Below are positions 1 through 64,000 of a DNA stretch of 64,000 nt, piece after piece (positions within the stretch are counted from its first letter, which is position 1; every line of letters begins with the position of its first letter). A program made the translations under genes and the position numbers. The stretch is from Dehalococcoidia bacterium (lineage in GTDB: Bacteria > Chloroflexota > Dehalococcoidia > Lucifugimonadales > QGNO01), in the NCBI GenBank assembly GCA_965249115.1, contig CBDFLI010000001.1:282908-346907 (forward strand). Direction: 5' to 3'. Below the pieces are notes generated by a model that did no database searches, was not told where the DNA came from, and worked only from the letters and a program-made list of their open reading frames with translations.

Positions 1-2294
1 GGCCTGGCGCCGAAGGTGGGGTCGAACCCTTCCTTGGCCAGCCAAGACCTGGCTGCCGGGGTCAGCTCCGCTCTGACACCCTGCTCCTCAAGACGCTTCT
101 CCACCTCTGCCATCATCAAGCCCACGATCTCTTGGATCTGTTCCTGGGTCAGGGGGTCGAATATGACTATCTCGTCCAGCCGGTTCAGGAACTCCGGCCG
201 GAAGGCCTTCTTCAGGGCCTCCTCGACAGAGTTGCGAAGCTGCTGTCGCTCTGACTCGGTATCCTGGCCCCGGCGGAACCCTATGGCCTGGCGGCCAAGT
301 TCGGCGGTGCCCAGGTTGCTGGTCATGATGACCACCGTGTTGCGGAAGTCCACCGTGCGCCCGTGGCCGTCGGTGAGGCGACCGTCCTCCATGATCTGGA
401 GCAGGACGTTGAACACGTCCGGGTGGGCCTTCTCGATCTCATCGAAGAGGACGACGCGGAAGGGCCGGCGTCGTACGGCCTCGGTGAGTTGTCCGCCCTC
501 GTCGTACCCCACGTAGCCCGGAGGCGCGCCGATGAGGCGGGATACCGTGTGGGCCTCCATATACTCCGACATATCAATGCGGACCATGTTCTGCTCGTCG
601 TCGAAGAGGAAGTGGGCCAGGGACCGGGCCAGTTCCGTCTTGCCGACACCTGTGGGGCCAAGGAAAATGAAGCTGCCGACGGGACGCCTGGGGTCCTTCA
701 TTCCGGCGCGGGCGCGGCGTATGGCATCGGCCACGACCTCTATGGCGTGCTCCTGGCCGATGACCCGCTGATGCAGCCGCTCCTCCATGTGGAGCAGCCG
801 CTTGGCCTCCTCCTCCAGTAGCTGGTGCACCGGGATGCCCGTCCACTTGCCGATGAGTTCGGCTATTACCTCGGCGTCCACCACCGTGTCGATCTTCTTT
901 TCGGCCATCCATGCCTCTTTGGCCTTGCTGTGCTCCTCTTCCAGGTTGAGTCGCTCCGATTTCAGGGTAGCCGCCTGCTCGTAGTCGCCGCGCTGGGCGC
1001 ACGCCTCCTCCTGGTCCAGGAGGGCCTGGATGCTGCGCTCTGTCTCCTTCAGCTCCTTGGACAGTGTCTGGGCGTCTATGCGTAGCTTGCTGGCCGCTTC
1101 GTCAATGAGGTCCACGGCCTTGTCGGGCAGGTGCCTTTCGGTCAGGTAGCGGCTGCTCAGTTTCACGGCCGCCACCAGGGCGGAGTCGGCGATTTCGACC
1201 TTGTGGTGGGCCTCGTAACGGGCCACCAGGCCCCTGAGCATCTCGATGGCGTCCTCCTCTGAGGGTTCGTCCACCCAGATGGGCTGGAAACGCCGTTCCA
1301 GGGCGGAGTCCTTCTCGATGTACCTGCGGAACTCGTCGGGGGTCGTCGCGCCCACACACTGGAGCTCACCCCTGGCTAGGGCGGGTTTCATGAGGTTGGA
1401 GGCGTCTATTGCGCCCTCGGCACCGCCGGCTCCCACCACGTTGTGTATCTCATCTATGAAAAGGATCACCTCTCCCTGGGCCCTTTTGACCTCGTCCATA
1501 ACCGCCTTGAGACGCTCTTCAAACTCGCCACGGAACTTGGAGCCTGCCACCAGCCCGCCCATGTCCAGGGCCATGACGCGGCGTCCTTTCAGGATATCTG
1601 GCACGTCGTCGGCGACGATGCGCTCCGCCAGACCTTCGGCGATAGCTGTCTTGCCCACACCGGCTTCGCCTATGATGACGGGGTTGTTCTTGGTGCGGCG
1701 GGTGAGGGTCTGCATCAATCTTTTGATCTCGTCGTCCCGGCCGATGACGGGATCCAGCTTGCCTTGCCGGGCCAGGTCTGTGAGGTCGATGCTGTACTTC
1801 TCCAGTGCGCGGTATTTGCTCTCGGCTCGCTGGTCGGTTATTCGGGCGTCGCCCCGCACCTCTTGCAAGGCCTGGTACACCTTCTCCTGGTCAATGCCGA
1901 ACTCCTTGAAGATGTCGGCGCTTGGTCCGTCCTGGACCATCACGCACCCGATGAGCATGTGCTCGGTGCCTATGAACTCGTCCTTGAACCGGTCGGCCTC
2001 GGCCTTGGCGTTTTCGATGGCCCGGAGGGCCCGGGGGGTGGCGTAGACCTGGGTCGGGGTCTCCGTAACCTTGGGGGTATTCTCCAGGGACTGCTCCACG
2101 CGGGCCTTAATGGTATCTACGCTGGCGCCCAGCGACTCCAGGACTTCCACTGGCACTCCCTGTTCGATTTGGAGGAGGGCCAGCAGGATGTGCTCCACGT
2201 CCCACTGGGTGTGGGCATACTCCCTTACAAGGTCTTGCGACCTGCCGAGGACCTCCTGGGCCTGTTCTGTGAAGTTATCCGGTTTGAGTACCAT
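1..2294 (-). CDS. clpC: ATP-dependent Clp protease ATP-binding subunit ClpC (C-terminus runs off the left edge)
   Basis: Absent from the ORF track because there is no stop in the window. My minus-strand translation from ATG (2294-2292) gives [22 protein letters not shown] (Clp_N), Walker [16 protein letters not shown], a short UVR-like middle segment [16 protein letters not shown], a second Walker [18 protein letters not shown], an IGF loop (QAIGFRRG), and [12 protein letters not shown] at the edge. Confidence 0.9.
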
Positions 2295-2341
2295 ATCTAG
2301 GCTTCCTTGTGTGTTCCGGTTTCAAGTGTGCGTACCGTATA

Positions 2342-2359
2342 TTGATTGTTGCTAGTCAA
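2342..2359. promoter_or_regulatory. Imperfect palindrome TTGATT-N6-AGTCAA upstream of clpC (candidate HspR/HAIR-like operator overlapping a -35-like TTGACT)
   Basis: Seen directly: ttgattgttgctagtcaa, arms match 5/6. The half-site resembles the HAIR half-site TTGAGT, but the spacing differs from CTTGAGT-N7-ACTCAAG. Confidence 0.25.
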
Positions 2360-2458
2360 CTGACGGCATGTGTTTTAGGTGGCCGGGGAGGGAAGGCCAG
2401 CGGTTACCCCGTGCGTTAGAGGTAATCACTGGGATTGGGATAATTCCCAGTGCATCTC

Positions 2459-2806
2459 TTACCCTGGTTTGTTCCCTTCGCCCAAGGCCCGTAGCTGGTC
2501 ACGTGCGCGTATCCTGTGTAGTTCCGTGGTCGCTCTGTTGAGGGCTTTCTCCAGATCACTGATGCGGTCCATAAGGCGGATGACTACCTCCGCACCGGCC
2601 AGGTTCATGCCCATGTCGTCCATTAATGTTTTGATGCGGCGGATCCGTTCAAGGTCCAACTCCGAGTAGTATCTTCGGTTACCCCCCGACCGTGACGGGG
2701 CCACGAGGCCGGCGCGCTCGTAGTATCTGAGGGTCTGCGCATGGACGCCGATCATTCGGGCGGCGATGCTTATTACGTAAAGAGGTTCGTCTCTGGGAGT
2801 TGTCAT
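2459..2806 (-). CDS. hspR: MerR-family heat-shock repressor HspR
   Basis: 115 aa: YVISIAARMIGVHAQTLRYYERAGLVAPSRSGGNRRYYSELDLERIRRIKTLM. 4-nt ATGA overlap with the upstream J-protein gene. Confidence 0.85.
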   Translation of the reverse strand: MTTPRDEPLYVISIAARMIGVHAQTLRYYERAGLVAPSRSGGNRRYYSELDLERIRRIKTLMDDMGMNLAGAEVVIRLMDRISDLEKALNRATTELHRIRARDQLRALGEGNKPG

Positions 2807-3699
2807 TTGCTTTCAACCTTTCCTGATCGCCCGTCCTGGAGCTGGCGGAAGAGACGGCGTTCGCTGTCTGACAGGTTGGTGGGCAGGACCACCCTCAGCT
2901 TGACGAAGAGGTCTCCCTTGACGTCCGGGTTGTTCAAACGGGGCATTCCCTGGCCCCGGAGTCGGAACACCTGTCCGTTCTGGCTCTCCGGAGGGACGGT
3001 CAGCACCACCACACTCTTGAGCGTCTGCACCTTCTGCTCGCTTCCCAGCATGGCGTCCACCAGTGGCACCGGCAGTTCCAGGTGGAGGTTGGCGCCTTTA
3101 CGGGTAAATCTTCTGTGAGCCGCAACGGTGACGACCAGGTACAGGTCAGTGCGGCTGTCCGTTGAGACTTGGATCTTTGCTCCGGTATCAACGCCGGGCG
3201 GGACTTTCGCTTCAACGCGCTTGGTGCTTCCAGCGGCGTCGGGCGGCATTTGAATGGTCCTGCCCGCGCCGGAGTAGGCTTCCTCCAGAGTCAGTTCCAG
3301 CGGCACCTCGGCGGTTGTGCGGGCGCGTCCCTGGCCTGCGAACCGTCCCAGGAAGTCGTCAAAGACATTGCTAAAGCCGGAGCCGCTCAGGTTGAAGGGG
3401 TCTGCGCCGTAACCGGCGCTCCGCCGGAAGAAGCTGTCGGCACCGTTGGCCGTGGTAGTGCCCTGGAACTGGTCGGCGTGTTTCCAGTTATCGCCGAACC
3501 GGTCGTACTTACTCCGCTTCTCAGGATCGGATAAGACCTCGTAGGCGGCGTTTATCTCCTTGAACTGCTCTTCGTTTGCCTTGTCGCCGTGATTCAGGTC
3601 AGGGTGGTATTTGCGTGCCAGGCGTCGATACGCCTGCTGGACCTCTTTGTCGGAGGCTTTGCGGTTCACACCCAGTATTTTGTAGTAACTCCGGGCCAT
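2803..3699 (-). CDS. cbpA: J-domain co-chaperone, CbpA type (no zinc-finger Cys repeats)
   Basis: ARSYYKILGVNRKASDKEVQQAYRRLARKYHPDLN (HPD motif). The C-terminal DnaJ_C-like region has no cysteines. ATG at 3699; the track ORF begins at an upstream GTG, 3708. Confidence 0.85.
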   Translation of the reverse strand: MARSYYKILGVNRKASDKEVQQAYRRLARKYHPDLNHGDKANEEQFKEINAAYEVLSDPEKRSKYDRFGDNWKHADQFQGTTTANGADSFFRRSAGYGADPFNLSGSGFSNVFDDFLGRFAGQGRARTTAEVPLELTLEEAYSGAGRTIQMPPDAAGSTKRVEAKVPPGVDTGAKIQVSTDSRTDLYLVVTVAAHRRFTRKGANLHLELPVPLVDAMLGSEQKVQTLKSVVVLTVPPESQNGQVFRLRGQGMPRLNNPDVKGDLFVKLRVVLPTNLSDSERRLFRQLQDGRSGKVESK

Positions 3700-3773
3700 G
3701 GTATTCACCCGTCGAGCATTATAACTCTGATAAGGTGTTATGTCAATAATATGAGTAGCTGTATGTAGTAAAC

Positions 3774-3803
3774 TTGATAAAGAAGTGTTAGCTTATCTAT
3801 AAT
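3774..3803 (+). promoter_or_regulatory. Sigma-70-like promoter for hsp20 (TTGATA-N18-TATAAT)
   Basis: TTGATA at 3774-3779 and TATAAT at 3798-3803, in the AT-rich divergent intergenic region. AGGAGG RBS precedes ATG 3869. Confidence 0.4.
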
Positions 3804-3868
3804 AATCAACTGGAGAAAGGGTCAAAGCAGCGGCCCATACAAAACTTGTACATTAGGAGGTACTTGCT

Positions 3869-4327
3869 ATGCTGCCAATTCGTCGACACCCTTACAGGAG
3901 CTTTACGGGTCTGGACAGATTCGTTGACCGGGTCATTCGCAACGGTCCCGGTTCCTACTGGACGTGGCCGTCCATCTGGGACGACCGTTTCCGGCCCTCT
4001 TTGGACGTTTATGAGACGTCCGATGACCTGGTGGTGAAGGCCACTATCCCTGGTGTGAAGCCCGACGACATAACCCTCACGCTAAAGGACGACACCCTGG
4101 TGATCCAGGGTAAGGCCGAGGAGGCGAGCGAGGAGAAGGAGGAGCGTTACTACCTCCGAGAGCGCAGGTCCGGCGGCTTCCATCGCGCCGTTTTACTGCC
4201 CGAGGGGCTGGATGTGAAGAAGGCCGAGGCTACCTTTGAAGACGGTGTCCTGACGGTTACTCTTCCCAAGACGGAGGAGGCCAAGCCCCAGGAGATCAAG
4301 GTGAAGGTCAAAGCGGCCGCCAAATAG
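3869..4327 (+). CDS. Small heat-shock protein, Hsp20/alpha-crystallin family
   Basis: 152 aa: LDVYETSDDLVVKATIPGVKPDDITLTLKDDTLVIQG...GGFHRAVLLPEGLDVKKAEATFEDGVLTVTLPK. Confidence 0.9.
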   Translation: MLPIRRHPYRSFTGLDRFVDRVIRNGPGSYWTWPSIWDDRFRPSLDVYETSDDLVVKATIPGVKPDDITLTLKDDTLVIQGKAEEASEEKEERYYLRERRSGGFHRAVLLPEGLDVKKAEATFEDGVLTVTLPKTEEAKPQEIKVKVKAAAK

Positions 4328-4351
4328 GCTTTTTCTGCTTTGGGGAAAGAA

Positions 4352-4390
4352 AAGGGCGGGCCCCAGGTTCCGGGGCCTGCCCTTTGTTTT
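4352..4390. terminator. Rho-independent terminator between convergent genes
   Basis: Stem AAGGGCGGGCCCC / GGGGCCTGCCCTT (one G.U pair), loop aggttc, followed by tgttttt. Confidence 0.6.
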
Positions 4391-4422
4391 TAGTGGCTAC
4401 GTTTGGTTGGAGCCGGTCCCCA

Positions 4423-4677
4423 CTAGGCCACCACTTTGTACACCTTATCGCCGCTCCGGACGCGGTCGGGCACCTTGATGCCCACAGACTGACCGGCGGA
4501 GGCTTCCTGAACGTCCCGGTTGTCTATCTGTAAGGACTCTACCAGGAGCTCCAGGTCGGTGGTATGCCCCACGATACGGACCTTGTCTCCCACCTTGAGG
4601 GACGCCGTCAACTCTATCCCCGCGACCACCGGATGAGCAAAGAAGTCGGCTACCTTTCCTACCTCGACCTCAGGCAT
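4423..4677 (-). CDS. Small EF-Tu domain-2-like beta-barrel protein
   Basis: 84 aa: AGIELTASLKVGDKVRIVGHTTDLELLVESLQIDNRDVQEASAGQSVGIKV resembles the GTP_EFTU_D2 fold. GGGAGG RBS. Confidence 0.55.
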   Translation of the reverse strand: MPEVEVGKVADFFAHPVVAGIELTASLKVGDKVRIVGHTTDLELLVESLQIDNRDVQEASAGQSVGIKVPDRVRSGDKVYKVVA

Positions 4678-4817
4678 CAGTCACCTCCCGGCACCACGTT
4701 CTGATTCAAGTATATGTCTCATGTAGTGGTTGAGCAACGGCTTCCTACCTGACCCAGAGCGGGATCCGCCCCAGCCAGGACTCTTCTTAGGCTTATCCAC
4801 CATTTCACGATTCTCCT

Positions 4818-5693
4818 TCATATTCGGGCCGCTGCATAAGCCCTGAAGGCGAGCAGGCTGCTCTTGGCCCACGTCAAGCCTCCCGTTTTCCTTTCAGTCT
4901 CCGAAACTGGTTCATCCGACTGGTAGCAATCTAGAGCCTTGTTTATCAATTTGTGATGCGTGGAAGGTAGATGACCTAGGGCCCAGGTAGCGCCCTCCTC
5001 CTTACTGGGGGCCGTACCTACACCCTGTTCAAGCACCTGGAGGACTCGGCAAATGTTTAGTACTCCATAGATAGGGCTTTCCTGGATATTGTTGCCCTCC
5101 AATATCCAGTCCAGATCATCAAGGATTGCATCGAGGTAGTCTTTAAACGGCACTTCTCCAAACATCTTATGAATAGGGACTCCATCGAGCCGCACTCCTC
5201 TTGTATTCATAACCATGCAATGCGCGGCTAAGTCCCTATCCGCATGGGTTTGAGAGTAGTCATCCTTCCCACCCAAAATCTTATCCCTATGATCTGAACC
5301 ATAATGGACTTCGAACGGGATTGGATGGACGAAGCTCCGAGCATCCCGTTCAAGGATTACGGATAACTCAATGTCTCCCAATGTAGGGCGCTTGTTTGAT
5401 AATGAAAGACATAGCAAAGCGAAGCGGCGACGCTCGTCTTCATTGAGCGACCTACTAACAACTGCTAGCAAGTCGATGTCGCTCTTCCCTCGGTAGTAGG
5501 AGCCAGTAGCAAGGGAGCCATGAAGGTACACCCCTGCTAGGTTAGAGCCCAAGAAAACACGGAAGGACCGCACAACGTCCGTTACGAACCCGTATATATC
5601 AGGATCGCAGCCTACCCACTGTTGACCCGTTGACCTAATCATATCTGAGCTTTGCAAGTAAGATTGGGAAGGAGGGTTGTGAACATTGTACAC
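4818..5693 (-). CDS. Nucleotidyltransferase, ANT(3'')/AadA-like (NTP_transf_2 + DUF4111-like C-terminus)
   Basis: GVYLHGSLATGSYYRGKSDIDLLAVV NTase motif. C-terminus LNICRVLQVLEQGVGTAPSKEEGATWALGHLP. GC is lower than the flanks. The start may be the internal M at 5642. Confidence 0.6.
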   Translation of the reverse strand: MYNVHNPPSQSYLQSSDMIRSTGQQWVGCDPDIYGFVTDVVRSFRVFLGSNLAGVYLHGSLATGSYYRGKSDIDLLAVVSRSLNEDERRRFALLCLSLSNKRPTLGDIELSVILERDARSFVHPIPFEVHYGSDHRDKILGGKDDYSQTHADRDLAAHCMVMNTRGVRLDGVPIHKMFGEVPFKDYLDAILDDLDWILEGNNIQESPIYGVLNICRVLQVLEQGVGTAPSKEEGATWALGHLPSTHHKLINKALDCYQSDEPVSETERKTGGLTWAKSSLLAFRAYAAARI

Positions 5694-5931
5694 AAGCCCG
5701 ACTACTTATTATTATCTTTGTATATATCATCGTATGCCACTAGTCCCTGATCCGATGCCCAGGCCAACACCGGCTGCCTCCCTGTCATTCAACCGATGTA
5801 CACAGCCCCTCCTGTGAGACTTGGCTGATACTCCCTGCTATAATTTTTCCAGTTACGCTATCTCAAAGGAATGTCCCGACCTCTGGAGTGAATCGATGCC
5901 AATAGCTGCCAATGGGAGGGAGCCTGGATAG

Positions 5932-6714
5932 ATGGGTAGAGACGAGGCTTCCATCATCCTGGGGTCGTTGACCCACGTTGGCATGGTCCGTGCGGCTAAT
6001 CAGGACGCCTACTGTGCGCTGTTGCCTCCCGACGCTCCCGCCGGTGCCGACGCTCTGCTGGCCGTTGCCGACGGTATGGGCGGCCACCTGGCCGGCGACG
6101 TGGCCTCCGCTATGGCGGTCCACGGCCTGGTGGACCTGCTGTCCGACCGGGAGTTCACCCACGGCGTTGATGAAGCGGAATCAGGCTGGGGCGTCCTATT
6201 AGGTGAGGCCATAACACGGGTGAATGCCGACATTTTTCAGGCTGCCATGATGCCTGAAAAACGCGGGATGGGGACCACCCTGACGGCGGTGGTGGTGGCG
6301 GGGACGACTCTAAACATCGGTCACGTGGGTGACAGCCGCGCCTATCTTCTGCGAGATGCTCACTTCCACCAGGTCACCTCCGACCATAGCTGGGTGGCGG
6401 AGCAGGTTGCCAGGGGAACGTTGTCTCAGGAGGCTGCGGATGTCCATCCGGACCGAAACGTGCTCACCCGTGCCGTTGGCACCACTCTTCAACTTAAGGT
6501 GGAGGTGCTGGCGCTGGAGCTACGTGAGGGGGACACGCTGCTCCTGTGCTCCGACGGCCTTCACTCGCTGGTGCCGGACGAAGACATAGCCGGGGTCCTG
6601 ATGGGCCTGGACCCTGTTGCCGCGGCCCAGACGCTGGTGGACAGGGCCAACGACCTCGGCGGCAACGACAACGTGACGGTCATAGTGGCCCGGATGGAGC
6701 GTTTGACAAAGTAG
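5932..6714 (+). CDS. PP2C-family Ser/Thr protein phosphatase
   Basis: 260 aa: THVGMVRAANQDAY...AVADGMGGHLAGDVAS...LLLCSDGL...GGNDNVTVIV. Confidence 0.85.
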   Translation: MGRDEASIILGSLTHVGMVRAANQDAYCALLPPDAPAGADALLAVADGMGGHLAGDVASAMAVHGLVDLLSDREFTHGVDEAESGWGVLLGEAITRVNADIFQAAMMPEKRGMGTTLTAVVVAGTTLNIGHVGDSRAYLLRDAHFHQVTSDHSWVAEQVARGTLSQEAADVHPDRNVLTRAVGTTLQLKVEVLALELREGDTLLLCSDGLHSLVPDEDIAGVLMGLDPVAAAQTLVDRANDLGGNDNVTVIVARMERLTK

Positions 6715-7015
6715 GCACCGGTGGACGCTGGTGCCGCGGACTTCCGAGATACGGGATGGGGTGCGACGCTTCATCACATGGTCAGTGTTGGTTGGACAGT
6801 GGTGCGGTCATTGGTGGGCCAATTAGTAGGGAGGAAAGAGCGCAATTGGCAAGGCCAGGCCCCATTGGGGCCTGGCCTCTGGTCAGCCCATGGACGGGTG
6901 TGATCCACCGCCGGACCAAGCCCCTTCAGGTGAACTGCTCAGGGCCGAAACGGTTGTGGCAAACCCGCCCATGTGGAGCCACCTCCGTTGGAGATGGCTC
7001 ATGGTCTGGCCCGCG

Positions 7016-7282
7016 CTACTCCCCTTGCTCACCTGCCGTGGCCAGGGCAAAGGCTTCCTCAGACCCTTTACCATTGCCTGTGCGGCTACCGGGCTGTCCC
7101 TGAATTGTGGCGGTGATGGGGTCAACGGTCCCGCCCTCCGCAATCAGGTCATATTTGTTCTCCAACTCCAGAATCACACGCTGTAACTCCTGCTGCGCTC
7201 TCTGGGCGTCCAACCGTTTCTTGTCCGCGTCCATCTGGGCCTTCCGTAGCTGGTATCTATCCACCGGGTTCAATTCCTGCAT
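7016..7282 (-). CDS. Hypothetical small coiled-coil protein
   Basis: GGAGG RBS before ATG at 7282 (MQELNPVDRYQLRKAQMDADKKRLDAQRAQQELQRVILELENKY). No recognisable family. Confidence 0.4.
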   Translation of the reverse strand: MQELNPVDRYQLRKAQMDADKKRLDAQRAQQELQRVILELENKYDLIAEGGTVDPITATIQGQPGSRTGNGKGSEEAFALATAGEQGE

Positions 7283-7440
7283 GACTACCTCCAATAGAAC
7301 AAATGTACTTGGCGAGAGCATAGAACGAATGTGCGGGTTTTGTCAACCCCCTAAGCTTAATCGAATATGGGTCAGGGTTGTTGCCAGGTAGACCAGGGTT
7401 TATGATAAATAGCCAAATCAGACTAAAAGTGGGTGAAAAC

Positions 7441-8136
7441 ATGCCCTCCAAAGGACGGCGGCAGATAGTCAGATACGCCTTGTACAAGGCGACCCCGGAG
7501 TGGTTATGGCTTCCGGAGGCCGACCGTGGAGTTCAGAAGGCGGAGTTTGAGGCGATAGTGGAGGAGGCCGGCTCCAGCATGCGGGTGGAAAGCTACAGCC
7601 TTGTCGGGACCCGCGCCGACGCCGACATGCTGCTCTGGTCCATAGGCCACTCGTTGGAAGAGCACCACGAATTCGCGGCCATGATTAACCGCAGCAGAAT
7701 GGGAGCATACCTGGAGACGCCCTACTCCTACCTGGCTATGACGCGGCGCTCCGATTACGTCGACGACCACAAGCATAAGGGCCAGGAGGGCACAAGGCTT
7801 GGCATGAAGCCCGGTGACGCGCCGTATCTGATCGTCTATCCCTTCGTCAAGACACGGGCCTGGTACATACTGTCAAAGGAAGAACGGCAGGAGATGATGA
7901 GCGCCCACTTTGAAGTGGGCCACAGGTACCCATCGGTCCGTATCCACACCAGCTACTCCTTCGGCATTGACGACCAGGAGTTTGTGGTGGCCTTTGATAC
8001 CGACAATATGGAGGACTTCCTGGACCTGGTTATGGAGCTACGGGAGAGCCAGGCCAGCGCCTATACCCTCAGGGATACGCCGGTCTTCACATGTATAGCC
8101 CGGCCCATACGGCAGTGCCTGGACGCCCTGGGGTAG
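7441..8136 (+). CDS. chdC: Coproheme decarboxylase (HemQ/ChdC, chlorite-dismutase family)
   Basis: YLIVYPFVKTRAWYILSKEERQEMMSAHFEVGHRYPSVRIHTSYSFGIDDQEFVVAFDTDNMEDFLDLVMELRESQASAYTLRDTPVFTCI. ATG 7441 chosen inside track ORF 7378..8136. Confidence 0.8.
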   Translation: MPSKGRRQIVRYALYKATPEWLWLPEADRGVQKAEFEAIVEEAGSSMRVESYSLVGTRADADMLLWSIGHSLEEHHEFAAMINRSRMGAYLETPYSYLAMTRRSDYVDDHKHKGQEGTRLGMKPGDAPYLIVYPFVKTRAWYILSKEERQEMMSAHFEVGHRYPSVRIHTSYSFGIDDQEFVVAFDTDNMEDFLDLVMELRESQASAYTLRDTPVFTCIARPIRQCLDALG

Positions 8137-8197
8137 GGTAAGTCTGTGTTAAGGTTACGGGCGGTCCCAAAGAGGGCCCGTCCATACAGGCATACCG

Positions 8198-9292
8198 CTA
8201 GAACTGGGTGATGACACCCCGGCCTACCTCGCCCCGTTCCAGGTCTTCGTAGGCTTCGTTGATCTCGTCGAGCTTATAACGGCGTGTCACCAGGCTGTCC
8301 ACGTCAATCTTCCCCGAGCGGTACAGGTTTACCATAGTGGGCATATCTATATTTGGACGAGTTCCGCCGTAGTAGCTCCCCTTGATGGTCTTCTCCTGGC
8401 GTACCAGGGAGACCGCGTCTATCCCCGCCGCCTCCCCCTGAGGCGCCAGGCCGACCACTACGACGGTACCGCCTTTCCTCGCCGACTTGTAGGCGGTCTC
8501 TATTGTTTCCGTCGAACCGAACACCTCGAAGGTGTAGTCGGCGCCCAGACCACCGGTGATTTCCCTGATACGCTGCACAGGGTCTTGCACCGTGGGGTTA
8601 ATTGTGTGGGTCGCGCCAAACTTTGTGGCGAACTCCAGCTTGCCCTCGCCGATATCCACGGCGATTATCTTGTCGGCATTGAGCAGCCGCGCACCCTGGA
8701 TTACGTTTAGACCGACGCCCCCGGCACCTATGACGGCGACGGTGCTCCCGGGCATGACCTTAGCGGTGAACATGACCGCTCCCACGCCCGTCGTCACGCA
8801 GCAGCCGATCAGGGCCGCCTGGGCCAGGGGGAAGTCGCTGTCAACTGGGATGCATCCTGACTCCGGGACCACGGCCTCCTGGGCGAAACCAGCCACTTTG
8901 CCCTGGTGCGTTATGCGTTGGTCACCCTGGTGCAACCTGGTGGTGCCGTCGAACATATACCCGATGGTGGCGGCGTGGGCGTCGCACAGATTGGCCCGCC
9001 CAGTCAGGCAGAAGTGGCAGCGGCCACAGTTGGGCACAAAGGACAGAATTACGCGGTCGCCGGCCTTCACGGCGGTTACGCCTTCTCCTACGTCCAGCAC
9101 AGTGCCGGCGGCTTCATGGCCCAGGACCACCGGCAGAGTTGCGGTGGCATTGCCGTGCATGATGTGGTGGTCGCTACGGCATATGCCGGCGGCGCCTATC
9201 TTCACGTGCACTTCGCGTGCCTGGGGGGCGTCCAACTCCACGTCCTGGATGGACAGGGGTTGACCGACTTCGTATAGAACAGCCGCCTTCAT
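8198..9292 (-). CDS. Zinc-dependent alcohol dehydrogenase (class III-like)
   Basis: MKAAVLYEVGQPLSIQDVELD...GICRSDHH...VLGHEAAGTV...CGRCHFCLTGRANLC...VIGAGGVGL. AAGGAG RBS before ATG 9292. The 137-codon upstream extension in the track ORF was rejected. Confidence 0.85.
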   Translation of the reverse strand: MKAAVLYEVGQPLSIQDVELDAPQAREVHVKIGAAGICRSDHHIMHGNATATLPVVLGHEAAGTVLDVGEGVTAVKAGDRVILSFVPNCGRCHFCLTGRANLCDAHAATIGYMFDGTTRLHQGDQRITHQGKVAGFAQEAVVPESGCIPVDSDFPLAQAALIGCCVTTGVGAVMFTAKVMPGSTVAVIGAGGVGLNVIQGARLLNADKIIAVDIGEGKLEFATKFGATHTINPTVQDPVQRIREITGGLGADYTFEVFGSTETIETAYKSARKGGTVVVVGLAPQGEAAGIDAVSLVRQEKTIKGSYYGGTRPNIDMPTMVNLYRSGKIDVDSLVTRRYKLDEINEAYEDLERGEVGRGVITQF

Positions 9293-9486
9293 GTTTGGAC
9301 TCCTTCTAGGAGGACCTGGCCCGTCTCTAATGAACGAGTTTCTCTTTGATGGACGTGCTTCGGCGGTGAATTGTATCAGATGCATAAGGTGGTCGCGTAA
9401 TCGGGAACGCTCAGCGGGACCTAATTGGTGACAAGAGTGTTTGTTTCGACCGACTGATGAGGGGAATAGTCTAAAAAGGCATCCGG

Positions 9487-9867
9487 CTACTGAGGTGAAG
9501 ACACCTTGCAGGCTTCGCACTGGCACAGCGCGCGCAGCGTTGCGTAGGGGTAGATACCGGTGGTGTGGGCGTCGGTCCACAGGAACTGCATTGCGTACCG
9601 TCCCACGGGTATCCAGTCCAGGGCCTCTACGTCCCTGGGAAGGTCCGACATGGTCACCATGCGCTTGCCAGTCATCTCGTTGACGCAGGCGGCACAGCCG
9701 CACTGATAGCGTAGGTACCGCGGCTCATACCGGCTCTGGTGGTCGTCGTTCCACGTTATGTGGATACTGTCGGGCAGCAGCCGGACATCTTTGGGCGTTG
9801 GCTGGTTCAAGGCTTTTGACCTGTGTGGGGCCCGGTTTGGGCGGGTTGGAACTGGACGCAGACCCAA
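9487..9867 (-). CDS. DUF971-family protein
   Basis: IHITWNDDHQSRYEPRYLRYQCGCAACVNE...GRYAMQFLWTDAHTTGIYPY pattern. Start is uncertain (TTG at 9867). Confidence 0.55.
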   Translation of the reverse strand: MGLRPVPTRPNRAPHRSKALNQPTPKDVRLLPDSIHITWNDDHQSRYEPRYLRYQCGCAACVNEMTGKRMVTMSDLPRDVEALDWIPVGRYAMQFLWTDAHTTGIYPYATLRALCQCEACKVSSPQ

Positions 9868-9874
9868 TAGGGCG

Positions 9875-10165
9875 CTACGCTGGCTTCAACGCGTTGACCT
9901 TGGCACGGGTGGCTTCTATGTCCTTGTAGAACTCGTAGTTGATGGGGATCCACTCCTTCCATTGCTCTGGAGTGTCCTCTTCGGCGAAGATGGCGTTGAC
10001 GGGACAAACGGGTTCGCAGGCTGCGCAATCTATACACTCGTCGGGATGTATGTACAGTATCCTGTCTGCCTCGTCTTCCATACCGTAGATGCAGTCCACC
10101 GGGCATACATCCACACACGCAAGGTCTTTTACATCCACGCACGGCTCGGCGATGATATATGTCAT
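9875..10165 (-). CDS. fdxA: 7Fe-type ferredoxin (FdxA-like)
   Basis: [27 protein letters not shown]...[29 protein letters not shown] before ATG 10165. Confidence 0.85.
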
Positions 10166-10265
10166 CCCAACTCCTCCTGTTCTGGTGGCGAGGTCTGCCA
10201 ACGACTTCGATGGCCTCATCCTACCATACTAGCATAGGGGGCTTTTACTGTTTTGACAATGCATG

Positions 10266-11741
10266 CTAGCTACCGTTTGACAGGCGTCCCACGGCCTGTT
10301 TCAGCCGTCGCAGCACCCGGTCTCTTCCGACTGCGGCCAGGGTATCGAACAGAGGTGGAGCGGCGGAGCTGCCTGTAACCGCCACGCGGACTGCGCCAAA
10401 GAGCTCCCGTGTCTTGAGTTGCAGCTCCTCTGCCAGGGGTCGGAGGACCCCCTCCAGGGTCTGCGCGTCAAAGCTGGACAGGGGTTTCAGCGCCTCGGTC
10501 GTCGCTTCCAGGGCGGCGGTGGTGGCGGTCCTGTCCATTCCCTTGGGGACCAGGTCGTCCGTTTCGTATTCCAGGTCGTCGACAAGGAAGAAGGAACTCA
10601 GGCCCCACACCTCATCAGGCTTCAGGGTTTTGAGCCTGTCCTGAACAAGGGGGATAATTCCGCGCAGGTAGTCGGTGTCCAGGGTCTTGCCACGGTTTTC
10701 CATAAAGGGGGCCACGGCTTTGGCCATCAGGGCCGCCAACTCATCCTCAGCGAGTTGGCGCAGGTACACGCCGTTCATCCAGGTCAGCTTGTCCATGTCG
10801 AATATCGCGCTAGACTTGCCGACCCTCTCCAGGGAGAAGTTGTCTATCAGGTCTGAACGGGACATCAGTTCGGTCTTGTCGTCAAGTGACCAGCCCAGCA
10901 ACACCAGGAAATTCAGCATGGCCTGGGGCAGGAAGCCTTCATCCCTGTAATCCAGGAGAGAGGTGGCGCCGTGGCGCTTGGAGAGCTTGGAGCGGTCACG
11001 TCCCAACAGCATGGGCAGGTGTCCAAAGATGGGAGGCTCAAACCCCAGCGCCGCGTACAGCAGGACGTGCCGTGGCGTGCTGGGCAGCCACTCTTCAGCC
11101 CGTAGGACGTGGCTGATACGCATTGCGTGGTCGTCCACCACGTTGGCCAGGTGGTACGTCGGGTAGCCGTCCGACTTGAGCATAACGAAGTCGTCCAGGG
11201 CCGAAAGCTCAAAGGTGACGTCGCCCCGGATGACGTCGTGAACGGTGACCGGGTCGCCGTCCAGGGGTGTCATGTACCGCACGACATGTGGAAGGTTCTC
11301 CCTGGCGCTCCGTTGTTCCGGGGTGAGAAACCGACAGCGGCGGTCGTAGCCGGGAGGTTCCCGGCGGAGCTGCTGTTGCTTGCGCATCTCCGCCAGCTCC
11401 TCCGGCGTGCAGTAGCAGTAGTAGGCGTTGCCGTCCCGGACCAGGCGTTCCACTTCGCTGTGATACAGGTCCAGCCTCTCGGACTGGAGGTAGGGGCCGT
11501 AGGGGCCGCCTGTACGCGGGCCCTCGTCCCAGTCCAGGCCAAGCCATTCCAGCGACTCCAGTATGGTCTCCAGGGCGCCTTCCACGGTCCTGGCCTGGTC
11601 CGTGTCTTCTATGCGCAGGATAAACTTGCCGCCCGTATGGCGGGCAAACAACCAGTTGAACAACGCAGACCTGATGTTGCCCACGTGCGGGTCGCCTGTG
11701 GGGCTGGGTGCGTAGCGTACGCGAACTGCCTGGTTTTTCAT
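10266..11741 (-). CDS. gltX: Glutamate--tRNA ligase
   Basis: 491 aa: VRVRYAPSPTGDPHVGNIRSALFNWLFARHTGGKFILRIEDTD (HIGH-type motif) and KLSKRHG (KMSKS). Confidence 0.95.
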   Translation of the reverse strand: MKNQAVRVRYAPSPTGDPHVGNIRSALFNWLFARHTGGKFILRIEDTDQARTVEGALETILESLEWLGLDWDEGPRTGGPYGPYLQSERLDLYHSEVERLVRDGNAYYCYCTPEELAEMRKQQQLRREPPGYDRRCRFLTPEQRSARENLPHVVRYMTPLDGDPVTVHDVIRGDVTFELSALDDFVMLKSDGYPTYHLANVVDDHAMRISHVLRAEEWLPSTPRHVLLYAALGFEPPIFGHLPMLLGRDRSKLSKRHGATSLLDYRDEGFLPQAMLNFLVLLGWSLDDKTELMSRSDLIDNFSLERVGKSSAIFDMDKLTWMNGVYLRQLAEDELAALMAKAVAPFMENRGKTLDTDYLRGIIPLVQDRLKTLKPDEVWGLSSFFLVDDLEYETDDLVPKGMDRTATTAALEATTEALKPLSSFDAQTLEGVLRPLAEELQLKTRELFGAVRVAVTGSSAAPPLFDTLAAVGRDRVLRRLKQAVGRLSNGS

Positions 11742-12004
11742 ATCATAATGGCCACATCGTCATTGAGGATTCTAACACTTCTTCAACTGATACTTGTTCA
11801 ACCAGGGGGCGGCCGGATCCATCCACGTCCAGCCTCACAAGGGCGGCCGCTGCCTGAATACGACTGATTAAGGCAAATTGCCGACATATCGTAGTAGCTT
11901 GGCACGTAGCTTGGTTGGAAAAGTAGCGTTGTTTACGTATAATGGCCATAATTTCGGGCCTGGGCTCCCGAAGAGGGCCTGAGTCCGCGGAACGGAGGTG
12001 TCCA

Positions 12005-12346
12005 ATGGTAAAGCACCGCAACCCAATTATGGTCATAGTCCTGTTTATCATAACCTTCGGGATCTATGGCCTGTACTGGGTCTACTCCACTTCAGACGAG
12101 CTGATACGGCTTACCAATAAGAACGCCAGCGCGGTGTTGTGGCTTGTGTTGGCCCTGATCCCTATCCTCAACCTAATCACCATCTGGTACCATTCCCAGG
12201 CGGTGACAGAGGTATCCAAGATGGAGGGACGGGAAGGTGGGGGCATTAATGGCGTTCTGCTTTTCATTATATGGCTGATTTTCTGGCCGATAGCGATATT
12301 CATCAGCCAGCAAGAGCTAAACCGCCATGCATCCGCGTCCTCATGA
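12005..12346 (+). CDS. DUF4234-like small membrane protein (paralog 1)
   Basis: MVKHRNPIMVIVLFIITFGIYGLYWVYSTSDEL. GGAGG RBS. TTGGAA-N17-TATAAT promoter-like element about 80 nt upstream. Confidence 0.6.
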   Translation: MVKHRNPIMVIVLFIITFGIYGLYWVYSTSDELIRLTNKNASAVLWLVLALIPILNLITIWYHSQAVTEVSKMEGREGGGINGVLLFIIWLIFWPIAIFISQQELNRHASASS

Positions 12347-12400
12347 CCGCTGTCGAGTTGTGGCCGTCTCAGGGTAAGCGGGGCTAATGCGGAGACTGTT

Positions 12401-12787
12401 ATGGTGAAGCACCGGAACCTGTTAGCGGTACTGGTCCTGCCCGCCGTAACCCTTGGAATCTACGGGTTGTACTGGTTCTACCGCACCTCTGATGAGATGG
12501 TCCGCTTGACTGAATCGGACGAGAACCCCCTGGCGTGGTTGATCATGGCACTGATACCCGTGCTCAACGTGGTTGCGATATGGAACCAGGCCAAGGCCGT
12601 GGAGCGGTTGTCCAAGCAAGGCGGCGCGGCGGGTTTCAGCGCAACCTTCATTTTCGTCCTTTGGGTTATACCCCCGCTGGCAATGCTCGTCATTCAGGCG
12701 GAGCTGAACGCGCGGGCCCATCCGACGACGGACAAGACGCAAGAGTTGCAAGCGCTGTCTCCAGGTCCGGAGGTAGCGGGGACGTAA
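12401..12787 (+). CDS. DUF4234-like small membrane protein (paralog 2)
   Basis: MVKHRNLLAVLVLPAVTLGIYGLYWFYRTSDEM. Clear paralog of 12005..12346. Its tail overlaps the rluD 3' end. Confidence 0.6.
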   Translation: MVKHRNLLAVLVLPAVTLGIYGLYWFYRTSDEMVRLTESDENPLAWLIMALIPVLNVVAIWNQAKAVERLSKQGGAAGFSATFIFVLWVIPPLAMLVIQAELNARAHPTTDKTQELQALSPGPEVAGT

Positions 12788-13634
12788 GCTCGACGTACCG
12801 GCCTGTGGGTGGCAACTGGAACCCCAGCCGATGGGCGTGTAGGAACTGGCGCTTCAGAAATGGCACGCGTCCCCCATATTTAGCGTCTCCGGCGACGGGG
12901 TGACCGATAGCTGATAGGTGGACCCTGATCTGGTGGGTCCGTCCGGTGTGAGGTCTAACCTCCAGCAAGCCGAACTCTCCCAACGTCCGCAGGGTGCGGT
13001 ATTCCGTTGTGGACGCGCGCCCCCCTTCCACGATGCCCATGCGCTGTCGGGAGCGGGGGTCTCGGGCTATGGGCGCCTCAATCCTGCCCTGGGATGGTCG
13101 GGGCTGTCCCCGCACCAGGGTAAGATAGACCTTTGTGATGGTGCGGTCTTTGATCTGTTTCTGAAGACTCTGGTAGGCGGCGGGTGTCCTGGCTACCATG
13201 ATGAGTCCTGACGTATCGGCATCCAGCCTGTGGACAATGCCCGGGCGCAACCGGTCTCCCACACCTCTCAGTTCCGGATACCGCGCCAGGAGTGCGTTGG
13301 CCAGGGTGCCGCCGGGGTGCCCCGGAGCCGGGTGCACCGTGAGTCCGGCCGGCTTGTCCACCACCACCACGTGGTCGTCTTCGTACACTATGCTCAGAGG
13401 TAGTGGCTCCGGAGTCGGATCAGCCGGAGCTGCGTCGGTGGCTGATAACCGTATGCGGTCCCCCTTGTGTAAGCGGGTGGACGGCCTGGAGGTGGAGCCG
13501 TTGACCAGGACCTGTCCGTTGCGTATCAGCGTCTGTGCCTGGCCACGGGTAAGACCCTCTTTCAGGCCCGCCAAATACACGTCCAAACGCTTTTCTTCCT
13601 GGTCAGTCACCTCGAAGGTGGATGAGTCGCTCAA
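12690..13634 (-). CDS. rluD: 23S rRNA pseudouridine synthase, RluD family
   Basis: S4 domain (RLDVYLA...RGQAQTLIRNGQVLVNG) plus catalytic HRLDADTSGLIMVART. Confidence 0.9.
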   Translation of the reverse strand: MSDSSTFEVTDQEEKRLDVYLAGLKEGLTRGQAQTLIRNGQVLVNGSTSRPSTRLHKGDRIRLSATDAAPADPTPEPLPLSIVYEDDHVVVVDKPAGLTVHPAPGHPGGTLANALLARYPELRGVGDRLRPGIVHRLDADTSGLIMVARTPAAYQSLQKQIKDRTITKVYLTLVRGQPRPSQGRIEAPIARDPRSRQRMGIVEGGRASTTEYRTLRTLGEFGLLEVRPHTGRTHQIRVHLSAIGHPVAGDAKYGGRVPFLKRQFLHAHRLGFQLPPTGRYVELTSPLPPDLETALATLASCPSSDGPARSAPPE

Positions 13635-14458
13635 ACCGGCCCTTCAGGCTCAGGCGCCTCGTCCGTTGCGGGAGGTCCTTCATCACCGGCGCGTCTCTTG
13701 GAAGGGCTGTAGAGCATCCAGGCCAGTATGATGATCCCAACAACAATGGACGAGTCGGCCAGGTTGAAGATGGGCCATGGCCCCACGTCAATGAAGTCGG
13801 TCACCTCCCCCAGTGTCAGCCGGTCCGCCAGGTTCCCGATGGCGCCTCCAAGCTGTAACCCCAGGCTGGTCCGAAGCCAGATCCCCCGGTCCGATTGCTT
13901 GCGGAAGAATATCAGGAGTATGCCTATTCCCAATATCGAGGCCAGCATGAGGACGAAGGTCTGGTCGGGGAACAGGCCAAAGGCGCTGCCGCTATTGGAT
14001 ATGTGGGTGATCCTGAAGAACCCCTCATCGGGTATGGAACGGCCGGGCAGCAGGTTGCCCCGCACCCAGCTCTTGGACAGCTGGTCCAATATGAAGACGG
14101 TTACTATCAGGCCTGCCAGGTACATGTCCGCCAGCCAGGCGGCGCGGTTTGAAGAGATCGGGGCGGGCCTGCTATCCCCAGGGGCTTCGTCTTCTTCCAG
14201 GCCGGCAGGACCTTCCTCCTTTTCTTGAGGGGGACTGGGCGTTTCTTGAGGGAGACCGGGCGTTTCAGCAGAGGGACCAGCGTCTGCGCCCTGCTCTATA
14301 GATATAATGGGGCCCGCCATGTCGGGAGGGACACCGCCAACGTTGCCTGGTGCGTCGCCCTCCGGTTTCAGTCCCGCGGATGCCAAGGGCTCTTCCGGGA
14401 GTGGAGTCTCCCCGGGGGCTACGCTACGCTCTTGTTCCGGGTCCTCACGGTGCTGCAC
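13631..14458 (-). CDS. lspA: Lipoprotein signal peptidase II, with possible ~110-aa Pro/Glu-rich N-terminal extension
   Basis: Core LDQLSKSWV...ISNSGSAFGLF...GGAIGNLADR...VTDFIDVGPWPIFNLADSSI. ATGA overlap with rluD. Alternative start M112 at 14125. Confidence 0.85.
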   Translation of the reverse strand: MQHREDPEQERSVAPGETPLPEEPLASAGLKPEGDAPGNVGGVPPDMAGPIISIEQGADAGPSAETPGLPQETPSPPQEKEEGPAGLEEDEAPGDSRPAPISSNRAAWLADMYLAGLIVTVFILDQLSKSWVRGNLLPGRSIPDEGFFRITHISNSGSAFGLFPDQTFVLMLASILGIGILLIFFRKQSDRGIWLRTSLGLQLGGAIGNLADRLTLGEVTDFIDVGPWPIFNLADSSIVVGIIILAWMLYSPSKRRAGDEGPPATDEAPEPEGPV

Positions 14459-14635
14459 CTGTGTACCTACCTCTGTGTCAACCTGCTCTTAGCCAGTCTA
14501 ACATACCCAGTCGTAGCTATTCCAAAGCACCTTATTTGTCCACCGTTGACCACGGTCGGTTTAGCCTTGACATCCCACTGTGGGTGTCGGAGCATTGTGG
14601 CCTGCCCCTATCTTGGCTTCATAGGAGGGAAGGAG

Positions 14636-16123
14636 ATGGCAACAAAGCGTGCTGACGTACTGGTAACGGGTGGCCTGTTGGTTTCTGGACGGGGCATCAG
14701 CCGTTCCGATGTCCTGATATCCGACGGCAAGGTCCGGGAGATTGCCAATGACCTCTCGGGAAGGCCTGCCCGAAAGACCATAGATGCCACTGGCAAATAC
14801 GTGTTGCCCGGTGGCATCGACTCCCATGCCCACCCCATCTACGCCGATAAGATGGACACCTACTCTATCTGCGCGGTATATGGCGGAGTGACCACCGTAA
14901 TTCCTTTCATTGGGTCCGAGACTCACCGCCACGAGATGTTCGGCAACCAATGGGGTGTCAGGGAGAACAACCCCGACATAGTAAAGGGCTTTATCGAGTA
15001 CGGAGAGGAAGCCTCCTACACCGACTTCGCGATACACGGCCTCATCACCATGCGCGACCACGACACCATCGACAAGGTCATCCCCGAGCTTATCGGCCTA
15101 GGAGCCATCTCCTTCAAGATGTTCATGACCTGGAACCCGTGGACGCTGGACTCCCGTACCAACCTGCTGGCGATACCGGACGAGCTTGTGATGCGCGTCA
15201 TGGACCTGGCAGCCCATGACGGTGGTATGGCTATGGTCCACGCCGAGAACGGGTGCTGTAAGGCCTACCTGGAGACCAGGTTCCGGTCGGAAGGCAAGGT
15301 TTCAGCAGCGCACTACCTGGATGCGGCGCCCAACATCCTCGAGTCCGAGGCGGTGAACAGGGCCGCTACCATGGCTACCCTTACCGGCTCTCCTCTATAC
15401 CCCGTCCACCTGAGCACCCACGAGGTGGTGCCCGTCCTGGACCACTATAAGGACAGGGGCCTTCCCCTGTACGCCGAGACCTGTCCTCACTACCTGGAGC
15501 TGACCAATAACGACCTGCTTCAGCAGGGATACCTACTCAAGGTGGCGCCCCCACTGCGTCAGGAAGAGGACAAGGAGGCCATGTGGAGGGGCCTGGCCAG
15601 TGGGACGCTGAGCACCATAGGTAGCGACTACACGGGATACACCCGCATGTTGAAGCTGACCGGACGGATGGAAGGCGATGCCAGGGAGCCTGAGCCAGGC
15701 CGGGAGAATATCTTCGATATCGGCGCCGGTCTCACGACCCTGGAGTTCATGATGCCCGTGGTCTGGACCCACGGCGTCAACACCGGCCGAATCACCATGC
15801 CTCGGTTCGTCGAGCTGTTCTGCGAGAACCCGGCCAAGATATTCGGTATCTATCCCCAGAAGGGTATCATCCAGCCCGGCTCCGACGCCGACCTGGTGCT
15901 GTGGGACCCCACCAAGGCCCATACGGTGGATGATGAGCACGGCAACAGCGACTTCTCCACATTCAAGGGCATGGAGTTGCTGGGCATGCCGGTACTGGCC
16001 ATGTTGCGCGGCGAGGTAGTCCTGGAAGACGGTACGCTGGTCGGCAAGCGAGGCAACGCGAGGTACGTCCCCGGCGACCCCAACGCCACCGCCTACGCGC
16101 CCGGCGGCCCGGAGGCACGGTAG
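14636..16123 (+). CDS. Dihydropyrimidinase/D-hydantoinase-family cyclic amidohydrolase
   Basis: MATKRADVLVTGGLLVSG...VLPGGIDSHAHP...ISFKMFMTW...MVHAENG...GSDADLVLWDP. GGAGGGAAGGAG RBS. The upstream 137 codons of the track ORF were rejected. Confidence 0.8.
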   Translation: MATKRADVLVTGGLLVSGRGISRSDVLISDGKVREIANDLSGRPARKTIDATGKYVLPGGIDSHAHPIYADKMDTYSICAVYGGVTTVIPFIGSETHRHEMFGNQWGVRENNPDIVKGFIEYGEEASYTDFAIHGLITMRDHDTIDKVIPELIGLGAISFKMFMTWNPWTLDSRTNLLAIPDELVMRVMDLAAHDGGMAMVHAENGCCKAYLETRFRSEGKVSAAHYLDAAPNILESEAVNRAATMATLTGSPLYPVHLSTHEVVPVLDHYKDRGLPLYAETCPHYLELTNNDLLQQGYLLKVAPPLRQEEDKEAMWRGLASGTLSTIGSDYTGYTRMLKLTGRMEGDAREPEPGRENIFDIGAGLTTLEFMMPVVWTHGVNTGRITMPRFVELFCENPAKIFGIYPQKGIIQPGSDADLVLWDPTKAHTVDDEHGNSDFSTFKGMELLGMPVLAMLRGEVVLEDGTLVGKRGNARYVPGDPNATAYAPGGPEAR

Positions 16124-16336
16124 GGTGGAATGGATGGCTTGTCTCTAGGGGTAATGTGATCCCAATTTGCTTTCCATGATCCTGGCTGATTTTGGTACTG
16201 ACACAGAAGAAAGCCTGCGCCGCCGACTTATCCTTGGCCTAACCCAGTTGTAATTCTTTCTAGGTTACCTGGGTCCTCTTGACGAATGTTGTGACGAGTG
16301 TTACACTTGTATCGAGATAATGCTCGGAAGTTTAAC

Positions 16337-16858
16337 ATGGTACCAACAATTCGCATTGACGATAAAGTTATGGAAAAGCTCAAGGATTTGGCAGTTGAGC
16401 ACGGTGTTATTTTCGGGAGTCCGAACGAGGTTTTGAGGAAAGTCTTCAGACTCGATGAGATGAGCAATACTGAAATTGGGGATGCCATGCTTCACGAACA
16501 ACAGAGCTTTACCGGATACCCAGTAAGTACGAATCCGCAACTTCAAACTTTGCTCAATCAGCTACGGCCAGAGCTTTCGACCTTAACGCAGCGTTTCGAG
16601 CAAGATAGTGTGGGACGGCATGTTTCCAGACCAGAGAACTTTGTAACAATCAAAGTTCAAGAACGCGTGCAAGACTTAGCATTCACTGTATATGGACGTC
16701 TGGAGGACTTTATGGACATAAGAGTTTCTTTTGAGATGAAGCCATACAGATCCTCATATTATTCAAGTTTCAAAATAAACCATGTTGATCAAATCTCTGA
16801 TGCAGTGAAGATAATACGAAGGGCACGGCAACTGAGGCAAAACAGAGGACGGCGATGA
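16337..16858 (+). CDS. Hypothetical protein in a low-GC islet
   Basis: The only ORF in a clearly AT-richer ~750-bp patch. The N-terminus MVPTIRIDDKVMEKLKDLAVEHG looks RHH-like. The C-terminal NFVTIKVQERVQDLAFTVYG...ISDAVKIIRRA is reminiscent of DUF5655-type domains (weak recall). Confidence 0.4.
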   Translation: MVPTIRIDDKVMEKLKDLAVEHGVIFGSPNEVLRKVFRLDEMSNTEIGDAMLHEQQSFTGYPVSTNPQLQTLLNQLRPELSTLTQRFEQDSVGRHVSRPENFVTIKVQERVQDLAFTVYGRLEDFMDIRVSFEMKPYRSSYYSSFKINHVDQISDAVKIIRRARQLRQNRGRR

Positions 16859-16897
16859 CTACGGCAAACGTCCTGAGACTAACTAGTTTCTTTTACC

Positions 16898-18892
16898 TCA
16901 GCCCGCTGCGTCTTCCAGGCTGACGAGGCCCTGGCTGACCAGCCCCTGGAAGAGCTTTAGGATGTGGCCGGGCTCTAGGTCGAAGTCAAACTCCGCGCCA
17001 ATGGCCTCGGCTATCTCGTTTACGGTGCGTTGTCCATCCACATAGTTCCACAGTTCGTCACCAATGATGCGCAGCGAGTCGTATTTCATCTTGGAGTCTC
17101 TGGTATGCATCTCCTCGGCCATTTGGACAAGTTCGAAGTAGCTGGTCCCCGCTAGACCTGGTGCATCCCGCTCCGCCAAACGCCTGGGCACCGCCTTGCC
17201 GGGACCGAACTCCTGGGCACCGTTTTCACTTTCTGGGAGCCAGGTCAACACCTGCTCCAGCTTGTCTCCGATCTCTTTTTGTAGTTGCTGGTTTGTGTTT
17301 GCCAGGTCTCCGTGCTCGGTGATCTCCTCGGGGTCGGCCAGCACCAGCGCCGATGCCACGGCCTGCTGGTCCCGCTTGGCTATGTGGGTAAGGCGTCTCC
17401 GTGCCGTCGGTGAGTCTGCGGAGCGCCGGGCATCCAGGGCGATGCGACTCAGTCGCAACTGGCTGCGGGCCGCTACCTCCCGCATTATGTCCTGGGCCTC
17501 GTCCGGGCCCGCGTACGCCAGTTCCAGGGCCGCCAGCGCCGTGGTTATGCCGCAGCGACGGAACACCATCGGGTCCAGCATGTCGGCGGTGAGGAGGTTG
17601 GAGTGGAAGTAGATGTCCGGCCAGGACATCAGCAGGGGAGATGGTATCCCAAACGCAGGGTAGTACTTGTTGTCGCTCCACGGGGTGTAGGGAAGGTCGG
17701 TGAAATTGACGAAAGGTATCCTGTCCCCGTGGCTGAAGACCCATCTGGTCTCCTTGGGCGTCGCATCCATGAGACCGACGTAGTAGTCGTTTATGAACGA
17801 GGGCACCGAGTCCGGTGAATGGTAGTAGAGAAGGGCCGACTTGCTCTTGGGCTGGTTGTGGCCCACGCTGTCCAACGCTATCACCACCACGGTCCGCTGG
17901 ATTTCCGAAGGGTGGTTGTGGATGTAGTTCTTGGTTCCGTGGCCCTCCACGTTTACGAGGAAGCGGATGGTGCGCCTGGGCCTTGGTATGCGGCCGTTGG
18001 AGATAAGCGTGGATATGACGCGACCCATCTCCGCCATCAACGCCGGACCGGATGCGCAGTTGGCTCCGGGCTTGGTGCCCGATGTGGAGTGGGCCACAAA
18101 CTGTATGAATTCGTCGGCCTTATCTGTCCCGGTGATGTCCGCCAGCAGGTTTTGCGCCTCTCCCTTGAACGTCTTGGCCTGAATGTCAACCCACACCTTT
18201 GAGGGTTCCTGGCGGGCCAGCGACGCCAAACTCTCCGCCGCGTCGTAGTTCACAGCCATGCCCCAGATGCCGGGCCCTGAGATGCCGGGCTGGATGGAGG
18301 GCATGCGCAGAAGTTGTACCGGCTCAGGCAGCGACTCCCGCGTGCGGAACGGCGGCGTCTGGTAAAGGAGAGTGTCAGTGATTATTCCCACTGCCCCGTG
18401 CTCCCCGGCCAGGGTGGCGGCATGCCCGAAGCTTCCCGGCAGGTTCGTGCTTCTGACCAGGACCGCTTTGCCGCGCACGTCCTCCCTCTGGAAGTCGTCG
18501 GGGCGCTCCCCTGTGCCCACATCCACCAGGTCCAGAGTCACTCCACCTTCCGGGGTGGATGGTGTCCACCAGGGAAGACACGAAGGGGCGTCCTCATAGG
18601 ACACCAGAAGCTGGCCAGTAGGCGAGCCCACCCTTAGCTCGGCGCTCAACGGCTCCCAGGCCAGGGGCATAGCCTGGTCTAAGAACTTGGTCTCGCCGTC
18701 CAAGGGATATCTTTCCACCCACACCTCGTCCAGGTTATTGGACCGAAGCAGGTCGGCTACGAAGTCCGTGGCCCGGTGGTATCCGGAAGCTCCCGGCGAA
18801 CGGTAGAACTGGGTCATGTGGGTCGCCGACTCCAGGGCGCGTTCACCGGACAACTCCTGGTCCAGCAGCCTTATCAACTCTTGACGGTCCAT
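16898..18892 (-). CDS. M28/aminopeptidase-like (DUF4910-type) protein with PqqD/winged-helix-like C-terminal domain
   Basis: AAGGAG RBS before ATG 18892. N-terminus YRSPGASGYHRATDFVADLL. C-terminus ELWNYVDGQRTVNEIAEAIGAEFDFDLEPGHILKLFQGLVSQGLV. Confidence 0.55.
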   Translation of the reverse strand: MDRQELIRLLDQELSGERALESATHMTQFYRSPGASGYHRATDFVADLLRSNNLDEVWVERYPLDGETKFLDQAMPLAWEPLSAELRVGSPTGQLLVSYEDAPSCLPWWTPSTPEGGVTLDLVDVGTGERPDDFQREDVRGKAVLVRSTNLPGSFGHAATLAGEHGAVGIITDTLLYQTPPFRTRESLPEPVQLLRMPSIQPGISGPGIWGMAVNYDAAESLASLARQEPSKVWVDIQAKTFKGEAQNLLADITGTDKADEFIQFVAHSTSGTKPGANCASGPALMAEMGRVISTLISNGRIPRPRRTIRFLVNVEGHGTKNYIHNHPSEIQRTVVVIALDSVGHNQPKSKSALLYYHSPDSVPSFINDYYVGLMDATPKETRWVFSHGDRIPFVNFTDLPYTPWSDNKYYPAFGIPSPLLMSWPDIYFHSNLLTADMLDPMVFRRCGITTALAALELAYAGPDEAQDIMREVAARSQLRLSRIALDARRSADSPTARRRLTHIAKRDQQAVASALVLADPEEITEHGDLANTNQQLQKEIGDKLEQVLTWLPESENGAQEFGPGKAVPRRLAERDAPGLAGTSYFELVQMAEEMHTRDSKMKYDSLRIIGDELWNYVDGQRTVNEIAEAIGAEFDFDLEPGHILKLFQGLVSQGLVSLEDAAG

Positions 18893-18926
18893 GGCCAAAC
18901 TCCTTCCAATTTCCAAATGGGGTCAA

Positions 18927-19565
18927 TCAGAGGACTTCCCGTAAATAGTTCACTACTGTTGCCGCTGCCGTATCCTCCAGCCCGGTCCAGCTGTGGTCGC
19001 CCTGGCGTACCGTTTCCATCCTGGCGGGCGTCTGAAAGGCGGCCAGGCGCTCTTGAAGCTGGCTCGCGCCCACAAGCCGGTCACGTTCGCCCACCAGGAA
19101 CAGCCTGGGACGAGGGTCTTTACCCACCGACGAGCCGGCGAAGGAGGGCAGGGGCGGTGATATGAGGACCAGCGCTTTGGCGGCTTTGTACATCGATAGT
19201 TTCTTGAGTATGACCTGCGCGCCGAAGGAGTACCCAACCAGGGCCAGCCTGGCGCCGTCTATACCCGGCCACTGCCTGAAGATATCCAGACCTGCTGCCG
19301 CATCCAGGGCTTCGTGTTCTCCGTTTGAAAACTTACCCTCGCTGTCTCCCACGCCTCGAAAGTTGAACCGCAGGGAGGCCATTCCAGCACTGTCCAGGGC
19401 ACGCGCCAGGGCCGTGACTAGCGAATTGTGCATGCTGCCTCCGAACAGGGGGTGGGGATGGCACAGAACGGCACCAGGGAAAGGAGCCGTCGCTCCCTGG
19501 GGAGTGGATACGATACCCTCCAACGCGGTCCCTTTGCTTTTGAAGCCCACCGATGACTGTTGCAC
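18927..19565 (-). CDS. Alpha/beta hydrolase (COG2945-like)
   Basis: AVLCHPHPLFGGSMHNSLV...FNFRGVGDSEG...LVGYSFGA nucleophile elbow. Confidence 0.75.
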   Translation of the reverse strand: MQQSSVGFKSKGTALEGIVSTPQGATAPFPGAVLCHPHPLFGGSMHNSLVTALARALDSAGMASLRFNFRGVGDSEGKFSNGEHEALDAAAGLDIFRQWPGIDGARLALVGYSFGAQVILKKLSMYKAAKALVLISPPLPSFAGSSVGKDPRPRLFLVGERDRLVGASQLQERLAAFQTPARMETVRQGDHSWTGLEDTAAATVVNYLREVL

Positions 19566-19779
19566 GGCGTTCCTTTTTGGACTGGGTGGTCGCTACGCAT
19601 TGGCTATGATAAGGTCGGACGCCCGTTGGAGCAATACGCCCGCTGGCTATCTCTGCGTCACCTCGGACCGCCTTGATCTGTCTGGAGAACACACACAACC
19701 GGCCTCTCCCTGCTAGAATGGGGTTGGCCCTATCCAAACCTGGACCTGATCAGGCACCAGATCTAATTAGGAGTGTTAT

Positions 19780-20826
19780 ATGCGCACTATCGACTTGCGG
19801 AGTGACACCGTGACCCATCCCACACCGGAGATGCGACGCGCCATGGCTGAGGCGGAGGTGGGGGACGACGTTTTCGGGGAGGACCCAACGGTGAACCGCC
19901 TGGAGGCCATGGCAGCCGAACGTCTGGGCAAGGAAGCCGCGGTGTACGTGGCCAGCGGTAGTATGGCCAATCTGGTGGCCGGGCTGACCCACTGCCAGCG
20001 CGGCGATGAGGTGGTCATGGGAAGCGAAGCCCACATCTTCCACAACGAGGTGGGCAGCTTCTCCACGTTGGGCGGTATCCACGTGCGCACCGTCCCCAAC
20101 GACGCCGGAGGCATGATGGACCCCGACCAGGTCGAGGCAGCGGTTCGGCCCGACAACATCCACCAACCAAGGACCGCCTTAATCTGCCTGGAGAACACGC
20201 ACAACCGGTGCAGCGGCGCCGTCCTTGACCGCGAGTACACCACCGTTATTGGTGACATCGCTCACCGTCACGACGCCGCCCTGCACATTGACGGCGCGCG
20301 TCTCTTCAACGCCGCCGTTACGCTGGGCGTCTCCCCGGCGGAACTGGCGAGACCGGCGGATACGGTGAGCTTTTGTCTGTCCAAGGGCCTCAGCTGTCCG
20401 GTTGGGTCTCTGGTGGTGGGGAGCAGGGAGCTTATGGACCGGGCCAGAAAGAATAGGAAGGTCCTGGGTGGCGGTATGCGACAGGCGGGCATCATTGCCG
20501 CCGCCGGGGTCGTGGCCCTGGAGACCATGGTGGACCGCCTTTCGGAGGACCACGACAACGCGCGGCGTCTGGCCAAAGGACTGGCCGCTATGCCCGGTCT
20601 GTCCCTGGACCCCGAGTCCATTCAGTCCAACATCGTCATCCTTGAGGTCACGGACAGGCCCGCGCCTGACTTCATAAGCGCCTTGAAAGAGGAGGGCGTC
20701 CTCATATCCTATACCGGTGGTCGCAGGGTACGCATGGTGACCCATTACGGCGTCACCGCACAGGACGTTGACGAAGCGCTCGCAGTCGTTGAGGCGGTGG
20801 CTCGAACAGAGAGCCGTGCAGGCTGA
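19780..20826 (+). CDS. ltaE: Low-specificity L-threonine aldolase
   Basis: IDLRSDTVTHPTPEMRRAMAEAEVGDDVFGEDPTVNRLE...LENTHNR...SFCLSKGL (PLP Lys). Confidence 0.9.
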   Translation: MRTIDLRSDTVTHPTPEMRRAMAEAEVGDDVFGEDPTVNRLEAMAAERLGKEAAVYVASGSMANLVAGLTHCQRGDEVVMGSEAHIFHNEVGSFSTLGGIHVRTVPNDAGGMMDPDQVEAAVRPDNIHQPRTALICLENTHNRCSGAVLDREYTTVIGDIAHRHDAALHIDGARLFNAAVTLGVSPAELARPADTVSFCLSKGLSCPVGSLVVGSRELMDRARKNRKVLGGGMRQAGIIAAAGVVALETMVDRLSEDHDNARRLAKGLAAMPGLSLDPESIQSNIVILEVTDRPAPDFISALKEEGVLISYTGGRRVRMVTHYGVTAQDVDEALAVVEAVARTESRAG

Positions 20827-22084
20827 CGACTCCACGCCCCCATTGGGGAAGGAAAAACGGTCTGGGACATCCCGGCTGTTTGCCGCTTTCGCGTTCCGCG
20901 ACTACCGCTGGTTCTGGTCAAGCGCTGTCTTTTCCTCCATGAGTATGAGCATGAGCATGCTGGCCATGGGCTGGCTTGTGCTCGAACTCACGGACAGGCC
21001 TTTCTGGGTGGGAGCCGTAGCGGGCATTCAGGGTGTGGGACACGTGGGTTCCGGGTTGTTTGGGGGCGTACTGGCGGACAGGTTCGACAAGCGGAAGATT
21101 TTGCTGGCGCTGCGGGTGAGCACGGGGACCGTGGCGCTGGTATTAGGACTGCTGGTCCTGGCGGAAGTCATAGCCCTGTGGCACATCATGGTGGCCGCCT
21201 TCTTGCAGGGGGTCTTGATGGCGGTGCGCTTGCCCGCCACCAACTCCATAGTGTTTCAGATAGTGGGCCCGCGACGCCTGTTGAACGCCCTGGCTGCCCA
21301 GCTGATGGGATTCAACCTCTCCCGTGTGGTGGGGTCGGTGATTGCGGGAAGCATGATCTCGTCGTTGGGACTGGGCCCCACCTATATTCTGACGGCCATA
21401 TTCACGTATATAGCCGGCGCGTTGTTGCTGTTCGTCACGGTTTCACACCAGCAGGCGCCTTCCAGGCGCGAGCCTTTCTGGGACGCGGCCAGGGTGGGGA
21501 TCAGATACGTTTGGAACACCCAACCGGTGCGGTTGCTGCTCCTCATGAGCGTGCTCATGGAACTGTTCGGGTTCTCGTTCCACATAATGTTGCCGGTGAT
21601 GGCCCGTGACGTGCTGGGTGTCGGGGCCTCCGGTCTGGGGTTCCTGTCCGCGGCCGGGGGGGTGGGTGCGGTAGTAAGCACCCTGGTCGTGGCAAGCCTG
21701 GGCGACTTCAGGAACAAGGCGGGTCTATTGCTGGCCAGCGCCCTGGGAGCGGGGTTGATGCTTGTGCTGTTTGCGTTTTCGCCGTGGTACGTGGCGTCGC
21801 TGGTACTGGTCACAGGAGTGGGTGCGCTGTTGATGTCCTACGACGTGAGCATGGGTACGCTTTTGCAGTTGCTTTCTACCAACGAGGTGCGAGGCCGCGT
21901 GCTGGGCCTATACGGCCTCACCTTCGGGTTTACGCCTCTGGGAGGATTCTTGGTTGGCTTGGTTGGCACAGCCGTGGGCGTGCCCGTGGCTATGGGGGTA
22001 GGGGCAGGGGTTATCATCGCCTATGGACTGCGGGTCCTGCGCTCGGTGGGACGGATACAGGCGGTCCAAGAGGAGGTGCCTTAG
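20768..22084 (+). CDS. MFS transporter (MFS_3/EntS-like)
   Basis: ~12 predicted hydrophobic helices; FRDYRWFWSSAVFSS...LFGGVLADRFDKRKIL. The true start is probably downstream of the ltaE stop and is unresolved. Confidence 0.8.
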   Translation: MTKRSQSLRRWLEQRAVQADDSTPPLGKEKRSGTSRLFAAFAFRDYRWFWSSAVFSSMSMSMSMLAMGWLVLELTDRPFWVGAVAGIQGVGHVGSGLFGGVLADRFDKRKILLALRVSTGTVALVLGLLVLAEVIALWHIMVAAFLQGVLMAVRLPATNSIVFQIVGPRRLLNALAAQLMGFNLSRVVGSVIAGSMISSLGLGPTYILTAIFTYIAGALLLFVTVSHQQAPSRREPFWDAARVGIRYVWNTQPVRLLLLMSVLMELFGFSFHIMLPVMARDVLGVGASGLGFLSAAGGVGAVVSTLVVASLGDFRNKAGLLLASALGAGLMLVLFAFSPWYVASLVLVTGVGALLMSYDVSMGTLLQLLSTNEVRGRVLGLYGLTFGFTPLGGFLVGLVGTAVGVPVAMGVGAGVIIAYGLRVLRSVGRIQAVQEEVP

Positions 22085-22088
22085 CCTT

Positions 22089-22124
22089 ATAAAAGAACAG
22101 GCCCGAGTATCCACCCGGGCCTGT
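22089..22124 (-). terminator. Intrinsic terminator oriented on the minus strand
   Basis: 9-bp stem ACAGGCCCG/CGGGCCTGT (22097-22105 / 22116-22124). The U-tract (gttcttttat) is present only in the minus-strand reading. Confidence 0.5.
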
Positions 22125-22486
22125 CATTGATGCCTATCGGCTTGCCATTAGCTCCGCATATCTGGTATTCACGACCAGAGGAGCCGATCCGATGCGTCGG
22201 ATTCATTGGCTGTCCTCGTAAAGAGCGCGGAGCCGCAGGTTTCCAGATGCCCTCACCGACTCGTTCCCTACTTCACCCTCCCTCTCTCTTCCACGAGCCA
22301 GCCGGGCCGGTACTGGGGAAATGCCATACATGGTTCAGCACGAACAGTCTAACCATGACTACCTCCCATCGGCGTACCACCGGATTCTTGGGGACCTATC
22401 CCCATAAATCATTATACCACCGGGAACAGGAAAAGGTGACCCTGGAGTATCAGGGTTGTTTCCATGGGGCTCACCTGCAATGAGCC
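22125..22486 (-). ncRNA. Candidate structured non-coding transcript or long rarA 3' UTR
   Basis: ~360-nt gap with no credible ORF. Several local hairpins (GGCTCA/TGAGCC, CATGGTT/AACCATG, CCGA/TCGG), an internal TATAAT (rc of 22411-22416), and a minus-strand terminator at its end. No match I can recognise to tmRNA, RNase P, SRP or 6S. Confidence 0.2.
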
Positions 22487-23848
22487 TTATGTATCGTCGT
22501 CGTCTCCGTCCTTACGGTCTCCCCACCACCTGCGAATACGTTCCGCCACCTCCTTTTCGTAGCCCTGGTCCGATGGGTTGTAGTAGACGCGGCCTTTGAG
22601 GTTGTCGGGAAGGTTGCGCTGGCCCGCGAAGTGCCCCGGCGAGTTGTGGGCGTATTTATAGTCCTTCCCATAGTCCATGTCCTTCATCAGCCCTGTGACG
22701 GGGTTGCGCAGGTGCAGGGGAACTGGGTCGTTGCGACTGTGTTTGATGTCCTCCCTGGCCTTGTTCAGCGCCATGTAGGCGGCGTTGCTCTTGGGGGCTG
22801 TGGCCAGATAGACGGTAGCCTCGGCCAGGGGAATGGCGCCTTCGGGCATGCCTATGAAGTGGACGGCCTGCTGGGCGGCGACGGCCACAGGCAGGGCCTG
22901 GGGGTCCGCCATGCCTATGTCCTCGGCGGCCAGGATGACCAGCCGCCGTGCTATGAACATGGGGTCTTCCCCGGCCTCAACCATACGTCCCATCCAGTAT
23001 ATGGCGGCGTCGGGGTCGGAGGCGCGGACGGACTTGATGAAGGCGGATATGGTGTCGTAGTGCTGGTCACCCTTTTTGTCGTACATGAGGGACCGACGCT
23101 GGAGGGCGTCCTCCATGGTGGCCAGGGCCACGGTGCGGTTGCCCTGGGAGTCGGGCGTGGTGGCCGAGGCCGCCAGTTCGATGGCGTTGAGAGCGATGCG
23201 GGCGTCGCCGTTGGCGATGGTAAGCACGAGGGCCCGAGCGTCCGGCTCCAGGGAGACACGCATGTCCGCGATGCCCCGCTCCTTGTCGCGTAGGGCACTG
23301 TCCACGATGTCGCCCACCTGCTCCTCTGTGAGGGGGTTCAGGGTGAAGACGCGGCACCGTGACAGGAGGGGGGCGATGACCTCGAAGGAGGGGTTTTCTG
23401 TGGTGGCGCCGATGAAGGTGAGGGTGCCGTCCTCCACGTGTGGCAGGATCACATCCTGCTGGGCCTTGTTGAACCGGTGGATCTCGTCAACGAAGATGAT
23501 CGTCCGTTGGCCGTTCATGCCCAGCCTGTCCTTGGACTCCTGGGCGATGCGCCGCAGGTCAGCCACGCCTGCGGTGACAGCGGACAACTGCTCGAAGTGG
23601 GAGCGCGTAACGGAGGAGATGATTAGGGCCAGCGTGGTCTTGCCCGAGCCGGGAGGCCCCCACAGGACGATGGATGGCACCTGGTCGGACTCTATGCTGC
23701 GGCGCAGGACCTTGTCCGGCCCGACGATGTGCTCCTGGCCCACCAGCTCGTCGAAGGAGCGGGGGCGTATCCTGGCCGCCAGAGGAGCCGTCCGCTGGAG
23801 TGTTTCTTCTCGCTGGTGGTCGAAGAGGGTCATGGTTTCCTTGTCCAT
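22487..23848 (-). CDS. rarA: Replication-associated recombination protein A (AAA ATPase)
   Basis: 453 aa: LRPRSFDELVGQEHIVG...VLWGPPGSGKTTLA...IIFVDEIHRFNKAQQD...MgsA_C region YDKKGDQHYDTISAFIKSVRASDPDAA. Confidence 0.9.
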   Translation of the reverse strand: MDKETMTLFDHQREETLQRTAPLAARIRPRSFDELVGQEHIVGPDKVLRRSIESDQVPSIVLWGPPGSGKTTLALIISSVTRSHFEQLSAVTAGVADLRRIAQESKDRLGMNGQRTIIFVDEIHRFNKAQQDVILPHVEDGTLTFIGATTENPSFEVIAPLLSRCRVFTLNPLTEEQVGDIVDSALRDKERGIADMRVSLEPDARALVLTIANGDARIALNAIELAASATTPDSQGNRTVALATMEDALQRRSLMYDKKGDQHYDTISAFIKSVRASDPDAAIYWMGRMVEAGEDPMFIARRLVILAAEDIGMADPQALPVAVAAQQAVHFIGMPEGAIPLAEATVYLATAPKSNAAYMALNKAREDIKHSRNDPVPLHLRNPVTGLMKDMDYGKDYKYAHNSPGHFAGQRNLPDNLKGRVYYNPSDQGYEKEVAERIRRWWGDRKDGDDDDT

Positions 23849-23928
23849 AACGGTTGGGCCTCTGACATTGTAAAAGCACCGGTGACAAGTTTACGGCAAA
23901 TGGTGTCGCGGAGAAAGTCGCTTCCGTC

Positions 23929-23993
23929 CCGCTCGTGGCGCTCTTTCCCCCGTTCATGGTGAGCTTGTCGAACCATCAAACCATACGACCGGG
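23929..23993. repeat. REP/MITE-like palindromic element, copy A
   Basis: CCGCTCGT...GTGAGCTTGTCGAACCAT...ACGACCGG. Related to copy B, but with extra internal insertions. Confidence 0.5.
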
Positions 23994-24009
23994 CCTGTCG
24001 AGCCTGCCG

Positions 24010-24264
24010 TTACTCCAGTGTGACCATGGTTACACCGGCGTCGCCCTGGCCGTAGGGGGCGAGGGCGTATCCTCTCACCAGGGGGTGCTTGGACAGGCGT
24101 TCCCATACGGCGTCGCGCACGGCCCCGGTGCCCTTGCCGTGGATGATGCGCACTATGGTGTGGCCGACCATAAGGGCGGCGTCCAGGTAGGCGTCCAGCC
24201 GGTACAGGGCCTCTTCAACCGTGAGGCGGCGCAGGTGGAGTTCATCCGAGACTGGCGTGGGCAT
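24010..24264 (-). CDS. Smr (small MutS-related) domain protein
   Basis: 84 aa: LHLRRLTVEEALYRLDAYLDAALMVGHTIVRIIHGKGTGAVRDAVWERLSKHPLV. Confidence 0.8.
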   Translation of the reverse strand: MPTPVSDELHLRRLTVEEALYRLDAYLDAALMVGHTIVRIIHGKGTGAVRDAVWERLSKHPLVRGYALAPYGQGDAGVTMVTLE

Positions 24265-24269
24265 GGGGG

Positions 24270-24539
24270 TTAGAAGAGGTCCCTGATGCCTCTATAGGTA
24301 GATTCGGACCGGCGGGTGATTTTGCCAACTAGGACCATACGCTCACCATCGTATATCTGGTATATGGTGCGCCACTGCCCAACACGAATCCGGTATGTGA
24401 TATCTGAGAGCTTTACCGTTCCGGGAGGCCTGGGGTTTTCTCTCAGAACTCGTAAAGCTCTATCTATGGCTGGTGCACCTTGGCGTGGGATAGCATTAAG
24501 CTCTCGTTGGGCACGAGATGTCAGCTCAACTTTGTACAC
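24270..24539 (-). CDS. RelE/ParE-family type II toxin
   Basis: 89 aa: MYKVELTSRAQRELNAIP...YRIRVGQWRTIYQIYDGERMVLVGKITRRSESTY. Confidence 0.8.
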   Translation of the reverse strand: MYKVELTSRAQRELNAIPRQGAPAIDRALRVLRENPRPPGTVKLSDITYRIRVGQWRTIYQIYDGERMVLVGKITRRSESTYRGIRDLF

Positions 24540-24786
24540 GTGCTTTCGGCAGCTTCACCCGGAGTTCACGCTGTTCAAGATAGGTGTCAAGGTCGATACT
24601 GGTTTCCGGGTGCTGCCTATACTCAGCAGCCTCGCGTTCCATATCCATGATGTCCTCGATGTCCTCGCCGTAAGCGCTGTCAACGGCGCGGCGGATAAGT
24701 TCAGCGATGGAGACGCGGTGGGTGAAGGCCATCTTGCGCAATCCTTCGTGGGTCTCTTCTTGCAGGTAGATCATGGTCTTTTTCAT
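24526..24786 (-). CDS. Ribbon-helix-helix (CopG-like) antitoxin
   Basis: MKKTMIYLQEETHEGLRKMAFTHRVSIAELIRRAVDSAY. 14-nt overlap with the toxin gene. ATG 24786 chosen inside the track ORF. Confidence 0.7.
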   Translation of the reverse strand: MKKTMIYLQEETHEGLRKMAFTHRVSIAELIRRAVDSAYGEDIEDIMDMEREAAEYRQHPETSIDLDTYLEQRELRVKLPKARVQS

Positions 24787-24866
24787 TGGATATTCCTGTG
24801 TGTTTGACACCAGTTTAACATATAGACATATATATGTCAACTGTTCACTGACTGTCAATTCCTGGT

Positions 24867-25395
24867 CTAGAGCCAACCAGCCCGAGAGAGGACTTCACGT
24901 GCGACTTCAGTGATTGGTCGTCCTTTGTCATTGCTGACCCTGAAGTCCTCGGCTTTTGCGCTTTCCAGGATGTCGGCCAGTTCTCCTGAACGGGCTAACG
25001 CTTCGGGCTGGAACATTCCCGGCTCGCGAATAACAAGACGATCCCGCATGGCGGCCTGGGATGCTGTCAAAAGGCAGACGATAGGCTCGGCCCCCGGCAC
25101 CGCTTCACAGTAATATTGAAGCTCTGACCTGTCCTCCACGACACGTGCGACCAGCAATCGCTCAGCTCCAGCGGCGGCAGGCCGTAAGGTTATTCAACAT
25201 GAGTAGTTGGCCGTAGTTTCCTTGAACTGGGTACATTATTGTGAGCCAGTCCAGGTCTATGGCGGCGTGGGCCAAGCCCGCGTTTCTCAGAAGATCGGAC
25301 GCCTCTGACAACACAGTCGTTTTTCCCGAGCCCAAGGACCCGGAGATAATGAGCATTGGAATCTTGGTGTTCATGTCAACAACTGGCTTTATCAC
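24867..25395 (-). pseudogene. P-loop NTPase (AAA_33/kinase-like) split by a frameshift
   Basis: ORF 25162..25395 carries Walker A ISGSLGSGKTTVL. ORF 24867..25157 continues the family in another frame (AAAGAERLLVARVVED is readable across the junction). Confidence 0.5.
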
Positions 25396-25479
25396 AGAGA
25401 GGCATTGTTAGTAAGTTCATGGAGGATGGTTAGTGTGGGCATGGGTGGTTACATTGGTCGTATCGGATCAGACGATAGT

Positions 25480-25514
25480 CCGCTCGTGGTGAGCCCGTCG
25501 AACCATACGAGCGG
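25480..25514. repeat. REP/MITE-like palindromic element, copy B
   Basis: Perfect 8-bp stem CCGCTCGT/ACGAGCGG around GGTGAGCCCGTCGAACCAT. Confidence 0.5.
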
Positions 25515-25547
25515 AGGTTAGGGCCTTGGCAGCCATACGAATAACCT

Positions 25548-26081
25548 TCAACCTTGAGTTGTTAGCGTTTGAAACTCCACCACCAATAAGTCCCTTAAAC
25601 CTGACGCAGGCAGATCGGCGAGTCTCAGCACTCGTTTCACATAGTTGAAACCTGTCTCCTTTGGCGTGCCTGTAGTGGTTCTACTCAAGTACTTGTCCGA
25701 AACAAGAAGCCAACCGTAGATCTGAAATTCAGAGGGCTTCTCAATTCTCTTTGCGAAAGCCATGAGCTTCAAGAGGTCAAGCTCAATTCTTGCACCCCGA
25801 CCTGTCTCTATCTCCACAGGGACGCAGAACCCGCCATGCCTGATTAACAGATCCACCCTGAATTGTGTTGGCGGTACTGTTATCTCCTTCTCAACGTGAA
25901 AGCCGGCAATCTCTAGGCGAGCCTGAACTTGTGTAATCACCTTTTCAGGGAGTATCGTGTTTTTCGTGTCCTCCACGGGGCCTAATTTGTCAACTATGGC
26001 CTCCAACTTACGACGCATATCCATAGGAAACGCGGACTCTTGACACAGCATCTCGGTCCAAGCTTTGCTATTCATGGACAT
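25548..26081 (-). CDS. Hypothetical protein, possible PD-(D/E)xK nuclease (BamHI/BglII-like motif)
   Basis: Low-GC ORF starting at ATG 26081, 5 nt after the selA stop. RVDLLIRHGGFCVPVEIETGRGARIELDLLKL resembles the D...E-x-E + K arrangement. The track ORF's upstream extension overlaps selA and was rejected. Confidence 0.4.
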   Translation of the reverse strand: MSMNSKAWTEMLCQESAFPMDMRRKLEAIVDKLGPVEDTKNTILPEKVITQVQARLEIAGFHVEKEITVPPTQFRVDLLIRHGGFCVPVEIETGRGARIELDLLKLMAFAKRIEKPSEFQIYGWLLVSDKYLSRTTTGTPKETGFNYVKRVLRLADLPASGLRDLLVVEFQTLTTQG

Positions 26082-26086
26082 AGCAT

Positions 26087-27457
26087 TTAGTCTGTCACCG
26101 CTCCCCTCACCCCCTCCACCAGCCCCTTCTCCTCCTCCGGCAGCACGGTACGCGGGTCCAGTAGCACGCGGTCGTCCTCTATGCGCCCGATGACCGGCGG
26201 GTCGGCGCGACGCAGGGCGGCGGCCAGTGCGTCGGCGCCACCCGGGTAGGTGGTGGCGTCCAGGGCAACCAGCCACGTGGGCAGCGTCTCGCCGGGGAGG
26301 CTGCCGCCACCGATGGTGGAGTGACCCCGGGCCAGGCTGGCCTGCGTACCGATGGCTTTGGCCCATCGAGATGCGCGACGCTTTAGCTCGGCTTCCGGAG
26401 TCGCGATCATGCGCCATGTCGGTATTTCGGTTTCTGCCTCCTCCTTCAGGTAGTGGAGGAGGGTTGCGCCCAGGGCAGCCAGGCTGAGCTTGTCTATGCG
26501 TATCGCCCGGGCCAGGGGATGCCGCGACAGTCGCTGTACCAGGTCTTTACGCCCGACGATTATCCCGGCCTGTGGGCCGCCCAGGAGCTTGTCGCCGGAG
26601 AAGAAGGCCAGGGCGCACCCGGCGGCGACGCTTTCCTGGACTGTGGGCTCGTGCCCCAGGCCGAACCGCTCCGTATCCAGGAGACAGCCGGACCCCAGGT
26701 CGTGGAACACCGGTATGCTGTGACGCTTACCAATGTCCACCAGCTCGGTCAGGTCCGGCGTGTGGGTGAAGCCCGTGACCCTGAAGTTGGAGGCGTGGAC
26801 CTTGAGGAATGCCGCTGTATCCTCGGTTATGGCGGATTCGTAGTCGGACGCGTATGTGCGGTTGGTTGTGCCCACCTCAACCAGGGTCGCGCCGCTCTGG
26901 GCCAGGACATCGGGGACACGGAACCCACCGCCTATCTCCACGGCCTCGCCCCGGGACACGATGACTCGCCGTCCGTTGGCCAGGGCTGCCAGGCCCAGCA
27001 TGACGGCGGAGGCATTGTTGTTGACCACCAGCGCGGCCTCCGCGCCCGTGACCTGGGTTAGCAGGGAGGCCACATGGGCCTGCCGGGAGCCGCGTTCGCC
27101 TCGTTCCAGGTCGAACTCAAGGTCTGAGTAGCCCTGGACGGCGTTGGCCACGGCCTGGAGCGCCTGGTCGCTGAGCGGCGCGCGTCCCAGGTTGGTGTGG
27201 AGGACGACGCCGGTGGCGTTGATGACGCGCCGGGGCCGAAGGCTCCACTGGGTGTCGGCCTGCTGTCGCACCGCTTCTACGACATCGTCCAGGGTAGGGG
27301 GAGAAGCGCCGTTGGAGATGGCGGCGCGGGACGCCTCCAGGTGCCGCCGTATGAGACCGACAACGGCATCGTGGGAGTAGGCGTCGGCCAACTGCTTGAC
27401 CGACTCATGGGCCAGCACTTTGTCCACACCGGGTAGGTCGCGGAAACCGTTGGGCAT
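26087..27457 (-). CDS. selA: L-seryl-tRNA(Sec) selenium transferase
   Basis: 456 aa: VINATGVVLHTNLGRAPLS...FSGDKLLGGPQAGIIVGRKDLVQRLSRHPLARAIRIDK (PLP Lys region). Confidence 0.9.
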   Translation of the reverse strand: MPNGFRDLPGVDKVLAHESVKQLADAYSHDAVVGLIRRHLEASRAAISNGASPPTLDDVVEAVRQQADTQWSLRPRRVINATGVVLHTNLGRAPLSDQALQAVANAVQGYSDLEFDLERGERGSRQAHVASLLTQVTGAEAALVVNNNASAVMLGLAALANGRRVIVSRGEAVEIGGGFRVPDVLAQSGATLVEVGTTNRTYASDYESAITEDTAAFLKVHASNFRVTGFTHTPDLTELVDIGKRHSIPVFHDLGSGCLLDTERFGLGHEPTVQESVAAGCALAFFSGDKLLGGPQAGIIVGRKDLVQRLSRHPLARAIRIDKLSLAALGATLLHYLKEEAETEIPTWRMIATPEAELKRRASRWAKAIGTQASLARGHSTIGGGSLPGETLPTWLVALDATTYPGGADALAAALRRADPPVIGRIEDDRVLLDPRTVLPEEEKGLVEGVRGAVTD

Positions 27458-27603
27458 AACCTGCGCTCTTTACGAAATAGGTTGAGGGCATTTTAGCATA
27501 GGGTGGGTCTATCAGTGGTTGGCGGCGAGAATTCGCCTTGACCACACAGGATGCGCACTGGTAAAATGTCCGATACCCTGTGAACCGGTGAGTGTACTCA
27601 TAG

Positions 27604-28209
27604 ATGATTGTCATTGGCCTGACCGGAGGCATAGGCTCAGGCAAGAGCGAAGCGTCACGTGTTCTCAATGAGCTTGGGGCGGAGATCATAGACGCCGATC
27701 GTGTGGGACACGAGGCGTACCAACCCCATACCAAGACCTGGGAGGCGCTGGTCGCCGTCTTTGGAGAGGGTATCCTTCAGCCCAGTGGTGAGGTGGACAG
27801 GAAGGCGCTGGGTTCCATCGTCTTCGCCAGCCCGGACGCCTTGGCGCGGCTCAACGCTATAGTGCACCCACGGATGCGTGAGATGATGAGGGAGCGGCTG
27901 GATGAGCGCAGGGCACAGGAGGTGAGGGTGGTAGTGATTGAGGCGGCTGTGCTGCTGGAGGCGGGTTGGGATACGCTGGTGGACGAGGTGTGGGTGACCA
28001 CGGCGACTGAGGAGTCTGTGGTGCAACGAATAAGTCAGCGCAATAACCTGTCTGAAGAAGAGATACGAAGGCGCATAAACTCTCAGTTGAAAAACGAGGA
28101 ACGAGTTCGGCGGGCCACAGTTGTTATCAAGAACTCGGACGGTCTTAAAGAGTTGCGGCAGCGCGTTCGAGACCTTTGGGACGAACGAGTAAAAGGGAGG
28201 GTCAGTTGA
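27604..28209 (+). CDS. coaE: Dephospho-CoA kinase
   Basis: [39 protein letters not shown]. Confidence 0.9.
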
Positions 28210-29102
28210 CGACAGCCCAGGGTACCAGGAGCGTGTACAAGGAGTTCCAAATTGAGGAGTACACAATCAAGGATGAGCCTTTCTACGTCCCCATATCAGA
28301 CGAGATAGAGCTTTTTGAAGCCGCTTACAGGTCCAAGATCCCCGTCTTGTTGAAGGGACCGACAGGATGTGGCAAGACGCGGTTTGTTGAGCACATGGCT
28401 TGGCGCCTAGGCCAGCCGCTTACCACTGCGCGCCGTCGGAGCAAGGCCGAAAGTAACGGGTCTTCACCGGTGCCGCTGATAACCATCGCCTGTCACGAAG
28501 ACCTTACCGCTAGCGACCTGGTCGGCCGGTACCTTCTGGAAGGCGAGGAGACGAAGTGGATAGACGGGCCGTTGACCCGCGCCGTAAAGTTCGGCGGAAT
28601 ATGCTACCTGGACGAGGTTGTGGAAGCCAGGAAAGACACAACGGTGTTGATCCATCCATTAACGGACCACCGCCGGCTGCTTCCCGTGGAGAAACGGGGT
28701 CTTATCCTGGAGGCAGACGATAGGTTTCTTCTGTGCATGTCCTACAACCCGGGATATCAGAGCGCTTTGAAGGACCTCAAGCACAGCACAAGGCAAAGGT
28801 TTGTTTCCATTGAGTTTAATTATCCTACCAGGGACCTGGAGGCTAAGGTCATTCAGCACGAAAGTGGTGTGGACGCAGCCACCTCCGCATCTTTGGCCAA
28901 GCTGGGTGAAAAGGTCCGTCACCTGAAGGACCACGGCTTGCAGGAAGGCGGCAGCACACGGCTGCTGATATACGCAGGTAAGCTTATAAACCAGGGAATC
29001 TCTCCCCGGCGCGCCTCCCAGGTCGCCATCGTCTGGGGCGTAACCGATGATGCGGAGGTCCAGACCAGCATTGAAGAGATCGTCTCCTCAATATTCGAAT
29101 AG
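28206..29102 (+). CDS. CbbQ/NirQ/NorQ-family MoxR-like AAA+ ATPase
   Basis: [19 protein letters not shown]...[28 protein letters not shown]...[11 protein letters not shown] start 28206 after GGGAGGG, overlapping the coaE stop. Track ORF starts at 28176. Confidence 0.85.
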
Positions 29103-29124
29103 TGCGGTCCGTCAACGGGGCCCG

Positions 29125-29718
29125 GTGGGTGACTCCGTGCTTGAACGGGTACGGAACGCCCTGTCGTCCAGGGTTGTGCGGAGCGTTGGTGGACACGGAC
29201 TGAAGCCGTCGGCGGTGATGCTGCTGTTGTACCCAAAGCAGGGTGAGTATCACGTACTTTTCAATAAACGTACCCATAAAGTGGAGTTCAACAAAGGGGA
29301 GATTTGCTTTCCCGGCGGCGGCGTGGACCCCGTGGATAAGGACCTGGTCGCCACTGCCTTGCGCGAAACGTATGAAGAGATGGGTGTCCTTCCCGAGGAT
29401 GTGACGGTTCTGGGCGAGATGGACGAGACGACCACCAGGACAGGATTTGTAATTAGACCGTTCGTGGGCACAATTCCGTACCCGTACCGGTTTCACCCCA
29501 GTCCTGCGGAGGTGGCAGAGGTTCTGGAGGTGCCCGTGTCCTGGCTCCTGAACGGCGATAACGTTGGAGTGGAGACGGAGTCGCGCCATGGCGAGGCGCC
29601 GGCCACCAGCTATTCATACGGCGACCAGCTTATATACGGGGCTACGGCCCGTATTCTTCGCCAGTTCCTGGAGATACTGGTAAGTGCCGGTTGGCCTGAG
29701 AGGAAGTTAGCCACATGA
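29125..29718 (+). CDS. NUDIX hydrolase, CoA-pyrophosphatase type
   Basis: NKRTHKVEFNKGEICFPGGGVDPVDKDLVATALRETYEEMGV (CoAse-type motif preceding the Nudix box). Start uncertain (GTG 29125; track ORF from 29047). Confidence 0.75.
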   Translation: MGDSVLERVRNALSSRVVRSVGGHGLKPSAVMLLLYPKQGEYHVLFNKRTHKVEFNKGEICFPGGGVDPVDKDLVATALRETYEEMGVLPEDVTVLGEMDETTTRTGFVIRPFVGTIPYPYRFHPSPAEVAEVLEVPVSWLLNGDNVGVETESRHGEAPATSYSYGDQLIYGATARILRQFLEILVSAGWPERKLAT

Positions 29719-32700
29719 CCATAAACTTTGCGGGACTGGAACAGGCCATGCAGCGCTTTCCAGCCGCGGTAATAGACGAATACCGTCACGCAGCCGAAGT
29801 TCTCCAACCCCAGATGGATGAGGTTGACCTGTTCAGCTGGGCGGGACAGGGCGTGAAGATAGCGGAACAGACCATTAGATCATGGGAGGCGGCATCTGAG
29901 TTTTTCAGGGTCAGCCCGGAGGTGTTACAGGAGCTTACCCCTGGGCAGCTCCTGGAGTGGGCGGGATGCGGCGCCACCCTGTGCCGGGAGTCGCCGACTC
30001 TGGGCCTGGCGTTTTTCCGGGCCAGCGCCTCCAGCGTGAACCAACTTCAACCACAAAACATTCAGGGCTGGGCGGACCTGGGTAAGGGGCTTTACAGAGG
30101 CACCTGGAAGTCGGGCACCCTGGCCGCAAAGTTCTTTGAGATAAGCCCCGTGCTCCTGAGACAGATGAGCTACCGTGAGCTGGAGGGGTTTGCCAACCTG
30201 GTGAGTTTCCTTTCGCACAAGTCTTCGGAACTGGCCGCCGACTGCCTTGCGTTGGGAGAGCAGGTGCTTCCGCAAATAGGGCACAACCGGCTTGCTTTAA
30301 TCAACCTCTCATTCGCCGTGGCGGAGACCAACTGGCGAGAGGTCAAAGGTTGTCTTGAGTCGGCGTCCAGGGTAGTGGCCCACCTTGGGGATGAGCACCG
30401 TGGTCGGTTCCTTAACCTGGCCCTGACAATGGTGCGGGGCGGTCTGACTAACGTCAGCATTTTCCTTAATGAAGTTTCCGCAGAGTTGTCCAGGGTGGGT
30501 TTTTCCGACCAGGGACAGGTCCTGAGCATGGCGGAGGCGTTGCTCCCCGACTCCCACGAGGCGGTTGCGGCGTTTCTTCACAGTGGGCCCGGGCTTTTGA
30601 ACAAGATAAGCCGCAACCAGCTGGGAACCTGGTTTGAAAAGGGAAGGGACATCCTCCAGGAGAATGTGGATGGAGGCCTGGCCTACTTCAGGGTTGAGTC
30701 CAGTACCTCTGAGGCCATGCTGGAGAGCCTGTCATCGTCCGTGGAGTTGGAGCGGTTCAAAGAGGTGTTGCGGATGTACTGCCGCGGCCTGGCCGGGTCG
30801 GAGATGGATATCGCCGTCACCGAGGACTTGCTCGCCAAGAACATCGGCTGGGTCTCCGAGGGCCACGCCGCCACCGAGGGCACAACTGTGTATCTCCCTG
30901 CAACCGTGGACAGGTACGAGACGAAGCAGGACAACTTTTCCCTCTACAAAGTGGTGTCGACCCACCAGGTGGCGCACATTGAATTCGGCAGCTTCCACTT
31001 CTCCTTCGAGACCCCGGCCGTCCGGTTCCGTGACCTCCGCATGTCCCGTGAGGAGGAGGTCCGGGGGAAGACAGTCGAGGAGTCCCCGTTACAGGAGGTC
31101 ATGTTCCCCATTGGCGATGGCACACTGACTGATGTGCCGGATGTCCCTGTTATCGGCGATCAGAATGACGGCGACCAGAATGGCAGTGGTGAGAAGAGTT
31201 TCCTGACGGATATTGGCCGTTTCTTCAACCTGTTTGACGACCGGAAGCTGTCCCTTGACATATTCACTGTGGTGGAGGACGGGAGACTGGACCACCGGGT
31301 GAAGCTGGAATACCCGGGCATTGCCGGAGCATACCGGCGCATCCAGACAGATGCGTTGTCGGAGCGTCCGGAGATAAAAGATATGCCTCTCCAGGAGGCC
31401 ATGGTGGAGCTTCTTCTGCGCTTGAGCCTTCAACAGAGCAAAGGCCTGCCTGTACCAAGCATGTATGTGGACCAGGCCAGGGCTATTGCCCAGCTGGCAA
31501 GACGCGTGTTGTCACCGCACGCCACCGTTGAAGACTCGGCAGAGGCCACCATCCGAATCTACGACGTGATCGCGTCCTTGTCCAACGTTGAGGTCCCCGA
31601 GGACGAGTGGACCGAGGAGGATATGGACGAGGAGGAGATGTCGGAACAGGACCTGGAGAGCCTGTTGGACCAGCTCCAGGTGGAAGCCGGGGCAACGCAG
31701 CCCTCCACTGACATGAACGAACAGGCCTACGATTCGCCTCCCCAGGTGGACTACAGGGGAGACTTCAAACCGGAGCTCAGCCAGCTGCTGACAAACCTCA
31801 GGATGCAGCAGGGTCAGGGCGACGGACAAATGGACGGTCAGCAGCTGTCACAGGAGATGCTGGAGCAGCTCCTGGCCGACAGCGCGGAGCTGGACCTGGA
31901 CAATGAGTCGGGCCAGTACGACCAGGAGCTGAACACCTTTGTTCAGAACTTCATGAAAGAGGTCGGCAAGGGTTCGCCTCCGGACGCGGGCAAGGGTCAG
32001 GGCCTGATCCCTCATGTTGACGACGAGGGATACCCCATAGAGACCAGCGAGCCGAAGACCTTCGTGTACGACGAGTGGGACTTCAGGGCCGTTGACTACA
32101 GGCCCAGGTGGTGCCTTGTCAGAGAGAAGTGGCTCCCGGAAGGGGACAACCACTACTTTGCCGACACGCTTCAGAACCATTCCCAGCTGGTGAGCCAGAT
32201 ACGGCGACAGTTTGAGATGATGATGCCGGAGCAGTACCGCAAGACCAAGCACCTGCCGGATGGTGAAGACTTTGACCTGGATGCGGTGGTGGAGTCCATC
32301 ATTGACAAGTGGGCCGGAGGGTCGCCTTCGGAAAAGGTCCACTGGCGACGCAACAGGATCGGGAGGGATGTGGCGGTGGTGTTCCTGTTGGATATGAGCG
32401 CCTCCACCGCCGAGGCCATAGACGAGTCGCACCGTGTAGCCGATAGCTGGGACGCGCCGGACGACCCTGTGGAGTACATGGCGTGGCTGCGTACCAGGCG
32501 GGGAGAGACCCAGCGCCGGAGCTACAAGCGCATCATAGACGTGGAGAAGGAGAGCATTGTCCTGCTGATCAACGCACTTGAGACCATAGGAGACACCTAC
32601 GGTATCTACGGGTTCTCCGGCTACGGGCGGGAGAACGTTGAGTACTACATAATCAAGGACCTGGAGGAGACCTTCTCCGAACGGGTGAAGAAGCGTATCG

Positions 32701-33053
32701 ACAGGATCACGCCGCTCCACGCCACGCGCATGGGGCCGGCGATCCGCCACACCGTGAGCAAGCTGAACAAACAGGACGCGCACACCAAGCTACTGTTCCT
32801 GATCAGCGACGGTCGTCCCCAGGACAGGGGGTACAGCAGGGAGGGCGTGGAGAAGGAGTACGCCGTCCACGACACTAAGATGGCGCTTACGGAGGCACGC
32901 AGGCAGAACATAACCCCCTTTGCGCTCACGGTGGACAAGGCGGGCCACGACTACTTGAGGACCATGTGCCAGGACATGGGGTACGAGGTCCTGGATGATA
33001 TCACCGCTTTGCCGGAACGTCTGCCCATGCTTTACCGTAAGCTGACTGTCTAG
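29715..33053 (+). CDS. Large CbbO/NorD-like protein with C-terminal von Willebrand factor A domain
   Basis: 1112 aa. C-terminal VWA with intact MIDAS VVFLLDMSAST...FLISDGRPQD. Acidic low-complexity centre EDEWTEEDMDEEEMSEQD. ATGA overlap with the NUDIX gene. Confidence 0.8.
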   Translation: MTINFAGLEQAMQRFPAAVIDEYRHAAEVLQPQMDEVDLFSWAGQGVKIAEQTIRSWEAASEFFRVSPEVLQELTPGQLLEWAGCGATLCRESPTLGLAFFRASASSVNQLQPQNIQGWADLGKGLYRGTWKSGTLAAKFFEISPVLLRQMSYRELEGFANLVSFLSHKSSELAADCLALGEQVLPQIGHNRLALINLSFAVAETNWREVKGCLESASRVVAHLGDEHRGRFLNLALTMVRGGLTNVSIFLNEVSAELSRVGFSDQGQVLSMAEALLPDSHEAVAAFLHSGPGLLNKISRNQLGTWFEKGRDILQENVDGGLAYFRVESSTSEAMLESLSSSVELERFKEVLRMYCRGLAGSEMDIAVTEDLLAKNIGWVSEGHAATEGTTVYLPATVDRYETKQDNFSLYKVVSTHQVAHIEFGSFHFSFETPAVRFRDLRMSREEEVRGKTVEESPLQEVMFPIGDGTLTDVPDVPVIGDQNDGDQNGSGEKSFLTDIGRFFNLFDDRKLSLDIFTVVEDGRLDHRVKLEYPGIAGAYRRIQTDALSERPEIKDMPLQEAMVELLLRLSLQQSKGLPVPSMYVDQARAIAQLARRVLSPHATVEDSAEATIRIYDVIASLSNVEVPEDEWTEEDMDEEEMSEQDLESLLDQLQVEAGATQPSTDMNEQAYDSPPQVDYRGDFKPELSQLLTNLRMQQGQGDGQMDGQQLSQEMLEQLLADSAELDLDNESGQYDQELNTFVQNFMKEVGKGSPPDAGKGQGLIPHVDDEGYPIETSEPKTFVYDEWDFRAVDYRPRWCLVREKWLPEGDNHYFADTLQNHSQLVSQIRRQFEMMMPEQYRKTKHLPDGEDFDLDAVVESIIDKWAGGSPSEKVHWRRNRIGRDVAVVFLLDMSASTAEAIDESHRVADSWDAPDDPVEYMAWLRTRRGETQRRSYKRIIDVEKESIVLLINALETIGDTYGIYGFSGYGRENVEYYIIKDLEETFSERVKKRIDRITPLHATRMGPAIRHTVSKLNKQDAHTKLLFLISDGRPQDRGYSREGVEKEYAVHDTKMALTEARRQNITPFALTVDKAGHDYLRTMCQDMGYEVLDDITALPERLPMLYRKLTV

Positions 33054-33174
33054 TTAGCCGCGTACGCTTTCTTCCTGCCCACTCCGTCTTGTCGTCCGTC
33101 TTCAATTAGCCTTTTGTCCGTCTTCGACCAGAGGGCGGCGGACCTGTCGTTTCCCCTGGCGCTCTTCTTTCCTG

Positions 33175-34407
33175 CTAGTGGTCGGAGATAATGCGGCGCA
33201 GGGTCAGGAGGGCCATGATCACGGCCCGGTGTTTTATCAGGTCGCGGTTGTGGGAAGGGAAGCGGTGGTAGCCGGACTCCGTTCCTCCGGTGTGGGCCAC
33301 GCCTATGTACACCGTTCCGGGAGGCTTGTCTTCCAGTGGCTCTGGCCCGGCGATTCCTGTGATGCCTATACCGAAGTCGGCGCCGATGTTCTCGCGTACA
33401 GCCTTGGCCATGGCCTCCGCCGTCTGAGGGCTGACTGCGCCGTGTTCCTCAATGATGCCGGCGGGCACACCGGAGGCCGTCTTCAACTGGTTGGTGTAGG
33501 AGACAATGCCGCCCTTGAAGTAGGCTGAGCTGCCCGGGACGTTGGTGATGGTATCCGCCAGGAGACCGCCCGTGCAGGACTCCATAGTGGCCAGTGTAAG
33601 ACCCTTTTTCTGGAGTAGATCGGCCACGCTGTTCTCAACGGTTTCGTCGTCCGCGCCCCAGATGGTGTCCTGGAAGATGTCCCGGAGTTCTTTTTCGACG
33701 GACAACATCGCTATGTTGGCCTCTGCGCGGCTTGTGCCGCGGGCGATGATCCGCAGGTGGATGCCGTCTGGTTTGGCGTAAACGCCCACGTACGGATTAT
33801 CCTTGCCCAGTACGGGTGCGGCCATCTCGTCCACAGCGCCTTCCGCCAGGGTGATGGTCTTCAGAGTGCGGGTCACCACTACGGTGTCCGTGACGCGTTC
33901 TCTTATTCTGGGGACCACCTCCCGGTCCCATATGTCGTGAAGCTCACGGGGAGGGCCGGGGAGGGCCACTATGATATGTCCGTCTTTCTCGGCCCACCAG
34001 CCGGGAGCGCTGCCGAGACGGTTGGGTATGGCCTTGGCGGAGGGGATAAGCCACGCCTGCTTGAGGTTGGTAGAGGGCATCTCGGTGCCCCTGGCCCTGA
34101 ACAAGTCCGTCAGGACCTCAAGCTGTTCTTCGTCCACGGAGGGCTCTTCACCAAGCACCAGGGCAATGGTCTCGCGGGTTACGTCGTCCTGGGTGGGTCC
34201 CAGCCCTCCAGTGGTGAACGTAAACTGGTTTCTTTTCCAGGACCGCGTCACGACCTCAGCGTACTGCTCCGGGTCGTCGCCCACCAGAGTGGCCTGCCGG
34301 AGCTGTAGGCCCAATTCCGGAAGACGGGAGGCCAGCCAGGATGAGTTGGTGTCCTGAATCTCTCCCATGAGAAGCTCTGTGCCGGAGGCTATGGTCTCTG
34401 CGTACAT
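33175..34407 (-). CDS. cinA: Competence/damage-inducible protein CinA (MoCF-like + NMN deamidase domains)
   Basis: 410 aa: IASGTELLMGEIQDTNSSWLASRL...TTGGLGPTQDDVTRE...ATMESCTGGLLA. Confidence 0.9.
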   Translation of the reverse strand: MYAETIASGTELLMGEIQDTNSSWLASRLPELGLQLRQATLVGDDPEQYAEVVTRSWKRNQFTFTTGGLGPTQDDVTRETIALVLGEEPSVDEEQLEVLTDLFRARGTEMPSTNLKQAWLIPSAKAIPNRLGSAPGWWAEKDGHIIVALPGPPRELHDIWDREVVPRIRERVTDTVVVTRTLKTITLAEGAVDEMAAPVLGKDNPYVGVYAKPDGIHLRIIARGTSRAEANIAMLSVEKELRDIFQDTIWGADDETVENSVADLLQKKGLTLATMESCTGGLLADTITNVPGSSAYFKGGIVSYTNQLKTASGVPAGIIEEHGAVSPQTAEAMAKAVRENIGADFGIGITGIAGPEPLEDKPPGTVYIGVAHTGGTESGYHRFPSHNRDLIKHRAVIMALLTLRRIISDH

Positions 34408-34507
34408 GTATACCTGCTCTTGACCGGTCCCACGAGTATAGGTCGGGCATCGGGAGGTGACAAGGGTAAATGCGAGAGGGATAGAAAACGAAAGTATGAC
34501 TGTGCGC

Positions 34508-35602
34508 CTATTGACTCTGGGTGGCGGCCATGCGCTCCTTCAGCCAGTCCAGGGCAGGTGTTGCCGCAGGGTCCACCCCGTTCAACATGGCCAGGTAGTA
34601 GCTGACGTAGTCTCCCACCATAACGGCGCTAAGGATCTGGGTCAGCGGTGTCTTGCCTGCTGCTTCAACCTGGTAGTGCTTTACCCCCTCCTGGCTGAGC
34701 AGGGCCTGGGTGACCTTAAATCGTTGCGATGTGCGGGGGTTGAGCAGGGATGAGTGGAGAAAGACAACGGCCACCCGGCCTTTGACCTCGCCGGGTAGTG
34801 CAAGGCCTTGAGCCGAGTTATGGTTGGCCTCCGGCAACTCTTCCGCGAAGGCCCACACCTTGCTGTTTTCGTTCAGCTGGGTCTTCCACCTTCTGGCGAC
34901 GGCTGTGAGGAACCCCGCGCCGTAGACGACTGGTAGTGTGTCATGAAGATGTACGGCCAGGCCCTTGGCCTGGTTCTGTGACAGGGGCACTTGAGGCGAT
35001 AGCGTACCCGCCAACTCCCGTAACTCCCGCGCCGCTTCTGCCAGTTCGCCGGCCCGGTCTTTCAGGAACCCCAGTCTGCATAGGAAGGCCAGGGGAGCGA
35101 TAAAGCTATACCCGAGAGCGGAGCGTGGTTCTCCCTGGTATGTAACCTTGAGAAGGGGAACGTTGTCCTGTCGGGCCAGTTTACCCAGCGTTCCACCCGT
35201 GGTAACGGCCATGAGCTTGGTATCTCTCTCCCTCGCCAGGTGGTACATGGCCAGGGTCTCTTCGGTGTTGCCAGAGTAGCTGGATGCTATGACCAGGGCG
35301 CGGGGCCCCAGCCAGGGCGGTAGGGTGTAGTCACGCGCCACAGTTACCCACGGGCCCTTCTCCAGGTGCGCCAAAGCGGCTATCAGATCGCCGCCAATGG
35401 CGGAGCCTCCAACGCCCAGTATCACGGCTGCCTGAGCGTCGGCGTAGGTGTCAGGAAGGGGTAGGGATGACCCTTCCTCCCAGGCCAGGACACACTGGTC
35501 GGGCAGACCCGCGATGCGGTCTCGCAGGTTGGACGGGTCCAGAGTGGAATAGGTTTCCGACTTGTCCAGAAGAGATATGGTGTCGTAGCTTTTGGGGTCC
35601 AT
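34508..35602 (-). CDS. Bifunctional phosphoglucose/phosphomannose isomerase (SIS)
   Basis: 364 aa: ILGVGGSAIGGDLIAALAHL...ASSYSGNTEETL. Confidence 0.8.
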   Translation of the reverse strand: MDPKSYDTISLLDKSETYSTLDPSNLRDRIAGLPDQCVLAWEEGSSLPLPDTYADAQAAVILGVGGSAIGGDLIAALAHLEKGPWVTVARDYTLPPWLGPRALVIASSYSGNTEETLAMYHLARERDTKLMAVTTGGTLGKLARQDNVPLLKVTYQGEPRSALGYSFIAPLAFLCRLGFLKDRAGELAEAARELRELAGTLSPQVPLSQNQAKGLAVHLHDTLPVVYGAGFLTAVARRWKTQLNENSKVWAFAEELPEANHNSAQGLALPGEVKGRVAVVFLHSSLLNPRTSQRFKVTQALLSQEGVKHYQVEAAGKTPLTQILSAVMVGDYVSYYLAMLNGVDPAATPALDWLKERMAATQSQ

Positions 35603-35656
35603 TTGAGTAGTTTGTTGGAATGAACCAGTCCTGATGCGGTGCCAGGATTATATGTA

Positions 35657-35791
35657 CCCGGTCTGGTTGTGACAAGGTTGCGGCCCGGTCTGGTTGTGAC
35701 AAGGTTGCGGCCCGGTCTGGCTGTGACAAAGTTGCGGCCCGGTCTGGTTGTGACAAAGTTGCGGCCCGGTCTGGTTGTGACAAAGTTGCGG
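35657..35791. repeat. 5 x 27-bp perfect-phase tandem repeat (CCCGGTCTGGTTGTGACAAGGTTGCGG)
   Basis: Units at 35657, 35684, 35711, 35738 and 35765, with 0-2 substitutions per unit. Located in the divergent promoter region between pgi/pmi and the O-antigen-ligase-like gene. Confidence 0.95.
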
Positions 35792-35913
35792 GACGAACAA
35801 GTGTTTCGGGTAACGCAGTCGTATGGTTTGACCGGTTGCTGATACGACGATGAGAAGGTAGGCTTTATTCTTGTGATACTAGTAATAAGCCTGCCGTTCC
35901 AAAGAAACCGAGC

Positions 35914-38142
35914 ATGTCCATCCGGATAGATGAAGCGCATCTAATCGGAGTACGGGCTTTGGTTTTCCTGGTCCTGTTGATGCCACTTGCCGTGACGGGT
36001 ACCTTCCCCTTCCCTGGTGATGACACGCTGTTTCCATTCATAGTTGGGAAGGCAATCTACGCCCGATTCTTGATCGAGCTGATTTTCGCCGCGTGGCTCA
36101 TCCTAGCAATGCGCAACGCATCTTACAGGCCTCCTCGCTCGTGGGTGTTGTGGCTTTTTGGAATATGGGTCCTTGCGAGCTTTGTGGCAGCCGTGGCGGG
36201 CGTCAGTTTCCAGAGGAGCTTCTGGGGTGACTTCCGGCGGATGGGTGGGGTGTTCGACATGGTGCATTGGCTGGGATTCCTCATAGTTTTGGTCAGTGTC
36301 TTTAGAAACCCCAAAGAATGGAATTGGCTGCTGAACGCCACCCTCGCCGTTGGACTGGCGGTGTCACTTCTTGGACTAAGCCAACACTTTGAAATCCAGC
36401 TTTTCCCCAGGTATCTCTGGTACCTTCAGTCAGCAGAAAGGATTGATTCCACTTTCGGAAACCCCACGTACGTGGGGGTCTATCTGATGGTCACAACGCT
36501 GATCGGCCTGGGTCTTCTGGCTCGGTCCTTCGAGCGCCCTCCGCGGCCATCGTCGGACGTACGCCGACAGACACGACCAGCATCGCGGAGGCGTGTGTCT
36601 GAGGCGAATCAGGGGGACGAGTGGATCTGGGTTTTGCGACTATTCTGGCTGGCAGCTGCTGCACTGGGTCTGTGGGTATTGACGCTGTCAGGCAGCCGGG
36701 GGTCCGCCATAGGCCTGGTAGTAGCGCTCATTTTCGTAGGGGTCGGGTACGCAGTCTGGGGCTACAACAGAAGATGGAGATATTTGACCGGCGCACTAGT
36801 GGTGGGAATTGTCGTGACTGTACTGGCTGCGCCGGTTGTTGGAGAAACGGCCTTATTTCAAAGGCTTACTGAGATGAACGTCTTGGTGGCGCGGTTGGAC
36901 CGGGTCCTGGAATTTGGGCTGGGAGAATCGTTCCACGCCAGGTATACGACTGCCCGATTTGGTATTGAGGCGTTCCTGCACGCTCCGGTCTTGGGATGGG
37001 GGCCTGAGAACTTTGCAGTGGCGTTTGACAGATTCGTGGATGGTCAACAGCTAACCTCAGCACAGGGCCTGGCCGACCAGGCGCACAACAAGTTCATTGG
37101 AGAGCTGACTACCAAAGGTTTTGTGGGCTTTGCCGCATACTTCCTGCTGATCGGATGGCTGTTCTGGACAGTCGTCCGTGCCGTTCGCGCCGAACGCATG
37201 GAGAGGTTGTTTGTATTGTTGGTGAGTGCGGCTTTCATCGGATATGTGGTCCAGAACCTAATGCTGTTTGATACCCCCGGTACCTTCTTGCTGTTCACAT
37301 TGCTGGTCGGTTGGCTGACAACCAGGGAAACGCAACTTCAGGCTACAAGTACCCCTTCGATGGGTGGTGGCGTCGGAGCGGGCGCTTCGGAAAGGGCCAG
37401 CAGCGGTAACAGACAGAATAAGGAGCGTGGGTCAGGACTACAGGGTTGGCTGGAAACACACAACGTTCGACCCGAATTGTTGGCTTACATCTCAGCGGTA
37501 TTGGTGGTCTTAGCCGCTGTAGTCAGCATTTATTTCAATGTCTATCGACCGTACCGTGCGGCCCAGGTCTTCCCGTTAACCGGCACGAGCATTGAGACCT
37601 TCTTCGCTCAAGCCCAGGACAGCTTTGCCGCCTTTCCACCTCTGGCCACTCTGGGTCGCCAGGTGGCGTTCGATACACTCTCAACTAACTGGGAGAAAGT
37701 AAATCCTGAATTTGAAGCAGCCCTGCTGGACCAGGTGCAATTTGAAGGCCAGGCTGCGATTCGTAGCGAGCCACAGAATGCGCGGTTGCGTATCAGCCTG
37801 GCGCATATATATCAGGCCGCCGGGGAAAACGATAGTGACTACCTTCTACTTGCAAGACCTCACGTAGAAGCTGCTCTGCAACTAGGTCCACGGCTTGTGG
37901 TTACATTGTTGGCAGCCATTCAGCAAGAAATAGGCGAGAAGAACTACTCTGAAGCGCTCATATTGATAAACTCCTACGACGGATTGGACGCTAACGTAAG
38001 AAACCACATCAGGGACTTGGGTGACGAGGTGCGAAACAGAATAATCCTGCAAGTCGGTCAGCAGGAGTACGATTGTCGCTGGGCAAACCAGCCGCTTGAC
38101 CTCACTGCCGAAGAGCGGGCCGAGATTCTTTGTAACCAGTAG
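35914..38142 (+). CDS. O-antigen ligase (Wzy_C)-family membrane protein with soluble TPR-like C-terminal region
   Basis: 742 aa, many hydrophobic helices. LTLSGSRGSAIGLVVALIF is the typical Wzy_C core. Confidence 0.7.
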   Translation: MSIRIDEAHLIGVRALVFLVLLMPLAVTGTFPFPGDDTLFPFIVGKAIYARFLIELIFAAWLILAMRNASYRPPRSWVLWLFGIWVLASFVAAVAGVSFQRSFWGDFRRMGGVFDMVHWLGFLIVLVSVFRNPKEWNWLLNATLAVGLAVSLLGLSQHFEIQLFPRYLWYLQSAERIDSTFGNPTYVGVYLMVTTLIGLGLLARSFERPPRPSSDVRRQTRPASRRRVSEANQGDEWIWVLRLFWLAAAALGLWVLTLSGSRGSAIGLVVALIFVGVGYAVWGYNRRWRYLTGALVVGIVVTVLAAPVVGETALFQRLTEMNVLVARLDRVLEFGLGESFHARYTTARFGIEAFLHAPVLGWGPENFAVAFDRFVDGQQLTSAQGLADQAHNKFIGELTTKGFVGFAAYFLLIGWLFWTVVRAVRAERMERLFVLLVSAAFIGYVVQNLMLFDTPGTFLLFTLLVGWLTTRETQLQATSTPSMGGGVGAGASERASSGNRQNKERGSGLQGWLETHNVRPELLAYISAVLVVLAAVVSIYFNVYRPYRAAQVFPLTGTSIETFFAQAQDSFAAFPPLATLGRQVAFDTLSTNWEKVNPEFEAALLDQVQFEGQAAIRSEPQNARLRISLAHIYQAAGENDSDYLLLARPHVEAALQLGPRLVVTLLAAIQQEIGEKNYSEALILINSYDGLDANVRNHIRDLGDEVRNRIILQVGQQEYDCRWANQPLDLTAEERAEILCNQ

Positions 38143-38226
38143 TCCCTGGTTGGCCCTGCGGCTCGCATACAATGTGGCAGCCACGTGTACACTTATCTAC
38201 GCCATATCATTGCAGGAGGTAACGTC

Positions 38227-39144
38227 ATGACCGAACGCCGCGTGCCAAGTGGGGCAGAAGTCGCTTCCTACTTGAGGGACAGACGCAACTGGGGACGTTG
38301 GGGAGACAAAGGCCCAGCGGGTGCCATGAACCTGATAACCGCTGACAAGCGGCTGGAGGCTGTTAGTCTCGTAAAGAGTGGCCGCACCGTATCCCTTAGC
38401 AGGCCGTTTCCGGTCACGCCGTCAGTCGATAACCCGCATCCGGCACAGCATTACGTAATCAAGAACGATCGGCCTACCGGTGGGGGCTCTGCAATCGACT
38501 TCTACGGGGTCCGTTACCACGGCCTCGCGACGACTCACATAGATGCGCTTTGCCATGTGTGGGACGAGGACGGTATGTGGGACGGGCGCAAGCCCCAAAA
38601 CACAATAACATTCTCGGGCTCCAGTTACGGGGCGGTGGACACCTGGAGCGATGGGATACTAACTCGTGGAATACTCTTGGATGTTCCCAGGCACCGGGGA
38701 AAGGAGTATGTGACCGTGGATGAACCAGTGCACGGCTGGGAACTGGAGGACATTGCCAGGGAGGGGGGACTGTCCATAAAGCCAGGCGACGCAGTTATGG
38801 TGTACAGCGGTCGCGAAGCCTACTCCCGGGACCACGACGGCCCTTGGGGAGGCAGCGCGGAGCGTCCCGGTCTTCACGCCAGTTGCCTGCCCTTTGTACG
38901 TGACAACGATATATCCGTCTTGGGTTGGGATATGATGGACGCAGAACCCAATGAATACGGTATCCTTTGGACTGTGCACGGAGCGATATTCGCCTATGGG
39001 GTCGCCCTGCTCGACAACGCGCTTTTGCAACCTTTGGCAGAAGCGTGTGCGGAAGAAGGCAGGTATGAGTTCATGCTCACCATAAACCCTCTCAATGTTA
39101 TCGGCGGCACCGGGTCTCCCGTAAACCCCATCGCGGTGTTCTGA
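38227..39144 (+). CDS. Cyclase-family protein (kynurenine-formamidase-like fold)
   Basis: GLATTHIDALCHVWDEDGMWDG. GGAGG RBS before ATG 38227. Confidence 0.7.
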   Translation: MTERRVPSGAEVASYLRDRRNWGRWGDKGPAGAMNLITADKRLEAVSLVKSGRTVSLSRPFPVTPSVDNPHPAQHYVIKNDRPTGGGSAIDFYGVRYHGLATTHIDALCHVWDEDGMWDGRKPQNTITFSGSSYGAVDTWSDGILTRGILLDVPRHRGKEYVTVDEPVHGWELEDIAREGGLSIKPGDAVMVYSGREAYSRDHDGPWGGSAERPGLHASCLPFVRDNDISVLGWDMMDAEPNEYGILWTVHGAIFAYGVALLDNALLQPLAEACAEEGRYEFMLTINPLNVIGGTGSPVNPIAVF

Positions 39145-39380
39145 GGAACGGGATATCGGCTCAATATTGGTGGTAATGGCCGCAGGCCGTCAAGCCTCTG
39201 GTCAAAGTTCAGCCAAACCGAGCGGACGAGATCTTGAGGTCACCACTTGACGTGCTCTCTCGGTACGGTAACATTAGCGTCGTATGTAAGGCACTGCCAC
39301 AGGACCGTCTGACAGAACGTTGTTTGTAAGTCGGACGCGCCGGTCTTTTCAACACACGTACATCGAGGTGATGGCAACAA

Positions 39381-40919
39381 ATGGATGAATCGCTAGATCT
39401 TAGAGGGTACTGGCGCATATTCACGAGGTGGTGGTGGGTCTTGCTCCTCGGCGTGATGGTCGGTGCGACGGCGGGTTTCATCGTCAGCAGTTCCAGGCCG
39501 GTCATCTTCGAGGCTACATCCAAAGTGTTAGTTCAGCGGGGTGTGAGCCCTGGGACCCCCTCCCTTAGCGATATCCAGGCGAGCCAACAACTCGCCATAA
39601 GCTACGGCGATCTGATCAAGACCCGACCTATTCTGGATCGTGTTGTTGAGACGTTGTCTTTGCCATATGGTACCGATGCTTTATCCGGCAAGTTTTCCGT
39701 CACTAGCCCCCGCAGCCTCATAGAGATCAAAGCTTTCGACCAGGACCCCGAGATGGCGATGTCCCTGGCCAACGCAATCGCCCAAAGCTTCATTGGTAAA
39801 TTGCGTGACCAACAGTTTCTGCAAATCGCCCAGTTCCAGAGCTCACTCGCCCAATATGGCATCAATGAGGACCCCGGCATTATTGCCGCCCAGGCGGCCA
39901 CCGTAAGCACCCTGCGCATGGCCGAGGAGGCGGGTCTACCCTCAGCTCCCTTGAGCAGCCGGTTTGGGCTCTATATTGGGTTAGGGGTGGTGGCCGGACT
40001 GGTCCTTGCTGGTTTTGCCGTCTCCCTGCTCGAGTTCCTGGACGACAAGGTGAAATCGCCGGCAGAGCTACAGGCGCTAACCGGATTACCTGTCGTCGGC
40101 TACATCGTCCGGCAACGGTCCAAGAACCATTCGGGATCTGTTGCTCTGAACGATAGCCGTGTGACCACTGGATTGACTGAATCTTACAACTTCCTGCGGT
40201 CAAACCTGAAGTTCGCGGCCCTTCGCACCCAGGATGGCTTACATGCTTTGTTGGTCACCAGCGCCACCCCAATGGAAGGAAAGACTACTACTGCAGCCAA
40301 CCTGGCTATTTCTGAAGCACGACAAGGCAAGGCGGTTATTCTGGTAGATAGTGACCTACGCAAACCTGCCTTGCACCGGATTTTTGATATTTCGCAGCAA
40401 AAGGGGCTTACCAGCGTCATACTTGGCGATATTCAACTTGAAGAAGCATTGGTTCCAACGGACGTAGAGGGCCTTAGACTGGTGCCCAGCGGTCCGCTTC
40501 CACCGGATGCTACCCATGTTCTTGAATCTTCAAGAATGAATGACGTTGTGGATCAGATGAAGCGCAGCGCAGACCTGGTAATCTTCGATAGCCCTCCTTT
40601 GCTGGTCGTAATCGATCCAATGTTGATCGTGTCGTATGTCGAAGGCGTTGTTCTGGTGGTCAATTCTGAAAAGACGAGGCAGGAGGCCGTCAGACTCGCG
40701 GTTCAGAATCTCCAGCGAACCAGCTCGGTGTTTGTGGTCTCGGTGCTGAACATGGCCAACACCAAGGGAAGCAACACTGCCTACTATTATTACGACACAG
40801 CTCACTACTACAGCGTGGACGGAACAGAAGGGTCCAGGCATCAGGCCAGTGACTCGGGTGGCCGGTTCAAGTTCTTCAAAAGGCTAGCTCGGCGTCGTGA
40901 GGATGCGACCAAGACGTAG
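39381..40919 (+). CDS. Polysaccharide co-polymerase / BY-family tyrosine autokinase (Wzz + CpsD-like)
   Basis: N-terminal TM + Wzz region. Walker A TPMEGKTTTAANLA, A' ILVDSDLRKP, B VIFDSPP. C-terminal Tyr cluster AYYYYDTAHYY. Confidence 0.85.
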   Translation: MDESLDLRGYWRIFTRWWWVLLLGVMVGATAGFIVSSSRPVIFEATSKVLVQRGVSPGTPSLSDIQASQQLAISYGDLIKTRPILDRVVETLSLPYGTDALSGKFSVTSPRSLIEIKAFDQDPEMAMSLANAIAQSFIGKLRDQQFLQIAQFQSSLAQYGINEDPGIIAAQAATVSTLRMAEEAGLPSAPLSSRFGLYIGLGVVAGLVLAGFAVSLLEFLDDKVKSPAELQALTGLPVVGYIVRQRSKNHSGSVALNDSRVTTGLTESYNFLRSNLKFAALRTQDGLHALLVTSATPMEGKTTTAANLAISEARQGKAVILVDSDLRKPALHRIFDISQQKGLTSVILGDIQLEEALVPTDVEGLRLVPSGPLPPDATHVLESSRMNDVVDQMKRSADLVIFDSPPLLVVIDPMLIVSYVEGVVLVVNSEKTRQEAVRLAVQNLQRTSSVFVVSVLNMANTKGSNTAYYYYDTAHYYSVDGTEGSRHQASDSGGRFKFFKRLARRREDATKT

Positions 40920-40971
40920 GTTCATCGTGGCTGTCAAGTTGCCAACAGTCCGTATTGGGATATAAATATCG

Positions 40972-42246
40972 TTGAAACATCGCCTGGGGATTTTGCTGGC
41001 ACCGGGAATTGGCCTTAAGCGCTGGTTGGCACTCTTCGTTTTCGGTCTGGGGTTATTCGGACTTGGAGTCGCGTTCGTTATAGCCGTGCCAATTAGTTCC
41101 AAGATGTTGCCGGTCCTCCGTTCCGTTACCCTGTCGGGTTTCCCTCCCCTTGTCCGTGGCGTAGTTTTCATCCTGCTGGGTTCAGGCTTGGGTGGGTTCG
41201 CTCTTTACAGATTCTACCGCGTGTTCATTTCTGGTATCCAACTGGGAAACGGGAGGGTAGATATCCTCACCACGTTGGACCAAAGACGGCGGTTGCAGCA
41301 TGGTCTGCGCATAGTCGCAATTGGTGGAGGGACGGGACTAACTGCCGTGCTCAGGGGGCTTAGGCATGAGACAAGCAACCTGACGGCTATAGTTACGATA
41401 TCCGACGACGGTGGTAGTTCTGGGCGCCTAAGAGACGACCTTGATATCCCGCCTATGGGAGATGCCCGGAGTTGTCTCGTAGCGCTGTCGCAAGCCGAAC
41501 CTCAGCTGGAAGAGTTGTTCCGCTATCGTTTCACCGGTGAGTCGTACTTAGAGGGCCACAGTCTGGGTAATCTCCTTCTGGCGGCGTTATACAAATTGAA
41601 CGGAGGCATCTCCGAGTCGCTTGAGGCGGCAGCCCGGCTACTTTCTCTATCGGGCCGGGTTCTGCCCGTGGCAACCGATAGCCATATTGTTTTAATGGGG
41701 GAGACCACCTCCGGTGAGGTCTTGAAGGGCGAGTCGGCAGTTGGCCATGCCCCAAGCAGACTGCAACGCGTATGGATCACTCCGGTAGAGACCTCCGCTA
41801 GCGAAGCTGCATTGGAGGCCATTAGAAATGCCGAATTAATCGTCATCGGACCAGGGAGTCTCTACACCAGCATAATACCTAATTTCTTGATAGGTGGCAT
41901 ATCTGAGGCTGTTGAAGATTCGTCTGCCCCAAAGGTTTTCATCTGCAACGTAGCGACCCAGCCCGGCGAGACCGATGGATACGGAGTGAGGGACCACCTC
42001 GAGGCATTCAAGGCACACGCGGGCATAAATGTTACTCATCTGTTGTTTAACAACAAAGTGGAGTCGCTGCCAGAACAGCGTGGACTGACGCCGGTTGGTC
42101 CGGATTACCAGTTCGACGAGCTCGGCTGCATTGTGATCCAGGCGGATGTGATAGACAAGACCCACCCCACGCGTCATGACCCCCGAAAGCTCGCCCGGGT
42201 TCTTACAGCCGTTCGCCGCGGTTCAAAGCGAGCCAGTACCGCTTAA
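40972..42246 (+). CDS. yvcK: YvcK/CofD-family gluconeogenesis-factor-like protein with N-terminal TM segment
   Basis: IVAIGGGTGLTAVLRGL...AIVTISDDGGSSGRLRDDLDIPPMGDARSCLVAL. TTG start. Confidence 0.8.
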   Translation: MKHRLGILLAPGIGLKRWLALFVFGLGLFGLGVAFVIAVPISSKMLPVLRSVTLSGFPPLVRGVVFILLGSGLGGFALYRFYRVFISGIQLGNGRVDILTTLDQRRRLQHGLRIVAIGGGTGLTAVLRGLRHETSNLTAIVTISDDGGSSGRLRDDLDIPPMGDARSCLVALSQAEPQLEELFRYRFTGESYLEGHSLGNLLLAALYKLNGGISESLEAAARLLSLSGRVLPVATDSHIVLMGETTSGEVLKGESAVGHAPSRLQRVWITPVETSASEAALEAIRNAELIVIGPGSLYTSIIPNFLIGGISEAVEDSSAPKVFICNVATQPGETDGYGVRDHLEAFKAHAGINVTHLLFNNKVESLPEQRGLTPVGPDYQFDELGCIVIQADVIDKTHPTRHDPRKLARVLTAVRRGSKRASTA

Positions 42247-42267
42247 TCTCCCCGATTTGACTAATCT

Positions 42268-42939
42268 TTGAACGACGAGCATAATTGCGGTACTGTGCGT
42301 TCATCTTTTGAACATGACAACAATCTGGAAGAGGACACATACCGAGAGTTGAGCCTGCTCTCGGAAGTGCAGTCTACGCCTGAGACCACACAGCGACACC
42401 TGGCAACCAGGCTGCGTATCTCCCTTGGCTTGACTAACTTGCTTGTCCGGAATGTGGCGCGCAAGGGGTATTTGCGCGTCGTTCGAGCGGGCTGGCGCCG
42501 CCGTTTGTACGCACTGACACCGACCGGTTTCTCCCGGAAAGTCCAGCTTACCATTGCTTATGTACGGCGCTATCTAGACCACTACCGCTGGGTGCGCCAG
42601 ACCCTCAGGGAGGAGCTGGAGCCTCTTGGCCTCAACGTGGAGTCCCGGGTAGCGCTCTATGGGACTGGTGAGTTCGCTGAGCTGGTGTACCTGGCACTCA
42701 AAGAGTTAGGCGTAGAACAGTTGGATGTGTTTGCCCAGGATAGCGTGCCCAACGGTAGGTTTCTCGGTATATCGGTCCGCCACGTGGCGACCCTTAAGCT
42801 GGAGGACTACGATCGAGTGGTCGTCGGGTTTATCAGTGATGACCAGGGGACCATCATTGACATACCACTTCTTGGAGACGCTCGCGAGAAGCTGGTTACC
42901 TTCTTCGGGGACCGCGGAGCCCGCCATGATAGCGAGTAA
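42268..42939 (+). CDS. Winged-helix (MarR-like) regulator fused to a Rossmann-like C-terminal domain
   Basis: TQRHLATRLRISLGLTNLLVRNVARKGYLRVV (wHTH) followed by RVALYGTGEFAELVYLALKELG...YDRVVVGF (Rex-like architecture by eye). Confidence 0.5.
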   Translation: MNDEHNCGTVRSSFEHDNNLEEDTYRELSLLSEVQSTPETTQRHLATRLRISLGLTNLLVRNVARKGYLRVVRAGWRRRLYALTPTGFSRKVQLTIAYVRRYLDHYRWVRQTLREELEPLGLNVESRVALYGTGEFAELVYLALKELGVEQLDVFAQDSVPNGRFLGISVRHVATLKLEDYDRVVVGFISDDQGTIIDIPLLGDAREKLVTFFGDRGARHDSE

Positions 42940-43017
42940 TCTACGGTCTGAATTGACGGCGAAGTGCGTGCCATACCGGCCCATAGCGGCGGTTGAATTG
43001 TGTCTGGAGGTGCTGTG

Positions 43018-43617
43018 ATGGCCTTACGGTGGTATGTTGCTCGTACCAGACCCCTGACGGAGTACTCCGCCAGGAAAGTCATCGAACGTGCCGGCATTGA
43101 GGTGTTTTTGCCGTGTATCCATACTCTACGACCCCGCCCTGGTCGTGGAAATGCACCATTGTTCCCGGGATATATTTTCCTCCGCTATGACCTGGAGGAA
43201 CTGGGCTGGCAGCCCCTGGGCCGGTATCCTCAGCTTTTGGCGCTCGTAGCCTTCGATGGGGCCGTGCCGTACCTGCCCGATGAAGTCATCGCCGAGTTGG
43301 CCCAGCGCGTAGAGGCCTTCAACGAGCGCGGTGAACTATTGACCCGTTTCCACCCCGGCGACTGGGTACACGTTTCCATCGGATCTGTGGACAGCCTTGC
43401 TCAGGTAGTCGCCGAGGCAGGGTCATCGCGGCAACGTGTAAAGGTCTTAATGGAGTTTATGGGCCGCATGATCTCAGCCCAGGTGCCATGGCAGAGCCTG
43501 CGCTCGGCTCAAGATTACGGGCCATCCGCATATGGGATGCATAGGGGTCCTCGTCGGACCAGAGGAAGAGGCCGGTGGGTCAGGGGCTTCGGGCCCCGGG
43601 TTCCCGCCAGCGTGTAG
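43018..43617 (+). CDS. Specialised NusG paralog (NGN + KOW) with Arg/Gly-rich tail
   Basis: RWYVARTRPLTEYSARKVIERAGIEVFLP...PLFPGYIFLRYD (NGN); FHPGDWVHVSIGSVDSLAQVV (KOW). GGAGG RBS before ATG 43018. Confidence 0.75.
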   Translation: MALRWYVARTRPLTEYSARKVIERAGIEVFLPCIHTLRPRPGRGNAPLFPGYIFLRYDLEELGWQPLGRYPQLLALVAFDGAVPYLPDEVIAELAQRVEAFNERGELLTRFHPGDWVHVSIGSVDSLAQVVAEAGSSRQRVKVLMEFMGRMISAQVPWQSLRSAQDYGPSAYGMHRGPRRTRGRGRWVRGFGPRVPASV

Positions 43618-43698
43618 GGGACTCACACCGGTGGTGTAACGAACGCCTTTCGTCGTAGCAACTGCTCCGGGGGCGCTCCTCATAGCGGTACGAAACTT

Positions 43699-43914
43699 CC
43701 GGTTGAATTCCGGGATGGCGGAGCTGTGAGGTATGGCGTCCAAGACCCCAAAAAGCAAACAGTCCTCGGAGACAATGGGACCAAGAGGTGTGGAATTGAA
43801 CCTGGGCCGGTTGAATTCCGGGATGGCAGAGCTGTGAGGTACGGTGTCCAAGACCCCAAAAAGCAAACAGTCCTCGGAGACAACGGGACCGAGAGGTGTG
43901 GAATTGAACCTGGG
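43699..43914 (+). repeat. 2 x 108-bp tandem direct repeat in the operon leader (103/108 identical)
   Basis: Unit 1 is 43699-43806 and unit 2 is 43807-43914. Each starts with GGTTGAATTCC and ends with the near-complement GGAATTGAACC. Confidence 0.95.
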
Positions 43915-44536
43915 AGTAATCCCCGCTAGGGGCGGGAGCAAGGGAATACCTAGAAAGAATATCAGGCCGCTCTTGGGGCGACCCCTCATTGCCTGGAGCA
44001 TCGACGCTGCCAGGGAATCGGAATATATTGACCGGTTCGTTGTCTCCACAGAGGACCCAGAGATTGCGGAGGTGGCTACCAGGGAGGGGGCAGAGGTGCT
44101 CTGGCGGCCCGCCGAGTTGGCTCAAGACGATACTACCACCGTAGCCGTCCTCCAGCAGGTCCTGAAGGAGATTGACTCCGAGGTGGTGGTATTGCTCCAG
44201 CCCACCTCGCCGGTCCGAGTTGACAACATACTGGACCGCGCCATGGAGCGTTTCTTGGAGACGGGCGTGGACTCCCTCTCCACGGGCTATATGGTGAAGG
44301 CAGTTGAGTGGGGCGCTATGCAGAACACTCCAAGGCAGAAGATCAAAGGCTTCTTCTACGATGATGGCTGCGTGATCATCAACAAGGCGTGGGTTCTGCG
44401 TCAGGGCCGGTGGTTCGGCGACACACGGGAGCCGATGATAGTAGAGAAGCACTACAACTTTGAGATAGACGACGAAGTAGACTTTTGGGCCGTCGAACGC
44501 ATCATGGACAGGCTTCTACAGCGTAGCGAAAAGTAG
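43844..44536 (+). CDS. Acylneuraminate/ulosonate cytidylyltransferase (CTP_transf_3), copy 1
   Basis: GVIPARGGSKGIPRKNIRPLLGRPLIAWSI. The start is ambiguous (GTG 43844, GTG 43898 or TTG 43904) because the 5' end lies in repeat unit 2. Confidence 0.85.
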   Translation: MSKTPKSKQSSETTGPRGVELNLGVIPARGGSKGIPRKNIRPLLGRPLIAWSIDAARESEYIDRFVVSTEDPEIAEVATREGAEVLWRPAELAQDDTTTVAVLQQVLKEIDSEVVVLLQPTSPVRVDNILDRAMERFLETGVDSLSTGYMVKAVEWGAMQNTPRQKIKGFFYDDGCVIINKAWVLRQGRWFGDTREPMIVEKHYNFEIDDEVDFWAVERIMDRLLQRSEK

Positions 44537-44547
44537 GGGGTGCAGTT

Positions 44548-45447
44548 ATGGTAAGCGGGCCAACCAACAGTAGCAACGGTGTGGGTGTACAGGCTCCTGA
44601 GAGAGTGTTTATCATCGGCGAAATTGGCATCAACCACAACGGCAGCCTTGATATCGCCAAGAAGCTAATAGATATGGCCAAGGCAGTGGGCTGCGATGCT
44701 GTCAAGTTCCAGAAGAGGACCGTTGACATAGTTTACACGCCGGAGTTCCTGGCCGAGCCCAGGGAGAGTCCTTGGGGCGCCACGCAGCGAGAGCAGAAGG
44801 AGGGACTGGAGTTCGGCAAGGAGGAGTACGATGTTATAGACGACTACTGCCGCACGGTGGCAATAGACTGGTTTGCCTCCTCTTGGGACATCCCCAGCCA
44901 GACCTTCCTGCGGCAGTACGACCTCAAGTACAATAAGGTAGCCTCTGCCATGCTCACCCATACGCCCCTGTTGGAGACCATCGCCGAGGAGGGGAAACAT
45001 ACCCTCGTCTCTACCGGGATGAGCGAGTATCCGGATATCGACAGGGCGGTGGAGATATTCAGAAAGCACGATTGCCCTTTCACGCTGATGCACTGCGTAT
45101 CAACCTACCCCGCCGCCGAAGAAGACCTGAACCTGCTTTGCATACCGGCCCTCCGGCAGCGGTACCAGTGCCCCGTTGGCTATAGCGGTCACGAGGTGGG
45201 AGTCCTTCCTGCGGTGGTGGCTGTAATGCTTGGTGCGGAGGTGGTGGAACGTCACATTACCCTGGACCGGGCTATGTACGGGAGCGATCAGGCTGCGTCC
45301 CTGGAGCAGCGCGGTCTGGAGATTGTGGTCAGGGATATACGGGGATTGCGAGAGGTGCTGGGAGACGGCAACAAGAGGGTTCTGGAGAAAGAGATACCCA
45401 TCGCTGAGAAGCTCCGCTACTTTGCGGTTGGCGGTGGGACCCCCTGA
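44548..45447 (+). CDS. NeuB-family PEP-condensing ulosonate (phosphate) synthase lacking the C-terminal SAF domain
   Basis: 299 aa: FIIGEIGINHNGSLDIAKKLIDMAKAVGCDAVKFQKR...VGYSGHEVG...VVERHITLDR. Ends where the SAF domain would begin. Confidence 0.85.
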   Translation: MVSGPTNSSNGVGVQAPERVFIIGEIGINHNGSLDIAKKLIDMAKAVGCDAVKFQKRTVDIVYTPEFLAEPRESPWGATQREQKEGLEFGKEEYDVIDDYCRTVAIDWFASSWDIPSQTFLRQYDLKYNKVASAMLTHTPLLETIAEEGKHTLVSTGMSEYPDIDRAVEIFRKHDCPFTLMHCVSTYPAAEEDLNLLCIPALRQRYQCPVGYSGHEVGVLPAVVAVMLGAEVVERHITLDRAMYGSDQAASLEQRGLEIVVRDIRGLREVLGDGNKRVLEKEIPIAEKLRYFAVGGGTP

Positions 45448-45450
45448 ACA

Positions 45451-45804
45451 ATGATTTACTGCTTTGATATTGACGGTACCATCTGCTCCAACACCGATGG
45501 TGAGTACAAGCGTGCGGAACCAGACCGCCATGTCATCCAGCGCATCAACCGCCTGGCTGAAGAGGGGCACACCATCTATCTGTACACCGCCCGGGGTTCT
45601 ACAACCGGCATTGACTGGAGGGAGTACACGCAGGAACAGCTTCAGCGCTGGGGTGTGACCTATCATGAGTTGGTCTTGGGTAAGCCCACGGCGGACGTCT
45701 ATATCGACGATAAGGCGATCAATATACGGGACTGGCTTCGTGAGGAGGTTCATGGGGTTCCCAAAAAGGCTGACCAGGGTGAAGTGATGGAACGCCATGA
45801 GTAG
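45451..45804 (+). CDS. Small HAD-superfamily phosphatase (capsule-biosynthesis phosphatase-like)
   Basis: MIYCFDIDGTIC (DxDGT motif I)...LYTARG...GKPTADVYIDDKA. Confidence 0.7.
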   Translation: MIYCFDIDGTICSNTDGEYKRAEPDRHVIQRINRLAEEGHTIYLYTARGSTTGIDWREYTQEQLQRWGVTYHELVLGKPTADVYIDDKAINIRDWLREEVHGVPKKADQGEVMERHE

Positions 45805-46786
45805 TGCTGAGCGGGTAGTTTACTTTAACGGTGAGTTCGTTCCCGAATCAGAGGCTAAAATCTCCATATATGACTCGGCCCTGATGTTCGGAGACATGGT
45901 CTTTGAGATGACCCGCTCCTTCAATAAGGCGCAGTTCAAGCTTCGTGAACACCTGGAGCGGCTCTATCGGTCCATCAATATGGTACAGATACCGGTATCC
46001 ATGTCCATCGACCAGATGGAGGGAGCGGTGTATGAGACCATCGAGGCCAATGTGCCCGCCTTCGCGGAGGATGATGAACACAGGGTGCTTATCAACGTTT
46101 CCCGCGGACCTCTCTCCATATATCAGGATGTGGTGGGAATGCCTAAGGGGCCAACCATCATCATCGCGGATTTTCCCCTGCGCTGGACGGTAGCCGGGAT
46201 GGGGCGTCTGTTCGACGTTGGGATCAACGCGGCCATCCCCTCTCAGAGAGCCATACCAGCCTATTTGCTGGACCCCAAGATCAAGAACAGGAGCCGGCTT
46301 CATTACATGATGGCCAACATAGAGGTCTCCAACTTGGAGGGAGACAACAACTGGGCCCTGCTCTTGGACCCGGACGGCCACGTCGCCGAGGGCACCGGGG
46401 ACAACTTCTTTATCGTGAAGGACGGGGTGCTCCTCACCCCGGAAGGCCGTAACATCCTGAGAGGCGTCAGCCGGGAGTACGTCCTCAAGGAACTGGCTCC
46501 TCAGTTGAGTCTTGAGGGTGTCGAGCAGAACATCGAGAAATACGATGTCTTTGCAGCCGACGAAGCCTTTATGACGGGCACCCCCTTCTCAATTCTGCCC
46601 GTCACGTCGCTGGACGGCGTACCTATCGGTGACGGGAAGGTCGGTAGGGTCACCGGGATGCTGCTGGACGCCTGGAGCGCCAATGTGGGGGTAGACATAG
46701 TCCGGCAGATCAAAGCGTGGGACTCTTCAGGTCCGGGCGCCACCTCGGATGCTCCGTCGCCATACCGGTTCAAAAGGACGCGATGA
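45797..46786 (+). CDS. Fold-type IV (BCAT/DAAT-class) PLP aminotransferase
   Basis: VYFNGEFVPESEAKISIYDSALMFGDMVFEMTRSF...GDNFFIVKDGVLLTPEGRNILRGVSR. Confidence 0.85.
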   Translation: MSSAERVVYFNGEFVPESEAKISIYDSALMFGDMVFEMTRSFNKAQFKLREHLERLYRSINMVQIPVSMSIDQMEGAVYETIEANVPAFAEDDEHRVLINVSRGPLSIYQDVVGMPKGPTIIIADFPLRWTVAGMGRLFDVGINAAIPSQRAIPAYLLDPKIKNRSRLHYMMANIEVSNLEGDNNWALLLDPDGHVAEGTGDNFFIVKDGVLLTPEGRNILRGVSREYVLKELAPQLSLEGVEQNIEKYDVFAADEAFMTGTPFSILPVTSLDGVPIGDGKVGRVTGMLLDAWSANVGVDIVRQIKAWDSSGPGATSDAPSPYRFKRTR

Positions 46787-47625
46787 ACCCCATAGGTTTC
46801 ATGCAAGGCCGTTTGTCTCCTAAAGTGGGAGACCGAATCCAGGCGTTTCCCTGGGACCACTGGCAGGAGGAGTTCCATCTGGCGACGCAACACGGGTTTC
46901 CTGTGTTGGAGTGGGTCTTTGAATCCGAGCGTTTCCAGGAGAACCCCATTTGGACGGAAGAGGGGCAGGCTCAGATGCAATCCCTTTCTAGCCAAACCGG
47001 AACTAGAGTTGAATCGGTATGCGCCGATTACTTCATGGAGCGGCCGCTATTCGGAGTTGGAGGCGATGAGCAAGAAAGGTCGGGTCTGGTACTGGAGCGG
47101 CTCATTGAATGCTGCGCGCGTCTTGGGGTCTCTTACCTGGAGATCCCCTTGGTGGACAACTCCAGCCTGCGGAGCGCGTCGGACAAGGAGGGCCTGGTGG
47201 ATGTCGTGGCCCGGTTCCTGCCGAAAGCAGTGTCGCTGGGTGTCACCTTGACCCTGGAAACTGACCTGGCACCCCAGGCGTTTCGACAGCTCTTGGAGAC
47301 CTTCGACTCCCCTAACCTCCGGGCCAACTACGACATGGGCAACAGTGCCTCCCTGGGCTACGACCCCGACGAGGAGATGGACGCCATCGGCTCCTGGATA
47401 GCCAACGTCCACGTAAAAGACCGGGTGCTTCATGGCGGAACGGTGCCCCTGGGAGCCGGGGATGCTCATCTGCCAAGGGTGTTCCGTGGTCTACGGCGCA
47501 TCGGATACTCTGGTACGTACATATTGCAGACTGCACGCCAGCCTGACGATGTCCAGGCGGCGTGCGGTTACCGCGACCAGGTCTTGAATCTAATGCAACA
47601 AACGGAGCATTCCAACGGATCTTGA
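46783..47625 (+). CDS. Xylose-isomerase-like TIM-barrel sugar(-phosphate) isomerase/epimerase
   Basis: ATGA-coupled start. GFMQGRLSP...LEWVFES...YLEIPLVDN...TLETDL...NYDMGNSASLGYD...VHVKD. Confidence 0.7.
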   Translation: MNPIGFMQGRLSPKVGDRIQAFPWDHWQEEFHLATQHGFPVLEWVFESERFQENPIWTEEGQAQMQSLSSQTGTRVESVCADYFMERPLFGVGGDEQERSGLVLERLIECCARLGVSYLEIPLVDNSSLRSASDKEGLVDVVARFLPKAVSLGVTLTLETDLAPQAFRQLLETFDSPNLRANYDMGNSASLGYDPDEEMDAIGSWIANVHVKDRVLHGGTVPLGAGDAHLPRVFRGLRRIGYSGTYILQTARQPDDVQAACGYRDQVLNLMQQTEHSNGS

Positions 47626-47626
47626 A

Positions 47627-48388
47627 TTGCGAGACCGGGTTGTTCTGGTAACGGGCTCTTCCAGAGGTATCGGGCGGGGGATAGTGGAGGGCTTTCAGAG
47701 AGAGGGCAGTACCGTCATCGTGACAGGGCGCGAGGCCGCTAGCCTGGATAAAACGTATGAGGAGCTGGCGGCCTCCTGGGGAGAGGAGCACGTGTACTCC
47801 TTCCAGGGGGACCTGACCGATGAGCAGACCATGAATGAGCTGGTCCAGACCGTCGAGACCCGTTTCTCCCGCCTGGACGTTCTGGTGTGCAACATCGGAA
47901 GTGGCAGATCTGTTCCGCCACTTTCGGAGGACCAGACCGAGTGGGACCGGGTGCTGCGAATCAACCTGCTCTCCGCCTCTGCGGCCGTCAATGCATGCGT
48001 GCCGCTGATGGAGAAAACGGGCGGTGCCATCGTACTCACATCATCAATTACCGGCCTTGAGGCCCTGGGAGCACCGGCCACCTATTCGGCGGCCAAGGCC
48101 GCCTTGAACTCCTACAGCAAAAACCTGAGCAGGCCCTTGGCTGCCAAGCGGATCCGTATCAATGTGGTGTGCCCGGGCAACATCATGTTCCAGGGTTCGG
48201 TCTGGGATAGAAGGATGGCAGAGGATCGAGAGGGAACAGTGGCGATGCTGGACCGGGATGTGCCGCTCAGCCGGTTTGGCCTCCCGGAGGAAATTGCCGA
48301 TGCAGTCGTTTTTCTTGCCTCAGAGCGAGCCTCCTTCATCACTGGTGCTTGTTTGGTGGTAGACGGTGGACAAACGCGCTCCTTCTAA
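47627..48388 (+). CDS. SDR-family oxidoreductase
   Basis: VVLVTGSSRGIGRGIVEGF...YSAAKAAL catalytic YxxxK. TTG start. Confidence 0.85.
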   Translation: MRDRVVLVTGSSRGIGRGIVEGFQREGSTVIVTGREAASLDKTYEELAASWGEEHVYSFQGDLTDEQTMNELVQTVETRFSRLDVLVCNIGSGRSVPPLSEDQTEWDRVLRINLLSASAAVNACVPLMEKTGGAIVLTSSITGLEALGAPATYSAAKAALNSYSKNLSRPLAAKRIRINVVCPGNIMFQGSVWDRRMAEDREGTVAMLDRDVPLSRFGLPEEIADAVVFLASERASFITGACLVVDGGQTRSF

Positions 48389-49028
48389 AATCGAGATTTC
48401 AGCCTCCACACGGGCTGATCTGGCGTCGCGGATCCGCTCGCTTCTTCAAGCCTCTATAGCTCTGAAGCAGCAGGTCATGGAAACACAGGTAGATACTATC
48501 GTGGAGATGGCAGAAGCCATCGTTCAATCCTTGCAACAGGGTGGCAAAGTATTGCTGTGTGGCAACGGTGGTTCGGCCGCCGATGCACAGCACCTCGCCG
48601 CTGAGTTGCTGGTACGTTTGCGACCACAAGTTAATCGGGAAGGCATCCCGGCAATAGCCCTGGCCATGGATACATCGTCGATGACGGCCAGCGCCAACGA
48701 CTACAGCTTCGAGGTTTACTACGCGCGCATGACCCGAGCCTTGGGCAAGCCCGGGGATGTACTTATTGGGATCACTACCTCGGGCAAGTCGCCAAACGTG
48801 GTCCAGGCTTTACAGGCTGCTCGTGAGAAGGGGATGGTAACCATGGGCTTCCTTGGCGGCGACGGTGGCTCCGCCCTGGCCGAATGCGATCTGGCCTTGG
48901 TTGTGCCCTCAACAGTGACGGGCCGCGTTCAGGAGGTCCACACTACTGTTGGGCACGCGATGATGGAACTGGTTGAAGACCTGCTGCTGGAAAGTGGCCA
49001 TCTCCTAAACGAAACTCCGCATCTATGA
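48366..49028 (+). CDS. SIS-domain sugar-phosphate isomerase, GmhA (sedoheptulose-7-P isomerase)-like
   Basis: KVLLCGNGGSAADAQHLAAELLVR...ALAMDTSSMTASANDYSFEVYYARM...GITTSGKSPNV. Confidence 0.8.
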   Translation: MDKRAPSKIEISASTRADLASRIRSLLQASIALKQQVMETQVDTIVEMAEAIVQSLQQGGKVLLCGNGGSAADAQHLAAELLVRLRPQVNREGIPAIALAMDTSSMTASANDYSFEVYYARMTRALGKPGDVLIGITTSGKSPNVVQALQAAREKGMVTMGFLGGDGGSALAECDLALVVPSTVTGRVQEVHTTVGHAMMELVEDLLLESGHLLNETPHL

Positions 49029-49852
49029 CGAACGCTTTTGATCTGACAGGGCGGGTAGCCATCATAACCGGCGGCGCCGGTTTCCTGGGCAGGCAGCACG
49101 CCGAGGCCCTGGCAACTGCGGGCGCAAACTGCGTCCTGGCGGACCTGGACGGCGACCGGGCGGCTCAAGGAGCGCAGGAGCTGTCACGGGGTCACGGCGA
49201 GCGTCCCATGCTGGGTCTCAAGGTGGACGTCACCAGGCCTGATGATGTCAGCAGACTCCTGTCGGAAACTCTGGATACTCTGGGTAAGGTGGATATCCTT
49301 ATCAACAACGCCGCCATTGATCCCAAGGTGGACGAGACGGCCTCGGTGGCGGAGTCTTGGCACGTTGAGAACCTGCCTCTGGAGGAGTGGGACCATCAGC
49401 TGAATGTTGGACTCACCGGGGCCTTCCTCTGCTGCCAGGTCATAGGCTCCCACATGACCAGCCAGGGCGGAGGAGTGATCCTGAACATCGCCTCAGATCT
49501 TTCGGTCATCGCCCCGGACCAGCGGATCTATCGAAAGCCCGATACCGAGGAGGCCCAGCAACCGGTCAAGCCTGTGACCTACTCGGTAGTCAAGACCGGG
49601 CTGATCGGGCTGACGCGCTACCTGGCGACGTACTGGGCGGGTAAGAATGTCCGGGTAAACGCCATCTCTCCTGGAGGAGTCTATAACGGGCAACCCCAGG
49701 AGTTTGTTGACCGGCTGGCGGACCTTATTCCTATGGGTCGCATGGCCGTTCCCGGGGAGTACCAGGCGGCGGTGGTGTTCCTGGTCTCGGACGCCTCCTC
49801 CTACATGACGGGGCAAAACCTGGTCATGGACGGCGGCCGTACCGTGTGGTAG
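49025..49852 (+). CDS. SDR-family oxidoreductase
   Basis: VAIITGGAGFLGRQHAEAL...YSVVKTGL. ATGA-coupled. Its last 48 nt are duplicated at 50806-50853. Confidence 0.85.
   Translation: MTNAFDLTGRVAIITGGAGFLGRQHAEALATAGANCVLADLDGDRAAQGAQELSRGHGERPMLGLKVDVTRPDDVSRLLSETLDTLGKVDILINNAAIDPKVDETASVAESWHVENLPLEEWDHQLNVGLTGAFLCCQVIGSHMTSQGGGVILNIASDLSVIAPDQRIYRKPDTEEAQQPVKPVTYSVVKTGLIGLTRYLATYWAGKNVRVNAISPGGVYNGQPQEFVDRLADLIPMGRMAVPGEYQAAVVFLVSDASSYMTGQNLVMDGGRTVW
49803..49850 (+). repeat. 48-bp perfect direct repeat, copy 1 (3' end of SDR gene)
   Basis: acatgacggggcaaaacctggtcatggacggcggccgtaccgtgtggt, identical to 50806-50853. Confidence 0.95.
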
Positions 49853-49917
49853 GGGCAGGTGCCCTTCCAGATTCGATTATTGTATCCACAGGTTCAAACT
49901 GAGAAGCTCTTGATGTA

Positions 49918-50748
49918 TTGGAGGACGCCATGAAAAGAAGTCCGATGGCTAGGCGGTTGCATCGAATTGTGAAGGAGAGGCTTGGAATACGTGCTGTAAA
50001 CTACCCCCCACTACCCACCGAACATGATCCCATCAAGCAAATGAAGAGGCAGGCTAAAGTCAAAGACGGGAACCGGTTTGATTTCCACCTTTTGCAGTTG
50101 CTGGAAGAGTCTTTCTCCTACGATTACGATACTCCGGGGCTCAGAAGTGCCAAGGACAGGATGCGTTATCTTCTTACGTGCTATGAGCTGTTCAAGAAAG
50201 TGGTGACGATACCCGGCCATATTGTCGAAGTAGGCGTCTATAGGTGATTAACCGCCATGTTGTTTGGTCACTTCATCGAGTTGTTCAACCAGCAACCGTT
50301 TAGACAATACTTCGGATTCGATACCTTCGAAGGGTTTGCAACAGAGGACCTTGTAGGGGAGGCTGACACTGTGCCGCTGGCAGGCAATTTCCTCAATACC
50401 AGCTATGAGTTCGTGACGGCGCTGGCCCAACGCCAGGGATATCACCATATGCATTTCGTGAAAGGTGATGTGAAGGATACCTTGCCCCGTTTCCTGGAGG
50501 AACGTCCGGATTTCAAGGTCGCCCTTCTGTACATCGATTGTGATGTGTACCTTCCTACGAAACTTACTCTGGAGCACCTCATTCCCAGGATGCAGAGCGG
50601 TGGGATCATTGCTTTTGACGAGTACAACCACTGGCCCGAAATGCAAGGAGAGACCAGGGCTGCCGACGAGGTCCTGCGCCAGTATGGCCTGCGACTAGAG
50701 GTGCTCGAACCTCCATCCACCATTAGCGCATATTGCAGAGTGGATTGA
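49918..50748 (+). pseudogene. TylF/MycF-like class I SAM-dependent methyltransferase interrupted by in-frame TGA (50245-50247)
   Basis: Track ORFs 49918..50247 and 50257..50748 are in the same frame: ...IVEVGVYR-TGA-LTAMLF...GFDTFEGF...LLYIDCDVYLPT...GGIIAFDEY. The TGA sits where the family has Gly. Confidence 0.7.
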
Positions 50749-50805
50749 GCTATGCTGTTTCCGGTGATGTTGGAGTGTAGTGGCTCGCTGTGCCGATAAC
50801 CTCAA

Positions 50806-50853
50806 ACATGACGGGGCAAAACCTGGTCATGGACGGCGGCCGTACCGTGTGGT
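50806..50853 (+). repeat. 48-bp perfect direct repeat, copy 2
   Basis: Identical to 49803-49850; lies 35 nt upstream of the next gene start. Confidence 0.95.
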
Positions 50854-50888
50854 GATGAGTTCCCTTTGCGAAGCCTGATGGGTTACGA

Positions 50889-51593
50889 ATGACCATGCAA
50901 CAGCAGCCCTGTTTAGCGATAATTCCAGCTCGTGGTGGCTCCAAACGGATTCCACGCAAGAATATCCGGGACTTATGTGGCAAGCCGGCTATCGCATACA
51001 CCATCGAGGCGGCGCTGCAAAGCGGTATCTTCTCCCAGGTCGTTGTGAGTACTGATAGCGACGAGATAGCTGAGGTGGCAGGACGCTATGGCGCGGACGT
51101 CCCCTTCATGCGGGACTCCAACCTGGCCGATGACTACACGCCGGTGTCTCTGGTGACTGTGGATGCCCTGAAAAGGCTTGATCCCCATGGTACGTCCTTT
51201 CAGCGTGTGGCACAGTTGATGCCTAACTGCCCCCTTCGGACGGCAGAAGACATCAGGAACAGCCACCGGCAGTTCATAGAGACGGGAGCCGATTCCCAGA
51301 TATCGGTGACCCGCTACGGATGGCTAAACCCCTGGTGGGCCATGACGCTGGGCGACGGAAACCGTATAGCCCTCGTCCATGATGTGCAGATGAATTCTCG
51401 GAGTCAGGACCTGCCGGAGGTCTACTGCCCCACCGGTGCCATTTGGTGGGCCAAGGCAGATGCATTGCGACGTGAAAAGACGTTTCACATACCTGATCGG
51501 ACCGGGTGGGAAATCTCCTGGCAGCGAGCAGTGGACATAGATACAGAAGAAGACTGGCAACTGGCCGAACTACTTATGCAGGTGCGCCCGTAG
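50889..51593 (+). CDS. Acylneuraminate-type cytidylyltransferase (CMP-nonulosonate synthetase), copy 2
   Basis: CLAIIPARGGSKRIPRKNIRDLCGKPAIAYTIEAAL...FMRDSNLADDYTP. Confidence 0.85.
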   Translation: MTMQQQPCLAIIPARGGSKRIPRKNIRDLCGKPAIAYTIEAALQSGIFSQVVVSTDSDEIAEVAGRYGADVPFMRDSNLADDYTPVSLVTVDALKRLDPHGTSFQRVAQLMPNCPLRTAEDIRNSHRQFIETGADSQISVTRYGWLNPWWAMTLGDGNRIALVHDVQMNSRSQDLPEVYCPTGAIWWAKADALRREKTFHIPDRTGWEISWQRAVDIDTEEDWQLAELLMQVRP

Positions 51594-51603
51594 AGTTAGG
51601 AAA

Positions 51604-52515
51604 ATGATAGCAACGGCACGACTGGCGCTGTATACCACAGTATATCCAGGCGTTGAAAAGTACTTGCTCGCCTGGCACGACTCCGTGCTTACCCAGACCG
51701 ACCGAAACTTTGATTTATGGATTGGCGTTGATCAGCTCAGTGTTGATTCGCTGAAACACGCAATTCAAGAAGAGGTAGGTACGGTATGGGTAAAAGGTGA
51801 TGAAGGAGACTCACCGGCCCTGGTCCGCCAGAGAGCAATCGAACTGATTGTTAGTGAATATCCCGCGGTGGTGTTTGTTGATAGCGACGACATACTGGCG
51901 CCAACACGAGTAGAAGCTGCCAGGGAACTACTGGAAAAGTATGATGTCATCGGCTGCGCGATGCGCATTATCGACGAAAAAGGGGATGATCTGGGGGTCA
52001 CTTTTAATGTACCCCAAGGCACAGACCTATCCAGCATATTGCCGCGGCACAACATTTTCGGATTGTCGAATTCTGCATACCGTTGCACTGTCCTTCGAAA
52101 TTGTCTGCCGATTCCCCTTGAAGTGGAATTGATTGACTGGTATCTGGTTACAAGGGCATGGATATCCGGGGCAACTTTGAGCTTCGACCACACTTCCCGA
52201 ATGGCTTACCGCCAGCATTCCAACAATATCGCGCGAGTTTTGCCTCCTTTCACACAGAATCAAATTCTCTCTGCCACGGAGCGTGTCCTTAACCATTACG
52301 ATCTGTTCCTGTCAAATGGCCAGGAGCTTGAACTGCCATTTAAACAGCACCTGACACACTCTCGTAACTACGTGGAAAGGTTTTGCACAGCCATGAGAAG
52401 TTCACGGGTTTTATTGGAGCGCTATGCGGAGGCCTTAAACCAATTGCCAGCAAAGCACGTCTGGTGGTCATGTGTTGCACACACAGAACTGGAGGGTATA
52501 TGGACAGGAAAGTAG
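51604..52515 (+). CDS. Glycosyltransferase family 2-like protein
   Basis: VVFVDSDDILAP (DxD-like). Family-2-like N-terminal half. No TM segments. Confidence 0.6.
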   Translation: MIATARLALYTTVYPGVEKYLLAWHDSVLTQTDRNFDLWIGVDQLSVDSLKHAIQEEVGTVWVKGDEGDSPALVRQRAIELIVSEYPAVVFVDSDDILAPTRVEAARELLEKYDVIGCAMRIIDEKGDDLGVTFNVPQGTDLSSILPRHNIFGLSNSAYRCTVLRNCLPIPLEVELIDWYLVTRAWISGATLSFDHTSRMAYRQHSNNIARVLPPFTQNQILSATERVLNHYDLFLSNGQELELPFKQHLTHSRNYVERFCTAMRSSRVLLERYAEALNQLPAKHVWWSCVAHTELEGIWTGK

Positions 52516-53531
52516 AACTGGCGGGACACTTGATTGGTCCTGGTGAACAGCCGTACATCATTGCGGAGATCGGGGCAAACCACAACGGGGATATGGCGCT
52601 TTGCCGTCGTCTCATCGATGCCGCTGTTGAATCTAGGGCAGACGCTGTGAAGTTGCAGTCATGGACAGATAAAAGTCTGTTCTCAAAGGGTGTGTATGAG
52701 GAGAGTCCGGACCTCCACGGCGAGGTTAGACGGTACCAGTTGTCTATCGAACAACACCTAGAAATACAAGAGTATTGTAAATCAAAGGGGGTCACCTTTT
52801 TCTCAACGCCAGTCTCAATGGCTGAAGCAGATATGCTCGAAGAAATGGATGTCCCCTTCTATAAAATAGCCTCTATGGACGTCAATCATTTACCCTTCCT
52901 TCGTCATGTTGCCCGTAAGAAAAGGCCGATGGTGATTTCCACTGGTATGGCTACGTTAAGTGAGATCGAACAGGCTGTAAACGTTGTTCGTGGCGAAGGG
53001 AACGAAGAGATAGTATTGCTGCATTGTGTTGCTCTTTACCCACCAGACTTCGATATTGTGAATCTACGAAATATTGGAATGCTTTCGGATATTTTTGGTG
53101 TGCCGGTTGGCTTTAGCGACCATACCGTTGGTATTGGGTGTTCGTTGGCAGCTGTTGCATTGGGAGCATGTGTTATAGAGAAGCACTTCACCCTTGACAA
53201 AAACATGGAAGGCTGGGACCACTCCATCTCTGCAGATCCGGCCGATATGGCACTACTAGTCCAGGAAGGACACAACATCCAGCGTTCCCTCGGCAATTAT
53301 AATCGTACGGTAAGTGCGGATGAGATCGAGAAAGCCAAGTTAATGCGGCCGTCTCTGGTGATGAGGCAAGCAATGAGAAGCGGCGACATTGTCACAGAGC
53401 ATGACCTGGACTTCAAACGTCCGGGCACTGGCATAAGACCTGATGAGATGCATTACGTTGTTGGTCGCAGGTTGGTGAAAGATGTGGAGGAAGATGAACT
53501 ACTTCTGTGGAACCACCTACAGGAGCGTTAG
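52500..53531 (+). CDS. neuB: Nonulosonic acid synthase (NeuB/LegI/PseI type) with SAF domain
   Basis: ATG 52500 inside the track ORF. PYIIAEIGANHNGDMALCRRLIDAAVESRADAVKLQ...VGFSDHTVG...VIEKHFTLDK. C-terminal SAF: GDIVTEHDLDFKRPGTGI. Confidence 0.9.
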   Translation: MDRKVELAGHLIGPGEQPYIIAEIGANHNGDMALCRRLIDAAVESRADAVKLQSWTDKSLFSKGVYEESPDLHGEVRRYQLSIEQHLEIQEYCKSKGVTFFSTPVSMAEADMLEEMDVPFYKIASMDVNHLPFLRHVARKKRPMVISTGMATLSEIEQAVNVVRGEGNEEIVLLHCVALYPPDFDIVNLRNIGMLSDIFGVPVGFSDHTVGIGCSLAAVALGACVIEKHFTLDKNMEGWDHSISADPADMALLVQEGHNIQRSLGNYNRTVSADEIEKAKLMRPSLVMRQAMRSGDIVTEHDLDFKRPGTGIRPDEMHYVVGRRLVKDVEEDELLLWNHLQER

Positions 53532-53688
53532 GGTGAACGACGAGAATAGTGTATATGGAAATGGTAGATGTTAATCCACCATGCCTAAAGGCTTAGATAG
53601 CATCCACGCCTTGGGTCGCTATCGCGGGGCCACCGTAGGAGTGGAGTACGCAGAGGCGTTCATGCTGGTGAGGGAAGTTGAGTAGATA

Positions 53689-54663
53689 ATGAAGTTCGTG
53701 TACTTCGGTGATGGCTTATGGGCTACGAAGTGTCTTGAGCGTCTTCGGGAAGAGGGGCATCAGCCGTTGGCTGTTATCCTACGGCGCAAGCCGTCTGACG
53801 AGACTCTGGCAGCGTTCGCCCAACAGTCGGGCATCCCCGTGCATGTACCTGAGCAGGTCAATAACCCCGAGTTCGTAGGCTGGGTGCGCTCAATAAGGCC
53901 GGACCTGAACATTTCAATGTCCTACGACCAAATCTTCCGTCAGGCCATTCTTGAGTCAGCCCCGTTGGGATTTATCAACTGCCATGCGGGAAAGCTGCCC
54001 TATTACCGGGGGCGAAATGTCATCAACTGGGCCATCATTAACAATGAGCAGGAGATTGGGCTTACTGTCCACTATATGGATGAGGGAATCGATACGGGTG
54101 ACATTATTCTTCAGTCCACCTTACCTATTACTTGGGGTGACACCTACGGGACCGTATTGCAGAAGGTACAGGATGCCTTTTCGGAAGTGGTGGCAGAGGC
54201 CGTGCGGCTCATCGAAAGGAATGAGGTGCAGAGGCAACCCCAGGTGCACATGGAAGGGACCTATTTCAGCGCTCGTGTTCCTGGTGATGAATGGATTTAC
54301 TGGAATGACACAAGTTTGAACATCTATAACAAAATCCGGGCCATTACCCATCCTGGACCTGGGGCGCGAACTCTTTTGGGACATGGGACCCAGATCGTCT
54401 GGGAGGCGTATTACGATAAAGGTTGGCCTAAATATATAGCAACACCCGGTGAGATTGTTGAAGTCTTGCCAGGCAAAGGAGTCAAGGTAAAGACGGGGGA
54501 TTCCGTTTTGCTCTTGACGAGAGTCCAATCGGAGGGTGAGTCTGAACCGGAGCAAACACCCAAATTCCGGATTGGTACTCGCTTTGGCATTAACCTCACA
54601 GAGGATGTATATCGGCTCCAGCGAGATGTGGAAGACCTGCGTAAGCTAGTCGGTAGTAAGTAG
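53689..54663 (+). CDS. Formyltransferase (Fmt/ArnA-N-like)
   Basis: GFINCHAGKLPYYRGRNVINWAIINNEQEIGLTVHYMDEGIDTGDIILQ (HxSLLPxxRG-type motif variant). Confidence 0.8.
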   Translation: MKFVYFGDGLWATKCLERLREEGHQPLAVILRRKPSDETLAAFAQQSGIPVHVPEQVNNPEFVGWVRSIRPDLNISMSYDQIFRQAILESAPLGFINCHAGKLPYYRGRNVINWAIINNEQEIGLTVHYMDEGIDTGDIILQSTLPITWGDTYGTVLQKVQDAFSEVVAEAVRLIERNEVQRQPQVHMEGTYFSARVPGDEWIYWNDTSLNIYNKIRAITHPGPGARTLLGHGTQIVWEAYYDKGWPKYIATPGEIVEVLPGKGVKVKTGDSVLLLTRVQSEGESEPEQTPKFRIGTRFGINLTEDVYRLQRDVEDLRKLVGSK

Positions 54664-54684
54664 TGAAAGGATCAAATCGTAAGT

Positions 54685-55749
54685 ATGAACACGCCGGAGC
54701 GTGTCCAACGAGTCCTCACATCACCGGATAAGTCCCTACGGGACGCCATACAACTAATGGATTCCGGTGGCATGGGCATCCTGCTGATAGGGGATGAAGC
54801 CGGCAAGTTGCTAGGAGTCGTCACCGATGGTGATTTCCGCCGCGCGATTCTGCAAGAGTTGGCCCTTGATAGCCCGATCAGTGCCATCATGAGCGCTGAC
54901 CCATTGGTGTATCACGGGCCTGTTACAAACAGTGAAGCGCTGCGTTTGATGAACGAAGGACGCTCCTTCCTGATCAACCACCTTCCCATTGTGGACGACC
55001 AGGGGAAGGTGGTTGACATTATTCTGCGCAGCGACCTCAGCTCCGAGCGCTCGTTGCCAGTGACGGCGGTGGTCATGGCCGGCGGCTACGGCACCCGGCT
55101 ACGTCCTCTGACCGAGGAGCTTCCCAAGCCGATGTTGCCCGTAGGTGATCGGCCGCTCCTGGAGCTGATCATAGAACAGTTGCGACGAACAGGCGTTCGC
55201 CAGTTGAACCTGACTACCCACCACAAGGCAAAGGTTATTACTCAACACTTTGGGGATGGTAGGGACTTTGGGGTTGGGATCACGTACATTGAAGAGGATA
55301 GGCCCCTGGGAACGGCTGGGGCGTTGCGCCTGGTGAAGGTGTCCGATGAGCCGCTGCTGGTGATTAACGGCGACATCCTGACCAACATAGATTTCCGTGC
55401 CATGCTGGACTTCCACCGGGAGCAGCAGGCGGAGATGACCATCGCCGTTCGGGAGCACGAGTTTCCCGTTCCGTACGGTATTGTCCACACCGAAGGCATG
55501 GTGGTCACCGGTATCTCGGAGAAGCCGGTGGTGCGGCACTTCATCAACGCCGGTATCTACCTGCTGGACTCGGGGCTGTGCCGGTTTATACCCGAAGCCC
55601 AACCCTACGACATGCCGGACCTGATCAGCAAACTGTTGACGGAAGGTCGCCGCGTGGTTAGCTTTCCAGTGCGAGAGTATTGGCTGGATATCGGAGGGAT
55701 AGAAGACTACCGTAAGGCAGTGCTGGACGTGGAGAAGGGTGAAGTATGA
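54685..55749 (+). CDS. CBS-pair + sugar-1-phosphate nucleotidyltransferase (PtmE-like)
   Basis: N-terminal CBS pair, then VVMAGGYGTRLRPLTEELPKPMLPV...INGDILTN. Confidence 0.85.
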   Translation: MNTPERVQRVLTSPDKSLRDAIQLMDSGGMGILLIGDEAGKLLGVVTDGDFRRAILQELALDSPISAIMSADPLVYHGPVTNSEALRLMNEGRSFLINHLPIVDDQGKVVDIILRSDLSSERSLPVTAVVMAGGYGTRLRPLTEELPKPMLPVGDRPLLELIIEQLRRTGVRQLNLTTHHKAKVITQHFGDGRDFGVGITYIEEDRPLGTAGALRLVKVSDEPLLVINGDILTNIDFRAMLDFHREQQAEMTIAVREHEFPVPYGIVHTEGMVVTGISEKPVVRHFINAGIYLLDSGLCRFIPEAQPYDMPDLISKLLTEGRRVVSFPVREYWLDIGGIEDYRKAVLDVEKGEV

Positions 55750-56741
55750 GCGGTAGAGCCAATTGGGCCAATCGGACCGTGCTTGTAACAGGTGCGGGTG
55801 GCTTCATTGGTAGTCATTTGACGGAGCGCCTGGTGGCCCTTGGCGCCCGCACACGAGCTTTCATACGCTACAACTCGGCCAATTCATGGGGGTGGCTAAA
55901 CAACTCTCCGGTGAAAGATGATATTGAGGTCATGGCAGGCGATATCCGTGACCCAGAGAGCCTGCAACCAGCGACTCGGGGAGTTGACGTCGTATTTCAC
56001 CTGGCTGCTCTGATCGCAATCCCCTACTCATACAAAGCTCCCCTCTCATTTGTACGGACAAATGTTGAGGGGACCCTGAACGTGCTTCAAGTGGCCAAAA
56101 ATGCTGGAGTGCAACTGGTGGTTCACACATCTACCAGCGAAGTGTACGGGACGGCCCGTTATATTCCCATCGATGAAGGCCACCCGTTGCAAGGGCAGTC
56201 GCCCTACTCGGCGAGCAAGATTGGGGCCGACATGATCGCTGAGGCTATTGGCCGCTCTTTTGATCTTTCCGTTGCCGTCATCCGACCTTTTAATACCTAT
56301 GGGCCACGACAGTCGGCTCGGGCAGTTATTCCAACCATTGTCACCCAGGCTCTGACTGACTCTGCCGTGTATCTTGGCAGTCTGGAACCAACTCGAGACT
56401 TCAACTATGTCGCCGACACTGTTGAAGGGTTTATCCGTACCGCCGAATCTTCCAAGGCCGCCGGTGAAGTCATCAATGTCGGATCAGGGCAAGAGATTTC
56501 GATTGGGGATCTGGTGAAGATGATCTTCGAAAAGGTCGGGCGAGAAATACCGGTCGTCCATGACGATCAACGAGTCCGTCCGTCGTATAGTGAGGTGGAG
56601 CGGCTCTGTGCAGACAATAGTAAGGCGCAAGAGCTACTCGGCTGGCAGCCACGGTACACGCTGGATGATGGGCTCACCGAAACCATAGGGTGGATAAAAG
56701 AAAATCTTGGAAACTACCGGCTCGGCACGTATACGGTCTGA
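55746..56741 (+). CDS. NAD-dependent NDP-sugar epimerase/4,6-dehydratase (extended SDR)
   Basis: VLVTGAGGFIGSHLTERL...STSEVYG...YSASKIG. ATGA-coupled. Confidence 0.85.
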   Translation: MSGRANWANRTVLVTGAGGFIGSHLTERLVALGARTRAFIRYNSANSWGWLNNSPVKDDIEVMAGDIRDPESLQPATRGVDVVFHLAALIAIPYSYKAPLSFVRTNVEGTLNVLQVAKNAGVQLVVHTSTSEVYGTARYIPIDEGHPLQGQSPYSASKIGADMIAEAIGRSFDLSVAVIRPFNTYGPRQSARAVIPTIVTQALTDSAVYLGSLEPTRDFNYVADTVEGFIRTAESSKAAGEVINVGSGQEISIGDLVKMIFEKVGREIPVVHDDQRVRPSYSEVERLCADNSKAQELLGWQPRYTLDDGLTETIGWIKENLGNYRLGTYTV

Positions 56742-56991
56742 GCCCGGCCCGCCGAAACTTGGGAGGTGGTCCCCTTGCGGGTATGCAGTTATCCAAGGTT
56801 GTGGAAAAGTTTGAGAGTGGTGGGCGAAGGGAAATAGTCCACCTGCCAATTCGTCCTTGGGTTTGGCTTGCCTCGACTAGAGGCGCTTGAACATCTCTCT
56901 CCACGGATAGCCATACTGCATGCTGAGTTGGTCCATTCATGGCCCCTTTGATGTTGGGGTGCGACGGTGTCCTCGGTACGTGAATCCAAAC

Positions 56992-58509
56992 ATGCAAACC
57001 AAGGGTCTTGTTCAAAGGGCTTTAGTCTATAGTGGGGCAAACGTCATCGGGCAAGCCGCCCTGGTGGTTCAAGCCTTCGTTGTCCGCCGGATATTGCCTC
57101 CAGAGGTGCTGGGCATATGGAGCTTTGCCGCTGTGGTACGGCAGTTCGTCATGAATTTCGACCCGGGCATATTGGCGGCGGCGGGCCGGGAGCTGCCCAT
57201 AGCGCAGGGCAGAGGCGATCAAGGGGAGCTGAACCAAATACGCTCCACGGCGCTCTGGAGCGTTGGTATTCAGGCAACGTTGATGGCTACGGTAATTATT
57301 GCCTATGCCTGGGTCGGCGCAGGGCGTTTCAGCAACACTGAGATCATTGCCCTCCATCTTGCCGCTGCTTTCGCCCTGGTCTCCATACTGGTCAATGTCT
57401 ATATGACCTTCTTCCAGGCTGCGGAGAGGTATGTATCCCTAAGTCGGGTCTTGCTGGTGGGTTCTTTGCTGGACGCTGTGTTGTTGTCCCTTGGTGCCTA
57501 TACGCTGGGCCTGGCTGGTTTGATGGTGGCAGCCGTAGTCTCTGTCCTGATCAAGTTGCTGCTCCTGGTCAGAGCAGGATGGACGCATGGCCTGGGCGCT
57601 TCGTTGAAGGCGAGAATAGACTTCAGAAGATTGAAATCGCTCCTGGCATTCGGGTTTCCTTTTAGGGTCCTGGATTATCCCCTAAGCCTCTTTTTGATTG
57701 CCGACCTGCTGGTGGTTTCATGGTTCTTTTCCGTAGCGGAGCTGGCCATCTACGCCATGGCAAAGAACTTCGTGAACCAGGTCAGCGAAGTTGGCGTACG
57801 CGTGGGCACGGTGTTTGGCACCCGATTTATGGTGTTATCAGGTGAAGGAGCCTCCAAGGCGGTGATAGGCCAACGCCTACAGTCTTTTGCGCTATTTCAG
57901 TTGCTGGTAGCGGTGCCCTTGCTGGCGTGTGCAGGCTTCGTGGGCGTGGGTTTCTTGGTTAGAGAGTTCATTCCCGCTTACGCAGACGGAGTGAATCCCT
58001 TTGAGATACTGTTGATAACAATGTTCTTTATGCCGCAGGTGGCAGTCATCCGCTTCCCTTTGTTGTATGACAAAGACCTGCGTCAGATTGGCATCTCCAA
58101 CGCGGTAGCAGTGGTTTCTACGGGAGCGTTCTTTCTATTGGCGGGTCTAATCGTGGGAGACCTGACATTGAGACTGGTCGCTCAAATAATGGTCCTAGGT
58201 TACGTTACGTATTTCGCTTATCTCATGATAGTGGTTGGACGCAGACTCTGGGGTCTACAGAGAACGGTGGTGAATCTAGGAATGGTGCTAGCTGCCGCTA
58301 TTTGGACTACGGCAGCGTTTGAGTGGCTATCTCGCGGAGATGTTTCCTTTGACAGCGTTGCCGATGATTTCTTGTGGTCCGTCCTGACTCTGGCCAAGCT
58401 GTTACTCTTGCTGTTACCTGTGTTCCTCCTGGGTGTATGGAGAGCCGGGCTACTAGGGAGCATGGTTTCAATGCTCTCGGGAAAGACGGGCAAGGAGTTG
58501 TCTCGGTGA
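56992..58509 (+). CDS. wzx: Oligosaccharide flippase (Wzx/MOP superfamily)
   Basis: ~12-14 hydrophobic helices. N-terminus LVYSGANVIGQAALVVQAFVVRRILPPEVLGIWS. Confidence 0.7.
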   Translation: MQTKGLVQRALVYSGANVIGQAALVVQAFVVRRILPPEVLGIWSFAAVVRQFVMNFDPGILAAAGRELPIAQGRGDQGELNQIRSTALWSVGIQATLMATVIIAYAWVGAGRFSNTEIIALHLAAAFALVSILVNVYMTFFQAAERYVSLSRVLLVGSLLDAVLLSLGAYTLGLAGLMVAAVVSVLIKLLLLVRAGWTHGLGASLKARIDFRRLKSLLAFGFPFRVLDYPLSLFLIADLLVVSWFFSVAELAIYAMAKNFVNQVSEVGVRVGTVFGTRFMVLSGEGASKAVIGQRLQSFALFQLLVAVPLLACAGFVGVGFLVREFIPAYADGVNPFEILLITMFFMPQVAVIRFPLLYDKDLRQIGISNAVAVVSTGAFFLLAGLIVGDLTLRLVAQIMVLGYVTYFAYLMIVVGRRLWGLQRTVVNLGMVLAAAIWTTAAFEWLSRGDVSFDSVADDFLWSVLTLAKLLLLLLPVFLLGVWRAGLLGSMVSMLSGKTGKELSR

Positions 58510-58558
58510 AGCCGAAAGAGTCCAAGCTTAAAGACTGGTGCCGGGAGCTAACGGTAGG

Positions 58559-59965
58559 ATGAAACGCAAAAACACGGTCTTGCTATTAGTGGACCAGCGT
58601 GCAAGAGACACGCAAGGGATTCTACTTGTTTACTATTTCCTCAAGCAAATGGGGTGCAGGGTGCATCTATGTAATAAGCGCAACATGCTTCAAAAGTATG
58701 AGCGGTTCGAACCCAATGTAGTTGCATTTTCAGATACTGGAACATACTTTTCCGATTGGTGTCGGTACATGTCCAAGAAGTCTCAGATTGTACTCATTCC
58801 TCAGGAAGGTGCAATCCCAGAAAGAGATATGACAGTCAAGCGATATATCGTAAATGACACAGGCAGCCAGCCCTTCACAAAGGGTGTTGCGAAAGTATTT
58901 ATCTGGGGTTCTCAAACGGCAAGTTGGTTACTTGAGGAAGAGATTTTCAGAGAAGACCAGATCGTTGTCTCAGGGACTCCCAGGTTAGATGTTTATAGGT
59001 CTGGAAGAGGGGGCAGTCGTCCTGAGAATGGTGTCCTTCGAGTTGGTTTCGCAAATCGTGGTGAGCCAGTCAACATGGTGCACGACTCAATGATTGAGCG
59101 GATAGATTATGGTAAGTACAACCGAGACGGGGTCGAAGTATACACCGGGACGGATAGGAACTGGGAAGATTGGATTTGGCATACCGTTTCCCAACTAAGG
59201 CTCTTCTTCATTTTGATTGATAACTTGAGTGGGGATCAAGAAAGATCGATTCTGTTTAGGCCTGACCCATATGAGAATTTCAGGTCCTATGATTCCGCGG
59301 TAAGAAAGTACCCCAACTTTCATATCAGTTCTACACCGTTCTTGGCGGATTTCATAGATGCAATAGATGTCTTGGTTACAGAATTTTCAACCACTGGCAT
59401 GGAATTTCTAATCCAGAAGAAACCTGTTATCTCCATCCAAAAAATAATCGGGCCGAGATTGAAAGACCACAACACAAATAGGTGGCATGTAGACACAAAG
59501 CATATGAAGTTTTACTGGCAACCGGAGACAATAGAAGAAGCCTTGGACGTGATTGAACAAATCGCCCGCAACGAATTGTCCTATTGTCCTGAGACATCGG
59601 CTCTAGAAGAGTACCTGAAACTCGTCTATGACTGGCCTAGGTTGGAACCCAGCAGCCTGACCATCGCCAGAGAGATCTATGAATTGCTAGAGCAACCCCA
59701 ACCTGCTCCAGAGATACCCACTGACGATGAGTCTAGGCCTTTTCCCGCTATTGCAGCATTGAACAAACTCGGGTCAATAATTCCATTTATGAGTCAAAAA
59801 CAACTTAAATGGATTTACTCTCACTACTACATTTTTGATCTCGTGCGTGCTCTGAGGAATCGCAGGTCGGGGAAGTTTGACTTGATTAAACGGACCGAAT
59901 TCAGCACATGGAACCGCTCTGATTTCAAAATCGCCAAGAAAATATTTCAAGAATTAGATGATTAA
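58559..59965 (+). CDS. Hypothetical protein, low GC; candidate GT-B-like surface-carbohydrate transferase
   Basis: 468 aa, markedly AT-richer than its neighbours. Alternating beta/alpha-looking pattern (VLLLVDQRARD...VVAFSD...VLIPQEG...VFIWG...LVTEFSTTGMEFL). No motif I can name with confidence. Confidence 0.4.
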   Translation: MKRKNTVLLLVDQRARDTQGILLVYYFLKQMGCRVHLCNKRNMLQKYERFEPNVVAFSDTGTYFSDWCRYMSKKSQIVLIPQEGAIPERDMTVKRYIVNDTGSQPFTKGVAKVFIWGSQTASWLLEEEIFREDQIVVSGTPRLDVYRSGRGGSRPENGVLRVGFANRGEPVNMVHDSMIERIDYGKYNRDGVEVYTGTDRNWEDWIWHTVSQLRLFFILIDNLSGDQERSILFRPDPYENFRSYDSAVRKYPNFHISSTPFLADFIDAIDVLVTEFSTTGMEFLIQKKPVISIQKIIGPRLKDHNTNRWHVDTKHMKFYWQPETIEEALDVIEQIARNELSYCPETSALEEYLKLVYDWPRLEPSSLTIAREIYELLEQPQPAPEIPTDDESRPFPAIAALNKLGSIIPFMSQKQLKWIYSHYYIFDLVRALRNRRSGKFDLIKRTEFSTWNRSDFKIAKKIFQELDD

Positions 59966-60156
59966 TAGTAAAGTCGTTTCCCTTGAGGGGATGTCAGTTA
60001 CAAGACAACGGCCTGGCCTACTCGCTGCCTGACGAATATTCAGCTACCAAGGAAGTAGCTCTTTGTCCGTTGGATCCCTTTAGAGATGGAAAGGCTGGCC
60101 CACGAATACTAGCAGCCCTCAATACAGCAGGCGTGCAGGAACAGGTGCCTGCCTAG
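59962..60156 (+). pseudogene. Possible 3' relic of a NeuC/WecB-type UDP-GlcNAc 2-epimerase
   Basis: Start-less open frame ends ...CPLDPFRDGKAGPRILAALNTAG*. It matches the family C-terminal pattern P-[YF]-x-DG-x-A-x-x-RI-x-x-x-L. Confidence 0.3.
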
Positions 60157-60189
60157 GGTGCAACTAGATAGTCACAGGAGGAGTACTTG

Positions 60190-61224
60190 ATGCTGCGCGT
60201 TGGAATCATTGGTTGCGGGGGCATAATCGAGCGACGTCACATGCCGGGGCTTTTGGAGCGTAACGACCTGGTGCAGGTGTGTGCCCTGGCCGACATCTCC
60301 GCGGACCGGGTAAATCTTCTGGCCGATAGAGCTGGCATCGGTGCCGAGCACCGCTACACCGACTATCGGGAGTTGCTGGCCCAGGAGACGCTGGACACCC
60401 TCATCGTGGCGACGCCCTCTGCCTACCATGAGGCGCCGGTCGTCGAAGCAGCCGGACGAGTTCCTACAATCCTGGTGGAAAAACCTCTAGCTGCCGACTT
60501 GGCCACGGCGGAAAGAATCATAGAAGCCTGTGAACGGTCCAAGGTGCGGTTGGGCGTTGTCCACAATCAGCTTTTTCGACCGGTGATGGAGGCTGCTGTG
60601 GAGCTGCTCTCTAGCGGAGCCCTTGGGAAGCCGTTCCTATACCGCGACGAGTTGCTAGGAGCCAGCCACCGTGTTGGCAGTGGCCAGGAGCCAGACTGGC
60701 GGACGCAGCGTGCCCACGGCCGTGGCGGCTGCCTGCTGGACAACGGCTATCATAGTATCTACGTCGCCGAGATGCTGATGGGCGGGCCTGTCACCTCGGT
60801 GCAGGCGCAGGTGGGCACTTTTACCCATGACTATGACGTAGAAGACACGGCGTTTGTCGTTATGCGACACGCAAACGGGGCGCTCAGCTCCATCCAGTGC
60901 GGCTGGAGCATTGTGGCGGGGCGAGACAAAGCACAGCGTGTAAACGAACTGCACGCAGCCGGTGGAACTATACTGTTCGATCATCAAGGAGCACCGCTAG
61001 TGGTGTTCCGGGCGGGGAGCGATGACCGGGAAGTGCCAGACGTAGCACCCGAGCGCCCAGACGACGCCGGCTACTACGCCTTCCGGGATCGCTTCTTGGA
61101 GGCAGTGGCCTCCGGCAAGCAGTTACCGGTTAGTGGGGCCGATGCCTACCACGTCCTGGCGGTCATCGAGGCGGCTTACGCATCTGCACGTACGGGTGAA
61201 TCGGTGGAGGTGACACGTAGCTAG
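60190..61224 (+). CDS. Gfo/Idh/MocA-family NAD(P)-dependent oxidoreductase
   Basis: MLRVGIIGCGGIIERRHMPGL...LVEKPLA. AGGAGG RBS. Confidence 0.85.
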   Translation: MLRVGIIGCGGIIERRHMPGLLERNDLVQVCALADISADRVNLLADRAGIGAEHRYTDYRELLAQETLDTLIVATPSAYHEAPVVEAAGRVPTILVEKPLAADLATAERIIEACERSKVRLGVVHNQLFRPVMEAAVELLSSGALGKPFLYRDELLGASHRVGSGQEPDWRTQRAHGRGGCLLDNGYHSIYVAEMLMGGPVTSVQAQVGTFTHDYDVEDTAFVVMRHANGALSSIQCGWSIVAGRDKAQRVNELHAAGGTILFDHQGAPLVVFRAGSDDREVPDVAPERPDDAGYYAFRDRFLEAVASGKQLPVSGADAYHVLAVIEAAYASARTGESVEVTRS

Positions 61225-61357
61225 CCACGATGCCTCTGTGTAACTGCGATGGAGGGATAAGGTAATGGTAATGGACCTAACTCATGAGTCACAGGCCAGC
61301 TATGAAGTGGCATCTCTTATCACTGTGACGTTGGTGACATAGGAAAGGTGAAAAATT

Positions 61358-62284
61358 ATGATCCGAGCAAAGCCTACATATAGCTCTGTTACCCGTATGC
61401 TCAACCCTGAGGGCAGGCGGGATAAACTCAGGCTGGACAAGAACGAACACACCGTTGGGCTCCCGGAAGAGATTGTCCAGGATGCGCTGAGTGGGTTGAC
61501 ACCCGAGGTCTTGGCCACCTATCCGGAGGTGCGCCCCCTTTACGAGAAGCTGGCCAAGACGCTAGGCGTGTCGGAGGGGAACCTTATGCTGGCAGCGGGC
61601 TCGGATGCCGGCATCAAATCCTTGTATGAGATGTTCGTCTCTGAGGGGGACCAGGTTGTTCTGCTCAGTCCCACCTACGCCATGTATTCGGTGTACTCCA
61701 AGATGTTTGGAGCGGAGGTGGTTGGCTTTGGGTATGGTCGCGATCTGTCTCTCGATACGGATGCCCTTCTCTCCGCCATCGGGCCCAGGGTTAGCCTCGT
61801 GGCCATAGCTAACCCCAACAGTCCTACCGGTACCGTCATAGAGCAGGAGACCCTGTTGAAGATCGTAGGCAAAGCCCGGGACGCAGGTGCGGTTGTCCTG
61901 ATTGACGAGGCGTACCACCCCTTCTATCCGCGCACTATCATGCCGTACATCCGGGAATACGACAATCTAGTTGTAACTCGGACGTTTTCTAAGGCATACG
62001 GAGTTGCGAGTTTGCGCCTCGGTTACATAGCTGGTAGCGAAAGCATGATCGACCTGCTGATGAAGATTCAACCCATGTATGAGGTCAACGGCGTTGCCGT
62101 GCACTTCGGTTGCTACATCCTCGACCACTTGGATGTAGTTGATAGGTACGTCCGGCAGGTTGAGGAGGGTAAACATTACCTGGAGGCAGAGATGGAGGCT
62201 CTAGGATTCTACACCTATCCAACATATGCCAACTTCATGCTTATTCGGGTTGAGGATGAACGCCTGAGAGAGGTGGTCTCGTTT
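61358..62284 (+). pseudogene. HisC-like class I/II aminotransferase, 5' part (interrupted by IS)
   Basis: LDKNEH...GSDAGIKSLYEMF...NPNSPTG...LIDEAY...TFSKAYGVASLRLGY (PLP Lys). The frame is terminated 2 codons into the IS. Confidence 0.8.
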
Positions 62285-62333
62285 GTCTGAACAGCGCTGC
62301 CCGGTTTGATAAGTGGAATCGCGCTGCCGTGCG

Positions 62334-62996
62334 TTAGGCCGCCGCGGACTCGGCAGGCGCTCTGTCAAAGAACTGGTCCGGCGTCATTCCCCCAAGGCTC
62401 GAATGGGGCCGTCCGGCATTGTAAAACTCGAAGTACCGCCCGAGTCCAGTTCTGGCTTCCGGGACCGATTCGTAGGCTCTCAGGTACACCTCCTCGTACT
62501 TGACGCTCTTCCACAGTCGTTCGACGAACACATTATCCTTCCAGCTTCCCTTCCCGTCCATGCTGATCTGGATCCCATTGGCTTTCAGCAGGCCGGTGAA
62601 GGCATCACTTGTGAACTGGCTTCCCTGATCTGTGTTGAATATCTCCGGCGCGCCGTGGCGTCCCAGGGATTCTTCGAGCGCCTCCACGCAGAAGTCTGTG
62701 TCCATTGTGACCGATACCCGCCAGGCCAGCACCTTGCGGCTATGCCAGTCCATCACTGCGGCTAGGTACACGAACCCCCTGGCCATCGGAATGTACGTGA
62801 TATCCATTGCCCACACCTGGTTGGGCCTGCTCACCTCAAGCCCGCGCAGCAGGTACGGATACACCGTATGGCCGGGCCGTCGCCGGCTGGTGTTGGGCTT
62901 GCGGTACAGCGCCTCGATGCCCATCCGCCGCATCAGTGTGGCGATGTGTCTACGCACGGAGGAGAGTCCCTCCTGGCGGAGCAGGCCTCGCATCAT
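62334..62996 (-). CDS. IS3-family transposase OrfB catalytic core (DDE integrase fold); upstream part is out of frame
   Basis: NQVWAMDITYIPMARGFVYLAAVMDWHSRKVLAW...FNTDQGSQFTS...ERLWKSVKYEEVY. The N-terminal MIDRDHKLPLARQ...MRRIDD is in another frame, with a break near 63029-63031. Confidence 0.8.
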   Translation of the reverse strand: MMRGLLRQEGLSSVRRHIATLMRRMGIEALYRKPNTSRRRPGHTVYPYLLRGLEVSRPNQVWAMDITYIPMARGFVYLAAVMDWHSRKVLAWRVSVTMDTDFCVEALEESLGRHGAPEIFNTDQGSQFTSDAFTGLLKANGIQISMDGKGSWKDNVFVERLWKSVKYEEVYLRAYESVPEARTGLGRYFEFYNAGRPHSSLGGMTPDQFFDRAPAESAAA

Positions 62997-63156
62997 CCTA
63001 CTGCCTGCAAACGGATACTCAAGGTGCAGTCATCGATGCGGCGCATCAGTCCGAGACCGGCTTCGCCCACCGGCCGTGGCCGGTAGTAGATGCTCCCGCG
63101 GCTGATGCCCACTGCCTTTGCCTGGCGGGCGAGAGGCAGCTTGTGATCGCGGTCGA

Positions 63157-63462
63157 TCATCGCCTTGCGCCCGGCAATCCCGCCTTCGTGAGCGCGGCCT
63201 CTAAAAAATCGTTCTCCAACGCAAGCTCACCGATCTTGGCGTGAAGGACCTTCATATCTACCGGCTTTTCAGCCTGCCCTGGCCCGGCCCCAAATAACTG
63301 CGCCGCCCGATCCAGCAACTGGGTCTTCCATTGCGTGATCTGGTTCGGGTGCACATCGAACTGGCTTGCCAGCTCCGAAAGTGTCCGGGCGCCGCGCACT
63401 GCGGCAAGAGCCACCTTCGCCTTGAACTCTGCCGAGTGGTTACGGCGGGGTCGTCTGCTCAT
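63157..63462 (-). CDS. IS3-family transposase OrfA (HTH)
   Basis: 101 aa: RRNHSAEFKAKVALAAVRGARTLSELASQFDVHPNQITQWKTQLL. Confidence 0.85.
   Translation of the reverse strand: MSRRPRRNHSAEFKAKVALAAVRGARTLSELASQFDVHPNQITQWKTQLLDRAAQLFGAGPGQAEKPVDMKVLHAKIGELALENDFLEAALTKAGLPGARR
63202..63208 (-). promoter_or_regulatory. Candidate -1 programmed frameshift heptamer T-TTT-TTA near the orfA end
   Basis: Minus-strand gat ttt tta gag. A -1 shift here reads ...NDFFRGRAHEGGIAGRKAMIDRDHK, joining OrfA to the OrfB N-terminus. Confidence 0.45.
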
Positions 63463-63535
63463 CTCTCGCTCCTGTCTCCGAGAGCACTATCATGCCCTCA
63501 ATCAGGCAGCGATTCCACTTATCCACCTGTTCAGA

Positions 63536-63718
63536 TTTCCGGAGCCACTTCTGAGAGAAAGTATTTCGCAGCATCTTGCTAGCCGGGACATATTGATCAG
63601 CGGGAGGCAGGCCCCGCCTTTAGAAGAGTGCATAAGGATCAGCCTAGGACCAAAGGATCAGATGAGAGTCGTGGCAAAGGAAATCCGGCACATAGTGAGC
63701 ACCGGAGGAGCCAAATGA
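63536..63718 (+). pseudogene. HisC-like aminotransferase, 3' part
   Basis: FPEPLLRESISQHLASRDILISGRQAPPLEECIRISLGPKDQMRVVAKEI. In frame with 61358..62284 once 62285-63538 is removed. Confidence 0.75.
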
Positions 63719-64000
63719 GTACTTCACGGACTGAAAAGGTTCCGCAGGTGGTCACGGATCGTGAGTGGAGCCGTGACTTATTCATATCGGGAAATCGAAT
63801 GTATCTGCGAGGGTTGACGGAACGGGACCTGGAAGGCGACTGGTACCGCTGGTTCAACGATGTGGAGGTGACTTACTTCCAGGACAAAGGGTATTTCCCC
63901 AATACCCTGGAGAAGCAGACCGTCTACTATGAGACCATCAAAAACAGTAATTCAGATGTAGTGCTCGCCATTATCGATGCCACCACTGATAAGCATATAG
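63715..64000 (+). CDS. GNAT (RimJ/RimL-like) N-acetyltransferase, 3' end off window
   Basis: Not in the track because there is no stop. ATGA-coupled ATG 63715. MSTSRTEKVPQVV...MYLRGLTERDLEGDWYRWFNDVEVTYFQ. Confidence 0.7.
   Translation, partial: MSTSRTEKVPQVVTDREWSRDLFISGNRMYLRGLTERDLEGDWYRWFNDVEVTYFQDKGYFPNTLEKQTVYYETIKNSNSDVVLAIIDATTDKHI

Follow-up and report, generated by a model that had tools for sequence, protein, structure and literature searches.

The question raised by this locus is whether a 108-bp tandem repeat, lying close behind a gene for a NusG paralog and running into the first gene of a long sugar operon, serves to bring that paralog to the operon, or whether the signal lies elsewhere in the leader. 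Specialised NusG paralogs turn on long and costly operons, such as those for capsules, lipopolysaccharide and antibiotics. To our knowledge, only three recruitment signals of such paralogs are understood, namely those of RfaH (ops DNA), UpxY (opsX together with pause hairpins) and LoaP (an RNA hairpin). The window, that is the whole stretch of 64,000 nucleotides of Dehalococcoidia DNA that was analysed, carries the following genes and repeat units around the leader.

42268-42939, + strand: gene for a winged-helix regulator, MarR_EPS-like (Pfam HTH_24; TIGR04176 MarR_EPS below its cut-off)
43018-43617, + strand: gene for a specialised NusG paralog whose C-terminus bears an arginine-rich tail (PRRTRGRGRW, about residues 178-187)
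43699-43806, + strand: repeat unit 1 (Tandem Repeats Finder and direct unit comparison)
43807-43914, + strand: repeat unit 2 (Tandem Repeats Finder and direct unit comparison)
43904-44536, + strand: cytidylyltransferase gene of the CMP-nonulosonic acid synthetase type, first in the operon (Pfam CTP_transf_3, TIGR03584)

The naming of the gene at 43018-43617 as a NusG paralog in the preliminary description was borne out by a match of its product to the Pfam NusG NGN domain (E = 6e-13). The protein scored below the cut-offs of the RfaH (TIGR01955, 60.1 vs 144.5 bits), UpxY (NF033644, 53.6 vs 100) and LoaP (NF033641, 27.7 vs 125) models. Homologues of the paralog begin MALxWYVART, and residues R179, R180, T181, R182, G183 and R186 of the tail were invariant in 35 of them. 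The AF2 model of the protein is confident for the NGN domain and places the beta strands of the CTD at residues 116-154, with pLDDT below 50. The MarR_EPS-like gene abuts the paralog gene in most orthologous loci, with the same order in L001-L031. No UpxZ-like gene was found after the paralog, the next gene being the cytidylyltransferase, and the operon that starts there comprises ~19 kb of co-directional sugar-nucleotide and glycan genes.

Comparison of the leader with those of related loci revealed a conserved element that only partly coincides with the repeat and consists of the following parts.

43633-43729, + strand: conserved leader motif P1-spacer-P2-box, sole full copy (covariance model R1)
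43644-43675, + strand: hairpin P1, stem 43644-43652/43668-43675 with C43647 bulged and loop UCGUAGCAACUGCUC, outside the repeat
43697-43715, + strand: hairpin P2, copy 1 (UUCCGG-UUGAAUU-CCGGGA), -7.7 kcal/mol, holding element A1
43717-43728, + strand: ops-like box 1, GGCGGAGCTGTG, with a GCG-R-AGC core and T at position 11
43807-43821, + strand: hairpin P2, copy 2 (CCGG-UUGAAUU-CCGG), 2 bp shorter, holding element A2
43825-43836, + strand: ops-like box 2, GGCAGAGCTGTG, with A instead of G at position 4

The covariance model R1, for which 34 orthologous leaders were used and the window was left out, matched 43633-43729 with 64.5 bits (E = 7e-16, model positions 1-98 of 98), starting 16 nt past the paralog stop codon on the same strand. 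Full-length matches were obtained in 42 of 80 NusG-paralog loci, all of them on the strand of the paralog and immediately 3' or 5' of its gene; the motif follows the gene (3') in Dehalococcoidia and precedes it (5') in Anaerolineae, Chloroflexia and Caldilineales. Loci L032, L053 and L076 appear, from the models behind them, to belong to Ardenticatenia and Chloroflexia. Repeat unit 2 failed as a full member in the same search, matching the 3' part of the model only (P2 and box, 12.1 bits, E = 0.2) with P1 missing. The upstream part of the element, P1, had been overlooked in the preliminary description. Rfam 15 held no relevant family for the motif, whether the whole window was searched at gathering thresholds, 42800-44100 at permissive ones, or 13 related loci, and a literature search found no account of a Chloroflexota NusG paralog or leader; the P1-P2-box element is apparently previously undescribed. 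When metagenomes were scanned a second time, now using the loop pattern of P1, the matches were mainly chance ones in high-GC coding DNA, along with ~9 true leaders.

The three parts of the element are conserved in different ways. The stem of P1 is marked by covariation, with 88.7% of cells paired as compared to 36-46% when the structure is slid, and with 55 compensatory cells vs 20.6 in shuffles, a value reached by 0/500 shuffles. In its loop of ~15 nt, which includes the segments UCGUAGCC and GCUCC, the positions GU.G.AGC...GCUCC did not vary in 51 of 51 leaders, and no U-tract follows the hairpin in the window. P2 varies in sequence and keeps a fixed distance to the box. Since stem and loop lengths vary, a fixed-column structure from MAFFT or CM alignments failed for P2, which was assessed by folding each sequence against shuffles and control windows: a P2-like hairpin ends 0-3 nt 5' of the box in 38/40 leaders (1 nt in the window), and its mean z of -1.86 compares with -0.25 in control windows (p = 5e-9). 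Copy 1 is predicted to pair with a probability of 0.92-0.97, and copy 2, at -6.0 kcal/mol alone, stays unformed in the full-leader ensemble. A 9-bp pairing around P2 in the MFE fold (43678-43686/43722-43730) was set aside, its conservation not being seen by eye in several orthologues.

The box has the family consensus GGCGRAGCnnT and starts 0-3 nt past P2. Its strict form is present in 30 of 41 leaders chosen by the P1 pattern alone, against a chance expectation of ~1%, and T11 in 32/40. Among its variants are GGCGGTAGC in locus L028, the same as the E. coli ops core, and GGCGTAGC in L142. The preliminary description had noted GGCGGAGCTGTG as a weak ops match; the count of 7/10 specified positions of the consensus GGCGGTAGnnTG is right, and the ops consensus itself is not satisfied, while the same box is the most conserved box of the element.

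The presence of the motif tracks the RRTRG tail of the paralog: both occur in 40 loci, neither in 28, the tail alone in 10 and the motif alone in 2 (with incomplete paralog ORFs in both), a distribution that is confounded by phylogeny. On this combined evidence we favour, with moderate confidence, the reading that 43633-43729 is the loading element for the adjacent NusG paralog and that the repeat is a lineage-specific partial duplication, likely neutral or mildly modulatory. By analogy with RfaH/ops and with UpxY/opsX of Bacteroides, we infer that pausing, paralog loading and antitermination take place at the box. RNA polymerase arriving from upstream would make P1 and then P2, and would pause at the box, with P2 stabilising the pause as a pause hairpin. 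The non-template strand would there display the GCG-R-AGC element, at which the paralog encoded by the adjoining upstream gene would load, its arginine-rich tail possibly gripping the P1 RNA, and the paralog would then escort polymerase across the ~19-kb sugar operon. The duplication would have created a second, incomplete loading module with the box GGCAGAGC, and the translation start copied along with it would open a short ORF. The lack of T6 in the box weighs against this proposal, as does the absence of terminators above chance in the operon; promoter and terminator scans of leader and operon gave nothing beyond shuffled expectation. The leader might, moreover, not be transcribed from upstream.

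The repeat itself is well defined. Tandem Repeats Finder reports 43699-43914 with period 108, 2.0 copies, 95% matches, 0 indels and a score of 397; a second repeat search agrees, and direct comparison confirmed the 103/108 identity given in the preliminary description. Similarity between the units ends sharply at both flanks. The repeat starts inside P2 and ends 11 nt inside the first gene, so P2, the box, the spacer, the ribosome-binding site and the start codon were copied and P1 was not; the conserved element reaches 66 nt 5' of the repeat and its P1 half is unduplicated. Judged against the orthologous leaders, the repeat is a tandem duplication, in one lineage, of the back half of the conserved element, and the earlier suggestion that the 5' end of the gene was recently duplicated was correct for the repeat itself. 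A single module is found in 39 of 42 related leaders, and a second box in only 3 of 43. The GGCAGAGC variant of box 2 is also the second box in L076. Modules were duplicated independently in L055 and L076, which counts against an incidental duplication, and the two module hairpins of L076, unlike in sequence, both still fold, a hint that a second module may be of use. Most likely, the duplication in the window is neutral or just mildly modulatory. A candidate third, older partial copy 5' of the paralog start (42981-43018; CATAGCGG..CGGTTGAATT..GCTGTGA) was taken as unproven, its local alignment score of 26 being equalled at unrelated sites in the window, and the covariance model did not detect it.

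The units differ at 43720, 43734, 43737, 43776 and 43783. All five differences are transitions and all five fall within CpG dinucleotides (CpG to TpG/CpA, P ~7e-5), with none at the 92 non-CpG positions. They bear on the upstream reading frames, which are listed here with the elements around the start codons.

43733-43837, + strand: uORF of 34 codons, its ATG owed solely to T at 43734 (unit 2 has ACG)
43792-43802, + strand: element B1, in the copied ribosome-binding region (SD-like AGAGGTG 43784-43790, TTG 43796)
43900-43917, + strand: element B2 plus a 3' extension, able to pair with 43695-43711 and spanning start codon TTG 43904

The first gene likely starts at TTG 43904, with the SD AGAGGTG at 43892-43898, or alternatively at GTG 43898. 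In the 230-aa ORF, residue 24 is where the family profiles, CTP_transf_3 and TIGR03584, start to match, with profile position 2, so that they put the enzyme N-terminus at 43898/43904, and the first genes of L001 and L002 begin MSAIVAIPAR. The uORF and the long ORF at 43844-44536, with the sequence overlap between them that had been described, are both present. The uORF ATG 43733 and the long-ORF GTG 43844 each hang on one CpG-to-TpG difference between the copies, and both are lost when the CpG state is restored; the uORF is therefore probably derived. Within the favoured reading, we think it reasonably likely that both codons are the product of CpG sites that changed after the duplication, or that were miscalled. 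The copied TTG 43796 would open a 13-codon ORF ending at TGA 43835-43837.

A more far-reaching reading, which we regard as possible though doubtful, would see in these loci a class of NusG paralogs peculiar to Chloroflexota that unites two known modes of recruitment, the NGN domain reading ops-like non-template DNA at a hairpin-stabilised pause, in the manner of RfaH and UpxY, and the fused tail gripping P1 RNA, in the manner of lambda N on boxB or LoaP on its hairpin. The leader in this genome, with its loading module and the start site of the first gene both duplicated, would then be a two-site loader in which A/B pairings also gate translation. A separate proposal is that the duplicated leader works as a translational switch. 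The start codon in B2 would be hidden by A:B pairings, with which P2/A would compete; ribosomes starting at the copied site, or in the 34-codon uORF, would run through A2 and release B2, and operon translation would thereby be tied to paralog loading or to ribosome supply. The elements are as the preliminary description had them: A1 (43701-43711) and A2 (43809-43819) read GGTTGAATTCC, B1 (43792-43802) and B2 (43900-43910) agree with the reverse complement of that sequence at all positions but one, and both TTG 43904 and GTG 43898 lie inside the B2 region. Counting both strands, the 64-kb window as a whole should contain about one such A:B match by chance, and chance therefore does not account for a match inside a single 108-nt unit. 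Taken alone, the A:B duplexes are strong (-17 to -21.5 kcal/mol), and A1 with its flank (43695-43711) can form 16 bp with B2 (43900-43917) at -21.3 kcal/mol, interrupted by a single mismatch and a single bulge. The stop codon of the uORF (43835-43837) overlaps the SD-like GAGG 5' of GTG 43844, and the independent duplications in L055 and L076 would also suit a switch.

On the other side, the predicted equilibrium favours the local hairpin, with A in P2 at ~0.97 and the pairings A1:B1, B1:A2 and A2:B2 at ~0, 0.11 and 0.014, respectively. The whole-leader fold is unremarkable, being no better than that of shuffled sequence (z = -0.46), and both B and the A:B complementarity are missing in 29 orthologous leaders (mean z = 0.05), an absence that the preliminary description itself had named as telling against its pairing scheme. 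The uORF and GTG 43844 depend, as shown above, on single CpG transitions. The complementarity of P2 to downstream sequence in the window (z = -2.9) was reached by 1/200 shuffles and stands alone among 30 leaders bar L076, the 1/200 figure being inflated because the locus had been picked for that very feature. Element A is, on the comparison of leaders, the conserved local hairpin P2, and element B the start-codon region. Taken together, a translational switch appears unlikely. The favoured loading-element reading nevertheless leaves unexplained why P2 and the start-codon region are complementary over 16 bp, improbable by chance at 1/200 shuffles, and this counts against that reading.

The P1-P2-box element could also be unrelated to the NusG paralog, acting as an independent cis-regulator (a riboswitch or a protein-binding leader of glycan operons) or forming the 3' end of the paralog mRNA, and its place directly past the paralog stop codon in Dehalococcoidia would fit such a reading. 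We consider this improbable: the element is adjacent to the paralog gene and on the same strand in both layouts, 5' and 3' of it, the motif is missing from all 28 loci with a tail-less paralog (the 2 motif-only loci having incomplete ORFs), the box resembles ops, and P1 has no U-tract behind it.

It is further conceivable that unit 2, or the set of differences between it and unit 1, is an artefact of assembly or base calling, the truth being one copy or two identical copies. Five of five differences at CpG and none elsewhere is the pattern expected of long-read consensus noise at methylated CpG, and no second genome with the repeat sequence was found, the closest relative among species-representative genomes having 58% protein identity and an exact 26-mer from the repeat unit giving 0 matches in the metagenome collection. 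However, the junctions are clean and free of indels, systematic errors ought to strike both copies equally, the mild CpG depletion of the 64-kb window with its TpG/CpA excess (0.875 vs 1.09-1.10) fits real deamination, and the commoner assembly error is collapse of a repeat rather than its expansion. An artefact is very unlikely.

The four-element topology with a short ORF upstream would suit a classical transcription attenuator, in which alternative 1:2, 2:3 and 3:4 hairpins set termination ahead of the first gene. The evidence makes such an attenuator highly improbable, as no U-tract follows B1, A2 or B2, no terminator-like site was found on the + strand in 42000-45000, the uORF has no run of regulatory codons, and the pairings are of low predicted occupancy and not conserved in orthologues. 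Of the preliminary proposal that the repeat is a recruitment/antitermination or translational-control element, the overlap of the repeat with a genuine cis element associated with the NusG paralog is supported; the attenuator-like pairings are not. That each unit is a small MITE-like mobile element bounded by 11-bp inverted repeats, as the inverted repeats near the unit ends might suggest, is scarcely credible, since the 64-kb window contains no further copy, the metagenome collection yielded no exact match, the flanks are without target-site duplication, and the start of the unit lines up in register with leaders from other genomes that have a single copy.

The conserved leader element, rather than the attenuator-like pairings, is the part of this locus worth pursuing. 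The locus points to a fourth family of NusG-paralog recruitment, apparently undescribed, across several Chloroflexota classes, with a cis element that is cleanly defined and searchable and whose presence goes with an arginine-rich tail on the paralog. It raises the testable question of whether one factor may read non-template DNA and nascent RNA jointly. The repeat is of lesser weight and offers a natural two-module variant to set beside the one-module form. For annotation, it gives a warning that the called 230-aa ORF and the uORF both rest on CpG transitions.

Attenuators of the trp/his leader-peptide type share with this leader four segments able to pair 1:2, 2:3 and 3:4 and a short upstream ORF, whereas the window lacks a terminator, regulatory codons and conservation, and segment 1 is here part of a separate conserved hairpin. 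The N/nut system of phage lambda (boxA/boxB), in which an arginine-rich peptide and an RNA hairpin tether an antitermination factor to polymerase, offers an analogy for the tail and P1; in the present case a NusG paralog carries the arginine-rich stretch as a fusion, RNA binding is putative, and no boxA-like element was recognised. LoaP requires a leader RNA hairpin (PMC12691694), and as a NusG paralog needing a small hairpin in the dfn/mln leader it is a precedent for a protein-bound P1. The LoaP hairpin has a UNCG tetraloop, in contrast to the ~15-nt loop of P1 and the UUGAAUU loop of P2, a NusA-dependent terminator was not identified here, and the paralog scores 27.7 against the LoaP cut-off of 125.

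RfaH and UpxY are recruited at ops and opsX, respectively, by GCG/AGC non-template hairpins together with upstream pause hairpins (Saba et al. 2024, PMC11685472). As in the Bacteroides UpxY/opsX system (PMC11685472), the Chloroflexota paralog is encoded within the polysaccharide locus that it would serve, and, at the level of sequence only, a hairpin (P2) stands directly 5' of an ops-like element with GCG/AGC stems. Unlike that system, no UpxZ-like gene stands behind the paralog, the Dehalococcoidia paralog gene lies 5' of the leader rather than after it, Chloroflexota leaders have an additional hairpin, P1, with an invariant loop, and the paralog reaches 53.6 against the UpxY cut-off of 100. 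From RfaH/ops (JUMPStart, Enterobacteria) the locus differs in the usual Chloroflexota box, in which a single loop base, A or G, replaces the GT of ops and which thus lacks T6, the base read by RfaH in ops, in the two conserved RNA hairpins ahead of the box, and in a paralog with an arginine-rich tail whose gene adjoins its target and which scores 60 bits with the RfaH model against a cut-off of 144.5; no Rfam JUMPstart match was obtained in the window or in 13 related loci, permissive E-values included. Both systems, on the other hand, combine a NusG paralog devoted to long polysaccharide operons with a leader element of ~12 nt that starts GGCGG and contains GCG...AGC and T at position 11, and the box of L028, GGCGGTAGC, is identical to the ops core.

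Our comparative analysis revealed that the gaps beside the NusG paralog genes of related Chloroflexota loci have one leader motif in common. In Dehalococcoidia this motif immediately follows the paralog gene on its 3' side, and in Anaerolineae, Chloroflexia and Caldilineales it immediately precedes the gene on the 5' side. The gene order recurrent in 80 related loci comprises a winged-helix regulator, the NusG paralog, a gap of 100-250 nt and the first biosynthetic gene, and the nearest relatives of the paralog (50-60% identity) belong to metagenome-assembled genomes of Dehalococcoidia and other Chloroflexota. Downstream of the paralog in the window, co-directional + strand genes extend over ~19 kb.

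Features of the locus and parts of the leader motif
43018-43617, +: NusG paralog with NusG NGN domain, under the curated RfaH, UpxY and LoaP cut-offs
~19-kb operon, +: two cytidylyltransferases, two NeuB-type synthases, aminotransferases, dehydrogenases, formyltransferase, nucleotidyltransferase, dehydratase, glycosyltransferase
Motif lead-in: ACAAYGG-like, 5' of P1
Motif P1: hairpin with loop UCGUAGCC-NNN-GCUCCG
Motif spacer: between P1 and P2, CAUAG often present
Motif P2: second hairpin, sequence unrelated from locus to locus
Motif box: 0-3 nt 3' of P2, GGCG-R-AGC, two variable bases, T
43697-43715, +: P2 of the window, UUCCGG-UUGAAUU-CCGGGA

The P1 hairpin showed covariation, with 88.7% of cells paired compared with 36-46% when the partner columns were slid, and with 55 compensatory cells versus 20.6 in shuffles, none of 500 of which reached the observed value; its loop positions were unvaried in 51 of 51 aligned leaders. 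The G-U pairs of P1 in the window (UUU opposite GGG), which would become A-C mismatches if read on the other strand, fit a predicted + strand RNA structure. One column-wise structure for P2 was not obtained across the leaders; folded separately, 35 loci gave a mean z of -1.86 versus -0.25 in 140 control windows (Mann-Whitney p = 5e-9), and the spacing of P2 to the box was constant (0-3 nt in 38 of 40 leaders). Among 41 leaders chosen on the P1 pattern alone, 30 carried the strict box, for which ~1% is expected by chance, and box position 11 was T in 32 of 40. Box variants were observed in related loci L028 (2040-2060), where GGCGGTAGC equals the ops core of E. coli, and L142 (minus strand, 7501-7598), where the box reads GGCGTAGC; several Anaerolineae leaders have GGCGGCGC in place of the usual box. 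Hence, which base or bases form the loop of the GCG...AGC element depends on lineage.

A covariance model of 34 leaders, from which the window was left out, matched 43633-43729 over the whole model length (64.5 bits, E = 7e-16, E-values being rough owing to shortened calibration), and this was the sole strong match on both strands of the 64 kb. Full-length matches were found in 42 of the 80 paralog loci, always on the strand of the paralog. Element A (GGTTGAATTCC) of the preliminary description was correct in sequence and position and is re-read here as the inner stem and loop of P2, while the segment at 43717-43728, formerly a 7/10 match to ops, is now recognized as the conserved box of the Chloroflexota motif. 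In the minimum-energy fold, P2 and half of the box are surrounded by a perfect 9-bp pairing of CCUCAUAGC (43678-43686) with GCUGUGAGG (43722-43730); a CAUAG-like stretch 3' of P1 and GCUAU/GCYRU 3' of the box recur in orthologues, and conservation of the pairing itself was not seen in them.

The paralog carries an arginine-rich C-terminal stretch, PRRTRGRGRW (43552-43581, residues ~178-187), of which R179, R180, T181, R182, G183 and R186 were unvaried in 35 homologues; the AF2 model gives its C-terminal domain at low confidence only. Motif and tail were both present in 40 of 80 loci and both absent from 28, with the tail only in 10 and the motif only in two, both with incomplete ORFs, a co-occurrence that is confounded by phylogeny and suggests that the RNA element and the tail go together.

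Tandem Repeats Finder detected a single array at 43699-43914 (period 108, 2.0 copies, 95% matches, no indels, score 397), and a second repeat search was concordant. Direct comparison confirmed the reported 103/108 identity of its two units (43699-43806 and 43807-43914), similarity being sharply lost at both edges. All five differences (43720, 43734, 43737, 43776 and 43783) are transitions and lie in CpG dinucleotides, so that 5 of 8 CpGs of the unit are changed versus 0 of 92 other positions (P ~7e-5). Two causes are possible: real C-to-T deamination, consistent with a CpG observed/expected ratio of 0.875 and TpG/CpA of 1.09-1.10 across the window, and consensus noise where a long-read assembly has methylated CpG. 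For the units as for the whole window, the pattern points to CpG methylation that led to deamination, or to assembly consensus errors linked to methylation; whichever cause applies, the CpG state is likely the true or ancestral state of the units.

The left edge of the duplication (43699) falls within the P2 stem, and P1 thus remains outside it. What the duplication contributes is a second P2, two base pairs shorter, a box 2 with A at position 4 (GGCAGAGC, its G-to-A being one of the CpG changes) and a second ribosome-binding site. Unit 2 matched only the P2 and box part of the covariance model (43769-43837, 12.1 bits, E = 0.2). From the copied ribosome-binding site (SD-like AGAGGTG 43784-43790, TTG 43796), translation would run through a 13-codon ORF to TGA 43835-43837. 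The 34-codon uORF (43733-43837) and the 230-codon ORF from GTG 43844 are present as described, with the peptide common to both. Since the alignments to the Pfam and TIGRFAM cytidylyltransferase profiles begin with profile position 2 on residue 24 of the 230-aa ORF, and the first genes of related loci L001 and L002 begin MSAIVAIPAR, the most likely translation start is TTG 43904, 7 nt past the GAGG of AGAGGTG, with GTG 43898 as the candidate alternative. The CpG state reads GGT ACG GCG TCC, in which ATG 43733 and GTG 43844 are both gone, and its earliest in-frame start past the TGA is GTG 43898. This makes a secondary origin probable for both the uORF and the "N-terminal extension".

One module per leader is the rule: of 43 leaders, just three (the window, L055 and L076) have a second box 3' of the first. 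The P2-box module was tandemly duplicated independently in the two other lineages (L076:2700-2790 and L055:300-385) with a period of ~41-43 nt; in L076 both P2 hairpins fold and their sequences differ, and the second box is identical to box 2 of the window. Module duplication recurs and may sometimes be retained. In the window it is most likely neutral or mildly modulatory; the repeat taken alone is ordinary, and the conserved element with its tail-bearing paralog is the interesting part.

A helix between 43695-43711 and 43900-43917 (16 bp, one mismatch, one bulge, -21.3 kcal/mol) exceeds the complementarity noted previously and was equalled by 1 of 200 shuffles only; the duplicated segment begins and ends at paired positions of this helix, which may represent either ancestral masking of the start codon or a trace of the duplication event. 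The four 11-mers of the proposed attenuator (A1 and A2, and B1 and B2 as their reverse complement with one central mismatch) are in place; the alternative pairings A1:B1, B1:A2 and A2:B2 had ensemble probabilities of ~0, 0.11 and 0.014, the P2 of unit 1 formed with 0.92-0.97 in the present leader, and the 343-nt leader folded no better than shuffled sequence (z = -0.46). No U-tract follows any proposed pairing, and no terminator-like site was found on the + strand within 42000-45000. By the criterion set in the preliminary description, a conserved attenuator is rejected: B had no counterpart in 29 orthologous leaders, in which complementarity of the P2 region to the next 140 nt had a mean z of 0.05.

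Several further observations concern the surroundings. Within 43904-45447 and 50889-53531, the operon has two cytidylyltransferase genes and two NeuB-family synthase genes (44548-45447 and 52383-53531), which suggests either that two distinct nonulosonic acids are made by separate pathways or that one pathway was duplicated. The top sigma-70-like promoter match of the region (42257-42285, TTGACT, 17 nt, CATAAT, 10/12), at the upstream end of the regulator gene, overlaps the called TTG start (42268) of that gene, whose true start is probably downstream; regulator, paralog, leader and operon may share this promoter. A 78-nt gap precedes the paralog ATG, which is unusual: most orthologous loci have the regulator gene adjoining or overlapping the paralog gene. 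The segment 42977-43022 contains CATAGCGG..CGGTTGAATT..GCTGTGA, similar to the leader from 43681 on; its alignment score does not exceed that of chance matches at other places in the window, and it went undetected by the covariance model. Five tandem 27-bp units (CCCGGTCTGGTTGTGACAAAGTTGCGG, 97% identical) at 35657-35791 occupy a divergent intergenic region and may be an array of regulator-binding sites; the Wzy/O-antigen-ligase-like gene with which the same polysaccharide locus begins (35914-38142) follows ~120 nt downstream of them.

The paralog is outside RfaH, UpxY and LoaP, its protein model scores being under the cut-offs; the window box departs from the ops consensus of RfaH, the locus lacks the UpxZ gene that goes with UpxY, and the leader lacks the UNCG hairpin of LoaP. 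No Rfam family corresponds to the leader element, and no mention of it or of Chloroflexota paralogs was found in searchable reviews and papers. By analogy, the locus would nevertheless work like RfaH/ops and UpxY/opsX. P2 and the box would form a pause hairpin and an ops-like loading site for the paralog. Hairpin-stabilised pauses lie ~11-12 nt from the hairpin base; P2 ends ~2 nt before the box, which places T11 at ~13 nt, close to that distance. The GCG...AGC of E. coli ops, an arrangement also found in the Chloroflexota box, forms a non-template DNA hairpin (PMC11685472). Bacteroides opsA, opsB and opsE carry GCG...AGC too, and nascent-RNA pause hairpins just upstream, placed as P2 is to the box here, aid UpxY loading (PMC11685472). 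Finally, the leader RNA hairpin bound by the NusG paralog LoaP (PMC12691694) offers a precedent for P1, its putative counterpart, which might act as an RNA tether for the arginine-rich tail of the Chloroflexota paralog.

Follow-up and report, generated by a model that had tools for sequence, protein, structure and literature searches.

A widespread gene module that pairs a GmhA-type isomerase with a SAF-less NeuB-family synthase, and its possible role in amino-ulosonic acid synthesis

The eight genes at 43844-49852 of the window (the whole 64,000-nucleotide stretch of DNA that was analysed) are a 'type B' version of a widespread module; the combination is not unique, since the block belongs to a large, conserved family. 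We tentatively propose, from sequence comparison and with a little less than even confidence, that it builds and CMP-activates an amino-ulosonic acid by a Kdo-like logic, with different enzyme families and a heptose-7-P acceptor. The GmhA-type isomerase would convert a ketose phosphate into a manno-configured aldose phosphate, most likely sedoheptulose-7-P to yield D-glycero-D-manno-heptose-7-P. The SAF-less synthase (NeuB*) would condense the aldose phosphate with PEP to a 3-deoxy-2-ulosonate phosphate, of ten carbons if the acceptor is a heptose, and the small HAD enzyme would remove the terminal phosphate. One SDR would then oxidise a hydroxyl group, giving a ketone. At the adjoining carbon the TIM-barrel enzyme would epimerise or dehydrate, the fold-type IV aminotransferase would replace the ketone by an amine, and the second SDR would carry out a further redox step. 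Finally, the NeuA-like enzyme would supply the CMP-sugar for the surface glycan of the surrounding operon. What the analysis shows directly are gene content, family assignments, conserved catalytic residues, synteny and fusions; substrates, order of the dephosphorylation and tailoring steps, carbon number and product are what we infer in this scheme.

Gene content and recurrence of the block

All eight open reading frames were found on the forward strand, and Pfam searches bore out the domain calls that a preliminary description of this DNA had made for each. With their flanking genes they are:

43000-43617, +, NusG-like (UpxY/LoaP-type) antiterminator paralogue directly upstream, heading the glycan operon (Pfam NusG, E 6e-13)
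43844-44536, +, CMP-ulosonic-acid synthetase-like cytidylyltransferase (NeuA-like; CTP_transf_3, PF02348, E 1e-27, N-terminal half only)
44548-45447, +, SAF-less NeuB-family PEP-condensing synthase (NeuB*), 299 aa (NeuB, PF03102 only)
45451-45804, +, minimal cap-less HAD phosphatase, 117 aa (weak Pfam HAD matches)
45797-46786, +, fold-type IV aminotransferase (AT4; Aminotran_4, PF01063)
46717/46783-47625, +, xylose-isomerase-like TIM-barrel enzyme (AP_endonuc_2, PF01261)
47627-48388, +, classical SDR oxidoreductase 1 (SDR1; adh_short and adh_short_C2)
48366-49028, +, GmhA-type sedoheptulose-7-P isomerase (SIS; SIS_2)
49025-49852, +, SDR oxidoreductase 2 (SDR2; adh_short in two stretches)
49918-50748, +, TylF-like O-methyltransferase, disrupted (PF05711 on the C-terminal part)

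The genes had been described as tightly coupled by overlaps; all eight are present, but of the seven junctions no more than four are overlaps (HAD/AT4, 8 nt; AT4/TIM barrel, 4 nt with the ATG at 46783; SDR1/SIS, 23 nt; SIS/SDR2, 4 nt), the others being gaps of 11, 3 and 1 nt. No terminator-like site was found on the forward strand within the block, and the eight genes are co-transcribed. For the NeuA-like protein the TTG at 43904, after GAGAGGTG, is the probable start codon; the first 60 nt of its open reading frame fall within a 108-bp tandem duplication. The TylF-like gene is interrupted by an in-frame TGA (50245-50247). Such genes accompany NeuB* in several loci, and the functional unit probably reaches to this candidate accessory gene.

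Loci with almost the same synteny are found in Actinomycetota, Chloroflexota, Syntrophus and Lachnospiraceae. Locus L009 has the order NeuB*-NeuA-HAD-AT4-TIM-SDR1-SIS-SDR2 at 45-75% identity, and L022, L024, L011 and L077 are similar; these genes keep their order in unrelated phyla, and chance falls far short of explaining the arrangement. In type A, which is commoner, a class III aminotransferase, a VOC protein and a methyltransferase are found instead, and the aminotransferase slot is interchangeable between class IV, class III with VOC, and DegT with GNAT. Partners were counted in 39 NeuB* loci whose flanks measure 7 kb or more. The most constant are the GmhA-type isomerase (about 25 loci) and the HAD phosphatase (26), which are often fused together, as beside NeuB* in Lachnospiraceae and Magnetospirillum; two different HAD subfamilies occupy the phosphatase slot. 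HldE occurs in only two. Roughly one-third of the loci have no SIS or HAD nearby, and minimal loci consist of NeuB* and SIS-HAD with no tailoring genes.

None of the eight proteins reaches the curated NCBIfam equivalog cut-offs for Neu5Ac, Pse, Kdo, GmhA or BCAT enzymes, so the family models leave the enzyme specificities undefined. The earlier view that the combination maps to no characterised pathway agrees with this: no characterised cluster was matched, and the RefSeq annotation of a cultured carrier of the module is generic. Nor did the searchable full-text literature yield any pathway that combines a NeuB synthase with a GmhA-type isomerase.

Isomerase, synthase and the likely acceptor

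Every top PDB match of SIS is a GmhA (E 3e-48). Its identity is 51.6% to the B. pseudomallei enzyme and 45-55% across the solved GmhAs; the P. aeruginosa and B. pseudomallei GmhAs share 44.9%. All four Zn/catalytic residues (H, E, Q, H) and the phosphate loop (TSGKS) are kept, and the alignment has no indels near the phosphate and catalytic loops. SIS is a single SIS_2 domain with no CBS pair, and neither the family models nor the PDB gave a KdsD match. It groups with GmhA, not KdsD, and to judge from these features is a genuine GmhA.

NeuB* lacks the SAF domain, scores 234 bits against the Neu5Ac synthase cut-off of 399.65 and falls below the PseI equivalog cut-off too; as had been suspected, it is not an ordinary Neu5Ac synthase. 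Its best PDB match, 6ncs, is likewise SAF-less. Relatives at 60-75% identity number in the thousands and span many phyla of both bacteria and archaea; there are more than 8000 close homologues, 273-320 aa long. NeuB* shares with the Man-6-P-specific Kdn-9-P synthetase of P. parvum the features KFQKR, an extended loop, G[YF]SGH and ERH[IF]T, all missing from 6ncs and the SAF-type NeuBs; we suggest from these common motifs that NeuB* uses a phosphosugar. In overall identity NeuB* is barely closer to the Kdn-9-P synthetase (32%) than to the SAF-type NeuB2 of the same window (30%), a counterpoint to our reading. The HAD protein has readable motifs (FDIDGT for DxDxT, T, GKP for K, and DD) and matches the capsule-biosynthesis phosphatase TIGR01689 (E 5e-8) and PDB 9iqw (E 3.5e-12); no family model for KdsC or GmhB matched it.

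The same motifs could belong to a C9 Kdn module, which we regard as somewhat unlikely. The acceptor would be Man-6-P, with NeuB* as Kdn-9-P synthase, HAD as Kdn-9-P phosphatase and NeuA as a CMP-Kdn-type synthetase. SDR, TIM-barrel enzyme and aminotransferase would turn Kdn into an amino derivative (e.g. 5-, 7- or 9-amino), and the GmhA-like enzyme would convert Fru-6-P into Man-6-P or feed heptose to another part of the glycan. The Kdn-9-P enzyme is the only characterised SAF-less phosphosugar-specific synthase that was compared by sequence, B. thetaiotaomicron has an established route of Kdn-9-P synthase, HAD phosphatase and CMP-Kdn synthetase, SDR2 resembles sugar-acid 5-dehydrogenases (KduD, gluconate-5-DH type), and SIS is missing from about a third of the NeuB* loci. 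However, SIS is as near to proven GmhAs as these are to one another. Most organisms already produce Man-6-P and the window holds a bact-PGI_C-type isomerase gene (34508-35602), so a dedicated isomerase would be redundant. Furthermore, it is just in monoderms, where heptose-7-P has no other known use, that SIS is kept: the cluster encodes it in 20 of 22 monoderm loci against 6 of 17 among diderms (Fisher p = 4e-4, with kinship ignored and many Lachnospiraceae among the loci). The window itself comes from an uncultured, Dehalococcoidia-like genome of the Chloroflexota. An NDP-heptose kinase or nucleotidyltransferase is almost never present. D-glycero-D-manno-heptose-7-P, giving a C10 product, is the most likely acceptor; Man-6-P, giving a C9 Kdn-type product, is possible. 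The GmhA could also serve a separate heptose branch, and HldE is adjacent in two to three loci. C10 CMP-ulosonic acids have been reported by mass spectrometry with no genes assigned; the analysis could not place NeuB* in M. gryphiswaldense, the organism that has C10 sugars.

The SIS-HAD fusions could mean that dephosphorylation precedes condensation. In a kanosamine/NtdABC-like route, isomerase, SDR, TIM-barrel enzyme and aminotransferase would begin by building an unusual amino-aldose phosphate; HAD would dephosphorylate it, NeuB* would join the free amino sugar to PEP in the manner of bacterial NeuB, LegI and PseI, and activation by NeuA would follow. The fusions suggest successive isomerase and phosphatase steps, UlaE, the nearest solved relative of the TIM-barrel enzyme, works on a ketose phosphate, and free sugars are the usual substrates of bacterial NulO synthases (PMC6200933). 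We nevertheless consider such a route distinctly unlikely: the NeuB* motifs match the phosphosugar-specific synthetase rather than the bacterial free-sugar NeuBs, and the minimal loci indicate that the tailoring set is not required for making the acceptor. Fusion, moreover, need not mean consecutive steps, as the fused enzyme HldE, whose activities are not consecutive, illustrates.

Tailoring and activation

AT4 scores below the BCAT cut-offs and keeps the catalytic Lys and Glu. In each of the eight orthologues FEMTRSF, DDEHR, KNRSR and GTPF stand in place of the substrate motifs of BCATs, and on these motifs AT4 is a distinct conserved fold-type IV subfamily. The TIM-barrel enzyme has UlaE as its best PDB match (E 6e-10) and an E-D-H-Q metal/catalytic tetrad, with Gln in place of UlaE Glu251 in nearly all module orthologues; we predict a sugar epimerase, isomerase or dehydratase. 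It lacks the second catalytic Glu of the two-base epimerases, a further counterpoint to our scheme. SDR1 has the YxxxK motif (TYSAAK) and an equal module position in types A and B. SDR2, 45-63% identical in related loci, carries extra residues inserted between its Ser and its YxxxK motif and is gluconate-5-DH/KduD-like; its best NCBIfam families, all below cut-off, are GolD/DthD, gluconate 5-dehydrogenase and PRK09186. The NeuA-like protein reaches 120 bits with the PseF model (cut-off 205.7) and lies far under the KdsB cut-offs.

The cytidylyltransferase of locus L044 is fused with a GNAT; with the interchangeable aminotransferase slot, this suggests that the amine is on the CMP-activated sugar. 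The earlier idea of an amino-ulosonic acid derived from a phosphorylated precursor gains support from this fusion, from the SIS-HAD fusions by NeuB* and from the Kdn-9-P synthetase motifs, which point to such a product. A different fate for the 2-keto-3-deoxy acid would make it no glycan building block itself: the BCAT-like enzyme might, for example, transaminate the C2 keto group, yielding either a polyhydroxy amino acid or an N-acyl substituent that the legionaminic-acid-type pathway next to it would use, or the genes might be accessory (PtmA-like) enzymes of that pathway. Alpha-keto-acid transaminases are the fold-type IV enzymes closest to AT4, and about 12 related loci have a ThDP (ALS-like) enzyme in place of NeuA, which suggests that the keto-acid group is where the chemistry takes place. 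Leg-type clusters adjoin NeuB* modules in the window and in A. thermophilum, and SDR2 weakly matches PRK09186, which we take to be flagellin modification protein A. Yet the BCAT carboxylate-binding Tyr/Arg motif is lost in AT4, DegT sugar aminotransferases or class III omega-transaminases can fill its slot, the L044 fusion joins GNAT and cytidylyltransferase, the block has its own cytidylyltransferase apart from the second one in the window (50889-51593), and most NeuB* loci have no Leg genes. Together we judge these two variants very unlikely.

Relation to characterised pathways

The Kdo pathway (KdsD, KdsA, KdsC, KdsB) likewise uses a SIS ketose-P/aldose-P isomerase, PEP condensation, a HAD phosphatase and a CMP-transferase. 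The block, in contrast, has a GmhA-type isomerase, a NeuB-family rather than KdsA/DAHPS synthase, a HAD outside the KdsC/YrbI family, a cytidylyltransferase remote from KdsB and four added tailoring enzymes. The Kdn pathways (B. thetaiotaomicron BT1714/BT1713/BT1715; P. parvum) also have a NeuB-family synthase needing a phosphorylated aldose, a phosphatase and CMP activation, but the synthase is only distantly similar, the block HAD is from another subfamily, and known Kdn routes have no GmhA, SDR, TIM-barrel or aminotransferase enzymes. With NDP-heptose synthesis the block shares the GmhA with its catalytic and Zn set, although it has NeuB*, HAD and SDRs as genomic partners where that synthesis has HldE/HddA, GmhB and HldC/HddC.

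In the Kdo8N route of Shewanella, a metal-dependent alcohol dehydrogenase (KdnB) and a fold-type I aminotransferase (KdnA) act on an ulosonic acid that is already complete and make it an amino-ulosonic acid. By description this is a similar dehydrogenase and aminotransferase pair; the block has SDRs and a fold-type IV enzyme. Tailoring of the septacidin L-heptosamine uses the oxidase SepI, the TIM-barrel epimerase SepJ, the VOC epimerase SepA and the aminotransferase SepG (PMC9978623). As described, it too first oxidises a hydroxyl, then epimerises beside the ketone (TIM-barrel and VOC) and finally transaminates, on a heptose-derived sugar, and type A modules have exactly the TIM, VOC and aminotransferase set; septacidin differs in its nucleoside-linked heptose substrate, FAD-dependent oxidase in place of an SDR, and DegT-like aminotransferase. 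ElaABC of A. baumannii KL49 carries out the 8-epimerisation of CMP-legionaminic acid, with ElaA and ElaC as the redox pair that works on CMP-Leg (PMC13656337). There, too, an ulosonic acid is remodelled by oxidation and reduction, with two NAD(P)-dependent oxidoreductases and a CMP-transferase, but the Leg backbone comes from the canonical route and there is no aminotransferase, TIM-barrel, SIS or HAD enzyme.

The eight-gene block and its 5′ end

All eight plus-strand open reading frames that the preliminary description had placed in this region are present, and the Pfam assignments agree with the families it named.

Genes of the block, with Pfam matches
43844-44536, + strand: NeuA-like protein (CTP_transf_3)
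44548-45447, + strand: NeuB*, 299 aa (NeuB domain alone, SAF absent)
45451-45804, + strand: HAD, 117 aa (weak HAD matches)
45797-46786, + strand: AT4, fold-type IV aminotransferase (Aminotran_4)
46717/46783-47625, + strand: TIM, xylose-isomerase-like TIM barrel (AP_endonuc_2)
47627-48388, + strand: SDR1 (adh_short)
48366-49028, + strand: SIS (SIS_2)
49025-49852, + strand: SDR2 (adh_short)

The genes had also been described as tightly coupled through overlaps of 4-23 nt, which is true of four of the seven junctions (8, 4, 23 and 4 nt); at the remaining three the genes are separated by 11, 3 and 1 nt. No plus-strand terminator-like site was found within the block by the terminator scan; the promoter and terminator scans gave counts no higher than the shuffled expectation and are used solely for this absence. 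At the head of the operon is a NusG-like antiterminator paralogue (43000-43617), and between it and the cytidylyltransferase lies a 108-bp tandem duplication (43699-43914; 2.0 copies, 95% identical) whose second copy takes in the first 60 nt of the 43844 reading frame. Both copies carry the same Shine-Dalgarno-like GAGAGGTG followed by TTG; copy 1 opens only a 13-codon mini-ORF (MNLGRLNSGMAEL, then a stop), whereas copy 2 continues into the real cytidylyltransferase gene, the true start of which is likely to be the TTG at 43904. The duplication could act as a leader peptide or in regulation, or it could be neutral, a simple doubling of the 5′ end. No Rfam RNA family was matched across the entire window, the duplicated leader included.

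A conserved synthase, isomerase and phosphatase

Conservation of the block in other genomes, a point raised by the preliminary description, is borne out by a NeuB* scan of GTDB species genomes, which gave 80 loci (L numbers below) at 52-70% identity in Chloroflexota, Actinomycetota, Omnitrophota, Elusimicrobia, Lachnospiraceae, Pelagibacteraceae, Planctomycetota, Magnetococcales and archaea. At least 8000 NeuB* homologues are on record in the protein database, and the best 120 are all 273-320 aa long with PF03102 only. The module is common in nature and a member of a large conserved family that is entirely uncharacterised. Architectures were derived by tblastn, ORF maps and Pfam-labelled contigs. 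Type B (NeuB*-NeuA-(small HAD)-class IV AT-TIM-SDR1-SIS-SDR2) is found in the window, L009 (Solirubrobacterales), L022 and L024 (Chloroflexota), L011 (Syntrophus) and L077 (Lachnospiraceae). The commoner type A (NeuB*-(HAD-)methyltransferase-NeuA-class III AT-VOC/glyoxalase-TIM-SDR1-SDR2(-SIS)) is carried by L006, L012, L014, L017, L029, L039, L042, L054, L074 and L081. A third arrangement, in a Magnetospirillum MAG (L044), consists of SIS-HAD, NeuB*, a GNAT-cytidylyltransferase fusion, a DegT aminotransferase, TIM, a GFO/IDH/MocA oxidoreductase and SDR2. The constant core is NeuB*, the GmhA-type SIS and HAD: among the 39 loci with at least 7 kb on each side, about 25 have SIS and 26 have HAD, and at certain loci with this triad hardly anything further is conserved. 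In Lachnospiraceae and Magnetospirillum, SIS and a Cof-type HAD form one fused protein, encoded right next to NeuB*.

Profile searches place each protein of the block in its expected superfamily, and none reaches an NCBIfam equivalog cut-off. NeuB* covers the full PF03102 profile (231.6 bits), has this as its sole domain and stops 23 residues past the barrel, confirming that it lacks the SAF (antifreeze-like) C-terminal domain, which in canonical NeuB, LegI and PseI contributes Arg314 to the neighbouring active site. In contrast, a second NeuB of the window, encoded at 52500-53531, carries a SAF domain. Nor is NeuB* an ordinary Neu5Ac synthase, scoring 234.4 bits against a cut-off of 399.65 for the NeuB/NnaB equivalog TIGR03569; for PseI (TIGR03586) it reaches 186.9 bits, below the 340.25 cut-off. 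Its metal/PEP motifs GEIGINH, KFQ, GYSGHE and ERH are at least 90% conserved in the family. The closest PDB sequence is 6ncs, a likewise SAF-less “sialic acid synthetase” (E 8e-46). The Kdn-9-P synthetase of P. parvum, which has absolute specificity for Man-6-P (PMC6200933), is SAF-less too (sequence from the supplement of the same paper). Overall identity between this enzyme and NeuB* is just 32%, but they have in common KFQKR, an extended β2-α2 loop, G[YF]SGH and ERH[IF]T, where 6ncs and two SAF-type NeuBs have KFQ(A/T/S), SDH, EKH and a shorter loop. An earlier paper describes SAF-less NeuBs as an “environmental” group that had not been studied functionally (PMC8208679), and the searchable literature on SAF-less NeuBs gave no characterised counterpart of the module.

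The SIS protein is a single SIS_2 domain that retains the Zn/catalytic His, Glu, Gln and His and the TSGKS phosphate loop of GmhA; its motifs GNGGSAADAQHLAAEL, TTSGKSPN and QEVHTTVGH align to B. pseudomallei GmhA, to which it is 51.6% identical, closer than P. aeruginosa GmhA, which shares 44.9% with the same B. pseudomallei protein. All its top PDB matches are GmhA structures (E 3e-48), and a relationship to KdsD, which would have spoken against the preliminary reading, was not seen: no KdsD model or structure is among the matches and there is no CBS domain. It scores below the GmhA equivalog cut-offs (TIGR00441, 178.8 against 209.45 bits; NF010546, 206.1 against 276 bits). The partners expected for NDP-heptose synthesis would be an HldE or HddA kinase, GmhB and a nucleotidyltransferase; no kinase is encoded at 43-62 kb of the window, and an HldE-type kinase occurs in two of the 39 related loci with at least 7 kb on each side. 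We know of no fate for the GmhA product without a kinase, and NeuB* is the sole conserved aldose-consuming enzyme near the GmhA-type SIS. On these grounds we favour a heptose-phosphate as the putative acceptor of NeuB*, the GmhA/NeuB* pairing being the main, and indirect, argument. SIS is encoded in the cluster at 20 of 22 monoderm and 6 of 17 diderm loci (Fisher p = 4e-4, uncorrected for phylogeny); diderm lineages usually possess a housekeeping gmhA. GltX matches put the window itself among Dehalococcoidia-like Chloroflexota.

The HAD protein shows the superfamily motifs FDIDGT (I), YTARG (II), GKP (III) and IDDKA (IV) in its translation. HAD-family HMM matches are weak, no KdsC/YrbI or GmhB model was matched (NCBIfam and Pfam, E ≤ 0.01), and the nearest PDB entry is 9iqw, a 134-aa “capsule biosynthesis protein” (E 3.5e-12). 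Its BcbF/EcbF relatives are uninformative as to specificity, being only predicted to help fructose side-chain addition in Pasteurella capsules. Two distinct HAD subfamilies occupy the phosphatase slot; together with the Kdn-9-P synthetase motifs in NeuB*, this leads us to favour an order in which a phosphorylated aldose would be condensed by NeuB* and then dephosphorylated by HAD. The SIS-HAD fusion would also fit the reverse order, dephosphorylation before condensation. A route in which the precursor is completed first and a free amino sugar is condensed would follow that reverse order, and in view of the synthase motifs we regard it as improbable.

Tailoring enzymes and the proposed pathway

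In the NeuA-like protein, PF02348 is matched over the N-terminal half only, and scores are low against PseF (120.4 bits, cut-off 205.7) and the KdsB models (33-51 bits, cut-offs 155-281). AT4 scores 184 bits against ilvE_I (IlvE; cut-off 245.55), and its nearest PDB entries are archaeal BCATs. It keeps the catalytic Lys and Glu, but the BCAT substrate-binding motifs (FEGIR, Y95-x-R97, Y164 and GTAAE) are absent: in all eight module orthologues FEGIR is replaced by FEMTR, AYIRP by DDEHRV, K..NYL by KNRSRL and GTAAE by GTPF(S/C). AT4-type enzymes form a tight subfamily, 65-75% identical across phyla. The nearest PDB entry to TIM is UlaE (E 6e-10), and its scores against the L-Ru5P 3-epimerase models (UlaE/SgbU) are 40-45 bits, with cut-offs of 200-317. 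The E, D and H of the catalytic tetrad are conserved; in place of the fourth residue, a Glu that we take to be residue 251 of UlaE, the window protein and most of the module orthologues have Gln, within a conserved ILQxAR motif. This E-D-H-Q arrangement makes the canonical two-base 3-epimerase mechanism doubtful, and TIM could plausibly be a single-base epimerase, an isomerase or a dehydratase acting beside a carbonyl. SDR1 and SDR2 each have YxxxK, and the nearest NCBIfam families to SDR2 are sugar-acid dehydrogenases.

The aminotransferase slot is interchangeable (class IV, class III with VOC, or DegT with or without GNAT), which argues that the substrate is a backbone ketone of the sugar; the fusion of GNAT to the cytidylyltransferase points to the aminated sugar as the form that is activated with CMP. 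KdnA and KdnB, which make Kdo8N in Shewanella, differ in fold family from the enzymes of the block. There are two precedents for such tailoring: the septacidin heptosamine, made by SepI oxidation, SepJ TIM-barrel epimerisation, SepA VOC epimerisation and SepG transamination (PMC9978623), and the redox epimerisation of CMP-legionaminic acid by ElaA and ElaC (PMC13656337). The idea that C. jejuni PtmF is a SIS isomerase partnering the SDR PtmA was dropped, as the literature gives PtmF as a 326-aa oxidoreductase.

The preliminary description had read the block as following Kdo logic towards an amino-ulosonic acid derived from a phosphosugar, outside any characterised pathway. As a working hypothesis this gains support: the searchable literature gave no counterpart, SIS is GmhA-type and NeuB* falls below the Neu5Ac cut-off. 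In a Kdo-type sequence, GmhA would act first, then NeuB* and HAD, followed by oxidation, the TIM step, transamination and a second redox step, and finally CMP activation. With D-glycero-D-manno-heptose-7-P as the favoured acceptor, the product would be a C10 amino-ulosonic acid, and we tentatively suggest this pathway as the best explanation, judging it close to, but short of, probable. A C9 Kdn-type backbone made from Man-6-P is the alternative suggested by the motifs shared with the P. parvum enzyme. An isomerase just upstream of the glycan operon (34508-35602, - strand; bact-PGI_C-type SIS, bifunctional PGI/PMI family) could already supply Man-6-P, which would make a dedicated isomerase in the block redundant; the presence of a GmhA-type isomerase beside NeuB* argues for a heptose-phosphate, and we consider the C9 backbone unlikely.

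To our knowledge, genetically defined routes to date lead only to backbones of C8, as in Kdo, or C9, as in Neu, Kdn, Leg, Pse and relatives. From mass spectrometry, C10 ulosonic acids, CMP-activated forms included, have been inferred for M. gryphiswaldense and, weakly, for Methanococcus, but these studies propose no genes (PMC8157484; SugarBase preprint). No named M. gryphiswaldense protein is among the 120 best matches to the NeuB* of the Magnetospirillum MAG, and that locus has one aminotransferase, while the reported C10 sugar has up to three nitrogens. The searchable literature gave neither a link of GmhA to a NeuB synthase nor a dec-2-ulosonic (deculosonic) acid pathway. A bolder proposal, possible but on the doubtful side, is that the genes long missing for ten-carbon (“deculosonic”) CMP-sugars are those of the NeuB*/GmhA/HAD triad: sedoheptulose-7-P would be isomerised, condensed with PEP and dephosphorylated to 3-deoxy-dec-2-ulosonic acid, and lineage-specific cassettes (class IV, class III with VOC and DegT aminotransferases; ThDP enzymes) would diversify the product. 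If true, the sialic-acid-like sugars would gain a new class, with members in Chloroflexota, gut Lachnospiraceae, SAR11, Omnitrophota and archaea.

Microbial surfaces are capped with sugars of this sialic-acid-like kind, and it is these that decide how phages, the immune system and lectins recognise the cell. The module is a concrete candidate for longer-backbone CMP-ulosonic-acid chemistry, with thousands of homologues and with cultured carriers in Waltera acetigignens and Azospirillum thermophilum. Even a C9 product would mean a new amino-ulosonic-acid route, in which the isomerase is GmhA-type and the transaminase fold-type IV, and a very large protein family now labelled across the board “N-acetylneuraminate synthase” would need a corrected name.

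Surroundings of the block and of related loci

Features flanking the block
40972-42246: CofD/YvcK-like gene, just upstream of the glycan operon
49918-50748: TylF-like O-methyltransferase, downstream of the block, with an in-frame TGA at 50245-50247
50889-62290: second, canonical nonulosonic-acid set (Pfam), same orientation, right after the methyltransferase region
62334-62996, - strand: 220-aa integrase core of the rve family, at the far end of the glycan locus

The second set comprises NeuA, GT2, NeuB with SAF, a formyltransferase (N- and C-terminal domains), a CBS-nucleotidyltransferase (PtmE-like), a 4,6-dehydratase-like epimerase, a GFO/IDH/MocA oxidoreductase and a class I/II aminotransferase, which suggests an N-formylated Leg-type sugar; two large proteins within it (56920-58509 and 58538-59965) have no Pfam match. 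Wzy_C and Wzz/tyrosine-kinase genes lie upstream of the block, and these surroundings argue that the operon supplies two different ulosonic acids to a surface glycan. A NeuB* module is likewise paired with a Leg cluster on a plasmid of A. thermophilum, as might be expected if the module were accessory to Leg synthesis; we consider such a role, or a non-glycan one, very improbable. The integrase fits with the region being mobile or rearranged. The TGA in the TylF-like gene sits exactly at the expected Gly of the SAM-binding GVYRG motif (…VEVGVYR*LTAML…) and could reflect a nonsense pseudogene, a sequencing error or recoding; SelA is encoded in the genome (26087-27457, - strand).

The A. thermophilum locus (L084; strain CFH 70021, NZ_CP029359, 109870-134715), a possible experimental system, has NeuB* (WP_245987099.1) followed by a 361-aa “HAD hydrolase”, probably a HAD-SIS fusion, and a TylF-type methyltransferase, divergent from a complete LegB/LegC/NeuC/NeuB cluster. 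Beyond an IS21 insertion come SDR, SDR, TIM, SDR, methyltransferase and radical SAM genes; RefSeq gives the plasmid genes generic names only. Radical SAM genes, some with SPASM, lie beside NeuB* at about 10 of 81 loci (among them L002:10843-11679, L005, L036, L037, L041, L046, L061 and L084:23241-24728), and C-methylation would be an alternative way to an “extended” carbon backbone. At about 12 of 39 NeuB* loci (L047, L050-L052, L055, L057, L063 and L067 among them, e.g. L067:11890-13653) a ThDP enzyme (acetolactate-synthase-like, 587-601 aa) follows a HAD-SIS fusion and there is no cytidylyltransferase. NeuA and the ThDP enzyme are nearly mutually exclusive (20 and 12 loci, both in one), and in the gut Lachnospiraceae that carry the latter the keto acid may be decarboxylated or carboligated rather than activated with CMP.
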